Assembly: GCF_964194155.1 (NCBI RefSeq)
Contig: NC_135885.1
Coordinates: forward strand, 67,084,001 to 67,148,000
Direction: 5' to 3'
DNA: 64,000 nt
DNA from: Cetorhinus maximus
Lineage: Eukaryota
Positions 1 to 64,000 of this stretch are shown piece after piece. Numbering within the stretch: the first letter of the stretch is position 1; every line of letters begins with the position of its first letter. Made by a program: the position numbers and the translations under genes. The notes below the pieces were generated by a model that was not told where the DNA came from, made no database searches, and saw only the letters and a list, made by a program, of their open reading frames with translations.

Positions 1-460
1 ACTTAACTCTATGCATTTGCGAACACACTGCCTCATATCCAATCTCCATATAAGGCCTGTACAATGGGCACCTGCTTTCAGCGTGGTCGAAGAACCTATA
101 CAGGGCAATTTGCATCATGCCACTCACTTCCTACTGAAGCCCTTAAAATTTACTCCTATCTTTATGCTTGCTGTTTCCTATTACTCAGCCAATTTTGTAT
201 CCACGTTGCTACTGTCCCTCTTATTCCATGAGCTATAACTTTTCTCACAAGTCTGCTGTGCAGCACAGTATCAAATGCCTTTTGGAAGTCCATGTACACT
301 ACATCAACAGCATTACCCTCATTAGCCCCTCTGTTGTCACTTCAAAAAGCTCCAGCAAGTTAGTTAAGTATGATTTTCCCTTAAGAAATCCACGCTGGTT
401 CTTCTTAATCAACTGATATTTTTCTAAGTGACTATTAATGCTATTCTCAATAATTGTTTC
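1..460 (-). mobile_element. Degraded CR1-type LINE fragments
   Basis: Minus-strand translation contains IKKNQRGFLKGKSYLTNLLELFEV, a CR1 RT pre-motif (QHGF.KGKSCLTNLLEFFE); fragmented. Confidence 0.6.
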
Positions 461-469
461 TCGTGAAAG

Positions 470-2792
470 AATGAAGACGGACAGGTGGCTGAGGTGTTGG
501 TGGGGGAGCATTTTAGTGATAGCGACCACAACATGGTACAGTTTAAGTTTGTTATGGACAAAGAAATAGACAAGTTGCAAAAAAATGTTTTGGATTGGGG
601 GAGAGCGGATTTTAGTAAAATAAGGCAGGATCTGGCCAAGGTAGACTGGGAACAGCTACTTGTGGGGAAATCTACAGAAGAGCAGTGGGGGACGTTCAAA
701 AAGGAAATGGGGAGCGTTCAGGCTCAACATGTTCCCTCTAGGGTGATAGGAAGGAGTAACAAGCCCAGAGAACCATGGATGACCAGAGATATTCAGGTTA
801 CGATGAGAAGGAAAAGAGAGGCTTTTAGCAGGTTCAAGGGAAGCAAATCAGTGGAGGCATTAGTGGAGTACAGAAAGTGCAGTGCAGAGCTTAAGAAAGC
901 ACTTAGGAGAGCAAAGAGGGGATATGAGAAAGTAAAAGTAGGGAAAAGTAGGGAAAATCCTAAGATATTCTATAAGTATATCAATGGGAAGAGGATAACC
1001 AGGGAAAGAGTAGGGCCCATAAGGGACCAAGGGGACAATCTATGGGTGGAGCTAGAGGACATTGCTAGAGTGTTGAATGAATACTTCACATCCATCTTCA
1101 CCCAAGAGAATGAAGATGAAGGTATCGAACTCGGGGAGAGAGACTGCGAGGTTCTTAAACAAATTGATATAGGGAGTGACAAGGTATTGGAGGTGTTGGC
1201 AGGCTTAAAAGTGGACAAATCTCCAGGTCCGGATGATTTGTGTCCCAGACTGCTGGGGGAGGCAAGGAAAGAGATCACAGGGGCTCTGACCCAAATTTTT
1301 AATTCCTCTCTGGCCACGGGGGAGGTGCCAAAGGACTGGAGAACAGCTAATGTGGTTCTGCTATTTAAGAAGGGTTGTAGAGATAAGCCAGGGAACTACA
1401 GGCCAGTGAGTCTCACGTCAGTGGCAGGGAAACAATTAGAGAAAATTCTGAAGGAGAGAATCTATCTCCACTTGGAGAGGCAAGGTTTGATCAGGGATAG
1501 TCAGCACAGCTTTGTCAGAGGGAGGTCATGCCTAACAAATTAGATTGAATTTTTTGAGGTGGTGACCAGGTGTGTAGATGAGGGTAGTGCAGTTGATGTA
1601 GTTTATATAGATTTCAACAAAGCCTTTGACAAGGTCCCACATGGGAGACTTATAAAGAAGGCAAATGCACATGGGATACAGGGTAATTTGATAAGGTGGA
1701 TTAAAAATTGGCTTAGTTGTAGGAGACAGAGGGTGATGACAGAAGGAGGCTTTAGTGGCTGGAAGCCAGTGTCCAGTGGCGTACCACAGGGATCTGTGCT
1801 GGGTCCCCTATTACTTGTCATTTATATAAACGACTTAGGTGACTATGTGGGAGGTAGGATTAGTAAGTTTGCGGGTGACACAAAGATTGACCGGGTGGTT
1901 AACAGTGAGGTTGAGTGTCTTGGGCTACAGGAAGATATAGACGGAATGGTCAAATGGGCAGATAAGTGGCAGATGAAATTTAACCCTGAAAAGCGTGAGG
2001 TGATGCACTTTGGAAGGAGTAATTTGACAAGGAAGTATTCAATGAACGGCATGACACTAGGAAGTTCTGAGGAGCAAAGGGACCTTGGCGTGTGTGTCCA
2101 TAGATCTCTGAAGGCGGAGGGGCATGTTAAGTGGGGTGGTAGAAAAGGCATATGGGGCACTTGCCTTTATCAATCGAGGCATAGATTACAAAAGTAGGGA
2201 GGTCATGTTGGAGTTGTATAGAACCTTGGTGAGGCCACAGCTGGAGTAGTGTGTGCAGTTCTGGTCGCCACATTATAGGAAGGATGTGATTGCACTGGAG
2301 GGGGTGCAGAGGAGATTCACCAGGATGTTGCCTGGGATGAAACATTTAAGTTATGAAGAGAGGTAGGATAGACTTGGGTTGTTTTCGTTAGAGCAGAGAA
2401 GACTGAGGGGCGACCTGATTGAGGTGTACAAGATTATGAGGGGCATGGACAGGGTGGATGGGGAGCAGCTGTTCCTCTTAGTTGAAGGATCAGTCACAAG
2501 GGGACATAAGTTCAAGGTGAGGGGCAGGAGGTTTGGGGGGATGAGAGGAAAAACTTTTTTACCCAGAGGGTGGTGACGGTCTGGAATGCGCTGCCTGGGA
2601 GAGTGGTGGAGGCGGGTTGCCTTACATCCTTTATAAAGTACCTGGATGAGCACATGGCACATCATAACATTCAAGGTTATGGGCCAAGTGCTGGTAAATG
2701 GGATTAGGTAGGTAGGTCAGGTGTTTCTCACGTCTCAGTGCAGACTCGATGGGTTGACGGGCCTCTTCTGCACTGTGAGATTCTGTGATATG
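470..2792 (+). mobile_element. CR1 LINE, 5'-truncated; ORF2 C-terminal APE remnant, RT and 3' tail
   Basis: ORFs 485-1543 and 1559-2197 contain SDHNMV, KSPGPD, NYRPVSLTS, DFNKAFDKVPH, GVPQGSVLGP and FAGD (degenerate FADD). CR1 3' tail gactcgatggg...gcctcttctgcactgt. Few stops or frameshifts, so relatively young. Confidence 0.92.
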
Positions 2793-4469
2793 AATATGAA
2801 TTCTTAAAATCATGAAAAACTCCATTCATATTACATGTAACTACTAGAATTATCATATTTAATAGTTTTAAAGGAACAAATAGACTGCACTGTAATCATG
2901 CTTTGTGGGCACCTTGGGTTTCACCAACTATTCAACACATCTCCAGTTTAGTGCATTTATTAGTTCGCAAATATTGCAAAGGTCATAAGAAGAATAAGCA
3001 TGTTTTCAGAGGGTGCACCCTGAAATACTTTTATATGGATACCTTATTCTAAAGGGCACTTAAACTTTTAGTAAAAGTAAGATGCTGGACTTATGCAACC
3101 TCAGCATCCAAATTAACACCTATTTAAACTTCTAATTGGTCTGTGAGCAAGGGTATTTTTCTCAACCTCTGAAAACTGCCCATTGATCACTGAAAAAAAA
3201 ATGCTAATTTACACTTGCATCACCTCAAGGATTGACTTCTTTAATGTTCACACTTCAGGCTTCACCCTTTGATATCAATTTATTCAGAACTTCTCTTGAG
3301 CTCTGCTGGTTTGGGTCCAGGGATGTTTTTACGGCATCAGAGGTACTATACAAATGCAAGTTGGTGTTATTGGTTCTCTGTTCCCACGGAATGGATTTCA
3401 TGATCTTTGTGTCAAATCTCTCCATATTCTTACTCTGCCTCATCTCAGCTTATGTCCCCACACCATGCATCTTGGGTCCCTTCGGCACTGATGGCTCTTT
3501 CAGTACCCATTTCTTCCACTTTGCCATGAAGCCATTCTTTTGTCACAATGTCCCTCTGCAATTCATTCCTAAAACCATTTTCTCTTTTCCTTTCTCTCCG
3601 TACCTTCTAAATACCTTTCTCTTTAGCGATGCCATGGACTTCCCCTTCCCTGTAAAATAGATTCTCATTTTTCCTGCTAAGATTCTATATTTGTTATGTA
3701 CTGAAACATTTCCTTTTACACGAGGAGCATCATGATACGTCTCCTCTTTCATGAATCAACCTGAATAAGAGGAATAATTTTGTAACCAAAATGAAAGTTG
3801 GTAACCCACACGCTCCCAATATCCTAATATCATGCGATATCAATAAATGGTAACAAAGTGCAAGAAAACAGCATGGATTAACATGCACATTTTTCACTCC
3901 TGCTTAGAGGAATATGTAACTTCCGCTCATTGTTTCCCATAGGTGGACAACAAAAGGAATGTGTCACAGTAAGGACAAATCAACACTAATGCGCTCTCCC
4001 TCACCACCATACCCACCCCCTCCCCTGCAAACTCAGCCTGCTTATTCTACTTTCCAATGTAGCCAAAGGCAATTCTGATTTTCACCTAAAAATGAATTAG
4101 GCTATTATCCCAAGCTTTAAAAAATCTGCTTCACAAAATATCTGATTATAATTTGTGCAAGAATTGTAAAATGCTTCCGTTTATAAATGACAATATTAAG
4201 GCATGGGCTCACATAGCTAAGTTAGTTACCAATTGTCTCATCTGAAATAAAAAACAAACATAGAAATCAGGAATATTTTAGAACTGATCCCCATTTACAC
4301 TGTGTTGATTTCAGTTAGGCTACAGATGACTTCAACAGGTAAGGAGCAGAAATATCAGTTGGGATTTCTACTCCTGTATGCTATCCAATGACCCAGGCTA
4401 GAAACTGCACGTCTGGTGCATGTTCCTCTCCCTCTCCTCCATTCATGAGCAGAATGATTACTGTCTACA

Positions 4470-4560
4470 GGATTACTGTCACTGTTGCATTGTATGAAAC
4501 ACAGCCACCAATATGCATGCAGAAGGTTCCACAAACAGCAGTTAATGACCAGATAATCTT
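4470..4560 (-). mobile_element. 3' part of a SacSINE1/Deu-type SINE, split by the LINE at 4561-7483
   Basis: ccacaaacagcagttaatgaccagataatc matches the SINE copy at 46355-46778; the sequence resumes at 7484. Confidence 0.6.
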
Positions 4561-7483
4561 TTTTTAATTCATTCACGGGAGACTGGTTGGGCCAGAGTTT
4601 CTTGCCCATCCCTAGTTGCCCTCGAGAAGGTGGCAGTGAGCTGCCTTGTTGAAACTCTGCAGTCCATGTGGTGTAGGTACACCCACAGTGGTGTTAGGAA
4701 GGGTGTTCCAGGATTTTGACCCAGTAGTAGTGAAGGGACAGCGATATATTTCCAAGTCAGGATGGTGAGTGACATGGACAGGAACTTCCAGGTAGTGGTG
4801 TTCCCATCTATCTGCTGCTCTTGTCCCTCTAGATGGTAGTGGTTGTGGGTTTGGAAGGTGCTGTCTAAGGGGACTTGGTAGATTCCTGCAGTGCATCTTG
4901 TAGATGGTACACACTGCTGTTACTATGCATCGGTGGTGGAGGGAATGAATGTTTGTGGATGTGATGCCAATCTGCTGCTTTGTCCTGGATGGTGTCAATC
5001 TTCTCAAGTGTTGAGGGAGCTGCACTCACCCAGGCAAGAGGGGAGTATTCCATCACACTCCTGACTTGTGCCCTGTAGATGGTGGACAGGCTTTGGGGAG
5101 TCAGGAGGTGGGTTCTCGTCGCAGGATTCCTAGCCTCTGACCTGCTCTTGTAGGCACAGTATTTATATGGCTAGTCCAGCTCTGTTTCTGATCAATGGTA
5201 ACCCCCAAAATGTTGATAGTGGGGGATTCAATGATGGTAATGCCATTGAATGTCAAGGGGCGATGGTTAGATTCTCTCCTGTTGGAGATGGTCATTGCCT
5301 GACACTTGTGTGGCGCGAACGTTACTTGCCACTTATCAGCACAAGCCTGGATATTGTCCAGGTCTTACTGCATTTGGACATGGACTGCTTCAGTATCTGA
5401 GGAGTCGCAAATGGTATTGAACATTGTCAGGAAGATGTAATAATTTCCATAATGTTATTTGGAATTTATTGTAGAGTAATAGTGGGGTGTGTGTGTGTGG
5501 TGGGGGGGACGACTTAATTGAATTAAAGGCAGCTGGTCTGAAGGCTTTGATGCAAGAAGAGAAGCTAGGTTCGAAATGCTAAATAGGTAAACATGGGTGA
5601 ACGTTTGGGATGTGAGGTGTAAAGGGAACATTTGCATTTTTAAATAAACCAGAGTAGCTTGAATTCAAAAGAGGAAGGAGGCGAAATGTTACACCTAGCC
5701 AGAAGTAGTTAAGAAACAGTGTGTTTATTTTTCCCTAAGATTACTAGTAAAATTGGTACTATGACAGATTTTTATTATTAGAGAGGTAAAGTCCAAAGAC
5801 ATAGTGAAACAATGGTATTTGCATTCAAAGGGAAAAATATGTATAAAGGAGAGAAGGCTGTGTGTAAAGGCAGGCATTTTAAGATCTAACACAAGTGTGA
5901 AAAGTTTCTGCCTACAAGGAACCAAAGCTGAGGAAAACTCACTTTGATTTCGACTGTCCAGTGTGTGCTTTGCCTGGGTCTGTTTAAATCTGTGTTTTAC
6001 TGTTACCTTAATGGAGGTGCAACTGAGAGTCAGGTTAATTAGGGGATTTAGGAGTCATTATTGTAGCAATTCGTAGACATATATATATACACATGTGCTT
6101 AAAATCTTTTTCTTTTATTAATAAGTGTTTAATTTAGTTTCGTAAAAAAGCCTCTAAGCTTCAGTGGCCTGTTTACTGAATTCAAAGCCCGCATCTTGAA
6201 ATAAATACAAATTGCATTTTCTTGTGGCAGCTGCTTCAAGTTTCCCTCTGGGATTTGAGCAGCTTGGAATTTACCATCTGCTTGCCATAACAATTGTGCA
6301 ATCACCTGCGAACATCCCCATTTCTGACCTACGATGGAAGGAAGGTAATTGTTGAAGCAGCTGAAGATGGTTGGGCTGAGGACATGACCCTGAGGAACTC
6401 CTGCAGTGGTGTCCTGGAGCTGAGATGACTGACCTCCAACAACCACAACCATCTTCCTTTGTGCTAGGTATAACTCCAACCAGTGAAGAGTTTTCCCCTT
6501 GATTCCCATTGACTCCTGTTTTGCTAGGGCTCCTTGATGCCACACTCGGTCAAATGCAGCCTTGATGTCAAGGGCAGTCACTCTCATCTCACCTCAGAAG
6601 TTTAGCTCTTTTGTCAATGTTTGAACCAAGGCTGTAATGAGGTCAGGAGCTGAGTAGCCCTGGCAGAACTCAAACTGAGCATCAATGAGCAAGTGCTGCT
6701 TGATAGCACTGTTGATGACCCCTTCCATTACTTTACTGATGATTGAGAGTAGACTGATGGGACAGTAATTGGCCAGGTTGGATTTGTCCTCCTTTTTGTG
6801 TACAGGACATACCTGGGCAATTTTCCACATATCCAGGTAGATGCGTGTTGTTGCCGTACTGGAACAGCTTGGTTAGGGGCACGGCAAGTTCTGGAGCACA
6901 AGCCTTCAGTACTATTGCCGGAATATTGTCAGGGCTTACAGGCTTTGCAGTAGCCAGTGCCTTTAGCTGTTCCGTGATATCACGTGGAGTGAATCGAATT
7001 GATCTGTAAGATATGATTCCGTGAGGATGACTATTGTCAGGCTGTTGCTTGACTAGCAGCACTGTCAGGGCCCATAGCTCACCCAATTTTGGCACTAGCC
7101 CCCAGATGTTAGGACTTTGCAAAGACGACAGGGCTGAGCTTGCCGTTGTCATTTCCGGTGCCTAGGTTGATGCTGGGTGGTCCATCCTGTTTCATTTCTT
7201 TTTTGCTAGGCCATTTCAGAGGGCACATTGCTGTGGGTCTGGAGTCACATGTAGGCCACATCAGATAAGGATGGCAGATTTCCTTCCCTAAAGGACATTA
7301 GTGAACCAGATGGGTTTTTACAACAATGGTTAATGGTCATCTTTAGACTTTTAATTCCATATTTTTATTGAATTCACATTTCACCATCTTCCCTGCCTGG
7401 ACTTGAACACGGGCACTCAGAGCATTACCCTGAGTCTCTGGATTACTAGTCCAGCAACAATACCACTATGCCATTGCCTTCCC
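4561..7483 (-). mobile_element. CR1/L2-group LINE with tRNA-like 5' head and a single APE-RT ORF; internally deleted and interrupted by a solo LTR
   Basis: APE N-terminus NIWGLVPKLGEL..KQQPD (ORF 6733-7152). RT motifs ALDIKAAFDRVWH, GVPQGHVLSP and GMFAGD. A-rich 3' tail at 4561. A-box at 7463-7473 and B-box-like sequence at ~7399-7410 at the 5' end. Confidence 0.85.
5425..6292 (+). mobile_element. Solo LTR (probably Gypsy-type) inserted in the LINE RT region
   Basis: TGTCAGG...CCATAACA ends. The LINE sequence aacattg|tgcaatc is continuous across it. The ends resemble the reverse complement of the LTR at 59916-60844. TSD ambiguous (AT or ATTG). Confidence 0.65.
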
Positions 7484-7710
7484 TATGGTGACATTGATTA
7501 AGGGATAAATATTGGGTGGACATGGGTGAGTTTTTCTGCTCTTCTTCAAATAGTGCCTTGGGGCCTTTTACATCCTCCTGAAAGGACAGAAGGAGCCTCT
7601 GTTTAATGTCTCATCCCAAATACAACCGTGCCGCATTCCTCAGTCCTGCACTCAAGGCTCAGCCAAGATTTGTGCTCAAGTCTATGGGACTTGAACCCAC
7701 TTTAACCTTT
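7484..7710 (-). mobile_element. 5' part of a SacSINE1/Deu-type SINE
   Basis: Deu-core-like gcctctgtttaatgtctcatcc and B-box gggacttgaacccac; colinear with 46355-46778. Confidence 0.7.
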
Positions 7711-8244
7711 CCACCTAGGTTTTACAGATCGTAGTTAAAAATCTGAAAGAATACAGTAAACAAAATCTATAAAAAGGCAAAGATAGCAAGAGAAATCTCT
7801 GCCATAATTCTCTTTTTGATACCGAAGTTTATTTCCCCATCGCACCAAAAAAAAGCAATTGCTTAAAACCTTCTTCTCTGATCTTCATAAGTCTTCATAC
7901 TTAATGATAATTGATTAAAACAAAAAACTGAAGATTAGAAATCCAACATAAATAAATTGTGATAACCATATACTCATTTAGTGTTAATTTTTGTGGATAG
8001 AAGGCCAAAATTATTCATCAAAATTTGAAGAAAATTACATAAGAACAACCTATCATGCACAACAAAATTTTCAAATCATAAATAGCCTGAAAAACAAATT
8101 ATACCCTACCAAGACACTAAGTTTTAAATGAGATATACCAGCAAGTTCAATAATATCACTGTAAATTACAAGTGGCACAAAAACTTGAAACTTAAGCCAA
8201 CTAATCTCCATCCACCTCCACCGTCTGGCTGAACTTGTTCTCTC

Positions 8245-9760
8245 AATGAACAATTTATCTTTTAACTCATCTCACTTCCTCCAGATGAAAACTATTGGTA
8301 CCTGTATGACTTTTTTTTTTGTGGGGCATGTGGAACATTTCATGTTCCAGTCCTACTTGGGCACCCTCCCTCAAATCTTTTTCAGGTACACTAATGGCTG
8401 TACTGCTATCGCTTCCTGCTCTTACCCCAAATTGGAAAACTTCGTTAACTTTGCTTCCAGTTTCCCCCGAGCATTGACCTGGGCTTCTGGGTTACTAGTC
8501 TAGTGACATTATCATTACATCACCATCTCTCCCACATTCATTTTTGGGGATAGGCTATCAACAAATAATCATGATAACCCCATTGACTCCCATAACTACA
8601 CTTCCTCACACTCTGCACCCTGTAAGGATTCCATTCCATTCTCCCAATTTCTCCATTGCATCTGTTTGGATGATGCAACCCTCCAAAGCAGTGCTTCAGG
8701 CAGGTCTGCCTTTTATCTCATCTGAGGATTCCCCTCCACGGTAGTTGATAGGACCCTCAATCAGTCCCACACTTCTGCTCTCACCCCTTCCCCTCCCTCT
8801 CAGAGCCATGATAGGGTTCTCCTCCATATTCAACAGATCATCCTCTGCCATTTCCACCAAACATCTTTCCCTCCCATCTCCTTTCAGCATTCCAAAGGGA
8901 CCGTTCCCTCCGCTCCTCAAATCACCCCAGCCCCTTCCTATGGAACATTTCCAAGCAACAGGAGATGCAACATCTGCCCTTTTACCTCCACTTTCCTCAC
9001 CATCCAAGGGTCTAAACACAACTTCTGTCCAGGTGAAGCAGTCATTTACTTGTACTTCTTTCAATTTAGTATATTATATTTGTTGCTCACAATGCAGTCT
9101 CCTCGACACTGGGGAGACCAAATGTAGACTGGGCGAACGCTTTGTAGAACACCTCCATTTTATCCGTAAGCACGGCCCCAAGCTTTCAGTGGCCTGCCAT
9201 TTTAATTCTCCACCTTGCTCACACACTGACATATCTGTCCTCAGCCTAGCGCAAAGTTCCAATGAAGCTCACTGCAAGCTCAACGTACAACACCTCATCT
9301 TTTTATTAGGCACTTGATAGCCTTCTGTATTTGATATTTAGTTCAACTGTTTGAGACCATAACCTCTGCTCCCCCATTTTTAGTTTTCTTTGCATGTGTC
9401 TTGTTTTTCTTGCTTTACTTTCAGATGGCTGAATAATGAACATATGCCATTCAGACCTCCTCTGGACCCATCTTTTATTTTACTTGCCCCATTACCACTC
9501 TCTTTGGCTCTGTACCCCCAACTCTTCTGTCATTTAATGTCTCCCCTCTTCCCCCATCACAGATCTTCCTTTGTTCTTTTTCCACCCTCCCCCATTTCAC
9601 TCCTTAAAAGCTATTAACATCTCTACATTTTATCAGTTCTAATGATAGGTCACAACCTGAAATGCTAACTGTTTCTTTCTTCACAGAAGCTGCCTGCCAT
9701 GCTGTGCATTTCCAGTGTTTATTTCAGATTTCCAGCATCCACATTACTTTGCTTTTGTGT
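8245..9760 (+). mobile_element. Penelope-like element: RT remnant, GIY-YIG endonuclease and pLTR with degenerate hammerhead motif
   Basis: ORF 8745-9317 ends FTCTSFNLVYYICCSQCSLLDTGETKCRLGERFVEH..VACHFN (GIY-YIG with CCHH linker). RT remnant FFRYTNGC (from FRYIDD). ctaatga-taggt-cac-aacct-gaaa at ~9639-9663. Confidence 0.85.
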
Positions 9761-11067
9761 TTGAAACTCAGCACATTTGATATGCTTTGTTTCTTAAAAT
9801 CTAGATTGATCTTTCACACACACCTCTCTTGCTTTGGGTGCCGGATCATTCCTACTGATCAAGTAATACAAGGGGGAATTTAGTTAATATTTAAACCCTT
9901 TGACATAGGGAAAAGAATTCCGTGGATGTACTGAATAATACAGGTACAGTCAGAGTGAACATGAGGTTAATTATACAATTGTAAAATAATTTTCAAAGCT
10001 GTATTTGTAAAAGGCTAAGCTTAATCAAAAAGAAATACTTGGACTTCCAATAGTGCTTTCATTCCTGGAAACTGGATGATAAAAGACCCAATTGGTAATC
10101 CCTTCTATTCCTTTTATTGAGTGAATATTTAAAAGAAAATTGAAATGTGGGCAAGATTCAATACAAATCTAATTAGATATTTGTTTTTACTCACCCTAAA
10201 GACTTTATTCTTGACAAATGTTTGGGCATAGCAAAGGGTTCATTAAGTATACCCACACATTTTTGGAGTTCCATTTTTGATTATACTCAGGATTACATGT
10301 ATTTAGTGTACTCACCAAAAGACCAGGCTCCAAAAGCAGAGGATGGCAAATAAAGACCAAGGCAATATGAGCAGCCATCCTTCGACAAAGATTTGTAACT
10401 GTTGCTATAATGAAGGACGTTATATTCTATATTATCATATGATCGGTGCCTTATTTTAAGATCAGAGTCTAGAAATCACTGTTGGTAAAACTATTGGATG
10501 AACACTTCAGGTACTTAAATGACATGAATGTATCTGCTACCTTAACAAGGGTGTTAACCCACTTAAAAATCAGTTATAATTCAAACTTATATTTAAAAAG
10601 TCTGCATCAAAGTGCACAAAATAAAGTAACATTTTCTGGTGTGTGGCCCTTGACCTCTTTAGGGAGAAAAAAAATCACCATGTACATTACACCCACGTCT
10701 AAAATTACCAGTACAGGATGCTGGATAGAAGTAGTCTGTGGAGGCAAAATTCTAAATCTAAAGGGATCATCAGGTCCATTAGAAAAGTAAATGAGGGTCA
10801 GAGAGGGAGGGGTGAGGACAGGGCCTCAAATTTATCCATTTCCACAGAACGAATTAACGTTAACCACAATTAGAAGCACGCCAGCCAGCCTGCCGCTCTT
10901 GCGTCATGTTTGCGATGGGAACCTGGGTTTCTCTGCACTCGAGCAGGAGCAGCAGGTCCGGCCAGCGGCCTAGACAAGCAACAGCTTCAGGAACATGCTT
11001 CCTCCATCTGCGACAACCGCTCTGTTCTACAGTAAATAAACAGAACTGCAGACAGCTCAACACTCAC

Positions 11068-11102
11068 TTATCCTCGCTCTTGTTTTTCTGTTTCTTTCCC
11101 AT
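11068..11102 (-). CDS. EIF5B: Eukaryotic translation initiation factor 5B, coding exon 1 (rest of the gene lies to the left, not found in the window)
   Basis: ATG GGA AAG AAA CAG AAA AAC AAG AGC GAG GAT AA|gtgagt = MGKKQKNKSED, the EIF5B N-terminus. 35-nt exon with a strong donor. Expected synteny next to TXNDC9. Confidence 0.9.
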
Positions 11103-11139
11103 CTTTTTCGCACTGTTTTCTCACTCTGTCACTTTTTAA

Positions 11140-11260
11140 AATCTCTTCCAGACATATGGTAGTTGCGTAGATCTGCGCCTGCGCACCGACGTGTGACGCA
11201 CCCCACGGACTGACCTCTGATTGGTTGCAGCCGCAGCCTCCACCTGTCGGCCCGACCTGT
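11140..11260 (-). promoter_or_regulatory. EIF5B core promoter (CpG-rich)
   Basis: NRF1-like TGCGCCTGCGCA (~11174-11185), CRE-like TGACGCA, and CCAAT on the minus strand (~11220-11224), just upstream of exon 1. Confidence 0.6.
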
Positions 11261-11749
11261 CAAGCAGAAAGTGCAAAGCAGCAAATGATGCAAAACAGCT
11301 GGGATCCATGCTGGGGAGGGATTTGTACAGAAATAGCGGATGTTGTTTCAAGCATATTTTTATGCTAATTACTTTAAGAAAGGGGATTTGAACACATTTT
11401 CCTCCCGGCAGTGCAGGGAAAAAGCAAATGCTCAAATTGTGGAGGTAAAAGTCATTTTCCCTTTGTAAACAAAAATTTGACTCCGACGTCGGCGTCAAAT
11501 CTGCACCTCGAATGTTGAATTTTACTCCCCTTTTGCATTCAAAGGAGGCATCAGGTAAATTTCATAAGTTAAGAAATATCAGTATTATGTTCTTATTCAT
11601 TACATTGTAGAATACAGTTTACCTATTCTAACAAATGGCTACAGTTAAATTTGTTGAAATGTATTTACCCTTTCTTTTTTTAAACAGTGACTTCGTATTG
11701 GTAATTTTTAGTACTGTAAACTGTTTGGTACATTTTTGTAATATTTGTT

Positions 11750-12730
11750 CTCAGGATATTTAGTGATTCAGACAAGGCTGCATTTATTGTCCATCCCTAG
11801 TTGCCTTGAGAAGGTGATGCTGACTTTTTTCAGTCTTTGTGGTGAGGGTGCTAGATAGGAAGTTCCAGGATTTAGATTTGGTGATGGTGAAGAAATAATA
11901 CACGTCAAAGTCAGGATAGCTTGTGACTTAATTGGAGGGAACCTTATAGGTGATGGTTTTCTTATTATTGCTTTTGATAGTAGAGGTTCAGGACTGGAAG
12001 GTACTGCTAAAGTAAATTTAGTGAGTTGCTATAATACGTTTTGTGAATACTACTACTACCACAAAATGAGTGTTGGGGGAGGGGACGGGGTTGCAGGGGA
12101 GGGGGGAGTGGAAGGATATTAAGTACAGTGCCATAGGTGATAATCACGCATTATTTTGTCCTGAATGCTGCTGAGCTTCTTGAATGTTGTTTTGATTGTA
12201 TTGAACAAGATACATGTCTTGCTGATGGTTGAGGGTTTGTGAGCAATCAGGAGATGAGCCAGTCATCCTGGAATATCTAGCTTCTTCCCTGTTCTTGTTG
12301 TCACAGTGTTGATGTAGCTGGTCCTTTATAGCTGACCTCAAGGTGTTGACAGGGAGAGACCTGGTAAGGATAGTGCCTTTGAAGGTTAGGAAGAGGTGGA
12401 TCTTTTTTCTGTTTGATAAACTAAGTACCTGTTATTTATGTAATTCCCCTAATTTGTCAGTCCAAGATATTGTTCAAATCCTGTTGGAACTGTGAATGGA
12501 GTTATACCTTGTGAAATCGGCAAACAGTGCCATTCCTAATCTTATGATGCAGAGAAGAGCAGTGATGAAGTAGCAGAGCTAGTTTGGATGAGGATGCTAT
12601 CTTGAGAAACTGCTGCAGTTGTATTCTCCATTGGATGGTCAGCTAGAACTCCAACATGAGCCTCATTCACACCATTTTTGCTAGAACTCCATGGTGTCAA
12701 ATGCTGCCTTGATGTTGAGGATAGTAAGTT
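11750..12730 (-). mobile_element. Highly decayed copy of the CR1/L2-group LINE
   Basis: 3' tail catttattgtccatccctagttgccttgagaagg and remnant gtcaaatgctgccttgatg (DIKAAFD). Confidence 0.6.
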
Positions 12731-13019
12731 CCATCTTCAAGGCTAACTATTGGTTTTTGTTACTTAAAGCTACTATGTGAGCAAAGCCAGAACCAGTCTG
12801 TGTTTATTGCAAACTGACTTATTTCAGCAGCCGTTGTGAACTGTCATTTGACAGACACTTGATATCATTCAGGAGTTGTGTTTCATTCAATTTTGAGAAG
12901 ACCCACAGAAATGTTTTTTGGGGGTGTTATTTCAAGCTCACCACTATAAAGTCTTTCTATCTCTAACCCAATTCTCAGTACTCAGGAACCTAGACTTCAC
13001 CCTGCAGGTGAGGTCATGG

Positions 13020-13610
13020 ATTATAGTAAAAAGCTGTGAATCTTTGGCCCATCATGCCTGTGCCAGCTCCTTGAAAGGACTGTCTGATTTAGTCCCACAC
13101 CCCAGCTTTTCCCTATAACCCTGCAAGTTAGTTCTTTGCAAGTACATGTCTGATTGACTTTTGAAAGTTCCAATGCAACCTGATTCCAATGCCCTTTCAG
13201 GTGGCATATTCTAGACCTCAGCAACCCACTATGTGAAAATAAATTTTCCTCTTTTCCCCGCTAGTTTTTTTTGACATTTTTTTATCTATGACCTCTAGTT
13301 ACAAGCCTACATGACAGAGGAAACCATTTCCCCTACTTTTTCGCTTTGCAGGAAGACCATAGTGTATGTCTGGCTGAAGTGATCAAATGAATACGCACAT
13401 TTTAGTAACTACATAGATCGAACCAGACATGCTTAATGTGTTTTTATTAGGTCACCCTTGTAACCCTCCTCTGTACCTTCCGTGAGGCTTTGACATCCTT
13501 TATAACGTGTGGTGTCCAGAATTGTAAACAATATTTCAGCTGAGGCCTAGCCAGTATTTTGTAAAGGTTTAGCATGACTTCCTTACTTTTATATTCAGCG
13601 ATCCTATTAA
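13020..13610 (-). mobile_element. Decayed CR1 3' fragment
   Basis: Similar to the other CR1 3' ends in the window (ccagaattgtaaacaata, gcatgacttccttactttt). Confidence 0.55.
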
Positions 13611-13657
13611 CTTTCCCGATGGTAACAGCCCCTTCGTAGTTCCTAAAATATGTGTAT

Positions 13658-14699
13658 TGTTATGGCTGCGTCATGTGCCCGTAAAACTTGATTAGGAAGA
13701 TGGACACTTTACTTTTAAAAAGGCTGCATCGAATATGGACAATTTACTTTGAGAGGTCAGGTGACTTCTTTTGTGGTTTCTGTACATAGCTCTGGAAAGT
13801 CATTCAGATCTGAAGGACCTTTTGGAGGACCATCTATTGAAGAGACATCAGATGCAACAAGATCATTTGTGGAATTTACAGTTATTATTGTCTGGATATT
13901 TACACAACCTTAAATATAAGTCCTCCAGACTTGGTGTGTGCAAACTTGAAATCCAACAAAGAGGGGTGTGAAGGAACCACTTTTTCACAAGCATGTGCAA
14001 ATGGCCACCATTCATCCTCCATTGTGCGGCAATGGCTTATGACATCAAATTATTTATTGGCGTATTGATTCTATAGTCACATAACAGGAACGGGCTTGAG
14101 ATGGCAGAGGTCTTAATGTTCTAAGAACAGCCCAGAGAAGGCAGTCTGGGACCAACACCACAGAGGGAAAGATCTCGCCCAGCCAAAGGAAGAACCCTGC
14201 CTAGAGAATCCACCACAGGCAGGGAAGAAGTGAGGCTAGTTCTTTTTACCTGCAGGATATATTTTCAGTATAGGAATTTGTTTAAGTTCATCAACAGAAA
14301 CTCCTAACCTCCATCTTTTCTTCAGTGAACCAAGAGAGAATTTTCAGGCCTGCAATGTTTCTGACAACCATCTTGAAGAAACAGCGTAATAGTGATTCTT
14401 GAACGCTTCTTAAAGATGTCAGTGCATGCTACCTTTTGTCTGTAATCATCTTTTCTTGTGTGTGTGGATCTTGTGTGAATGACGATTGGCTGTTTGTTGT
14501 GATTACATTTTGGATGTTGTTCAAAATAAACATTTATCTTTTTATTTAAACTTACAAAAAAGCATGTTTTGTGTCTGTTCTTAAAAGTCACAGCACTCAA
14601 GGGGCTAAAACACTCCTTTTCAAAAACACATTTTGTTGTGGTCAGTCAAGAGATGGGATAAAGGGGAAATTGTCCCACATCTCTCCTCTGTCCGGAATA
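13658..14699 (+). mobile_element. Solo LTR
   Basis: Starts TGTTATGG and ends CCGGAATA (decayed ...AACA). Perfect 4-bp TSD GTAT (13654-13657, 14700-14703). Internal AATAAA. Confidence 0.7.
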
Positions 14700-15379
14700 G
14701 TATTCATTAAGTCACTTCAACCAGACTGGCCCAATCAATTTGCATGTGTACATACTAGCAAGTAGGCACAGAGTATCCATTGTGCAACCTGACCTATGTA
14801 ACAGTCTTCATAAATTCTCCTCTTCTACACATTTCAGGCAAGGCGATTTCCATTAGGCAATCCATTAGTGCTGGTAACAGTACTGAGGCATTACTGGGGG
14901 AGGAGGAGAGATGCTGGAAGAATAAATAATTTTCTTTCATTAGCACACAGGTTCATAAGAATTTAAATGCCATGAAGTGGGAGTGGTGGTGGGGGAAAAG
15001 GTGGGGGTGGGGGGGACAGTGGCGGTCTTGGTGGAAGAGAGCAAAACCAGTATGTAAGTGTCCATAAAACCAGATATCTCTATCTTGTGGTGACAATTCC
15101 TGGATATTTACTATCACCTAGCAACCTGAGACACCGATTTGAAATAGGGATCCTTAAAGTGGAAATTGTGCAGATCTGATCCAGTATATTGTTACATGAT
15201 GTTCATACCCGTTTAAGGTTGGCACTCCTATCATCATTGGTCTTGCTAATTTGGGATGTAAACCCTGTGTGTTTCTGTCATAAGAATTCCATCCAATTTT
15301 CCTCTTATGACTCTCCCTGTCAATGTGCCTCAAATGAAGCAATTTTACAAGTCTCAAGAGTTACTCTTTTCTGACAGTG

Positions 15380-15898
15380 CAAAGATGTTATCCAAAACAA
15401 TGACTAAACATCTGCAGGAGGAGTACATTGGGAGCATGGAGCCTGGTGAACTAGCTGTATGCTTTGTGGCCTACAGAGAGTGGAGGCAACAGAGAAAAGT
15501 GCGACGGAGGTGCCTGGCTGCACAGAGGGAGGAGCAGCACCCTCAGGAAGAAGGGGCGACTGGGGCTCCCGCACACACTGCTGGAGAGCCACAGAGAGTC
15601 ATCGTTGGTCAGCGCTTAGCTAGACCCAGGGTCTATAGATGCCGGCTTTCATTCTTGCTGATGACCAAGAACCAGTGTCGCCAAAGACTACGCAAGTCTA
15701 GGGGACTGGTCGGTCACATCTGCCAGCTACTGCAGAATTTGGCTCCAAGTGGACATGGAGGGCATCCACTGCCAGTGGCCATGAAAGTGACTGCAGTGCT
15801 CAATTTTTAAGCCAGTGGCTCCTTTCAGAGCTCCACAGGTGACATCTGTGAAATATCACAAGCCTACACCAACACATTTATCCATGAGGTCACAGAGG
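15380..15898 (+). mobile_element. PIF/Harbinger transposase 5' fragment
   Basis: RPRVYRCRLSFLLM..QCRQRLR..GHPLPVAMKVTAVLNF*ASGSFQ..GDICEISQ (HARBI1-like HTH region); homologous to 32512-33000. Confidence 0.8.
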
Positions 15899-17635
15899 GA
15901 CTTGGAGGCTGGAGAAATAGTGGAGGTGTTGAACAAATACTCTGCATCTATCTTTACAAAAGAAGAAGATGCTACCCAGGCTGAGGTGATTGGGGGTGGG
16001 GGTGGGGGGGTGGCGGAGGGTGGTAACTGGTGCACTAGAAGAACTTACAATCAAGAGGAAGGAGGTTTTGGAAAGTCTATCTTTACTTAAAATAAATGAG
16101 GTGCCAGGACTCGATGAGATGCATCCAAGAGTGAGATTGGAAATTCTAGAGGCACTAGTGATAATCTTCGAGTCTTCCTTAGGGGAGATGCCAGAGGACT
16201 GGAGAACTAAGAATGTTGCAGCCTTGTTCAAAAAGGGGTGCAAGGATAAAGCCAGCACCTACAGACCAATCAGTTTGGCCTCAGTGGTAGGGAAACTTCT
16301 GGAAACAATAGTATGGGATAAAATCAATAATCACTTAGACAATTGCAGGATAATTAAGGAAAGTCAGCATGGATTCATCAAGGGAAAATCATGTTTAACT
16401 AACTTGCTGGAGCATTTTGAGGAGGTAACAGAGAAGGTTGATAAAGGAAACGCTGTTGATGTGGTGCATATGGATTTTCAAAAGGCATTTGATACAGTGC
16501 CACACAACAGACTTGTGAGCAAAATTCTAACTCATAGAATAAAAAGGAAAGTAGGCACTTGGATAAGAAATTATCCAGTGACAGGAAACAGAGTAGTAGT
16601 GATAAATGGTTGTTTTTCAGATTGGAGGAACATTTGTAGTGGAGTTCCTCAGGGGTTAGTGTTGGGACCCTTGCTCTTCCTGATATATATTAATGACCTA
16701 GACTGGTGTGCAGGGCTTGATTTCAAAATTTGCAGATGATACGACGATTGGAAATGTTGTCAACTGTGATGGGTATAGTCTTGAACTTCAAAAGGACGTA
16801 GACATGTTGGTGGATTGTTCAGACAAGTGGCAGATGAAATTCAATGCTGAGAAGTGTGAGGAAGGAAAGATATGGTGAGTCAGTATAAAATAAAGGGAGA
16901 GCCTCTGAAGGAGGTGCAGGAACAGAGGGACCTCAGTGTAGATGTACACAGGTCATTGAAGATGGCAGGGAATGTTGAGAGAGCAGTTAGTAAAGCATGT
17001 TGTATCTTAGGCTTTATTAATAGGGGCATTGAGTACAAGAGTAAGGAGGTCATGTTGAACTTGGATAAGGCACTAGTTAGGCTTCATCTGGAGTACTGTG
17101 TCCAGCTCTGGGCGCCATACCTGAGGAAGGATGTGAAGGCATTAGAGAGAATGGAGCAGATTCATAAGAATGAATCCCGGGATGAAGAACTGTGGCTATG
17201 AGAATAGATTGGGGAGGTTGGGATTGTTTTCCTTGGAGAAGAGCAGGCTGAAAGGAGATTTGATATAGGTATTCAGGATCCTCAAGGGTATGAACAGGGT
17301 AATTAGTGAGAAACTGTTCCCACTCAAGAGAACATCAAGAACTAGAGGGCACAGATTCAAAATAATTGGCAAAAGGAGTAAATGTGATGTGAGGAAAAAC
17401 TTTTTCACTCAGAGGGTGGTTGGAGTCAAGAATAAACTTCCTGAAAGGTTGGCGGAGGCAGGTTCAATTGAGGCATTCCAAAGGGAATTGGGTTGCTACC
17501 TGAAAAGAGAGAACGTGCAAGGATACGGGGATATGGCTGGGTGTGGGACTAGCTGGAATGCTCTTTCAGAGAGCCAGTGCAGACTCGATGGGCCGAATGG
17601 CCTCCTTCTGCACTGTAAAGATACTGTGAACAGTG
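15899..17635 (+). mobile_element. CR1 LINE, 5'-truncated
   Basis: ORF 15990-16739 with YRPISLASVVGKLLE, QHGFIKGKSCLTNLL, DFQKAFD and GVPQGLVLGP; CR1 tail gactcgatgggccgaatggcctccttctgcactgt. Confidence 0.9.
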
Positions 17636-17794
17636 CTTAGGGAAGAAGCCAATGAGTCAAGTTGATGGGTATTCCACAGCTGGATCTTAAGCATCAATAA
17701 AACAGATTCTTACTGACATTATCTGTAAAGTTGTAACTAGACCCCTCTCACTTTTCGTTACACCCCCTTTCACTTCTCCCCTCTCAAGTACTTT

Positions 17795-18110
17795 TTAAAA
17801 ACTGCTTCATTGGACTTGGCATCGCTGGCTAGACCAACATTTTTATTGCCCATCCCTAATTGCCCTCGAGAAGGTGGTGGTGAACCACCTTCTTGAACCG
17901 CTACCGTCCACATGGTGTAGGTACACCCACTGTGCTGTTTGGGAGGGAATTCCAAGATTTTGACCCAGCAACAGTGAAGGAATACCAATATAGTTCCAAG
18001 TCTGAATGATGTGTGACTTGGAGGGGAACTTGCAGATGGTGGTGCCCCCTTGCATCTGCTACTCTTGTCCTTCTAGATGGTATAGAGTTTGTGTGTTTGG
18101 AAGGTGCCAT
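17795..18110 (-). mobile_element. 3' fragment of the CR1/L2-group LINE
   Basis: Same 3' tail as 4561-4870 (cccatccctaattgccctcgagaaggtgg). Confidence 0.75.
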
Positions 18111-18329
18111 TTCACTAAATCCACATCCCTTCTCATCCCTTCATTACTCTTTGACCTTCCTGCTCTTGTTGCCAAATCAGGTTTGACGCTCTCTCAAATA
18201 AGCCTATTGCTTCCCACTATGCCTCTCTTGACATCCTCTAGTCGAGGTACTCAGCACTACCTCATTACAAGTAACAAGCCCTATTGCCCCATCGTACTCT
18301 TTCTCCAAAGCTCCCACCTGTGTGTGCCA

Positions 18330-21315
18330 ACTGAGGGCTAATCCTGCAATCTCCATCCAACTCACCCCTTCTACTGCTGAACCTGTGAATTTTACCAGCA
18401 GATCAGTTCTCACCACCACGCTCCACATCTTCCTCCAGAACGTCCATTTACTTTGAACAAGACCCTTGCTATCCATGAACTTATTGTGGATTGCATTGAA
18501 ATGATGGTATTGACAGAAACCTGGTTAAGGTGTGATGACACCTTCCCCCTAAAGGAAGCCTCCCCGATTGGCTTCACATTTCACCACTTGCCCTGCCAAG
18601 ACTGTCATGGTTGATGTGGCTCCTGTCAGCAAATCACACTTTCTCCTGATTCCCTACTCCTCTGGCAGTTTCTCCTCCTTTGAGCATCTCACCTTGTTTC
18701 TCCTCCCTCACCTCTTTTGAAATCCACAGTCCATGCCACCCACCAAGTACAATAAAAATGTTCTCACTGAGACATGTTTACTGCTTTCCTCCTGCAGCCT
18801 CCACACCAAGCGACGATTCATCGCCATGAGTTTGATGTAAACTTCCCAATGCACATTCACACCCAGACCCTTCACCGTGCCATTTCACATAACCTCACTA
18901 CCACCATCGTGTCAATCACAGATAAGGCCATTTCTGATCACCACTTATATCATTCTCAGCCCACATCCTCCTTCCACTTCCCAACCCTGCTTCCTTCTGT
19001 TCCGCCGCTGGAAAAAGCTATCTCCGATTTACTGAGAACTGCACTTTCAAAATTCCAACTGTCTAGTCTTTGATCCTCCATTCACTGCAACATCTCTGCA
19101 GCCAATGATTTGCTCAACTACATCCTCACCTCCATATTTGATGCTCTAGTCCACATGAAAACCATTACTCTCTTGCCCTGGCTGTTCCCCTGGTATGGCC
19201 CTCATCTCCGCACCTTTAAATACAAGAGACACAGACTTGAATGGATACAGTGGACAGCTGCCTACCCATTCACCACCAGATCTGGCAGGACTGCATAAAG
19301 CACTGTTGGGTCCTGATCTCATTTGTTAAAACAGCTTACTATCCCATGCAGAATTATCATGAAATACTAAGGTAACTCCATCCTTTCTCTATTGCAAGCT
19401 GTCTTCTTAAACTATGCTGCCCTGTCTCTTCCAACCTCATCTCCAACATCCTTCTTTGGATGGTCACAATCTTAATGATAATCAGCTACCTCTGCCATTT
19501 TCTCTCCTTTCCCCTAGCCCACAGTGCTGAATTTCCTCTAAAGTTCCCCTGCCCTAGTCCTGAACTCGCATCTTTCTCTAGTTTCTCTGCAACTCTCCAC
19601 ATGCAATCTCCAAGCTCATCTTCTCCATGAGACCCACCTACTGCTCCCTCAACCCCATTTCCATTAAACTGTTGATCACCAAATTTCCCTCCCTGGTCCC
19701 CATGTTAGCTGCTATTGTTAATGGTTCTCCCTCTTCTCTACGGACCCTCCGACAGTGCGGCACTCCCTCAGTACGGACCCTCCAACAGTGTAGCACTCCC
19801 TCAGTACGGACCCTCCAACAACGCGGCGCTCCCTCAGCATGGACCCTCCAACAGTGCGGAGCTCCCTCAGCACTGACCCTCCAACAGTGCAGTGCTCCCT
19901 CAAGTACTGTTCATTCTTTAAATCTCCCATCATCACCCCTTTCCTCAGAAAACTAAACTTTGACCCCATTGTCCTTGCAAATAGCTGCCCCATCTCCAAA
20001 CTCCCTTTTCTCTCAAGTACTTGAACATGTTGTTACCCCAAAATCCATGCACATTCTTCCTGGAACTCTATGTTTGAATTCCTCCAATCAGGTATCCACC
20101 CCGGAGCTGAAAAATGGTTATTAAAGTCACAAATGGCATCCTATGTGACTATGACAAAAGTAAACTATCCCTTCTCATCCCCCTTGACCCATCTGCAGCC
20201 TTTGACATTGTCAACCACACAATCCTCCTCTAACACTTCTCCAATGTTGTCCAACTGGGTGGGGCTGCTCTCATGTGGTTCCATTCTTATCTGCCTACTT
20301 CTAGCAACAGAATCACTTGCAGTGACTTCTCTTCCCAGTCTTGCATCATTACCTCTGGTGTCCCCCAAAGATCTATCCTTGGCCCTCTGCCCTTTGGTGA
20401 CATCATCCAAAAAGACAGGGTTAGTTTTCACATGTATGATGATGACTCCTTCGTTGATGCTAAATTATCAGATTGCTTCTCTATCATCTAGTACCAGACG
20501 AGCAGAAATTTTCTCCAATTAAATATTAGGAAGACCAAAGACATTGTATTCAGCACTGGCTACAAACTCTGTTCCCTAGCTACTGACTCCATCCCTCTCC
20601 CTGGCAACAGTCTGAGGCTGAATGAGACCATTCACAACCTTGGCCCCAAAGTGATATGCCACACACATATCCATGCCACTGCTAAGACTGCATACTTCAT
20701 CTCCGTACCATCGCTCAACTCAACCCCTGCCTTGGTTCTTCTGCTGCTGAAACCCTCACTAATGCTTTGTTACGCCTGCCTTGACTACAATATTCCAACG
20801 CACACCAGGCCATCCTCTCACATTCTACTCTGTAAACTTGAGGTCATCCAAAACTCTGCTGCCTGAATCCTAACTTGCACCAATTTCCATTCACCCATCA
20901 CCTCTTTGCTCATTGACCTACATTGGCTCCTGGTTAAGCAATGTCTCAATTTTAAAATTCTCTTGTTTTCAAATCCCTCCATGACCTAGCCCCACCCTAT
21001 TTCCGTCGCCTCCTCCAGCCCAGGACCCCTCCAAGATATCTGCACTCATCCATTTCCAGTCTCTTGAGCACCCTGATTTTAATTGTTCACCACAGGTTAC
21101 TGTAGCTTTAACTGCCTAGGCCCTAATCTCAGGAATTCCTTCTCTAAACCTTTACTTCCCTTTCCTTTCTTAAAACCTACTTCTTTGACCAAACCTTTGG
21201 CCAACTGCCCAATTATCTCCTTGGGTGGCTTTGTTATATTTTGTTTAATCATGCTCCTGTGAAAGATTTTCATATGTTTTATTATGTTAAAGGTGCTTTA
21301 CAAATACAAGCTGTT
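18330..21315 (+). mobile_element. Decayed L2 LINE
   Basis: APE remnants (LTETWL, SDH); RT remnants (DPSAAFDIVNH, GVPQRSILGP, MYDDD); L2-type tail ..aaaggtgctttacaaatacaagctgtt. Confidence 0.8.
19739..19903. repeat. 33-bp minisatellite, 5 copies (tacggaccctccRacagtgcggcactccctcag)
   Basis: Units start at 19739, 19772, 19805, 19838 and 19871; directly visible. Confidence 0.95.
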
Positions 21316-21409
21316 TTCATAAGTGAGCATTTCCATTTAGATTCTACTGGCCAGACCTTGTCAGTTATATTAGGCTCCGCTGCCGGGATTTCTTATCCTT
21401 TATTGTACC

Positions 21410-21860
21410 ACAAAAGAAAAATAGTGCAGATGTTGGAAATCTGAATTAAGAAAAACTCAGTAAGTCAGGTAGCATCCATGGAGAAAGAGAAACATAGTTT
21501 AAAGTTTAATCAGAACTGGAAGATGTTAGCAACGATTGTACTTTACGATCCTACGATTTGTAGAGAATGTTTAATGAAGAAACATTGCTGCCTTCATTCT
21601 TGAAACGATTTTAATTTCCACGCTATAATCCCATTCATCCTTCACTCCAGCTCTGCAGAAGCGTTAATTCTGGAATAAATAATTAGTGACTTTGTTTATT
21701 TTGTGTTAAAACGACCATACACTTGTAGAAAAGTAAAAAACTGCAGAGGCTTGAAATCTGAAATTTAAAAATGCTGGAAATACTCAGCAGGTCGGACAGC
21801 ATCTATGGAAATAAAAATATTTAACATTTCAGTTCGATGACCTTTCATCAGAGCAGAAGG
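21410..21860 (-). mobile_element. Two Penelope-type terminal (pLTR) remnants; the second has a hammerhead core
   Basis: aaatactcagcaggtc..agcatc motif. Minus strand CTGATGA-aaggtcatcgaact-GAAA-tgtta at 21822-21851. Confidence 0.65.
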
Positions 21861-22409
21861 AAAATAGGGGTGAGAATGTTTAAACCCTTCCTCTTAAACC
21901 TCAGCCCCTCAACTTCACTCGCCTGTAAGACATTTCTTAAAACTTAACTCTTGAACTAACCTTTGGTCATTTGCCCTAATATGCCCTTTGTTGCTCGTTG
22001 CCAAACCTTGTTTTACAATACCCATGTGAAACTTCTTAGGTCGCTTTACTACGTCAAAGGTGCAATATAAATACAAACTGTTGTTGGAAGTCTTTTTTGA
22101 GCAGACTTCAAACATTCGAGGGCGTTTTCTCAATGCGGAAATGTTCCTTTATTGGCTCAATTATATTCTCCCTGAGCCGACAGTAAATTCCTGCATAACA
22201 TTATTGAAAATTTCTCACATCCTCTTCTAAAATATTATACATTTATGTTGTAATAATTCCCTTTTGAAAGCAGACTTTTTGCAGTAGAAATATTAACATA
22301 GACTTATAAAGAGGCGGACTTCGTAATTTTGGTATTAACTCTCCTACAAATAATTGCTTAATTAACAAAGTACCAGTAATTTTATTCGAACACAGATATA
22401 AAGAAAGAC

Positions 22410-22830
22410 AGCATTAAAAGGCGGAAAGAGAGAGGGCCCACCCCACCCCACATTTGTCTTGTCCCGGCCCAGATTCCCACTCCTCCCTTGGTGCCCGCCT
22501 GGCTTCTGCTCCTCCCTTTGTGTTAGCTCCTTTTGGGTTTGGACCGGATATCTGGCTGTTGCCAGGGAAGCGGACGGTGACCTTTAACCTCGCAGACAGC
22601 CGGCCGCTGATTGATCGATAGAAGCAGGAAACGGTCGGTGGGAGAGTTCGGGCGGTATTAAGCAGGGTAAGTAGCGAGTGAAGGCGGGCCGAGAGCCGCT
22701 GATGCCGGTGTGTTTGTACAGAGAGCCCGGAGGGGGCTGGTGTTTAGCGCTGAGGCCTGTGCTGGGCGGAGGCAGGGCCGCTGCGTGACGAAGCTTCAGC
22801 GTGGAGATGGCAGTTGGAAAGTTGTCGGTT
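22410..22830 (+). promoter_or_regulatory. TXNDC9: TXNDC9 CpG-rich promoter and probable non-coding exon 1 (donor after 22666)
   Basis: CpG-rich island with ETS-like ccggat/ggaa sites and a strong donor AGG|gtaagt at 22667. Exon 2 acceptor at 24317 precedes the ATG. Confidence 0.65.
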
Positions 22831-23029
22831 CACGATGCCCATAGAAACTCTCTAATAACAACCTATTTTGGTTTGGTGTCTCCCTCTCTCTGAGCCACTG
22901 AGAAGAGATTCAGTAGATTACAGATTAACACTGGTAATGTCGGGGTTGAACCTCTGATTGTAAACGACCGAAAATTCGGACCTTGATTAAGTGCGGCCTG
23001 TGTCACGGGGTCGCCTGGTAATTTTTGGT

Positions 23030-23136
23030 AAATTTGGTTCTGTTTAAGAGTCATACGGACTCGAAACGTTAACTGTATTCCTCTCCGCAGATGCTGTCAG
23101 ACCTGCTGAGTTTTTCCAGCTATTTTTGTTTTTGTG
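23030..23136 (+). mobile_element. 107-bp Penelope-derived insertion with hammerhead-like motif
   Basis: 14-bp TSD TGGTAATTTTTGGT (23016-23029, 23137-23150); CTGTTTA-a-GAGTC-atacg-GACTC-GAAA-CGTTA. Confidence 0.8.
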
Positions 23137-24348
23137 TGGTAATTTTTGGTGCCGTTTTAACACAACATTTATCATACGATTTGTCCTGCTCCTGATATTG
23201 TTTTGGGCTCATAATATTTGACTCCACTCTTATCCAAACAGGCCTCTTCATTCGTTTTCAGAAATGGTTGCGGTTACTTACAAGCACATCTGTCATATGA
23301 CAGTAAGGAAATGCTTTAATAGTTAGAATTCTGGTCCGTATTTAAAATAAGAAATAGCCTGTTTAAACGTAAAATTCTTTTTTTTCGGATTTATTAACGA
23401 GGCTTCAAGTATGCTGGCATATTCCACGTGATCGATTAGTATCTCTCTCTCTCCAAGGTGGGAGAAATTCATGCAAAAAGGGAAAGAATCCCCATATCTT
23501 AAATTTATATCAAAATCCTAGCTTTTGATAAAATTTGAACTTGATCCCTTTTAAAATATTGTAGATCTATTCGAACCTAAAATACAATATTCATTTTGGT
23601 TATATTTGTATATTGAGCCTAATGTATCATTTTGATTTGAGAGTTATAGAAACTAATGGGCTTAGTGTTGACGTCTTGGATTTTTTTCGATTACTGAAGG
23701 AGGGCTTAGGAGCCTCTTGTAACAGATCATCCTCATGGTGAAAGATAAATTAAAAAGTCTGATAGTTGGGAGTGCTGCAAAAGCATATTTTCCCTCCTTG
23801 CATCATGCTTATTGTCTCAGTATTGAATTTGTCCCTTTTTTTTAGCGGTTCCTCTTTTGGATTGTTTTCCCTTGGGAGCACTCAGGAAAAAAGGGTGGAG
23901 AGAACAAGAACCACAATTCCATAAGGGCGAGCAGCCCTGCTGGAAACAAAGGAAGAGCAGCAGCTGATGGAGGGGAGAATTTAAAAATTGGAGCAGCTGA
24001 GGGTGGAAAGAAAAGAATGCTAGTAGGCCCACTGAAGGGACTGGGCCAGGAAGGAGTGGGGGTGCAGGACTGGAAGGAAGGAAATTATTTTTGTAGATGT
24101 ACAGATATTGAAGTTAATTATAACACATTAATTAATCAAAAAAATTAGATTTTTGTGTTCCAAACACTTTAATGTGCACGATACAGTCGATTTAATTAGA
24201 TGGTTAGAACTGTGGAATTAAAAAGTGCTGCCTAATTTTGGTGAAATACTGCTTTTAGACAGTAATAAGCTTAGCATAATATGCTAATTTTTGTTTTAAA
24301 CACGTATTTCCCTCTAGGAATTGTGTAGTGTACTCCTGATTCACAAGA

Positions 24349-24537
24349 ATGGCAAGTAACCCCTCAGCGGCTATGCTCAGTAAAGTTCTTGAGCAGCAAA
24401 TGCTGCAGACAACTGAAATAGTTGAACAACATCTAGATACAGAGATTGAAAAGTTTGAAAAGATGGATGCAGATGAACTGGAAAAACTCAGAGAAAAGAG
24501 GCTTGAATCAATGAAAAAAGCACAGCATCAGAAACAG
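24349..24537 (+). CDS. TXNDC9: Thioredoxin domain-containing protein 9 (phosducin-like PhLP3), coding exon 1
   Basis: MASNPSAAMLSKVLEQQMLQTTEIVEQHLD...KAQHQKQ|gt; 189 nt, phase 0. Confidence 0.95.
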
Positions 24538-24879
24538 GTGGAAACTTGAATTAAGCAAACACAATCATGTACCGGTATTGGTTCCAAATAGTACAATATT
24601 AGCAAACCGGAATAGTATTTTATAGCGTCCAAGAAATTTTACATTAGTTTTGTTGTCCTGAATTCTTTTAAGTTCATCAAATAATGGAAATGGAAAGTAA
24701 AGTAATAAAACTCAAGTGAACGTTTCTGTTTTTCAACTAATTTATCCCTCGTCGGCTGTGGGAACGAAATGTTGCTTTCAAATTGACTTGCTTTAATATA
24801 ACAATTTAAACATAATTTTGTGCTTTTTTGATACAAAGTACCTAAACGTTTTATTCTAATTTTTAAAATCCATATCCAG

Positions 24880-24998
24880 GAATGGCTTTCCAAGGGCCAT
24901 GGCGAATACAAAGAGATTCCCAGTGAAAAAGATTTTTTTCAAGAAGTTAAAGAGAGTAAAAATGTGGTTTGCCATTTTTACAGAGATACCACACTTAG
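24880..24998 (+). CDS. TXNDC9: TXNDC9 coding exon 2
   Basis: cag|[39 protein letters not shown](R)|gtgagg; 119 nt. Confidence 0.95.
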
Positions 24999-26204
24999 GT
25001 GAGGAATTTCTTAAAATTTTCTCTAGCAAGACAACAAAACAAAATATGTTTGAACTTGGGAAAGAGGGTAATTATAATTGCAATTATTTGGATGTCTGGC
25101 AAGTAAGATTACCAAGACTTCAATACTATTGAAACAAAAGAAATTGCTCTTGCCTGCCACCCCCAAGATTCCCATCTCCACATCAGATAATGGAAAGTGG
25201 TGGATGATGAAGAAACCCTAGCGGCACTGCTCTTTGTTGCAGTGCTGCCAACAAGATCACTTGGTGTTAGAACAGCTGATCTGTTAACTCATGCACATGG
25301 CTGCAGCTGCTAGTCTGCGTCAAAAATGCGTCACTAAATCCAATCCACCCCACCCTTTCCATCAGGGGTCAGTATTAGCATAAGTTTGTCTCTACTTAAA
25401 GCAATTCAGCAACTTCCAAAGTACTAATTACAGCATATGAACTTCAAAGGCAGTTGAATATTCCTAATTAAATGTGCTAATTTTGCTGGGTGGAGTGTGT
25501 AATGCTAGTGAGTTGGCAGTTCCAATGAGACCAAATGGAGCAGTGCCTGAAGATCCAGGTGGATGCGAGAGAATGTTTATTCGAAGATGTGAATGAAAAT
25601 GTGAAATAAGCTGGCAGCACTGACTTTTTAGCACCCCTTTCCCCCCGCCCCGCCACACATCCCATTAGTTTTTGGGGATAACTTGCAACATGGACTAGTA
25701 TAAGTAGGGTGCCTCATAAAAAATGTGACTGTGTAAAGCTAGCACCTGAGGCGTCTCATACAACATCACCCTCCTTCCTATTTTCTTGAAATATCATTTT
25801 ATATTAAGTAATTATCCAGTAATCATTTGAAACCATAGTTGATATGACACCAGTCATTCATTATTGTGGCAAAGCTTTCCAGTAACTCATTGTATGAAGA
25901 ATGTTTTCCTGCATATCTGATGCTTGAGATTGGGCCTTTGTTTTTAATTTACCCATCAATGAAAATAATTGATAAGCTATCTTCACTCTGTCTTAGTTTG
26001 GAAGACCGCAGTCCTAGTTGATTATATTTCTTCAGCTCTGCTATCATTCTACACAGCATTGCCCCAGTATTCAGATGTAGTTGAATCATTTTATTCATTA
26101 TAACCTTTTTCATTTATAGTTCTCCCTGTGCTAAATATTTATGCATTTATATGTGAGTTTTGAAGAGAATTCACTATGTAATTTTATTTTGCTTTTACGT
26201 ACAG

Positions 26205-26459
26205 ATGCAAGATAGTAGACAAGCACTTGGCTATTCTAGCTAAAAAGCACTTTGAAACCAAGTTCATTAAATTAAATGCAGAAAAAGCTCCTTTTCTTTC
26301 TGAGAGATTACGAATCAAAGTCATTCCAACAATGGTTTTGGTGAAAGATGGAAAAGCTAAAGATTACATAGTTGGGTTTGATGACCTTGGTTGCACAGAC
26401 AACTTCACTACTGAGACTTTGGAATGGCGACTCGGCTGTGCTGCCATCATTAACTACAG
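26205..26459 (+). CDS. TXNDC9: TXNDC9 coding exon 3
   Basis: cag|[31 protein letters not shown]...[13 protein letters not shown](S)|gtaac; 255 nt. Confidence 0.95.
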
Positions 26460-26789
26460 GTAACACTCCCTGGTTTTTATTTTGGGTGCATTAGTACATA
26501 AATTTGATTTTTTAATCTGGGTGACAATTTAGTTTTAAAACCATAATTGCTTTTGTCTGTGATAGAAATTATGTTCTAACAAAAATTTCTCAAGTGACTT
26601 TTTCTAATGAGAAAACATGCCTGATATATTTCTCAATATGTAACTTTAAACAGGTTAGACATTTTGGGCTCTAAAAATGCCATATATGCTTTAGAGGAGG
26701 AAGCATAGATGGAATACTGTTATCAAAATCATTGCACACTACCCCCCCCCCCAAAAACATTATGGAAGAGACTTAACGCCAATGAGGTG

Positions 26790-27125
26790 CTCTTTTCTTA
26801 AGCATAGTCACAGTAAGAAACACAGCAACCAATTTGCACACAAGCAAACATCAAATGAAATAATGACCAGACTGTTTTTTTTTAGTGATGTAGCTAAGCA
26901 GGATACTAGGAAAAGTCCTGCTCTTCTTCCAAAAGCATTATAGAATTTTTTACATCCACCTGAGGACAGATGGGACCTTGGTTTAAAATGTCATCGGACA
27001 GCACCTCTGATAATGCAGCATCCCTCATTATGGCATTGAAATGCCAGTCTTACTTATGTCCTGTAGTCTCTGGAGTGGGACATGACTCATCACAAGTGCT
27101 ACCACTGAGGCAAGGCAGCAACTAT
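26790..27125 (-). mobile_element. SacSINE1/Deu-type SINE in a TXNDC9 intron
   Basis: Deu core tacatccacctgagg..cagcacctctgataatgcagcatccctca; colinear with 46355-46778. Confidence 0.7.
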
Positions 27126-27519
27126 TGGTCAAGTGCCAATTGGCAGACTCTAGAAGACTTTGTAGAAAAGTTAAGTGGAAATCAATATTGTATGGGATAG
27201 CTCATGTATGTGTGCATTTGTTCACTGTTTCAGGCATAGATTTTTATGAAGTTAAGCAGCCTATTTTGCCCATTGATAGTTGCCACACAATTCCTCCCAG
27301 GGACTATTATAATTTTCTGATGCAGATTTTTTGCTTTACAGCTGAAGCTACCTCAGACTATTTAAAGTAAATGTGTCTGCAATTTTTCTTTTTAGCTCTG
27401 TCCAATAAAATTGAGTTGCAACTTTCCAAGAAGCACAAAATACCATTTTGTACATAATGGACTTTATATTTCAGCTCCAGAATAAAACAAGTGATTAAAA
27501 TCTGATTCTTTTATTTTAG

Positions 27520-27634
27520 TGGAAATTTGATGGAACCACCTTTCCAGATGCAAAGAAAAAGTGGATGCGTCACAAAGATGGAGAAAAAGGCAATCAGAGG
27601 AAAAAGCAATGATTCTGATTCAGATGATGATTAG
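27520..27634 (+). CDS. TXNDC9: TXNDC9 last coding exon
   Basis: tag|GNLMEPPFQMQRKSG..KKAIRGKSNDSDSDDD*; spliced CDS 678 nt = 225 aa. Confidence 0.95.
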
Positions 27635-27747
27635 ACTGTTCTAAGTATGTTTCTTGATTGAAGCTTCTAATTTAGCCTTTTTTCCTGTCCTACCCATTAT
27701 CAATTTTTAATTTTAACAGATGCCATACAAATTTTTAATTTTACACT

Positions 27748-27753
27748 AATAAA
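27748..27753 (+). terminator. Candidate TXNDC9 polyadenylation signal (second AATAAA at 27941)
   Basis: AATAAA 113 nt after the stop codon. Confidence 0.5.
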
Positions 27754-28119
27754 ACTGCACATACAATTGCATTGTAAACAGTGACTCTGTCAGGTATTGA
27801 CTAAAGTTTTTTCAAAAATGTTTCATGAATGTTGGTAGAAAGTCATCTATTTTGCGGCAATTGCATTGTAAGTCTATTTTTCTGTAGATGACAAATACAC
27901 ACTTGCATCACTTACTAGATAAATGAACATCATACTTAGTAATAAATTGGAAAGACATACAATAATTCACTTACCAATTTGTGAACTGAATTGTTGACTT
28001 TATAAGGTTCTAGGTGCTGTATGCAACTAACTTTGCAATTATTCCTAAGAAAGCAACACCATTAAGTGGCAGGTTTTTTGATCATGTAGGGTATCATTGT
28101 CAAACCTGTTCCTGTCTAA

Positions 28120-30650
28120 ATACTACATACGAATTAGGAGCAGGCCATTTGGCCCCTGGAGCCTGCTACATCATTCAATAAAATCATGTCTGGATCTGAT
28201 TGTGGCCTCAACTCCACATTCACACCTACCCCTGATAACCTTGACTCCCTTGTTAGTCAAGAATCGATCTACCTCTGCCTTAAAAATATTTAATGTCCCT
28301 GCCATCACCGCTCTCTGGGGAAGGGTGTTCCAAAAATTCATGACCCTCAGAGAAAAAAAAATCTCCTTGTCTAAATCTTAAATGGGAGATCCCTTATCTT
28401 TAAACTGTGTTCCCTAGTTTTAGTCTGTTCCACAAGGGGAAACATCCTATCAAGTCCCCTCAGGATCTTGTGTGTATCAATAAAATCACATCTTATTCTT
28501 CTAAATTACAATGGATACATGCCCAACCTTTGCTCATAAGATAGCACCCCCCACACCAGCTATCACTCGAGTGAATCTTCCCTGAACTGCTTCTAATGCA
28601 TTTATATCCCTTCTTAAATAAGGAGACCAAAACTGTACACAGTATTCCATATTTGGTCTCACCAACTCCCTTTAGAACTGTGGCAAAACATCCCTACTTT
28701 TATATTCCATTCCCTTTGCAATAAATGACAACATTCCACTTGCCTTCCTAATCATTTGCTGTACCTGTGTACCAACTTTGAGATTCATGTACCAAGACAG
28801 CCAGATGCCTCTATACCTCAAGAGTTCTGTAATCTCTCTCTACTTAAATAATATGCTGCTTTTCTATTCTTCCCACCAAAGTGGATAATTTCACATTTTC
28901 CATCTGCCAAATTTTTCCCCACTCACTTAACCTATCTACATTCCTTTGCAGATTCCTCACGTCCTCTTCACAATTTACTTTCCGACCTACCTTTTGTACC
29001 ATCAGCAAATTTAGCAACCATACGTTTGGTCCCTTCACCCAAGTCACTGATATATTTGTATATAGTTGAGGGCCCCAACACTGATCCCTATGGCACTGTA
29101 CTGGTCACACTAATTTCCCTTTCACACATTCATGTTGACTCTGCCTAATTGCATTCATATTTTCTAATTGCATTCATATTTTCAAAGTGCCCTGCTATAA
29201 CCTCCTCAATAATAGATTCCAGCATTTTCCCCATGACAGATGTTAAGTTAACTGGCCTGTAGTTTCCTGCTTTCTGTCTCCCTTTTTTTGAGTAGAGGAG
29301 CCACATTCGCTATTTTCCAATCCAATGGGATCTTTTCAGAATATATGGAGTTTTGGAGAATTAAAACCAATACATCTATCCATCAGCCACTTAAGACCCT
29401 AGGCTGAAGTCCATCAGGACCTGAGGACTTGAGTTCTAATAATTTTCTCAAAACCCTTTCCCTGATGATTGTAATTGTTTTTTAGTTCCTCCCTTCCTTT
29501 CACTGCCTAATTACATTATTTCAGGGATGTTCCTTCTATCCTCTACAGTGAAGACATGCAAAATATCTGTTCAATTCATTCACCATTTCCTTATTTTTCC
29601 ATGATTAATTCCCCAGACTCACTCTGTAGCGGACCACTGCTTACTCTTTTCCTTTCAAATACCTGTAGAAGCTCTATCTGTCTTTATATAGCTTTCTCTC
29701 AATCTTTGTTATTTTTTGCTGTTCTTTATATTTTGTCCAATTTTCTGACCTACCACCCCACTTGGTGGAATTATACACTTTTTCTTTCAATTTGTTACTA
29801 TCTTTATCTTAGTAAGCCATGGAAGGTGCATCCTTCCCTTAGAGTCTGTCTTTCTCACTGGAATGTATCCTGAATATTCTGAAATATCTCCTTAACTTTG
29901 TCACTGCTGATCTATCCCTTAACCTAATTTCCCAGTTTAATTTAACTAGTTCTGACTTCATGCCCTCATAATTACCCTTATTTAAGTTTAAAACACTAGT
30001 CCTAGATCTGATCATCTCGCCCTCAAACTGAATGTGAAATTCAATCATATTATGAACACTGCTACCTAGGGGTGCCTTCACTACGAGGTATTAATTAATC
30101 CTGTCTCGTTGCACCTCATCAGATCTAGTTTAGCCTGTTCTCTGGTTGGCTGTAGAATGTGCTGCTCTAAGAATCCGTTCCAAAACACTCTTATGAACTC
30201 ATCATGCAGGCTACCTTTGCCATTCTGATTCACCCAATCTATGCATAGATTAAAATCACCCATGATTATTACTGTACCTTTTTCACAAGCTCCCATTACT
30301 TCTTCCTATATACACAGTCCTACAGTGTGGTTACTGTTAGGGGGCCTATGAATCACCCCCCACAAGTGACTTCTTGCCTTTACTATTTCTCATCTCTAAC
30401 CAAACTGATTCTATATCTTGATCTCCAGAACGGAGATCATCTTTCTCTATACTATACCAATGTCATTTTTAACAGAGCTACCCTTCCATTTTTTTTCTAG
30501 CTTCCTGTCTTTTCTAAATGTCATATGCCCATGAATATTCAGGTCCCAATCTTTGTCATCTTGCAGGCATGTCTTTGTAATGGCTATTAGATCATAGAAA
30601 CTCATCTCTCTTTGTGCTGTCAATTCATCAGTTTTATTATGAATATTCAC
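28120..30650 (-). mobile_element. Decayed near-full-length CR1 ORF2
   Basis: APE remnants (YDLIAITKT, IIMGDFN, SVHNMIEF), RT remnants and CR1 3' tail at ~28130. Confidence 0.8.
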
Positions 30651-31764
30651 TTACCTTATGAGGAACAATTAAGTTGAAATGGGTACAGAACATTTATTTC
30701 TCCTCTTCATTCGCAGTTATGTTGCTTCCTGTTCCATGGGTGCTAGTTGTTGTTCTTCTGTGTTTTCTAAGTGCTGTTCTTTTTGTAGCTAAATGTACTT
30801 TTTATGGTACTGAGTTATACAGCTTAAGCTACATGATTCATTAATTATTCTGGGCTATCACAGCTAGAGTGGTACCTTAGCAGCTGGGTAAGAAAAAGGC
30901 AAAAGTAGTCACCGTTTGGGTTGGTAATTGCTATATAGTGACCCTGCCACGGGTTTGGAATATTGCATTAACATTAGGATGGTTGTGATACTCTGTCAAA
31001 ATAATCACTTAGATGACATGCTGAACTATTGCTGTGTAGGTATATTCCAAACTGAAACACTGAATGGAAGTAGAGCTGTGTTCCCTTCACTCTATTCTTC
31101 TGCAGTCAACTGATTAAAAATGTAGTGTGTAATTAATATTTATTCAGAATGTGGCGGTGTTGGTAAGGTCTGAACATGGTAAGCTGCTTTCTTGAACCAT
31201 TTCCGTAGCAGTTTGATATATCTGTTTAAGAACCAAGCACATTAGTGTAGAACTGGAGTCTCAAAGATCAGACCTGTTGAGGCAGAATGGAAAAGGAGCA
31301 GTAATGGATGACTTACACGAGTAACATTGTGTGCGTTGAACTCTGCACTAACTCTGTGTTTGTTTTACATTTCAATGTGTAGTTAATATACTATTGCTAA
31401 CTCTCCCCTAATTTTCTTCCCTCTCTCAATCCACTCTTGCCCTCTCTACTTAATTTGACTAATTCACTCAATTTCTTTCTCTACTGAACTTGTTTCTCAA
31501 TCTTTAAATCTGTTGTTTGGATAGAGAGTCAACAGTTTATTGTTCATCACATTACCCTTGCTACAATCTTGCACTTCACAAATCTGCCAGTCAATAAGTT
31601 TGAGCAGAGGGTAACCTATCGGAGTATGCTGAAAAATGCCCCGCTTCAGTAAAATCTGAGCCATTACTTTAATTTGATTGAAACAGCTTTTTTTTTTAAA
31701 AAAAACAAGAGCTGCACCAGCAGGTTACTTTCCAAGTACTGATTCAAAAAAAAACAAATGAGTA

Positions 31765-32048
31765 CAAAGCAAAATATTGCAGATCTTGGAAATCTGAAAT
31801 AACAAAAATATTTAGGTCATGCAACATCTACGGAGAGAGAAACAGTTACGTTTCAGTTCAATGACCTTTTGTCATAACTGGAAGATGTTATAAATGAACA
31901 ACTTCAAGGGAGGTATGGAGCTAGGTAAAAGCAAGCAGAAAAAGGAAAAAAATGGTCACTACTGTAGGGCAGATGATTAAATAACAAGAGTATTCACAGC
32001 ACAAAGCAAAGGGAGACGCACAATGTTAGAGAAACGTGCCCAGAAGAT
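31765..32048 (-). mobile_element. Penelope-type terminal remnant flanking the Harbinger insertion
   Basis: aaatctgaaat..catctacggagagagaaacagttacgtttcag..tgacc motif shared with 21750 and 58330. Confidence 0.55.
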
Positions 32049-32511
32049 ATGGGCCAGAATTTTTAGCTCAGTATGCGGGCGGGCGCCTGACACGCCCGAG
32101 TGTGAAATAAAGCATGTTGATGTCAGCTGAGCATGCTGATAACACACACACTCGATATTTCAGTTGGCGGGCATGCCCGCCATTAATTAAGTGGCCAGTT
32201 AAGGCCCTTGAGAAACCAATTGTCTCGGACTTTACGTAGCCCGTGCGATTTTCAGGCCGTCGCATGGGCTAAACGGGCAGGCCACAATTTCAAAAACCTC
32301 ATCCACAGGTGGGATATGGGGCGGCGGGGGTTAGTGGGCTTGTAAATGCAAGTAGGATATAACTTGCTGCTGGGTGCTTGCGTGAACAGGACATCTTCAT
32401 TTTGCTTCAGAGCTGCATTGACAGAAATAAGAGACTTCAGTTTAGGACCCCAGAGGATTCATACCATTTGGGGCCTTTCAGGTATCAGACAGCCTTCCCC
32501 TTACCCTGGTA

Positions 32512-33706
32512 ATGGGGATTGTGGTCTCTGCTGGAGGCACCTCCTCTGAGGAGGAAGAGTGGGCCAAATGGGGGAGGAGGCCAGGTGTCCCTATTCAGCC
32601 TCCAGGGGAGCGACTTGTGGTAGGAGAGGTACAGGGCCAACAGGAAGTCCAAGGCGGAAAGGGCTGCAGACGACACCATTATCCTAGTGCCAGGGCTTAC
32701 AGGCGACGATGCAGCTACCTCAATATGTCTGAGGTACAATGCCAAAGGGGGCTCCGCCTCTCAAGGGAGACAATGACCTCTATTTGTCAGCGGATCAGCC
32801 TTGAGATCAGCTCTGACTGTGGGTGGACATCCCATGCCAGTGGCACTAAAGGTCACAGTGGTCCTCAACTTCTATGCCTCCGGCTCCTTCCAGGGCTCAG
32901 TGGGGGACCTGTGTGGAGTCTCCCAATCAGCTGTCCACAGTTGCATCAAGCTGGTGACAGATGCTCTGTTCAGGCATGCATTGACTTTCATTCACCACCA
33001 CATGGACGAGGCCAGCCAGGCAGAGTGAGCTATTGCTGGGTTCCCCCGTGTCCAGGTACAACCAACGGCACGCGTGGCCATCAAGGCGCCAGCAGATGAG
33101 CTGGGTGCTTTCATTAACAGGGTTTCCACTCCATGAACTTGCAGATAGTGTGAGACCACAGGATGCAGATTCTGCAAGACTGTGCAAGGTACCCCGGCAG
33201 CTCCCATGAAGCTTACATCCTGAGACATTCCCAGGTGCCAAGGCTCTTCAGTGTTCCAGCCCGATTGGATGGATGGATGCTGGGTGATGAGGGCTACCCC
33301 CTCAAAAGGTGGCTCATGACGTCTCTCCGCCACCCAAGAACAGAGACTGAGCAGCAATGCAACAGGAGCCACGGCTCCACAAGGGTGGTGGTAGAGAGAA
33401 CCATAGGTCTTCTCAAGATGCGCTTCCGATGCCTGGATTGTTCAGGGGGCGCACTCCAATACCCCCCAGATCGTGTGTCACTGATAGTGGTTGCATGCTG
33501 CGCTCTCCTCAATCTGGCTCTGGAAAGGGCGGATGCAGTGGCGGAAGATGATCTTGACACAGCTGTACAGGCAACACGATGAGTCCAGTAGTGAGTCCGA
33601 GGATGAGCACGGTCAGGAGAATGCTGAGGGCACAGACGCTAACTTGGGCAACCTCCAAGGAGGCAGGGTCACCCAGGACGCTTTGATCCAACATTTCTTC
33701 AGCTAG
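32512..33706 (+). pseudogene. Harbinger DDE transposase (HARBI1-like), frameshifted
   Basis: GHPMPVALKVTVVLNFYASGSFQ, RYPGSSHEAYIL, WMLGDEGYPL, RVVVERTIGLLKMRFRCLD and IVVACCALLN, spread over several frames. Confidence 0.88.
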
Positions 33707-34039
33707 CCTACCAAATAAAAGCCACCACCATATGCTAGGGCTGCAGGCTCCATATTTGATCACTGACAGGACCAGTTCCTTGATCAACAACATAAATTTT
33801 ATTGAAATGGCACATAGTGTAAGGAGAAACATGTCCATCATAACATTATGGCTTACCCTGCAAAAATGAAACATCCAGAGGCCAGTTACACAAAAGCACA
33901 ATTAACTGTTGCCTGGCAAATGTTCTACAAATTAACATTGACAGATGTTTTCCATCACACCAATAAACACAGAAAAATGGGAGGAAACAAATATCACCCT
34001 TGATCAGGCCATGTTGTGATTAAGGTGCTTTTAAGTCTC

Positions 34040-35760
34040 ATTTGCGGGTGCTACATCTAGGTGCTCCCCTCTCGCTGGCACTGATATTGGAGACATGCTG
34101 CTCACTCTGCTGTCCTGTTGGCCTTGATGATTTTGGCGGGTGTCCTCTGGCCTGAGGAGCCTGTGCTGGCCCACCTGGGAGTGGCTGGTGCCACAGCTGG
34201 CATCTCCCCAGTTGCCGCAGCCTCATCGGATGCCACGGTCACTGGAAGAGGGGCGGAGGAGCTGCTCTGCCCTGAGGAGCCCGCAGAGACGACAAGCAAC
34301 TCGTGCGCCAACATGAGGTCGCTCTGGACCTCCCTGCTCACCATTGGACGGGCATCTAGCTGGGATACTGGGTGCCCAATCCATTTCCCACACTGATACC
34401 ACCTGAGGTCATTGCCGGCGTAAGGGCTTGCAGGTCTGAGCACATCTCCAGTAACCCGATTCAGTTCTTGGAGAAGCCTCTCCATGAGAATCGCCACTTT
34501 CTCCATGGAGGCGGCATTGTGCCCGGCCACGAGGGTCAATGCAGTGCTCATGCTCCGCAAGTACTTCTCCACAACGGAGACCATGGCACACGTTCTCTTA
34601 TGTATCTCCGCCAGATCTTCCCGCACACCCTGCTGGATGTCCAGTGTCTGTTGCCTCATGGACGACTCCAGAGGCACATCAGCCATCAACTGATCATTGT
34701 CCTTGTCCCCAGCCGTCCTCCGACAAAAGGCGCCCTGGACACACTCTGCCTCGGCCTGCACCTCAAGCAAGTGTGAAGTACCCTCACCAATGTGCACCAA
34801 GATAGTAGCAGGTGTGTTCTGATCAGTGTGGTCCTCAGAGGTCAGGGGTGGGCCTTCAGGCTGTTCATCCCAAAGGACTGGTGGTGAGCCTAAAATGAAG
34901 AACAAGGACACGTCATTAGTCGAAGTCGTCACACTGTTACTGTGCATGCCTGGCAGCCTCGTGAGACAGAGATATGTATCAGGGTGCCCTCGTCTTTCCA
35001 TTATCAATGGGGATTCCAGGTTCAAGGCTCACACCAATATAGAGACTACAATGGAATTGTTGCAATTACCGACATTCTCACCTCAGTGCAGTCTTACCTC
35101 TGTGGCACCCCAACCTCACTGCAGCTGCTTGACCTAGGCACATGGCGCCTCTCCAGCTCCAGGGCTTCCTGCTCATAATGAGTGAGGATTATTAGGTGTG
35201 GCAGTCCGCCACCAGTACGCAACATCACGGCATTGTTATGGGATGTTTTCTCCTGGAAGGATAGAGGAGCATTGATTAATTCACTCTTTACTTGCATTGC
35301 CATTGCAGCCTAGCCTGGGGAAGACCTCGCAGGGTTCAGCCAATTCGTGACTCTAGAGCTGCAAGCCACTCAGTCCAAGCAGCCAGGGCTCACCTCTTTG
35401 CCCAGATGCTGCCTCATTGACATTTGCCACTCACACTCTTAACACCTCTGAGGTCCACAGGAGGATGGGCAGCTCTTAACTGCTCTGCAAAGTGACCCAT
35501 ACCAACACGGTACCCACCCTTCCTGATCACAGCAGATCTTTGAAGCGCTTCCAGCACTACACCCATGTGCGCCTCGCCACATCGTGGCTGCTGACTCTGA
35601 ATGCCACCTCCTCCCAGGCCTTTTTGGTGAGGTTGGGGGGGCCTCCTCCACCTGTCCCTGGGGACAAGGGTTTCTCTCCATGCTGTTACCGCCTCCAGGA
35701 GGGTAGCGAGGCACTCATTGGAGAAACAAGGGGCCGAATGCCCCAGCGACCTGCCCTCCT
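34040..35760 (-). pseudogene. Harbinger Myb/SANT-like DNA-binding protein gene, spliced, decayed
   Basis: Minus-strand frame APCFSNECLATLLEAV...TKKAWEEVAFRVSS...W..CWKRFKDLL (trihelix/SANT). Then an exon EKTSHN..RTGGG..EQEALEL with an AG|gtaag donor, then a coiled-coil-like last exon. Confidence 0.75.
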
Positions 35761-36379
35761 GCCTGCCACAACGCTCTCCATCACAACTTCCACATTTTTC
35801 AGTGGCAGCTTTCCAAGGGCTGCCGAGGCCACATTTGAATCAGCCGCTAGGTCGCCATTGGACCTGGCGTACATGGAATACCCACCCCTTCGCTCTCATT
35901 CCGCAGCTGCGTCATATGCAGGGTGGGCCTTAATTGGCTCGCCTGCGTAAAATCGTGGTGCGCTACTGATCGTGGGTGGCGGTTGGCTTTCCGACTGCCC
36001 CCACCCATCCCCGTTGATCCCGCATGCTAAGGGCAAAATTCTGTCCATGATTATGAAAACCTGGAAGATCTGTTAAGCAGAGAAGACTTCACTGGCCCAG
36101 GAAGGTGACGTAGAACATATTGTGAATTTAAGGAGAGCAGACCCCACCTTGCCCTTTGTGTACCAATGGGGAATCTCCAGCCCACACCTCCTGTTATCCG
36201 TAGCTCTGGTGCACCCATCCTACATGTCAGCTCCTATGGGAACAATGACTAAACTTCACACCTTAACCAATGTTTAGGTCACAAGGCTGTCAACTGTCTA
36301 ACACAAAGAGAAGATCCTATTCAGAGCTTATTTTAATCTTAATTTGAAATGTAAAAGGCCAAGAACAGAAGTCAGTGGG

Positions 36380-36650
36380 AGTCTGGACATACTGTTTGTT
36401 ACTCTAATATCTCTCACTACCTTTTGCCTTGCACCATTATTATTTCTGTCATTTAATCATCTCATCTGCCACCCAGTCGCAAACCTCTCCTTTTTCCTGC
36501 CCACTTTTCCTTGGCTCTGTATCTATTTAAAAGCTGTTCATCTGTAACATCATCTAGTCCTAATGAAAGGTCATCGATCTGAAATATCAATCCTACATTT
36601 CTCCACAGATGTTGCCAGACCTGTTGAGTGTTTTCAGCATTTTCTGAATC
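36380..36650 (+). mobile_element. Penelope-type terminal remnant with degenerate hammerhead
   Basis: ctaatga-aaggtcatcgatct-gaaa at 36560-36584, followed by ctccacagatgttgccagacctgttgag. Confidence 0.6.
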
Positions 36651-36939
36651 TGGATGGTAGAGAAAGGATGAGACAACTTACAGGCCTAGTGAAAAGAAAG
36701 CAATGCAACTAGAATTAGAAAGCTGCTCTCTTTCTAAAAATGTGCAAGGAATTTGAAACACAACTGTTATTCCTGTTCCTGTAGTAACACATGAACTATT
36801 AAAATTAAACTAATTTCATCTTGTTGGAAATCACAAAAGTAAGCATAACATCCAGTTCCTATACAATGTTGAAATAGAATACATTTCATTGTACAGCAGT
36901 TAACCAAAATGTTGTAATACACTTTTGCTTTTGTATAAC

Positions 36940-37220
36940 AACTCCAGGAACAAATAAAAAATAAAACTCTTGCGAGGGTTATGATTTCACAAGGAAAAGC
37001 AATTATCTGGTAGTTCTGTACTTACAAACTTTCCATCAAGTTATCTAACCAAGGCGCTTTTTTTTTAGTTCTTTCATGAGATATGAATGCTGCTGGCAAG
37101 GCCAACATTTGTTGCCCATCCCTAACTTCCCTGGAGAAGGTAGTGGTTAGTTGCCTTCTTGAAGTGTTGCAGTCCATGTAGTTTGGTATAGCCACAGTAC
37201 AGTTAGGAAGGGAGTTTTCA
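36940..37220. repeat. Direct repeat copy 1 (partner at ~38303-38575)
   Basis: Shared atgatttcacaaggaaaagcaattatctggtagttctg plus the adjoining LINE 3' tail. Confidence 0.85.
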
Positions 37221-37315
37221 GGGTCAATGCAGAATGAAAGATCTAGGCAGTATTTCTACTATATATTTTAAAGATAAACTTGAAACTTGACTTTATGGAA
37301 ACATGAAATTAAATA

Positions 37316-37321
37316 TTTATT
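37316..37321 (-). terminator. Candidate MRPL30 polyadenylation signal
   Basis: AATAAA on the minus strand 47 nt after the stop codon. Confidence 0.55.
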
Positions 37322-37368
37322 TTGCATACATGTGGAACACAAGAAGCAGCTTGAGATTCAGTGGCTTT

Positions 37369-37483
37369 TTACTCCAATGGTTGCAGGTGGCGCCGTATAA
37401 TTAATTCCCCTGTGCTCTTCAGGTAAGTGTCAGCTAATTCCTGTTCTGTTGGAAGTCCCTGTGGCAATTTCAGGGGTTGCACT
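37369..37483 (-). CDS. MRPL30: Mitochondrial ribosomal protein L30 (uL30m), last coding exon
   Basis: cag|(R)VQPLKLPQGLPTEQELADTYLKSTGELIIRRHLQPLE*; spliced CDS 456 nt = 151 aa. Confidence 0.95.
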
Positions 37484-37576
37484 CTGCAAAGATATTTAAA
37501 ATATTAATCACTAAATTAGAGTTACAAGTTTAAAAATTAAGACAAATTGAAGTTTAGTGTAATTGTATTCACCAAC

Positions 37577-37650
37577 CTTACAAGATGCTTGATTACTTTT
37601 AGTTTATTGTTAACTGATGGAACATTCTTATGGATCCGTGGTTGATTTGA
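37577..37650 (-). CDS. MRPL30: MRPL30 coding exon 4
   Basis: cag|SNQPRIHKNVPSVNNKLKVIKHLV(R)|gt; 74 nt. Confidence 0.95.
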
Positions 37651-38606
37651 CTGGTAAAATAAGGAGGATTTGTTTGAAATTTATAATACATTAAAACATG
37701 ATAGTTCAGTTGAATTGCATCTACAAATTTAATTTCTAAATGGTATGCATCAGAAATTAAATTAACATACCAATGTCCTAAATACCTTGCTTCTATCTCT
37801 TCAATAGATTTTGTGTTGAATGGCTCAAACAGAAAACTCCTTATCAGCCACAACACCAGCCAATGCCATGAAAATACTGAGACATTTTCAAATTGCTAGT
37901 TTCCTCTTCCAGTTTTTAAAAAATATATTAACCGTCTAATCCTAGCAGCAAAGGCCTACTCAAAGGTTTTGCAAATATAAAGCCTGTTACAATTTAGAAA
38001 TAAATTAAAGTATGTATTATTGTTCCATTTTAGGTAAGCATGCACTCAACAACTGACTAGTAAGCTATTTTATTTTCTTAATTATCCAGAAACTTTGCAA
38101 TGGAAAATATTCACTGTTGAATTAGCTGATTGCTAATGTTAAATGTGACCAGAAATAAGCTGCTCAAGTAGAATAGACAATCTCACTGTCACAAAGGAAT
38201 GTATTGCTTTTGATAGATATTGGAGATAGCAATAGTAACGTCCAAGAACTCTGAATTCACTAGGAGTGAATGTCTTTTTACCATTCTCTACTCTGGTATA
38301 CAATGCCAGGAACAAAAAAAAATTCTTGCTAGGGCCATGATTTCACAAGGAAAAGCAATTATCTGGTAGTTCTGAGCTGATAATCTTTCCAACAAGTTAT
38401 CTAATCAAGGTTGTTATTGAATTCTTTCGTGAGACATGAACACCGGTAACAAGGCCAGCATTTGTTGCCCATCCCTAATTGCCCTCAAGAAGGTCGTGGT
38501 GAGTTGTCTTCTTGAAGTGTTGCAGTCCATGTAGTTTGGTATACACAGTGCTGTTAGGAAAGGAGTTCCAGGTTTTGGTCCAGTGACAGTGAAGGAACTA
38601 TGATAT

Positions 38607-39860
38607 AGGAGCAGAAATAGGTCATTCAACCCCTCGAATCTGCTCCAACATTTAATTAGACCACGGCTGATCTTCTATCTCAATGACATTTTCCTGTACT
38701 TTCCCCATATCCCTAATGTCTTTACTATCTAGAAATCTATCAATCAGTGTGTTGAACATACTCAATGACTAAGCCTCCACGGCCTTGAGTAGAGAATTCC
38801 AAAGATTTACCACCCTGAGTGAAGAAATTCCTCCTCATTTCAGTTCTAAATGGCCTAGCTGTTATTCTGAGACTGTGTAACTTGGTTCCAGACCCCACCC
38901 CCAGTCAGGGAAAACATCCTTCCTGCATCTACCTTGTTAAGCCCTGTAAGAATTTTGTATATTTCAATGAGATCGCCTCCCATTCATTTAAACTCTTTTT
39001 AAAAATTATTTGTTTACGGGATGTGGGCTTCACTGGCTAGGCCAGCATTTATTGCTCATCTGCAGTTGCCCTTGTTCAGGGGGCATTTTTAAGAGTCAAC
39101 CACATTATTGTGGACACGTAGGCTAGATCAGGTAAGTACAGCAGATTTCCTTCCCTAAAAGACATTAGTGAATCAGATGGGTTTTTACAACAATCGGCAA
39201 TGGTTTCATGGTCATCATTAGACTTTTAATTCCAGATTTCACTATCTACCATGGTGAGATTCGAACTCAGGTCCCCAGAGCATTATCCTGGGTCTCTGGA
39301 TTACCAGTCCAGTGACAATACCACTACGCCACCACCTCCCCCCATTCTAGAGAATACAATCTCTCCTCATAGTACAATCCTGCCATCCTAGGAATCAGTC
39401 TGGTGAACCTTTGGTGCACTCCCTCAATGGCAAGTATAACCTTCTTTAGGTAAGGAGACCAAAACTGTAAATAAAGCTCCAGGTGCAGTCTCACCAAGGC
39501 TCTATACATTTGCAGCAAGACATCTTTACTCCTGTACTCAAATTCTCTTGTAATAAAGGCCAACATACCATTTGCCTTCCTAATTGCTTGCTGTACCTAC
39601 ATACGAGCTTTCAGTGACACATGAACAAGGACACACAAGTCCCTTTGGACATCAACACATCCCAATCTCTCCCCATTTAAAAAATACTCCATTTCTGTTT
39701 TTCCTGCCAAAGTGCATAACTTCACATTTTTTCACGTAATAATCCATCTGCCATGCTCTTGCCCATTCAGCCTCTCTAAATCCCCTCAAAACTCACATTC
39801 CCACTGAGTTTTGTATCATTAGCAAACTTGGAAATATTACATTTGGTCCCCACATCCAAA
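38607..39860 (-). mobile_element. CR1 3' fragment nested in the LINE
   Basis: MLAFITREFEYRSKDVLLQMYRALVRLHLE..QFWSPY; CR1 tail at ~38610. Confidence 0.8.
38996..39340 (-). mobile_element. tRNA-derived SINE composed of the 5' and 3' ends of the tRNA-headed LINE
   Basis: A-box TGGCGTAGTGG (39321-39331) and B-box GAGTTCGAATCTC (~39257-39268). The body matches 7210-7483 and the tail matches the LINE 3' end. Confidence 0.85.
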
Positions 39861-40308
39861 TAGTTCCAAGTCAGAATGGTATATGGCTTGGAGGGGAACT
39901 TGGAGGTGATGAAATTCCCATGTGTCTGCTGCTCTTGTTCTAGGTGGTAGAGATTGTGGGTTTGAAAGGTGCTGTTGAAGGAGGCTTGGAGAGTTGCAGC
40001 AGTGCGTCTTGTACATAGTATACACTGCTACGACTGTGCATCGGTGGTGGACAAAGTGAATGTTTAAGGTGATGGATGGAGTGCCAATCAATTGCACAGG
40101 CTTTGTCCTGGATGAGTTCAAGTTTCTTGAGTGTTGTTGAAGCTGTACTCACTGAGACAAGTGGAGAGTATTCTATCACAGTCCTGACTTGTGCCTTGTA
40201 GATGGTGGACAGGCTTTGGGGAGTTGGGAGGTGAGTTACTTGGCGCAGAATTCCCTGGTTAACGGTAATCCCTAAGATGTTGATAGTGGGGGATTCAGAG
40301 ATGCTAAT

Positions 40309-41359
40309 TGTTATGATATCTGACTTTGCTTTCTCCTCTCAGCAGCGGCGGCGGCGGGAGGGGGGGGAGGGTGGGTGGGTGTGTGTGTGTGTGCGCGTGC
40401 GCTGGGGGTGAGGAGTACAATCCCTGGAAGGCTGCATGAAGAAAAAAAGGAAAAGAAACACAGTGAGAACCGGATCGTGTGACCCGGGAGCAGAGTGCCA
40501 TAGTCAAGAGGAGTCCCAGACAAGGGACAGGAAGGGGGTGGGGGTGCTGCAGGGAGAGGTCCCAGTTAAGATGAAAGAGAGAGAGAGAGGAGCAGAGAAT
40601 GAGGCTTCAAGCAGGGAGAAGTCCCAGTTAAGATGAGAGGGGAACAGAGAATGAGTCTTCAAGCAGAAAAAGGGCTGTGTTTGGCAGATTTTAAGTGGGG
40701 AGGATGCAGGAGAAGTCTCAAAGATCTAAAAAGGCAGCAGAAGGTTACTAACTCCGTGCTGCAGGCCGCTGGGGCAAAGGTAACCCTTTGGAGCAGTAGT
40801 GCTCTGCTCAGCAGAGTTGATGTTGTGTCCAGGAGTTGGTGTTGGAGTGCAGACTCGAGAATCCAAGGGAACAGGGTCTCGGGAGATGAGACTGAAACCT
40901 TATGAGGTGGGCCATCGTTGGGGCCATCTGAGTTGGAGCAACTTGTTGAGAGAATTCCAAGGCTGAATCTTCAAAGGTGAAGACTGGAATCTCTCATGAG
41001 AGGGGCAAGAGTTTTAACGAGATTGACTCAGTGGGTGGGTTGTTGAGAAATCTGTGAAACCTATCTTGGTTGCATCTGCCATCTACTATGCAGTGTGGTG
41101 TGTTCAACCACAGTTTGCTTGTTAATTCACATGTACCTCATATTAACCCTGAATGTTAGAGTATAAGATAGATATTGTAAATTGTTCATCTTTCTGACCT
41201 TGTATAGTAAAGTTTATTTATTCAAAACCCACAGAATCTTGTGGCTTTATTCACTTTGAAAGTGCTTGAATATCGAACTTTATCTACTTTAAACAAAACA
41301 TTATTGGTCCATAACTGGATCGTACCAGAAACTTGGGGGTCTGGTCCAGGATTATAACA
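40309..41359 (+). mobile_element. Solo LTR
   Basis: TGTTATGA...TTATAACA ends; 4-bp TSD TAAT/TAAA (one mismatch); host LINE continuous across it. Confidence 0.78.
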
Positions 41360-43728
41360 TAAAGTCATTGAACATCAAGGAGAGATGGTTAGACAGTGTC
41401 TAACCCCACCCATCTTCAGCTGCTTCATCAGCGACCTTCTTTCTGTCATAAGGTCAGAAGTGGGGATGTTTGCTGATAATTACAAAATGTTCGGCACCCA
41501 TTTGTGACTCCTCAGACACTGAAGCAGTCCATGTCAATATGCAGCAAGACTTAGACAACATTCTGCTTTGGGTTGATAAGTGGCAAATATATTCATGCCG
41601 AGGAGGGTCAGGTAATGTCTATCTCCAACAAGAGACACACCCGGTTAGTTGTTTAATTGTTCACTATTATTCACTATGAGATGTGGTAGGACTGCAGAGC
41701 TTTGATTGGATCCATGGATTGTGGGATTGGTTTTCTCTGTCTATCGCATGCTGCTTCCGCTGCTTATCATGCATGTAGCCCTGTGTTGTAGCCTTCGCCA
41801 GGTTGACACCTCATCTTGAGGTTTGCCTGGTGCTACTCCTGTCATGTCACTCTTCATTGAACCAGGGCCGATGGCCTGGCATGACTGTAGTGATAAAAGT
41901 GAGGTATATGCCATGCCATAAGGTTACAGATTGTGATTGAATGTGGTCCTTCATCTGTTGATGCCGCAAGCTGCTAGTTCTGTTCTGAATCTATCCGATT
42001 TAGCCCACTGGTAGTGCCACACAACATGAGAACAATATCCTTAGTGTGAAGACAGGAATTTGTCTCCACAAGGCTCCCTATGATCTTGCTCCCCTCAGTG
42101 CTTCTTCTAAATATTGTTCAACATGGAGGAATACTCATTCAACAGCTGACAGAGGGCAGTAGGTGGTAATCAGCAGGAGGTTTCTTTGCCCATGTTTGAC
42201 CTGATGCCACAAGACTTCAAGGGGTCCAGAGTCAATGTTGAGGGCAAGTCCCTCACGATTGTATACTACTGTGCCACTACCTCTGATGGGTCTGTCCTGC
42301 TGGTGGGACAGGACATACCCAGGGATGGTAATGGAGAAGTCTTGGACATTGGCTGTAAGGTATGATTCCATGAGTATGACGGTCAAGGCTGTTGAGTGAC
42401 TAGTCTGTGGTACTGCTCTCCCAATTCTGACACAAGCCGCAAAATGTTAATAAGGAGGACTTTGCAGCGTCGACTGGGCAGGATGTGCAGTTGTCATTTC
42501 CGGTGCTTAGGTCGATGCCAGGTGTTCCATCGGATTTTATTCCTTTTCAACTTTTCTATAGCGGTTTGGTACAACTGAGTGGCTTGCTAGGCCATTTCAG
42601 AGGACAGTTAAGAGTCAAGATTGCTGTTGGACTGGAGTCCATTGGCTCCACATTGGCTAGACTGGGTAAGGATGACCGATTTCCTCCCCTAAGAACATTA
42701 GTGAAGCAGATGGGTTTTTAACAACAATCTGGAAACTAAGACCAGTTTTTAATTCCAGATTTTTAAAAATAATTAATTAATTGCATTTAAATTCCATCAG
42801 TTGCTGTGGTGGGATGAGTCCCCAGAGCATTAGCCGCATGGGCCCGTGGATCAAGTAACATTACCACTATACCACCATCCCCAAATGAGGAAAGATTAGA
42901 GAAACTTGGACTTTTCAGCCTGTAAGAAGGCATGAGGTATGTTTTACAGAACTACACAAGATAATAAATGATATGTAAAAAGCTGATCTTGAATATTACT
43001 ATACATTGGGAACAGGACAAGGGAACACAGGTTCAAGCTAGTAACATTAAATCTGAAGTTCTTCGCATAGTGAATGTTCAACACTTGAAATGGACTTCTG
43101 GGCATAGTGGTAGAGGAGAAAACCTTCCAATCACTTAAAAAAAGCAATTAAATTTCGCAATTTGGGAGGGAAAGCAAGGTCCTTCTGGACAGATGAGTCA
43201 ACAGCTTTCCTCATTCATAAGTATCCTGTGACAAGCTGGCCTGGCTTAACATCTTACAAAACCAGCAATGGAAACTAACCAAAAGATATTGCATTTCTAT
43301 CCTTACACTAATCATACACAAAAGTAAAAAGTAAACATATTTAAATGACAAAAGGAATTTAAAAATTAACAAGTGCTCGCCACTGTGCCAATATGAGGAA
43401 GCAGAAGATGGATTTTAAGGCCAGAAGCTTGACGAACATTAAGTGGAAAGCAAACTGTTGCAGGGCTTAATGGCCAAGAAAGCAGCAGGTCAGTTTGGGC
43501 AAAGAGATAGATTGGTTAGACACAGCAACTGAATGGCAAACAGAGGAGAATCCAATGTGACAGAACAGAGTTGGAACCCCGTGAGGCACCAAAATAAAAT
43601 CAAGTTCCAAAATTGATTTAGTAACACTAAAAATAAATAACTGTACTGTGGGGATGGACCACTAACTACAATATTACTGGCAAATACAAGAGGTTTCATA
43701 TAGACTACACACAGAAAGGATAATTCAC

Positions 43729-43875
43729 CTTGTCTAACCCAAGGTCATGGACAATTTTCTTTTCCCAATATGGACGCCGTTTTGTACATTTTATTCTGGT
43801 AACGATGTGCAGTTGGTGTGGCTGGTCTGGATCACCTTTATATTTTGCGTGATCAGATGGTTCAACTTCAAACAT
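43729..43875 (-). CDS. MRPL30: MRPL30 coding exon 3
   Basis: tag|[49 protein letters not shown]|gtg; 147 nt. Confidence 0.96.
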
Positions 43876-44386
43876 CTACAATTAATAAGAAACTGATTAC
43901 ACAAAAAAAATAATTTATGCAGATAAACCATCAAATTAGCTATGTAGCACTCCCAACATGGGGCTTCGATTTAAGTCCTAAATTTCAGATACAGAATTTC
44001 AGCTCCTCAGTCAAAGTGTGGGCAGTTCAAATCTAATGATGATAAAACACAGAGGGAGGCTATTCCATCTAACACACCTGTGCCCTGTGTTTGATAGAAC
44101 GAGCATCACTCCCTTGTGCTTTCCCCAAAACCGTGTAGATTTTTTTCCTTCAAATTTTTATCCAATTCCAATTTGAAAGTTACAACTGAATCTGTTTTTA
44201 CTACTCTTTCAGCCAATGGATTCCAGATCACAAGTCACTGTGTAAAAAATGTTTTTTCATGTTGCCTCTGGGTCTTTTGCCAATCACCTTAAATCTGTAT
44301 TCTCTGGTCACCAATCTTTCTGCCAAGGGAAACAGTTCCTCCTCATTTACTTTAATCAACAACAATGATGATTTTGTATCAAATCT

Positions 44387-46247
44387 TTTCTTTGGAAAAA
44401 TATACTTTATTCATAAGATATCTGAAAGAACATTATAAAACATTTCTAAATGGCCATCACAAAAAGTGCAATCAGATTCAACTTTTACACATGGATCATG
44501 AGGTGCTTCAATACAATCAATGTTACAGTCATTTCAATATGGTCATTACAGACAGTCAGTCGGTGCAATTATATTGGAGTTATCAACATACATCATGTTG
44601 CACTCTGAGGTGCTTCAAAACAATTGATACATTTAGTATTCAATGCATACATTCACTGTGAGTCATACAGCCCGAGGGGTCTAAACAATTCCCAGCCCCT
44701 CGGTGCACTATGGCAGAAAGATCTTAGACAGTGACCTTTCCCCATTGCGCCTTTGCGGTGGCTACCCCAAGCTTTGGTGCGTCCCTCAGCACGTAGTCCT
44801 GGACCTTGGAATGTGCCAGTCTGCAACACTCGGTCGGGGACAACTCTTTGCACTGGAAGACCAACAAATTTCGGGCAAGCCAAAGAGCGTCTTTCACCGA
44901 GTTGACGACCCTCCAGCTGCAGTTGATGTTTGTCTCGATGTGTGTCCCTGGGAACAGCCCATACAGCATAGAGTCCTGTGTCACAGCACTGCTCGGGATG
45001 AACCTCGACAAAAACTACTGCATCTCTCTCCAGACCTTCTTTGCAAAGGCACATTCCACGAGGAGGTGAACAACCGTCTCTTCCCCACCACAACCACCTC
45101 GAGGGCAACGTGCAGAGGGGGTGAGACTCCTGGTGTGTAGGAAGGATCTGACGGGGAGGGCCTTTCTCACCACCAGCCAAGCTACATCTTGGTGCTTGTT
45201 GGAAAGTTCTGGCGATGAGGCATTCTGCCAAATGACTTTATGACAGTCTGCTCGGGGAACCATCCGACAGGATCCACCATCTCCTTTTCCTACAGGGCCT
45301 GTAGCACATTATGTGCTGACCACTGCCTGATGGACTTGTGGTCAAAGGTGTTTCTCTGCATAAATTTTTCCACAAGGGACAGGTGGTATGGAACAGCCCA
45401 ACTACTTGGAGCGTTCCGCGGCAGCGCGGCCAGACCCATCTTTCACAATACCAGGGACAGGTAGAACCTCAGCACATAGTGACACTTGGTGTTTGAGTGC
45501 CAAGGGTCTACGCACAGCTTGATGCAGCCGCTCACAAAGGTGGTCATCAGGTTGAGGGCAATGTTGGGCACATTTTTCCCCCTTTATCTAAAGGCTTGTA
45601 CATCGCGTCCCTGCGAACACGATCCATTTTCGACCTCCAGATGAAGCGAAAGATGGCTCGGGTGATCCCCATTGTGCAGGAGTGAGGAATGGGCCAGACC
45701 TGCGCCACGTATAGCAACACCGAGAGTGCCTCACACCTGATGACCAGGTTCTTACCCGCAATGGAGAGGGAGCGTTGCTCCCACATGCCCAGTTTCCTTT
45801 CCACCATAGCCACTCACTCCTTCCAGTTTCTAACGCATGCCCCGGTCCCTCCGAACCATATCCACAGCACCTTCAGGCCATCTGACCTGATGGTGAAGGG
45901 GACAAACAACTGGTCAGCCCAGTTCCCAAAGAACATGGCCTTGCTCTTGCTATGATTTACCTTGGCCCCCGAGGCCAGTTCGAACTAGTCACAGATGTTG
46001 ATCAGTCTGCACACCGACAGTGGATCTGAGCAGAAGATGGCAATATCGCCCGTGTACAGGGAGGTTTTGACCAGAATGCCTCCACTGCCTGGGATCATCA
46101 CTCCTCTTATGCCCAGATCCTTCCTGATGAACTTAGCAAAGGGTTCTATGCAACACACAAACAGGACAGGGAAGAGAGGGCAACCCTGCCTGACTCGAGA
46201 TTTAATTGGAATGCTTTCTGATTCCCACCCATTGATTGAAACTGCAC
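44387..46247 (-). mobile_element. Tx1/L1-clade non-LTR retrotransposon, 5'-truncated, inserted in an old CR1 fragment
   Basis: VRQGCPLFPVLF, LYTGDI, LSIAGKNLVIR and C-terminal zinc finger CPRGGCGGEETVVHLLVEC. 13-bp TSD TTGTATCAAATCT (44374-44386, 46248-46260). AATAAA near the 3' end. Confidence 0.88.
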
Positions 46248-46354
46248 TTGTATCAAATCTCTTCTTTAGCTTCTCTGCTCTAATAGAGAGCAATTCCAGT
46301 CTCTCTGCATAACTGAAGTCCTTCATCTCTGGTACCATTTTAGTAAAATACTTC

Positions 46355-46778
46355 CATTTATAAAGCACCTTTCACAATGTTTAGCTGTAAAACAATTTGG
46401 GACATCCTATGAAGTAAGTTTGGAGTATAGTCATTGTTATAATGTAGGAAATGCAGCAGCTAATCTGCATCACACACTCCCACAAAGAGCAATGTGATAA
46501 AGACCAGTTAAGTTGTCTTCGTGATGCTGATTGAGGGATAACTATTGGCTAGGACATGGAGATAACTCTTCCTCTTTTTCAAAATAGCACCATGGTATCT
46601 TTTACATCCACCTTAGAGGGTAGACGGGGCCTTTATTTAATATCTGACACTGCTAACCATGGAGCAATCCCTTGGTACTGCATTGGAGTGTCAGCCTAGA
46701 TTTCTGTGCTCTGGAGTAGGACTTGAACCCACAACCTTCTAACTCAGAGGCAAGAGTTCTACCAACTACCAGCTGGCA
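46355..46778 (-). mobile_element. Full-length SacSINE1/Deu-type tRNA SINE
   Basis: B-box GGTTCAAGTCC at ~46720-46730, Deu core (tacatccacc..gggtagacggggcc) and L2-like tail. Confidence 0.8.
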
Positions 46779-46929
46779 CCTAAACAATCTAGTAAATGTC
46801 TTTTGCACCCTCTGTAATGCTGGATGTGCTTCCTAAATTCTGGTTCTCAGAATTTTGCACAATACTCCAGGCTCAGGTCTAACCAATGTTTTATAAATGT
46901 TTAGCATACAAGCAAGTTGGTCTATTTAA

Positions 46930-47880
46930 GCTGAAGAAAATTAGCTGCCTGCCAAAGCTGCCCTGTATGATCTCCTCCTTCCATGACAACAAGAGGGACA
47001 AGGTCAGCTACGATAGGGCAACATTGGAACTCTTTGAGAATTGCAGTGGGTCAAACAGCATTACATTCTGATGACAACACAGTTTGGCATTTTCTTCCCT
47101 TTGCTGCTGTCATTTGCCTTCAGTTCATTTACAGAGGTTGTCTACTTAGATACCAGAACTGACGGAAAGCTGTTCAGCCTTGGCTGCCTGAAATTCAAGA
47201 TGAAAGCGACCCAAGTCCTCATCAGAGGGTTGCTCTATGCTGAGACATTCCATATCAATAAACAACTGCTGGAGCCAATGGACAGACTCTCTCATGCCTG
47301 TAAAGGTTTGGTTTGACCATTAGCATCAGGAAGATGAATGTCATAGTCCAGGACTTTGCCATACCACCATCAGTTAGCACTAATAATGTAATGGTGAAGA
47401 TTGTGGAACCTAGATATGTGAAGCTATCAATCATTAGCATTATGTCACTCGATGCTGAAATCAACAGGTGCATCACAAAAGCTGCAGACGTTACGTCCAA
47501 CAAGCTGAGTAAGTGTGTTGAACAACAGCAACCTGACTGAGAATGCCAAACTGTTAGTAAGCAAGTCTGTGTCCTCAGTGCACTTCTCTACAGTAGTGAG
47601 AACTGGACAACCTATGCTAGACTGAGACCTCTGGAGGCTGACTGTTCGGTAGGACATTACAAGAGGCAAGGAGAAACAGAAAGCTCATCTGGATGCAAAG
47701 AGGACCAATGAAAACAGCGAATCATGCACCTTCTCAACCTAGTACCTTCATCTGCAGCAAATGCAGCAAAGACTGCCATGCCAGAGTAGGGCTCTTGAGG
47801 CTCACTGGGCAATTTTTAAACACAGAGTTGACCACCAAGGCGCAAACCATTGTCACACGAGACAAAAGGCTGCCTATCTA
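46930..47880 (+). mobile_element. Decayed RTE-clade LINE
   Basis: VYLDTRTDGKLFSL..VLIRGLLYAE (RTE RT, from LLYADD); C-terminal CSKCSKDCHARVGL zinc-finger-like motif. Confidence 0.7.
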
Positions 47881-49190
47881 GGCATAACTTCCTTACTTTT
47901 CTACTCTATGGGCTGGATCTTCGCAGGGTTGGGCCGGCTCTGAAGGCCTTTAAAAATGGCGGGGCAGGACCAGATTCCGAGATTCTTATTTCCATTTCCA
48001 ACACTGGCAGTAGTCAGGTAGCAAGCCTGTACCCTTCACTCCTGACCTGGCTGATTACATTGCAGGGGTTGGTGCCTCAGCTACCACTATCCAGCCCCCC
48101 TCCACCATTTTGTGGAGTCCAGGCAGCTTCTCAAGGCCTCTTGGTTCACAGTCTTTCAGCAGAGTAGTGAACCATAGTCTGGATTTAGGGACCTTTTGAG
48201 AGGCATGTTTAAAAGCTCTTACCCATACCCCGTTTGTCCCCCTGACTCTCACCCAGTATGCATTATGTACAGAACCAACGAGCTATGTAACAACAATGGA
48301 AAATCTTGAAATGTTCATGAGAAAAACAACACACATTCAGAAATCTGCTTTAAAAACTGTCGCTCTTACAACCTTATATAAATATCAGACACTGTCATTC
48401 ACAGTTTCAATAAAAGCTTTACTTCACTTCATACCTCTTAATCTTATCCAAATATACATGCAGACATTGAAAAAAATAGATCAAAGAATAAATTATTATA
48501 ACCTCAAAGATATCAAAGCTAACACTCCACTTCAGCCTCTGTAAACAGGCCCCCGCTGAGCACATCCATTAGAGAGTCTTGAAGCTCAGTCAAGCATTAA
48601 TTTCTGCTGATAACAGCTGCCAGATGGTAATTACAGGTCTATTAGGGAATCCATTTCCCCCCCCCCACTGTTTCTCCAACCTCTCTCCCTCTCTATTCTC
48701 CTCTCTTGGCCCATTTCCCCATCCTCACCAAATAACATTCCGCACCAACCCCTATCACTTTTTTCCTACTACCACAAGCACTCCTTCTCCATATACTCCT
48801 TTTCTCAATTCAATTTTAATGAAAGATTTGTATTTATATGGTGCTTTTCAAGACCACAGAAGGTCCCTAATTGCTTTACAGCCAATGAAGCACTTTTGAA
48901 ATGTAGTCACTGTTTTCATGTAGCCTTCTATTCCATCCTTCCTCTTCAACACCCATGTACTTCTAAGAAATTTGCTGATGACACCAGGTGATGCTGACGG
49001 TTGACTTGCACAAGAAAGTATAAACAAAATACACTAGAATACAACACAGGTCTGTTAGATGAAAAGGAAACATGAGATGATTACTTAAGCATTCATGCAG
49101 TAATGGGTGTAATGATGGCTTTATTACTAGGTTAAGCAATACTTCAATATTTAATGGATTGTGAATAAATCTAATTACAGATGCTCTCAC

Positions 49191-49274
49191 CTTTTCTGGA
49201 ATACGAGCCTTAGTGAATTTCATTCGTATGAATCCAGGCCATGATAATGGAATCAAAAACTGTTCCACTAAGTT
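49191..49274 (-). CDS. MRPL30: MRPL30 coding exon 2
   Basis: ttttgcag|NLVEQFLIPLSWPGFIRMKFTKARIPEK|gtgag; 84 nt. Confidence 0.93.
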
Positions 49275-49402
49275 CTGCAAAAAGGAATTAAAAGTCTTAG
49301 AAGTAACTGATTTACGTTACAGGAGGCAAAAGGTTGAATTCAATGTTAGCTTTCCAGTCAATGGAACATTCCATAGAAAAAATTGAAGGAGTGTTTATTC
49401 CA

Positions 49403-49591
49403 TGAGTTCATGATGCTCACGGCCTTGGAGGAGATGCCGGTGTCGGGGTGAACCTGCTTCATCACTCTGTAGATGTAGATGGAGTAACTCTCTTTCCTTG
49501 ACCTTCGCCGCTTCTTCCTGCCCTTTGCTGACGGTTTCTTTAAGGCTTTTTTGGCTCCTTTCTTGGGAGCTGGTTTCTTCTCATCAACCAT
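49403..49591 (-). pseudogene. H2B: Histone H2B pseudogene A, 3'-truncated
   Basis: [63 protein letters not shown], then homology stops. Confidence 0.92.
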
Positions 49592-50184
49592 TTTTCAATT
49601 TCAGAGGACCAGAAGTAGTTGCATCTCAATTAGAATTATTTACACACCTTCAAAATGCTGAACTGCAGCTGGTGTTGAGTGTTGGTGTTGAGCCTTCAGT
49701 ACTTACTTAAAAGCTCACAGATCCCACGTTTCTGACAAAAAAAAATCACCAGCAAGAAAAGCCAGATACCATCAAAAACACACGCTGGATGCCAAACTAA
49801 AAGAGATGAAGACCAATGGTGGGAGAACAAGGTTCTACAGGGGAGGTTAGATTAATAGTCCAGTGACATTACCACTATGCCACCCCACCAAAAGCCGATG
49901 TCTCTGTCATCAAACAATCCCAACATTTGAGGAGAACAGAACTGGGTCCCTAGAGAACAAGCCAGCATGCCACAAAACTAGTACCTTCACCCACCCCTCC
50001 AACAGTGACTTTGTATGTAATATTTGCAGTTGCATCTGAAAAGCAAGATTTGGCTTAACGTCATATATGAGACGATACCAACCTAGATGGTAAACAATTG
50101 GTCTCCTTGGGAACACTCGTCCATCGAAGTGATGGAAGAATCCATTGCTTGCTTAAAACCTGTTACAACTCTGACCCTTAGCAG

Positions 50185-50280
50185 TTTGAGTAAGAGGTAA
50201 TCAGCCTGAGACATTAACTTTGTTTCTCTCTCCACAGATGCTGCCAGACCTGCTGAGTGTTTCCAACATTTTCTATTTTT
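50185..50280 (+). mobile_element. Penelope-type terminal remnant
   Basis: tgtttctctctccacagatgctgccagacctgctgagtgtttcca motif. Confidence 0.6.
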
Positions 50281-51232
50281 CCCATGACATTTCTGGAAGA
50301 CCAGAATCCAGAGCTAGGCGTCACGGCATAAAAATACGGGGTCGCCCATTTAGGAAACTACAAGGGGAGGCATCCTTTCCAGATCCACCCTGTCAAGACT
50401 CCTCAGGACCTTAGTGTAGTGTGTGCAGACATCTTGACTGCTATATTAGGTATACAGTTGTGGTTTCTTAATGCAAATGCCATAACACAAACGTAAAAGT
50501 TACAAGTGAAACTATTAAATTCGATTGCTACTAGGTAGAACTAATATTTTAAACATTTCAATTAAAAAATTTACCATACTATTCTGTCATTTCATAATTT
50601 CATAGTGGGTGCATAATGAGTAACTTTATTAATATTTATCAATTTGAATAACAGTTGCTTTTGTGATTTCTTCCAATACCTCAGGTGGGATGCCAATGGC
50701 TCTCAGAACTTACTCACAGACAGTTGCTTTATGGCCTTGGTGACTTCAGCTTGAGATGGATTGAGTACAAGCTCATCCAGAATGCAATGTTGTGGAAGTG
50801 ATTCAATGGTGTTATTACATGCTGTGGATTCTTGGTTTCTGAGACTGTTAAAGTGCTCTCCAACGAGAGAGAGAGAGAGAATCTAATGCCTGTTCATTAG
50901 GAGCTGACTGCTGAGAGGACGGGTGTTACTGCATAGGCTTTGGGACCAGAGACAGATCCGAGAACTTCATGGAGAGCCTTCAGGTCATGCTTATCGGCAG
51001 CTTCCTGAAACTCTGCAACCTTGTTCTCTCACCATTTGGCTTCCAGCATGTGTTTTGTTTGATAGTATCTGGTTTTTCTTGCTGGTGATTTTTTGTCAGA
51101 AGTGTAGGATCTGTGAGCTTTTAAGTAAGTACAGAAGGCCTTACACTCAACACCAGCTGCAGTTCAGCATTTTGAAGGTGTGTAAATAATTCTAATTGAG
51201 GTGCAACAACTTCTGGTCCTCTGAAATTAAAA

Positions 51233-51786
51233 ATGGTTGATGAGAAGAAACCAGCTCCCAAGAAAGGAGCCAAAAAAGCCTTAAAGAAATCGTCAGCAAA
51301 GAGCGGGAAGAAGTGGCGAAAGTCAAGGAAAGAGAGTTACTCCATCTACATAGTGATGAAGCAGGTTCACCTCGACACCGGCACCTCCTCCAAGGCCATG
51401 AGCATCATGAACTCGTTCGTGATCGATATTTTCGAATGCATTGCGGATGAGGCTTCCCGCCTGGCCCGTTACAACAAGTGCAGCACCATTAGCTTCCGGG
51501 GGATCCAGACCGCCGTGCGCCTGCTGCTGCCCAGGGAACTGGCCAAGCACAGAAATAAAAACAAACAGAAACAGAAATACCTGGAAAAACTCAGCAGGTC
51601 TGGCAGCATCTGGCAACAGAACTTCTGTTGAAGGGTCATGAGGACTCGAAACGTCAACTGTACTCTTCTCCGCCGATGCTACCAGACCTGCTGAGTTTTT
51701 CCAGGTATTTCTGTTTTTGTTAACTGGCCAAGCACACCGTGTCGGAAGAGACAAATGTGATGATCAAGTACACCAGCTCCAAGTAA
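51233..51786 (+). pseudogene. H2B: Histone H2B pseudogene B, full length but interrupted by a 170-bp insertion
   Basis: MVDEKK...[15 protein letters not shown] [insert] TVSEETNVMIKYTSSK*; 6-nt deletion (YK lost), many radical substitutions, no histone stem-loop downstream. Confidence 0.93.
51552..51721 (+). mobile_element. 170-bp fold-back Penelope-derived element with hammerhead motif
   Basis: 15-bp TSD AACTGGCCAAGCACA (51537-51551, 51722-51736); 42-bp inverted arms 51569-51610/51675-51716 (1 mismatch); CTGTTGA-a-GGGTC-atgag-GACTC-GAAA-CGTC at 51625-51655. Confidence 0.88.
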
Positions 51787-52236
51787 AACTCTGCAATGGA
51801 CTGAAAAACATTCAAAATATCTCAAGTGTGAGCCTCGAGAGTGACTGTACAAGCTAAGCTGTCTGAAAAAATCACATTCTCATGATTTCCTTTCCACTAA
51901 GAATCAATGAAAATTAAGCAGCAGCTCTTTCTGACATTTCCTCATCTCCGAACCAGAGATAGTGAAACTATTAGCTGGTGGAGCACAGACAAGGCAACCA
52001 GGGATCTTCTAATCTGTTTCCCTCTTAACTATAATAAGCACATATACCTGCAAGGCCTATGCAGCCTAAGGCCTATTTATTAAACAAGCAGCTGGTTCCG
52101 CTCCCATCTCCAATAAAAAAACACAAAGCTACAACAGCATCAGGAGTACATCGCATGACACATCTTAGACTGCAGGAAGGAGGCCTCGAGTCGGAACACA
52201 GACAGCGTCCTCAATTACAATGTAAACCCAACCTAC

Positions 52237-52272
52237 CGTTAGTCGATTAACGTTCCTGCACAAGGTGGCCAT
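52237..52272 (-). CDS. MRPL30: MRPL30 coding exon 1
   Basis: gtgATGG context, MATLCRNVNRLT|gtagg, phase 0 matches exon 2; lies in the CpG island; basic residues and no acidic ones, as in a mitochondrial presequence. Confidence 0.8.
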
Positions 52273-52279
52273 CACCTCA

Positions 52280-52760
52280 AACCCGAAAGTTGCCAACAGC
52301 AAAAACCTGTTTCGTGCGGCCTGCCCAAAATCACGGAATCGCCGGCAAAGCTCCACCCACCACACGTCAATCAAAGACAAACCTCAACCTCTCGTCGCAA
52401 GAAACTTAATCAAAGGGAGTCTCCGCCCGAGCGTCGGCCCCAGCGCGGCGTCTCCACCCTTGCGCGGAGTCTCCGCCCCCGAGCGTCGGCCCCGGTCCCG
52501 CGCGGTCCACGCCCCCGCGTGGAGTCTCCGCCCCAAGTGCTCACCCCGCCCACGAGCGTCTGCCCCGCCCCCGAGCGCAGATCCCGCTTCCCAGCAAGAC
52601 TCCTCTCCCGATCACAGGGCCAGCCCCCGGATGGCCCGTCAGGAGCGTCATTTTTTTGTTTGGATGTATGCCTCCGGTTGAGTGGTTTCCGGCATTTCTG
52701 TTTTTATTCATATTGTAAAACCTTAATATTATTTATTTTTATCCCCAACCCTTTGCAGGT
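52280..52760. promoter_or_regulatory. CpG-island bidirectional promoter for MRPL30/MITD1
   Basis: High CpG, multiple GC boxes (ccgccc) in repeated ggagtctccgccc units, ETS-like ttccgg sites; head-to-head gene arrangement. Confidence 0.75.
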
Positions 52761-53344
52761 AATGCAACATTTAAATGTAAATCTATTATGATCGTTCAAG
52801 GGACCAATACAAAGGAGCAGCCTATGGATGTATTCCAAATTATGGAAGGTGCTGCTTCAAGCGGATGGGAATAAGAAGAACACTGCTCTCTGGGCTTGTA
52901 CCGAGAAAGAGAAAAGTTACAGTGTTCCGGGTCTTCCGTGAGTACTGAGATAGAGAAATAAACAGCACAAATAACAGTGGAGCGATGCAGAGGCACAAGT
53001 AAATAACTGACTTTAAATAAAAGAGATAAAATTTCCTGACAGATAAACTGGAATGAGAGAGGGTGAAATAAAAAATTATAGACAATAACTGGAGAGAGAA
53101 ATTATAGAAACAAATAGTGGAGATTCCACACAATAAGTGAATAGCGGGATTAGAGATTAGCTGGAGAGAGGGAAATCACAAAACAAATTGTTGTGACAAC
53201 TTGTATTTATATATAATCTTTAATGTAAGAAAGCAGCACACATTTTTAATGTAAGAAAGCAACGCTTGGCTTCACATTATTAAAGTTAAATTTGACAAGG
53301 AGCCATATGAGATATTAGGGTCGATAACCATAAACTTGGTTAAA

Positions 53345-55820
53345 GAATCATAGAATGGTCACCGCACAAAAGCGGCCCTGTTGTGTCCATGCTGATTCTC
53401 TATAAGAGCAACTCAGCTAGTCCCATTCCACTGACTTTTCCCAGTAGCCCTGCAATTTTTTTTATCTTTAGCTGCTTAGCAGATTCCCTTTTGAAATTAA
53501 TTAACCTGTTTCCACCATGCTCTCGGGCAGTGCATTCCAGATCCTAACCATTCGCTGAGTAAAAACAAAAATTCTTTGTGTTGCTGTTGGTTCTTTTGCC
53601 GTACACCTTTAGAATCAATGCCTTCTGGTTCTTGCCAATGGGAACAGTTCTTCCTTACTTATTCTGCATAGACCCCTCATGATTTTGAACACCACTATCA
53701 AATCTCCTTTCAATCTTCTCTAAAGAGAACAGCCCCAACCTCTCCAGTCTATCCACATCACTGAAGTCCCTTATCACCTTGAACCATTCTCGTAAATCTT
53801 TCTGTACCCTTTCTAAAGCCGTCATATTGTTCCTGAAGTACAGTGCTCAGAATTGTACATAATACACCAGTTTGGCCTCAATGGGAGTGTTATAAAGGGT
53901 CATCATAACTTCCTTGCTTTTGTACTCTATGCCTCTCTTTATAAAGCCCAGGATCCCATATGCCTTTTTAACTATTTTCTCTTCCTGCCCTGCCATCTTC
54001 AGTGATTCGTGCACACTTGCCTCAGGACTTTGGATTCCCTTTTATGTTAACTGCCAGTCTCTTCCCATCCTCTCTCTTTGCCTCTCGTTATTTCCTTTTT
54101 CACTTCCCTTCTGAATTTTCGATATTCACTTGTTTTATCAACCTCGTTCCTTGTAGGAATATACCTCAGCAATAACCAAAACATCTCTTCCTTACAGGCA
54201 TTCTGTTGCAGTTTTGCCTGCCATACTTTGATTCAAATTTATTTGGGCAAGGTCAATTCTCATCCTACTGAATTTGTCCATCCTCCAATTAAGTATTCTT
54301 ACCCTAGATTGCTCTTGTCCTTTCTCATAAGCAAACCTAATCTTTTCAGTACTATGATCGCGGTTCCCTAAATGTTCCCCTATTGACACTTAATCCACTT
54401 AAACCACCTCATTCCCCATAACCAGATCCAGCAATGTATTCTTCCTCTTTGGGCTGGAAACATGCTGATCAAGAAAATGTTCCTGTAACCATTTCAAAAG
54501 TTCCCTGGCAAGCCATGCAGCATCCTGACTTGGAACTATATCGGCATTCCTTTACTGTCGATGGATCAAAAACCTGAAAATCCTTCCCCAACAGCACTGT
54601 GGGTGTACCTATACCATACAGATTGAAGATGTTCAAGGCAGTGGCTCATCACCAACTTCTCAAGGAGACTTGGGATAGACGATAGATGCTGGCCTTGCCA
54701 GTGACTCACTCATCCCATGAATGAATTAAAACAAAAGATATTCAAAAGCTCTTCCCCCTTTCTGCCCTTTACATTATTACTATTCCAGTTTATATTGGGA
54801 TAATTCAAGCTCCCCATGATCACCCTTCTATAGTTCTTGCACCTCTCTGTAGTTTCCCTGCAAATTTGCTCTGTATCTTTCCCACTAGATGGTGGCCTAT
54901 AGAATGCACTCTAGTGTATTGATACATCTATTGATTCTTAACTCTAACCTAATACAGAGAATCTGTCCTTGATCCTCTAGAACATCCCCAATCTCCATCA
55001 CTGTAATACAGTATTCTCCTTAATCAATACTGCACCCCTCCTTTCTTTCCTTCATTATTTTCCCTGATCACCTTGTATCCAGTAGTAATTAGGATTAAGT
55101 CGTGCAGGTCTCCATTATTGCCACATCATATTTCCATCTCCTTAGCTTTGCTTGCAGCTCACCAACCTAATTTACCTAATCTAAAGCTCTCCCTCTTGTA
55201 CCATCTCTCCAGCCATGTATTCATCTGTTCCATCCTCCTATATCCATTCTCATTAGTGTGTGGCACTGGGAGTAATATGGAAATTACTGTCTTTGAGGTC
55301 CTGCTTGAATGGTCTCCTTCCTAGCTCCCTAAAATCTGCCTGCAGTCCTCAACTCTCTTTTTACCTTATTGTTGGCACTGATACAGACCACAACCATTGG
55401 CTATTCATCTTCCCCTGCACTCCCTCACCACCTCCCCCTTTACGGTGCTCTGCTGCCACTCAGTGACATTCTTGACCCTGACGCCAGGGAGGAGGGAAGG
55501 AGCACATTGTTCTGGATTCATATCTATGGCTGCAGAAACTCCTCTCTGTTCCCCTAACTATGGAATCCCCTATAACAGTTGCTTTCCCAATCTTATTCCT
55601 GTCCCTCTGTACAGCTTGGCCACCTGTGGTACAGTGGACCTGGATCTGACTGCTCTCTCCAGAGGAACCATCACTCTCGCCAGTAATCAGAACGGAATAT
55701 GAGCTGGAGAGTAAGATGCTCTCAGGGGACTTCTGTGTTACTTTCCTGTGTTACTTCTTGGTCCTTCTTGACTGCCTGATAGTCACCTATTTTCTCTCTC
55801 TGTACACACTTAAGCTGCAG
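53345..55820 (-). mobile_element. Decayed CR1 with a nested + strand LINE 3' fragment at ~54505-54735
   Basis: GEHLGNRDH APE remnant, CR1 tail at ~53345; nested tail cccaacagcactgtgggtgtacc...catcccatgaatgaattaaaa. Confidence 0.65.
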
Positions 55821-56159
55821 GGTGGAATTTTAACTGTGTCCAAATTGGCAACCATGTTTGCCTACAATTCAAATCTAATCCATTGGTTGTGAAACATTTT
55901 GGGACATCCTAAAGATGTGAAAGGTATTTGAAAAGTGAGCATTTATATTTCTTTAGAGAGATTAGAGAGGGGAAATCTTGGGAGAGAAACAGAATAGCTG
56001 GAGAATATCTAGAACAGACACACTGGGGAATAAGTAGAGAAATTACAGACCATCTAACTGAAGACGGAATTAAGCGAGACAACACGGTTAAGCGAGATTA
56101 CAGAGCTTCGGGAGACAGAATAACTATTGATAACTAGTCACTAGATTGACAACTTAGTT

Positions 56160-57365
56160 ATTTGAGGATGTAAGGAGTAGTAGTGTAGATAAAGGGAAGC
56201 CAGTAGATGTAGTATATTTAAGTTTCCAAAAGGCATTTGAAAAGGTGCCACACAAAAGGTTAATATGCAAGATATGGGCTCATGGAGTTGGTGGTAATAT
56301 ATTAGTATGGATGGAGGATTAGTTAACAAATAGTGATCAGAGACAACAGGGTACTTTCAAGTTTGCTGGCTTTAACTAGCAGAGTTCTGGAAGGATTACT
56401 GCTGAGGCCTCAGCTATTTACAATCTATATTAATGGCATGGCATAGACAAAGAGACTGATAGTAATGTATCTAAGTTTGCTGATTATGCAAAAATAGGTG
56501 AGAATGTAAGGAGGGCACAAAGAGGCTACAATGAGGTAGAGAGAGGTTAAGTGAGTGGGCAACATGGAGGATGGCAGATGGGGAAGTGTGAGGTTATTCA
56601 CTTTAGTAATAAGAACAGAAAAGCAGGACATATTTTAAAAGCTGTGGAAGTTCAAAATGTTGATGTTCAGAGAGGCTGTGTGTACTCATACAAGGAATGT
56701 TGAAAGTCAGCATGCATATACAGCAAGCAATTAAGAAGGCAAATAGTATGTTGGCCTTTATTGCAAGAGGGATTGGAGTTTAAGAATAAGAAAGTCTTGC
56801 TACAATTCTAAAGGGCTTTACCTGGGAACTGTGTACAGTTTTGGTCTCCATATTTAAGGAAAGATATACTTGCCTTGGAGATGGTACAGTGAAGGTTCAC
56901 TAGATTGGTTCCTGGGATAAGAGGATTGTCCTATGACGAGAGGCTGAGTAAATTGGGTCTATATTCTCTGGCATTTAGAAGAATGATAGGCGATCTGATT
57001 GAAACATACAAGATCATGAAAGGACTTCACAGGGTAGACACTGAGACATTGTTTCCCCATTTGTTCAAAGACAGGGGCACAATCTCCAATTAAGGGGTCA
57101 ATTATTTAGGACAGAGGTGAGGAGAAACTTCTTCTCTCAAAGGGTTGTGAATCTTTGGAATTCTCCATCCTAGAGGGTTGTGGATGTTCCATCATTGAAT
57201 ATATTCAAGGCTGGAATAGGTAGATTTATGATTTCTCAGAATCAAGGCTTAAGGGGAGCAGGCAATAAAGTAGGGTTGAGACTGAAGATCAGCCATGGTC
57301 ATTGAATGGTGGAGCAGGCTCGAGGAGCCACATGGTCTACTCTGGCTCCTATTTTTTTATGTCTT
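56160..57365 (+). mobile_element. Decayed CR1 3' half
   Basis: FPKGI/KAF..VPH and SKFAD remnants; GLSYDERLSKLGLYSL..RRMIGDLIETYKI; CR1 tail. Confidence 0.8.
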
Positions 57366-58329
57366 TATAAAAGGTTAGAGCTGTTTGTCCTGAGACACAT
57401 AAACCAGGAAAGTATTAAGTTGCTCATAGATCTTAATAATGCTACAATATTCTATCTAGGAATCTTTTGAACAATGAAACAAATACAATCCTTTTCTCTC
57501 TGGGCTCCTATCATCGATGAGATGCACTTCCTATTTCCAATTTCCACAAAACTCTTCTCTCCTGGACCCATGCTGGCCAACACTGTAAATGATCCCATCT
57601 GCTAAGGTACAGACCCCCCCCCCACCCTTTCAAAGTTACCATCATGACCACCACCCCTTGGAAAACACACACAGCCTCTTTGTCCTTGAAAACTACTACC
57701 CCATTTCCGCTCTTCCTTTCATTTCCACAATCTTTCGAAGTGTTGTCACCTCCCAAATCTGTGTCCATCTTTCCTCCAACCTCTTGTTTAAATTCCTCCA
57801 ATCAGAATTTTGCCTCTACCACTGCACCGAAATACTTGAATCAAAGTAACAAAAACTATCCTCCGACTGTGACCATGGTGCACTGTCACCCTTTATCCTT
57901 CTCGACCTCCTTGCAGCCTTTGACATGGTCAACCATACCATTCTCCTCCTTTCTCCAGTGGGACTACCCTAGCTTGGTTCCACCCTTACCTAATCTGCCC
58001 ACCTCTTTTTCTGGTACATTGATGACTGTATTGGTGCTAATGATAGGAAGAGTATTTACACAAAAGGCAACATTAGTTGCCGATGAGGCAGAAAGTTGCT
58101 GAGGCAGGGTGGATTAGGCTGTGGAAGAATTTAAAGATGTGAACAAAATTCAATGCACTGGGGATGGGCAGGCAGTATAGATTCTTGCTCTCTTCCTGCA
58201 CTGGTAATTTTATCAACTTTGCTTTCAATTTCTGCCCTTCTCTCACTGAGCCAAAGCATGTCTAGCAATGGTTTCCCTTTCCACTTCAGCACCATTACCT
58301 TTGAAGACACCAAGGATTTACCTTTGCTC

Positions 58330-59740
58330 CAATATAAAGCAGAAAGTGCTGGAAATGCTCAGCAGGCCAGGCAGCATCTGTGGAGAGAGAAACAGCGTTA
58401 ACATTCCAGGTCATTTCAAGGACCTTTCATCAGAAGGAGGGAAAAGCTAGAGATGTAATAGGTTTTAAGCAAATGAAAGGAAGGGGGGATAAAGAACAAA
58501 AGGGAAGGCCTGTGTTAGAGTGGAAGACAGGAGAGATTAAATAACAAAAATGATGGTGGTCCAAAGTGGAAGGAGTGGTAATGGGACAAAAGCAGTGTCT
58601 AGAGGAGGTGTAAATGGCAAAATCATAAACAGCTGTTGTCCAAATTTAAAAAAACAAGAGTAAAACCAAAGCAGCAAAGAGAAAGGAAACAACGTAGAGG
58701 CAGAGGTTATGGTCTGAAATTATTGAGACCAGTGTTGAGTCCAGAAGGCTGTAAAGTGCCTAATCAAAATACATTCTTTGAGTTTCATTGGAACAAACTG
58801 CAGGAAAACAAGGAGAGAGAGGTAAGAGTGGGGATAAGATGGAGAATTAAAATGACAGGCAAGCGGAAGCTCAAGGTCACACCTGTGGACTGAACAGATT
58901 TGTTTCACAAAGGGTTCACCCGATCTGCATTTAGTCTCTCCAGTGTAGAGCAGACCACATTATGAGCAGTGATTACAGTATACTAAATTGAAAGAAGAAC
59001 ACATAAATTGCTGTTTCTCCTGGAAGGAGTGTTTGAATATTTATTGATGTTCTATACCCAGAAATGGAGATAGAGAAGTCGAGGAAGGAAAGAGAAGAGT
59101 CAGAGATGCACCATATAAGGGAAGGGTGAAAACTGAAAGCAAAGTTGATTAAACATTCCATCATCAACTGTTCAAGACTAGAGCAAAACAAACTATATTG
59201 GATATATCTGTCCCCAGCGGATTGAATTTAAAATCCCTGTTTGCACCTTCAAATGCTTCCACGGCCTAACCCACCCTGCCTTAGCAACCTTCTGCCTCAT
59301 CGGCAACTGATGTTCCCTTTTGTGTAAATCCTCTTCCTCCCATTAGCACCAATACAATCATCGGTGTCCCGGAAAAAGAGGTGAATGAGGGGACATGCGT
59401 ATAAATGGAACAAAGAATGTCCCACGTATATACCGCAGTAAAGCAGGCATTGCTAGGACCCATAAGGGTACCTTCAGCAACACCTTTCATTTGGGGAAAG
59501 TGAGTGAGGAGAAGTTGATCATTGTGGGAATTATTTCAGCTAGGCAGAGAAGGTGGTAGTAGATGGAGATTTGTTGGGCCTTGGTTCAAGGAAGAAACGG
59601 AGAGCTCTCAGAGCATCCTGGTAGGATTGGAAATGTAGAGAGATTGGACATCTGATGTGAAGAGGAGTCGGTTAGGGTCATGAAACTGCAAAGTTTTAGC
59701 TTGATGAAGGGCACTAGAAGTGTCATCTATGTTGGTGGGA
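58330..59740 (-). mobile_element. Decayed Penelope element with pLTR/hammerhead remnant
   Basis: LPLACHFNSP (GIY-YIG region), SLSFLDFSISIS and KGVAEGTLMGPSNAC (RT motif B); minus-strand CTGATGA-aaggtc..gacct-GGAA at ~58404-58433. Confidence 0.75.
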
Positions 59741-59915
59741 AGGGACCAAGCTTGCTTATTTCCACTTCACTATTGCCCACTTCCACACCTATCTCAATCC
59801 CACCACATTTTTGTTATCCGTGGACTGGATTTCTACAATGTCTTTGTTTTTCCAGCTTTCCATCTACCATCCTTACAGAATCCAACTTATCTAAAGCTCA
59901 GGCATCTGTGTCCTG

Positions 59916-60844
59916 TGTTATGATGTGGCAGGTGATATGTGCCAGGTGGACCAAATTCACAAGGGAAACTTGGCCACGCTATCACAATGGTTTTGCAATT
60001 TGTATTTATTACGAGAAGATTTGTGCACTGAATTCAGAAGTAGTGAGTCCACTAACAACATTAGAGATTTTAAAAATTAAATTAAAACATTTATTAACAA
60101 AAGAAAAGAATTCAAACACATACAAAATATTACAGTTACGTGATATTATAACAAATCCAAGAGTTCCTAATTAACTTGACTCCCAACTACATAGCCCCTT
60201 TAAGACAACAGTCCAAAACAAATCTTTAAATTTAAATAGGCAATCTAGCAAGGTTACTCACTCGACAGTGGAATTCCAAAGGCTTTTTAACACAACTTTA
60301 GTTACTGGACACAGCAGATGTCTGCAGAAGTGGCTAGAGGCTTTTCCCCATTGCTGCTTTACACGGTATACCTTTCAAGATATTACACGGCCAGCCCCCA
60401 CATAACCTTCCATCATTCTTTATATATGTTTCTCTCTCTTTAATGTGTAAAATCCCATTGTTCTACATGTCTTTGGAAATTTGCTTTTCCCATAATATAA
60501 AATTCTTTCATGTTGTCAATATGGCCTCTTTCCTTTTGGGAAAAATACACATAATAACCTTGCCCTATTTATGTTATTAGTTGTAAACATCCTACCATCC
60601 CTTTGAAATTCAAAAAACCCCTTTGCTTATCAAAAATGCAAATTTCATTTTCACCTTATCTGTGGAACCCTCATCCTCGCTTGTCCATCTCCATTTCAAA
60701 GGTCTGCTTTACACCTAACTCTTTTGATAATTTCAACCTTTAGTCTATCCGATTCTAATTCAATTAAATCAGTCACACAGAACCATCCACACTGACACCC
60801 ATAAGACTACAATGATATTATGAAAAATATATAGTTTCATGACA
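59916..60844 (-). mobile_element. Solo LTR
   Basis: TGTTATGA...TCATGACA ends; perfect 4-bp TSD CCTG (59912-59915, 60845-60848). Confidence 0.82.
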
Positions 60845-61315
60845 CCTGTCTCACAAGACCCATCCACTGCCCACCATCCTCATCTTTGCTGACCTACACT
60901 GCCTCCCACTCCCCAGTGCATTGAATTTAAAATCGTTATTTGCATTTTCAAATTCTTCCACAGCCTATTCCACATTGCTTCAGCAACCTTCTGCCTCATC
61001 GCTAACTGACATTGCCGTTTGTATATATCCTCTTCCTATCATTAGTGGTAGAGTTTTTGGCTACCTTAGGCATGGGTTTTGGAACTTCTCCCTAAACATC
61101 TTCACTTCTCTACTTCAGTTTCAAAAACCTTCATAATGATAGGTTTCCTGTTCCTATCTTGGTCATCAAACATTCTGTCTTTCATTCTAACTGTCCAGCC
61201 AGGGTTTGATGTCTGCTTGTTTTAATTTTTCACCTATAAAGTGCATTAGAACATTTTTCTACATTAAGTATGTTATATAAAGTTCTGTTGACTATTATTT
61301 ATAGATTCTGCTGCC

Positions 61316-61460
61316 ATGTCTCAGAGTATGCTGACAGGAATGGAGAATTCAGCTGTGACTGTGTTGAAGAGGGCTATAGAGTTAGACAATGACTCACGTT
61401 TACAGGATTCACTTGTTTGTTATCAAGAAGGAATCGCTCTTCTTTTGCAAGTGTTGAAAG
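61316..61460 (+). CDS. MITD1: MIT domain-containing protein 1, first coding exon (gene continues beyond the window)
   Basis: gccATG; [48 protein letters not shown](G)|gtaac, the MIT domain start; acceptor tag at 61302-61304. Confidence 0.93.
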
Positions 61461-62178
61461 GTAACAAAGCCTTTAACATTCCCTCTGAATTATCATAGAA
61501 AATAGATCTATCAACCATACTTTGAAGTTGGGGTCTCTAGAACATTTAATAATTAACAGTTCTTTCCCCATACCATAAACAAATAACATGTTAAACTCAC
61601 CCGTGAGTTTTGTGTACTCAGTCATTAAGTGATGCATCAGGGAGGACATAAAATGGAAATAAAACTGATGTAAAGAATCAATAATACAGTTATCCCAGCT
61701 TCCCTGGGCTATGGAAGGAAACAGATTAGCCTAACATTCTACTTCTGATTACTCACTAATGAGGCCTGCTGGAATGTGGGTATATGTTGTTGGTGAGAAT
61801 TCAGCTCTGATGTCCTCTGTGGCTGAATTGCCTGCCATCACTCACAGTCTGGACTGTATCAAAGTGCTGATGGTATCTGCAGAAGAATATTTCAGCAGAA
61901 GTCAGTGGCTTCAGCAGAAAATTATACATGTGTGTGTTGAAAGCACACTCTGTGATTTGTGATCCACTGGCAGTTAATTCGTTAGACTGCATCTTGTATA
62001 TTTTGCATGGCTGTAGGAATTGTGCATCACTGAATCTCTGGATGAACTACATGAAAAAGTTTCCATGTCTGACAACTGTTATAAGTTACTTGGTCAAAAT
62101 TTTGACCTCGGAAGATGAGAGCATTATTTGTTTAATACTTTATTGTAAACACAGATACTTTTTATGCTGGTTTTAACA

Positions 62179-63530
62179 TGGTTATGAAAATGTCTAATCC
62201 TCTATTTGCTTTTATAAAATATTGTGCGTCATGCTTGTTAGGAACTAGTGTTAGTTTTAAGTAAGTTATATCTGTATTAGCGGATGTTAGGAATAAACGA
62301 TAGCTTTAAGTTTAATTTATATGTTGCATGTGTGTATTAAGAAAGGGAAAACCTGGGTTTTGGTCACTTTAGAATGTTGCTTGCAGGTCTGTGGGTTTGT
62401 TTGTATACCTGTATTTTAATGAGGCTTTGCGACCCTTGAAATGGAGAGCTGTGTTTCGGGGGCGGGGGAGTTAGTGGTTTGGGGAAGTTAAAACAAAGTA
62501 GGGAAAACTGTGCTGTTGCCTAGCAACATGGGGTCCACAGAGACAGGGAAAAACAGAAAAGCAGCTTATTTTCAGTTGGTAGGAGAATTCCACAGAAACT
62601 GCTAGAGCAAGCAGGAAGGGAGCTGCAGGGAGCAGGTCCCAAAGAAAATCCCAAAAACCAGGGAGTTGGGCAGAAGATGGTCCCAGGAAAACAATTAAGT
62701 CAAGGGAAAATAACAGGAATCTGAACCAGCCCTGTTCAGTGGAATTAAAAGGAAAGAGCAGAGAAAAAGGCTCTGAATTAAAGAGAGAAAGCTGCGGGGA
62801 GCAGAATCAAGGTAAATTGGGCTTGCGAGAAGCCAGGCGATCCAAGGAGCCAAACCTTGGTGACTCCTTACTATGGGCCTGTGAAGCAGTGGTGTTCTGT
62901 TGGCATGGCTGAGTATCTGACAGAGTACGTGGAAGGCAAATCTTGATTGCATGTGGCGACCCAGGGGAGAGGAACATCAGAAAGAGAGGTTGAAACCCTG
63001 GAAGTGGATCCTTGTTGAAGACATCCAAGTGAAAGTGTAGCTTGGGAGAAAATTCCAAGGCGAGTTCTTCAAGAGTGGAGATTGGAAACCCTCGTGTGAA
63101 AGACAGAGCTCAATGAGACTGGTTGGCTTACAGTGTGACAAACGTCTGGGGGGAGTTGATGAGAAACCCATAGCATCTGCTTTGGGTGGATTCCGTCGCT
63201 TGGTTTTAGAGTGTGGTGTGTTTGACCACAGGGTGCCAATTGGTTTACATGGACTGTGTATTTTCTGTGAACGTGAGAGCATAAGAAAGCTTTTGTAACT
63301 TGTGTTATCCTCACGAATCTGTACATATCTGTGAAGTAGTGTAACATAGTTCATTTTTTCTTTAATAAACGTTTTATTCTTTAGTTAAAAGCTCATCAGC
63401 AGACTCTGACTAGTTTCAGTAGCCATTCTCCACATTTCTAAACAAAAAAGAAAAGTTAAGATCTATCAAGCCAGGTTCCACCCTGGGATCTGACTTGTCC
63501 AGTAGTAACATCAGCTGGGATCATAGTAAC
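62179..63530 (+). mobile_element. Solo LTR related to 40309-41359
   Basis: Decayed ends (tggttatga / gatcatagtaaca); shared blocks gagaa(a)ttccaagg and gtgtggtgtgtt..accaca; AATAAA at ~63364. Confidence 0.65.
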
Positions 63531-64000
63531 ACTTAAGCACACTGCACACATGTAGATTAATTGGAGAACAGTGTAATCTGGGAGAATAAATCACCAAATT
63601 ACTTCAGGAAAAATAATCCAAAAACAAGTAGTTTATATGCTTCTGGCCTCAATAATTTAATTATTTTCCTCTACTTTGTTGCTTATAACTCTTGCTCTAT
63701 TGATCACATTTCTAAAATATAAAAGCTACTAAAATACTCATTATGCTATGATTTTTGGTGATGATGAGATCATGTTATTCATGCATATTATATTTGCATT
63801 ACAAAATAATGTGGGTACCACCATTCATCTTTGCTGCTCTGATGGTTCATTGGGTAAATCCATCTAAGATAATACTGAGCCATGTGAACCTGAAAAGTCC
63901 TGGATTTGATTGTGATTTATGACAGTTGACTGCAGTACCCTTGGGCTTGGAAGGGAAATAGCAGCAATCATTCTAGCCCAAGATCATTATAATGGGCAGT

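Follow-up and report, generated by a model that had tools for sequence, protein, structure and literature searches.

By the working rule that LINEs are transcribed by Pol II and SINEs by Pol III, the latter being regarded as incapable of producing long coding RNAs of retrotransposons (PMC10886601), a LINE that begins with a tRNA-like sequence raises the question of whether this head is part of the element and whether it might be its promoter. Two such LINE copies lie in the stretch analysed here, 64,000 nt of the Cetorhinus maximus genome (NC_135885.1, positions 67,084,001 to 67,148,000; hereafter the window), and a sequence-only reading had described them as minus-strand copies of an autonomous SINE-LINE chimera. 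We found the common head, 5' body, APE endonuclease start, RT and 3' tail in both copies, arranged as follows.

4559..7483, minus strand: copy A, a dead Zenon LINE, 78-91% identical to the family majority
7389..7483, minus strand: tRNA-like head of copy A, with the A box at 7473-7463, a degenerate B box at 7409-7399 and a long variable-arm hairpin
7190..7388, minus strand: non-coding 5' body of copy A, nearly invariant across five elasmobranch consensuses, with a two-codon uORF at ~7214
7002..7189, minus strand: basic N-terminal extension and APE endonuclease start of copy A, then a ~1150-nt deletion at 7002/7001
6293..7001, minus strand: first part of the copy A RT (element 1686-2412)
5428..6292, no strand assigned: later 865-nt insertion into the copy A RT, partly matching window 59994-60230
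4559..5427, minus strand: end of the copy A RT, C-terminal region, short 3' UTR and A tail
7484..7720, minus strand: upstream half of a Deu-type SINE split by copy A, its downstream half at ~4430-4558
38415..42882, minus strand: copy B, a dead Zenon LINE, 74-87% identical to the family majority, with the A box at 42874-42864 and the B-box core deleted
41405-41635: inverted piece of copy B
38608-39859, minus strand: CR1 nested in copy B
39006..39339, minus strand: short form 1 (LINE 5' 292 nt plus 3' 75 nt), within the CR1 of copy B

Element positions 538-1686 (~1150 nt of the ORF) are missing from copy A, and copy B is disrupted by deletions, an inversion and nested insertions. The A/B boxes reported for both copies are partly borne out: both A boxes are present and copy A retains a degenerate B box, but copy B has lost its B-box core. 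The A tail of copy A extends to 4559, and the halves of the Deu-type SINE on either side, whose Deu domain was recognised by eye against the alignments in the supplement of PMC7245038, rejoin across the copy and are uninterrupted in two other loci; head and LINE thus inserted as a single unit. The expectation that this unit would be enclosed by target-site duplications failed, as the mean longest flanking match in 40 copies was 5.0 as compared to 4.78±0.16 by chance. The insert at 5428-6292 is an unclassified repeat like that at 59994-60230, with similar pieces in copy B, and the copy B piece at 41092-41185 matches window 63210-63303.

At the level of the family, the head is constant. The APE start, used as a query, yielded 8,550 candidates; the best 39 other places were compared, a family majority being built from 20 of them. 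The 39 share ~3.3 kb, with unrelated DNA upstream; copies are mostly 88-95% identical to the majority, which describes a ~3.29-kb, A-tailed LINE with a single ORF (APE and RT) of 944 codons. The ~290-340 nt ahead of this frame leave no room for an ORF1, as had been noted. The head is reached in 23 of the best 39, broken off in one, and lost to truncation in the 5' region in 15; in a second set of 30 loci obtained with an APE-internal query (one duplicated pair, and three loci overlapping the first set), 19 reach the head and 11 are truncated, five of them at an A-rich linker. Neither an alternative common 5' end nor an ORF1 was seen in the 39 and 30 loci, and the junction between UTR and ORF has 6,134 exact matches in the genome. 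A chance SINE insertion would not produce this pattern. Truncations cluster at the A-rich linker immediately before the second conserved AUG (L052, L056, L059, L061, L064, L328, L329, L338 and L339); because their flanks are unrelated, this is probably a microhomology hot spot.

We conclude that copies A and B are dead members of the elasmobranch Zenon LINE, which is abundant in sharks and rays. Zenon elements have been reported from five elasmobranchs as poly(A)-tailed LINEs that "universally lacked ORF1" (Stuart et al. 2026, PMC13343379), with curated members CarCar_Zenon-1, HypSab, RhiTyp, ScyCan Zenon-1 and SquAca Zenon-1 to -3. The first 400 nt of CarCar_Zenon-1, the portion compared, match our majority by eye with a handful of differences, and the lengths agree (3288 nt versus ~3290 nt), as do the single APE and RT ORF without ORF1 and the poly(A) tail, which is A-rich in the 40 copies having both ends. 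The lack of ORF1, which had been presented as an anomaly, is therefore the usual state for Zenon (PMC13343379). The family is thus already known and curated with the same 5' end, but the anatomy of that end has passed without remark: the word "tRNA" does not occur in the main text of PMC13343379, which likewise leaves the head, the absence of T runs, the missing AUG and the short forms undiscussed. A whale shark preprint names CR1-Zenon once (10.1101/443036). The head stands at the start of the Zenon consensuses from all five elasmobranch species, shark and ray alike, those of the ray, whale shark, catshark and dogfish opening with it just as CarCar_Zenon-1 does. Two hagfish consensuses and one from coelacanth do not have it in their first 400 nt, the coelacanth 5' end being poorly resolved. 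Among outside relatives with at least 300 nt upstream, 66 of 66 gave neither an ARAGORN call nor a match to the 5' region.

In our RT tree, which contains no named Zenon reference, the element is separate from shark CR1, L2 and Tx1 and falls in a clade (support 99/94) with a crab protein, the same placement as reported in PMC13343379; its RT is 33% identical to that of the co-resident CR1 and 31% to that of the co-resident L2. On its separate RT branch the element is not a canonical vertebrate CR1 or L2, nor does it belong to the esterase-ORF1 lineage. Vingi, RTE and 2A-based interpretations were dropped, the ORF having no 2A motif and the tree giving no need for them. The repeats of the window match published shark families, in a genome of 4.0 Gb. 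A first metagenome scan returned no match and a viral scan one weak match. Lepidopteran Zenon is similarly a ~3.3-kb, single-ORF, poly(A)-tailed LINE of the CR1 group (PMC6740152).

The head is tRNA-like beyond chance. At the default score with the standard code, ARAGORN called a tRNA in the majority head and in 8 of 69 copies, and at -ps90 in 22 of 69 copies, as compared to none of 350 shuffles; the call on the majority has a Thr anticodon, ~90 nt and a long variable arm. Copies A and B of the window, too decayed, were not called. The Rfam tRNA model found no match in 8 loci at E<1, the sole Rfam match being a weak one of the tmRNA model to the T arm (E 0.83), with none to an IRES or a ribozyme. 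The A box lies at element position 11 and the B box at 75, and their commonest variants in 134 pooled copies are the perfect boxes and CpG decays of these. The acceptor stem is imperfect where the promoter boxes are perfect, and copies begin a few nt before the cloverleaf. Of 24 genomic tRNAs covering 6 isotypes, Gln gave the closest match, in a sample biased by having been fetched with a head-based pattern. At G000:C35:9027000-9132000, tandem matches to the tRNA-Gln arm alternate between CTG and TTG anticodons with a period of ~2.8 kb. As in SINE2, the head carries A and B boxes, but the LINE encodes APE and RT and so is neither short nor non-coding. A MetaSINE or DeuSINE body was rejected, as neither of those two domains follows the head by eye in the alignments of the PMC7245038 supplement, and no counterpart of this SINE body was recognised in the available parts of PMC5499810, PMC4824008 and the supplements of PMC11481361 and PMC7245038.

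If the head were a working promoter, one would expect the sense strand to be free of Pol III terminators, a check that the sequence-only reading had itself proposed. The 3,284-nt sense strand contains no T4 run, with 4.4 expected from composition (P 0.012), and 6 T3 runs with 21.7 expected (P 7e-5), as compared to 14 A4 runs, so that the element has the uninterrupted interior of a type-2 Pol III unit. Within the ORF, 4 T3 runs compare with 12.8±2.5 under synonymous-codon shuffling (P 0.0002); the absence of T4 taken alone is not significant under codon (P 0.08) or dinucleotide (P 0.19) shuffling. The ORF has no TTA codon, and no non-canonical terminator pattern was found. The result was reproduced in a further majority built from 40 other copies and in all 134 copies pooled, and individual copies carry 0.38 T4/kb versus 4.62 A4/kb. 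Co-resident LINE majorities behave differently: CR1 has 10 T4 runs in 2750 nt, a Tx1-like element 5 in 2100 and L2 4 in 1300. The CR1 copies used lie at 467-2197 (+), 15990-17640 (+) and 38608-39859 (-) of the window; a Tx1/L1-like ORF2 at 44600-46400 (-) has many genome copies at 92-93%. Among outside controls (160 loci, 106 with a query-matching ORF of at least 600 aa, all single copies and mostly T-richer), none of the 106 ORFs was without T4, and the lowest ratio of observed to expected T3 was 0.72, as compared to 0.22 in the Zenon element.

The depletion is nevertheless not all peculiar to the element. Its nearest relative with DNA, L245, which falls in the same supported clade, has an equal T content of 0.201, one T4 and 15 T3, so that the low T is in part inherited. 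L245 is a 3.1-kb contig in a MAG with its 5' end missing, and many bacterial MAGs contain eukaryotic LINE contigs as contamination. The codon-shuffle z was similar in one other control (-3.7 vs -3.4). Variants shared between copies among the 134 showed no detectable avoidance of sites that would make T runs, in a comparison of low power, and no old subfamily proved distinct enough to serve as a separate check. We also considered T-then-A tails, found in ~9 of 40 copies, as terminators; because an internal A run of copy B shows the same change, we read them as mutation.

No start codon for the ORF stands out at its 5' end. The ATG-ACA that had been taken as the start of APE does not share the APE frame in the majority, and does so in copy A solely through a 7-nt deletion; it is in fact made up of an A and, after it, an Arg codon of the APE frame that has undergone CpG decay, this codon being TGA in 37, CGA in 36 and CAA in 23 of 134 copies (21 not covering it). 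The frame extends upstream as an Arg-rich extension, as in homologues, and no conserved in-frame AUG opens it. The sole upstream in-frame AUG, in strong context ~290 nt in, was rejected as a start because it runs straight into a stop in most copies and in each of the five species' consensuses; a minority lineage is open past this point, but several of its members have a stop six codons on. The other conserved AUG, shifted from the frame by one base, opens a 35-codon uORF. No canonical -1 slippery site was seen by eye, and the 5' region of one copy folds no better than shuffles (z -1.1). AUG-independent initiation, if it occurs, would fit an uncapped RNA.

Besides the LINE, two abundant SINE-like forms carry the head, each consisting of the first 292 or ~315 nt of the LINE joined to its last 75 nt, and these are short and non-coding as SINE2 elements are. 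Their junctions have 7,304 and 6,089 exact matches; form 1 is 95% identical to the LINE majority, and their divergence (6.5-7.9%) is like that of the LINE (7.0%). Because they are built only of the two ends of the LINE, they may derive from it, heads included, and the position of the two breakpoints at the uORF region favours an origin by deletion. The proposal that the head was captured from a SINE is thereby left unproven, as the SINE-like elements with this head consist solely of LINE ends; what stands of the SINE-LINE chimera is that an autonomous-type LINE has a tRNA-type head as a constant component. A comparable partner is Persaeus, the SIDE of lepidopteran Zenon, which is also abundant and made from the two ends of its LINE (Wang et al. 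2019, PMC6740152), but which is described there as having no tRNA homology or Pol III promoter, unlike the shark LINE and its short forms. The bipartite SINEs Bov-tA and SINE2_Gav likewise combine a tRNA head with LINE 5' and 3' parts; in these it was a non-autonomous derivative that gained the head, its partner LINE having none, whereas here the coding LINE has it (PMC5786205).

Taking the head, the T runs and the short forms together, we lean toward the view that the elasmobranch Zenon element is an autonomous LINE that would be transcribed by Pol III from its tRNA-like head. TFIIIC would bind the internal A and B boxes, Pol III would initiate ~10 nt ahead of the A box and would read through 3.3 kb since selection had removed terminators, and the uncapped RNA would be translated by an AUG-independent route, maybe via the conserved 5' body. 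Target-primed reverse transcription, begun at the 3' tail, would then let the LINE protein copy the RNA that encodes it. With an internal Pol III-type promoter, loss of the LINE middle would leave a complete SINE and so account for the two short forms. The full version, in which a protein-coding retrotransposon transcribed only by Pol III, with a terminator-purged ORF, uncapped AUG-less translation and SINEs arising by internal deletion, became successful in sharks and rays, is more tentative, and we hold it somewhat short of probable. An uncapped, start-codon-less mRNA of 3.3 kb would require a novel translation route, which counts against the Pol III reading.

We found no description of a Pol III-driven autonomous LINE in the literature searched, which was covered in part and did not include Repbase. 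RTE-1_DAn and related elements (Kojima 2018, PMC5786205) are, going by their description, LINEs with a tRNA-like sequence matching SINE2; they belong to the RTE clade, and the available text does not give the position or role of that sequence. The TRIMp3 elements Cassandra, Helenus and Ajax (Kojima 2024, PMC10886601) are likewise non-SINE retrotransposons with a Pol III promoter derived from a small RNA, but they are non-autonomous LTR elements of 0.3-1.3 kb; Pol III processivity is held to limit such elements to ~1.3 kb or less, and their autonomous partners were argued to need Pol II. If true, Pol III transcription of Zenon would provide a natural Pol III-made mRNA, from a family whose 3' end has at least 58,100 exact matches in one genome, breaking the working rule; it would also raise the question of cap- and AUG-independent translation, and would offer a one-step route from LINE to SINE.

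Alternatively, one could envision the head as the fixed remnant of a template switch that happened long ago, with the LINE made by Pol II from a promoter in the 5' body or by read-through, and the lack of T runs due to inherited composition or to a constraint at the RNA level. LINEs are regarded as Pol II units (PMC10886601, PMC5786205), and L245 is as T-poor, with its single T4. An AATAAA lies 45 nt ahead of the tail in most copies, compatible with Pol II, and Pol II itself can also terminate at long T tracts, weakly at five T (PMC7615648). The two AUGs kept across species suggest scanning. Against this, perfect A and B boxes and a cloverleaf have been maintained in sharks and a ray, the TTT depletion is confined to one strand, holds up under codon shuffling and is not seen in any of the three co-resident LINE families, the AATAAA is mostly missing from the tail of short form 2, and in most copies the ORF is opened by neither of the conserved AUGs. 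Four putative-RNA contig sets aligned to a head-less copy cover the ORF, and start, strand and level are unreadable from them. We regard this explanation as unlikely, though a serious competitor of Pol III transcription from the head.

A less probable possibility is that the head acts at the RNA level, either being excised from host read-through RNA by tRNA-processing enzymes, which would set the 5' end, or aiding cap-independent translation, in a role like that of the HDV-like ribozymes of other ORF1-less LINEs. The uniform 5' end, the full cloverleaf including the anticodon arm and the missing in-frame AUG would suit such a role, for which RTE, Ingi and R2, whose 5' ends are led by ribozymes (PMC5786205), provide a precedent. 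It would leave the avoidance of T runs over 3.3 kb unexplained, and neither an acceptor stem less well kept than the promoter boxes nor copies that start a few nt ahead of the cloverleaf would be expected from it; we thus consider it improbable. The idea of an abundant SINE joined by chance, or by repeated template switching, to 5'-truncated copies of an ordinary LINE could draw on the abundance of the short elements with the head but is refuted by the one fixed head-to-ORF junction, the same in five species, by the absence of a SINE tail between head and ORF, and by the want of any other common 5' end in the 39 and 30 loci.

Elsewhere in the window, positions 51200-51631 (+) hold what we take, from its translation, to be a histone H2B-like pseudogene. 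The stretch 32446-35950 is GC-rich, with Harbinger-like nuclease and Myb/SANT-like fragments recognised by eye, and a Penelope-like GIY-YIG fragment, also recognised by eye, lies at 8726-9317 (+).
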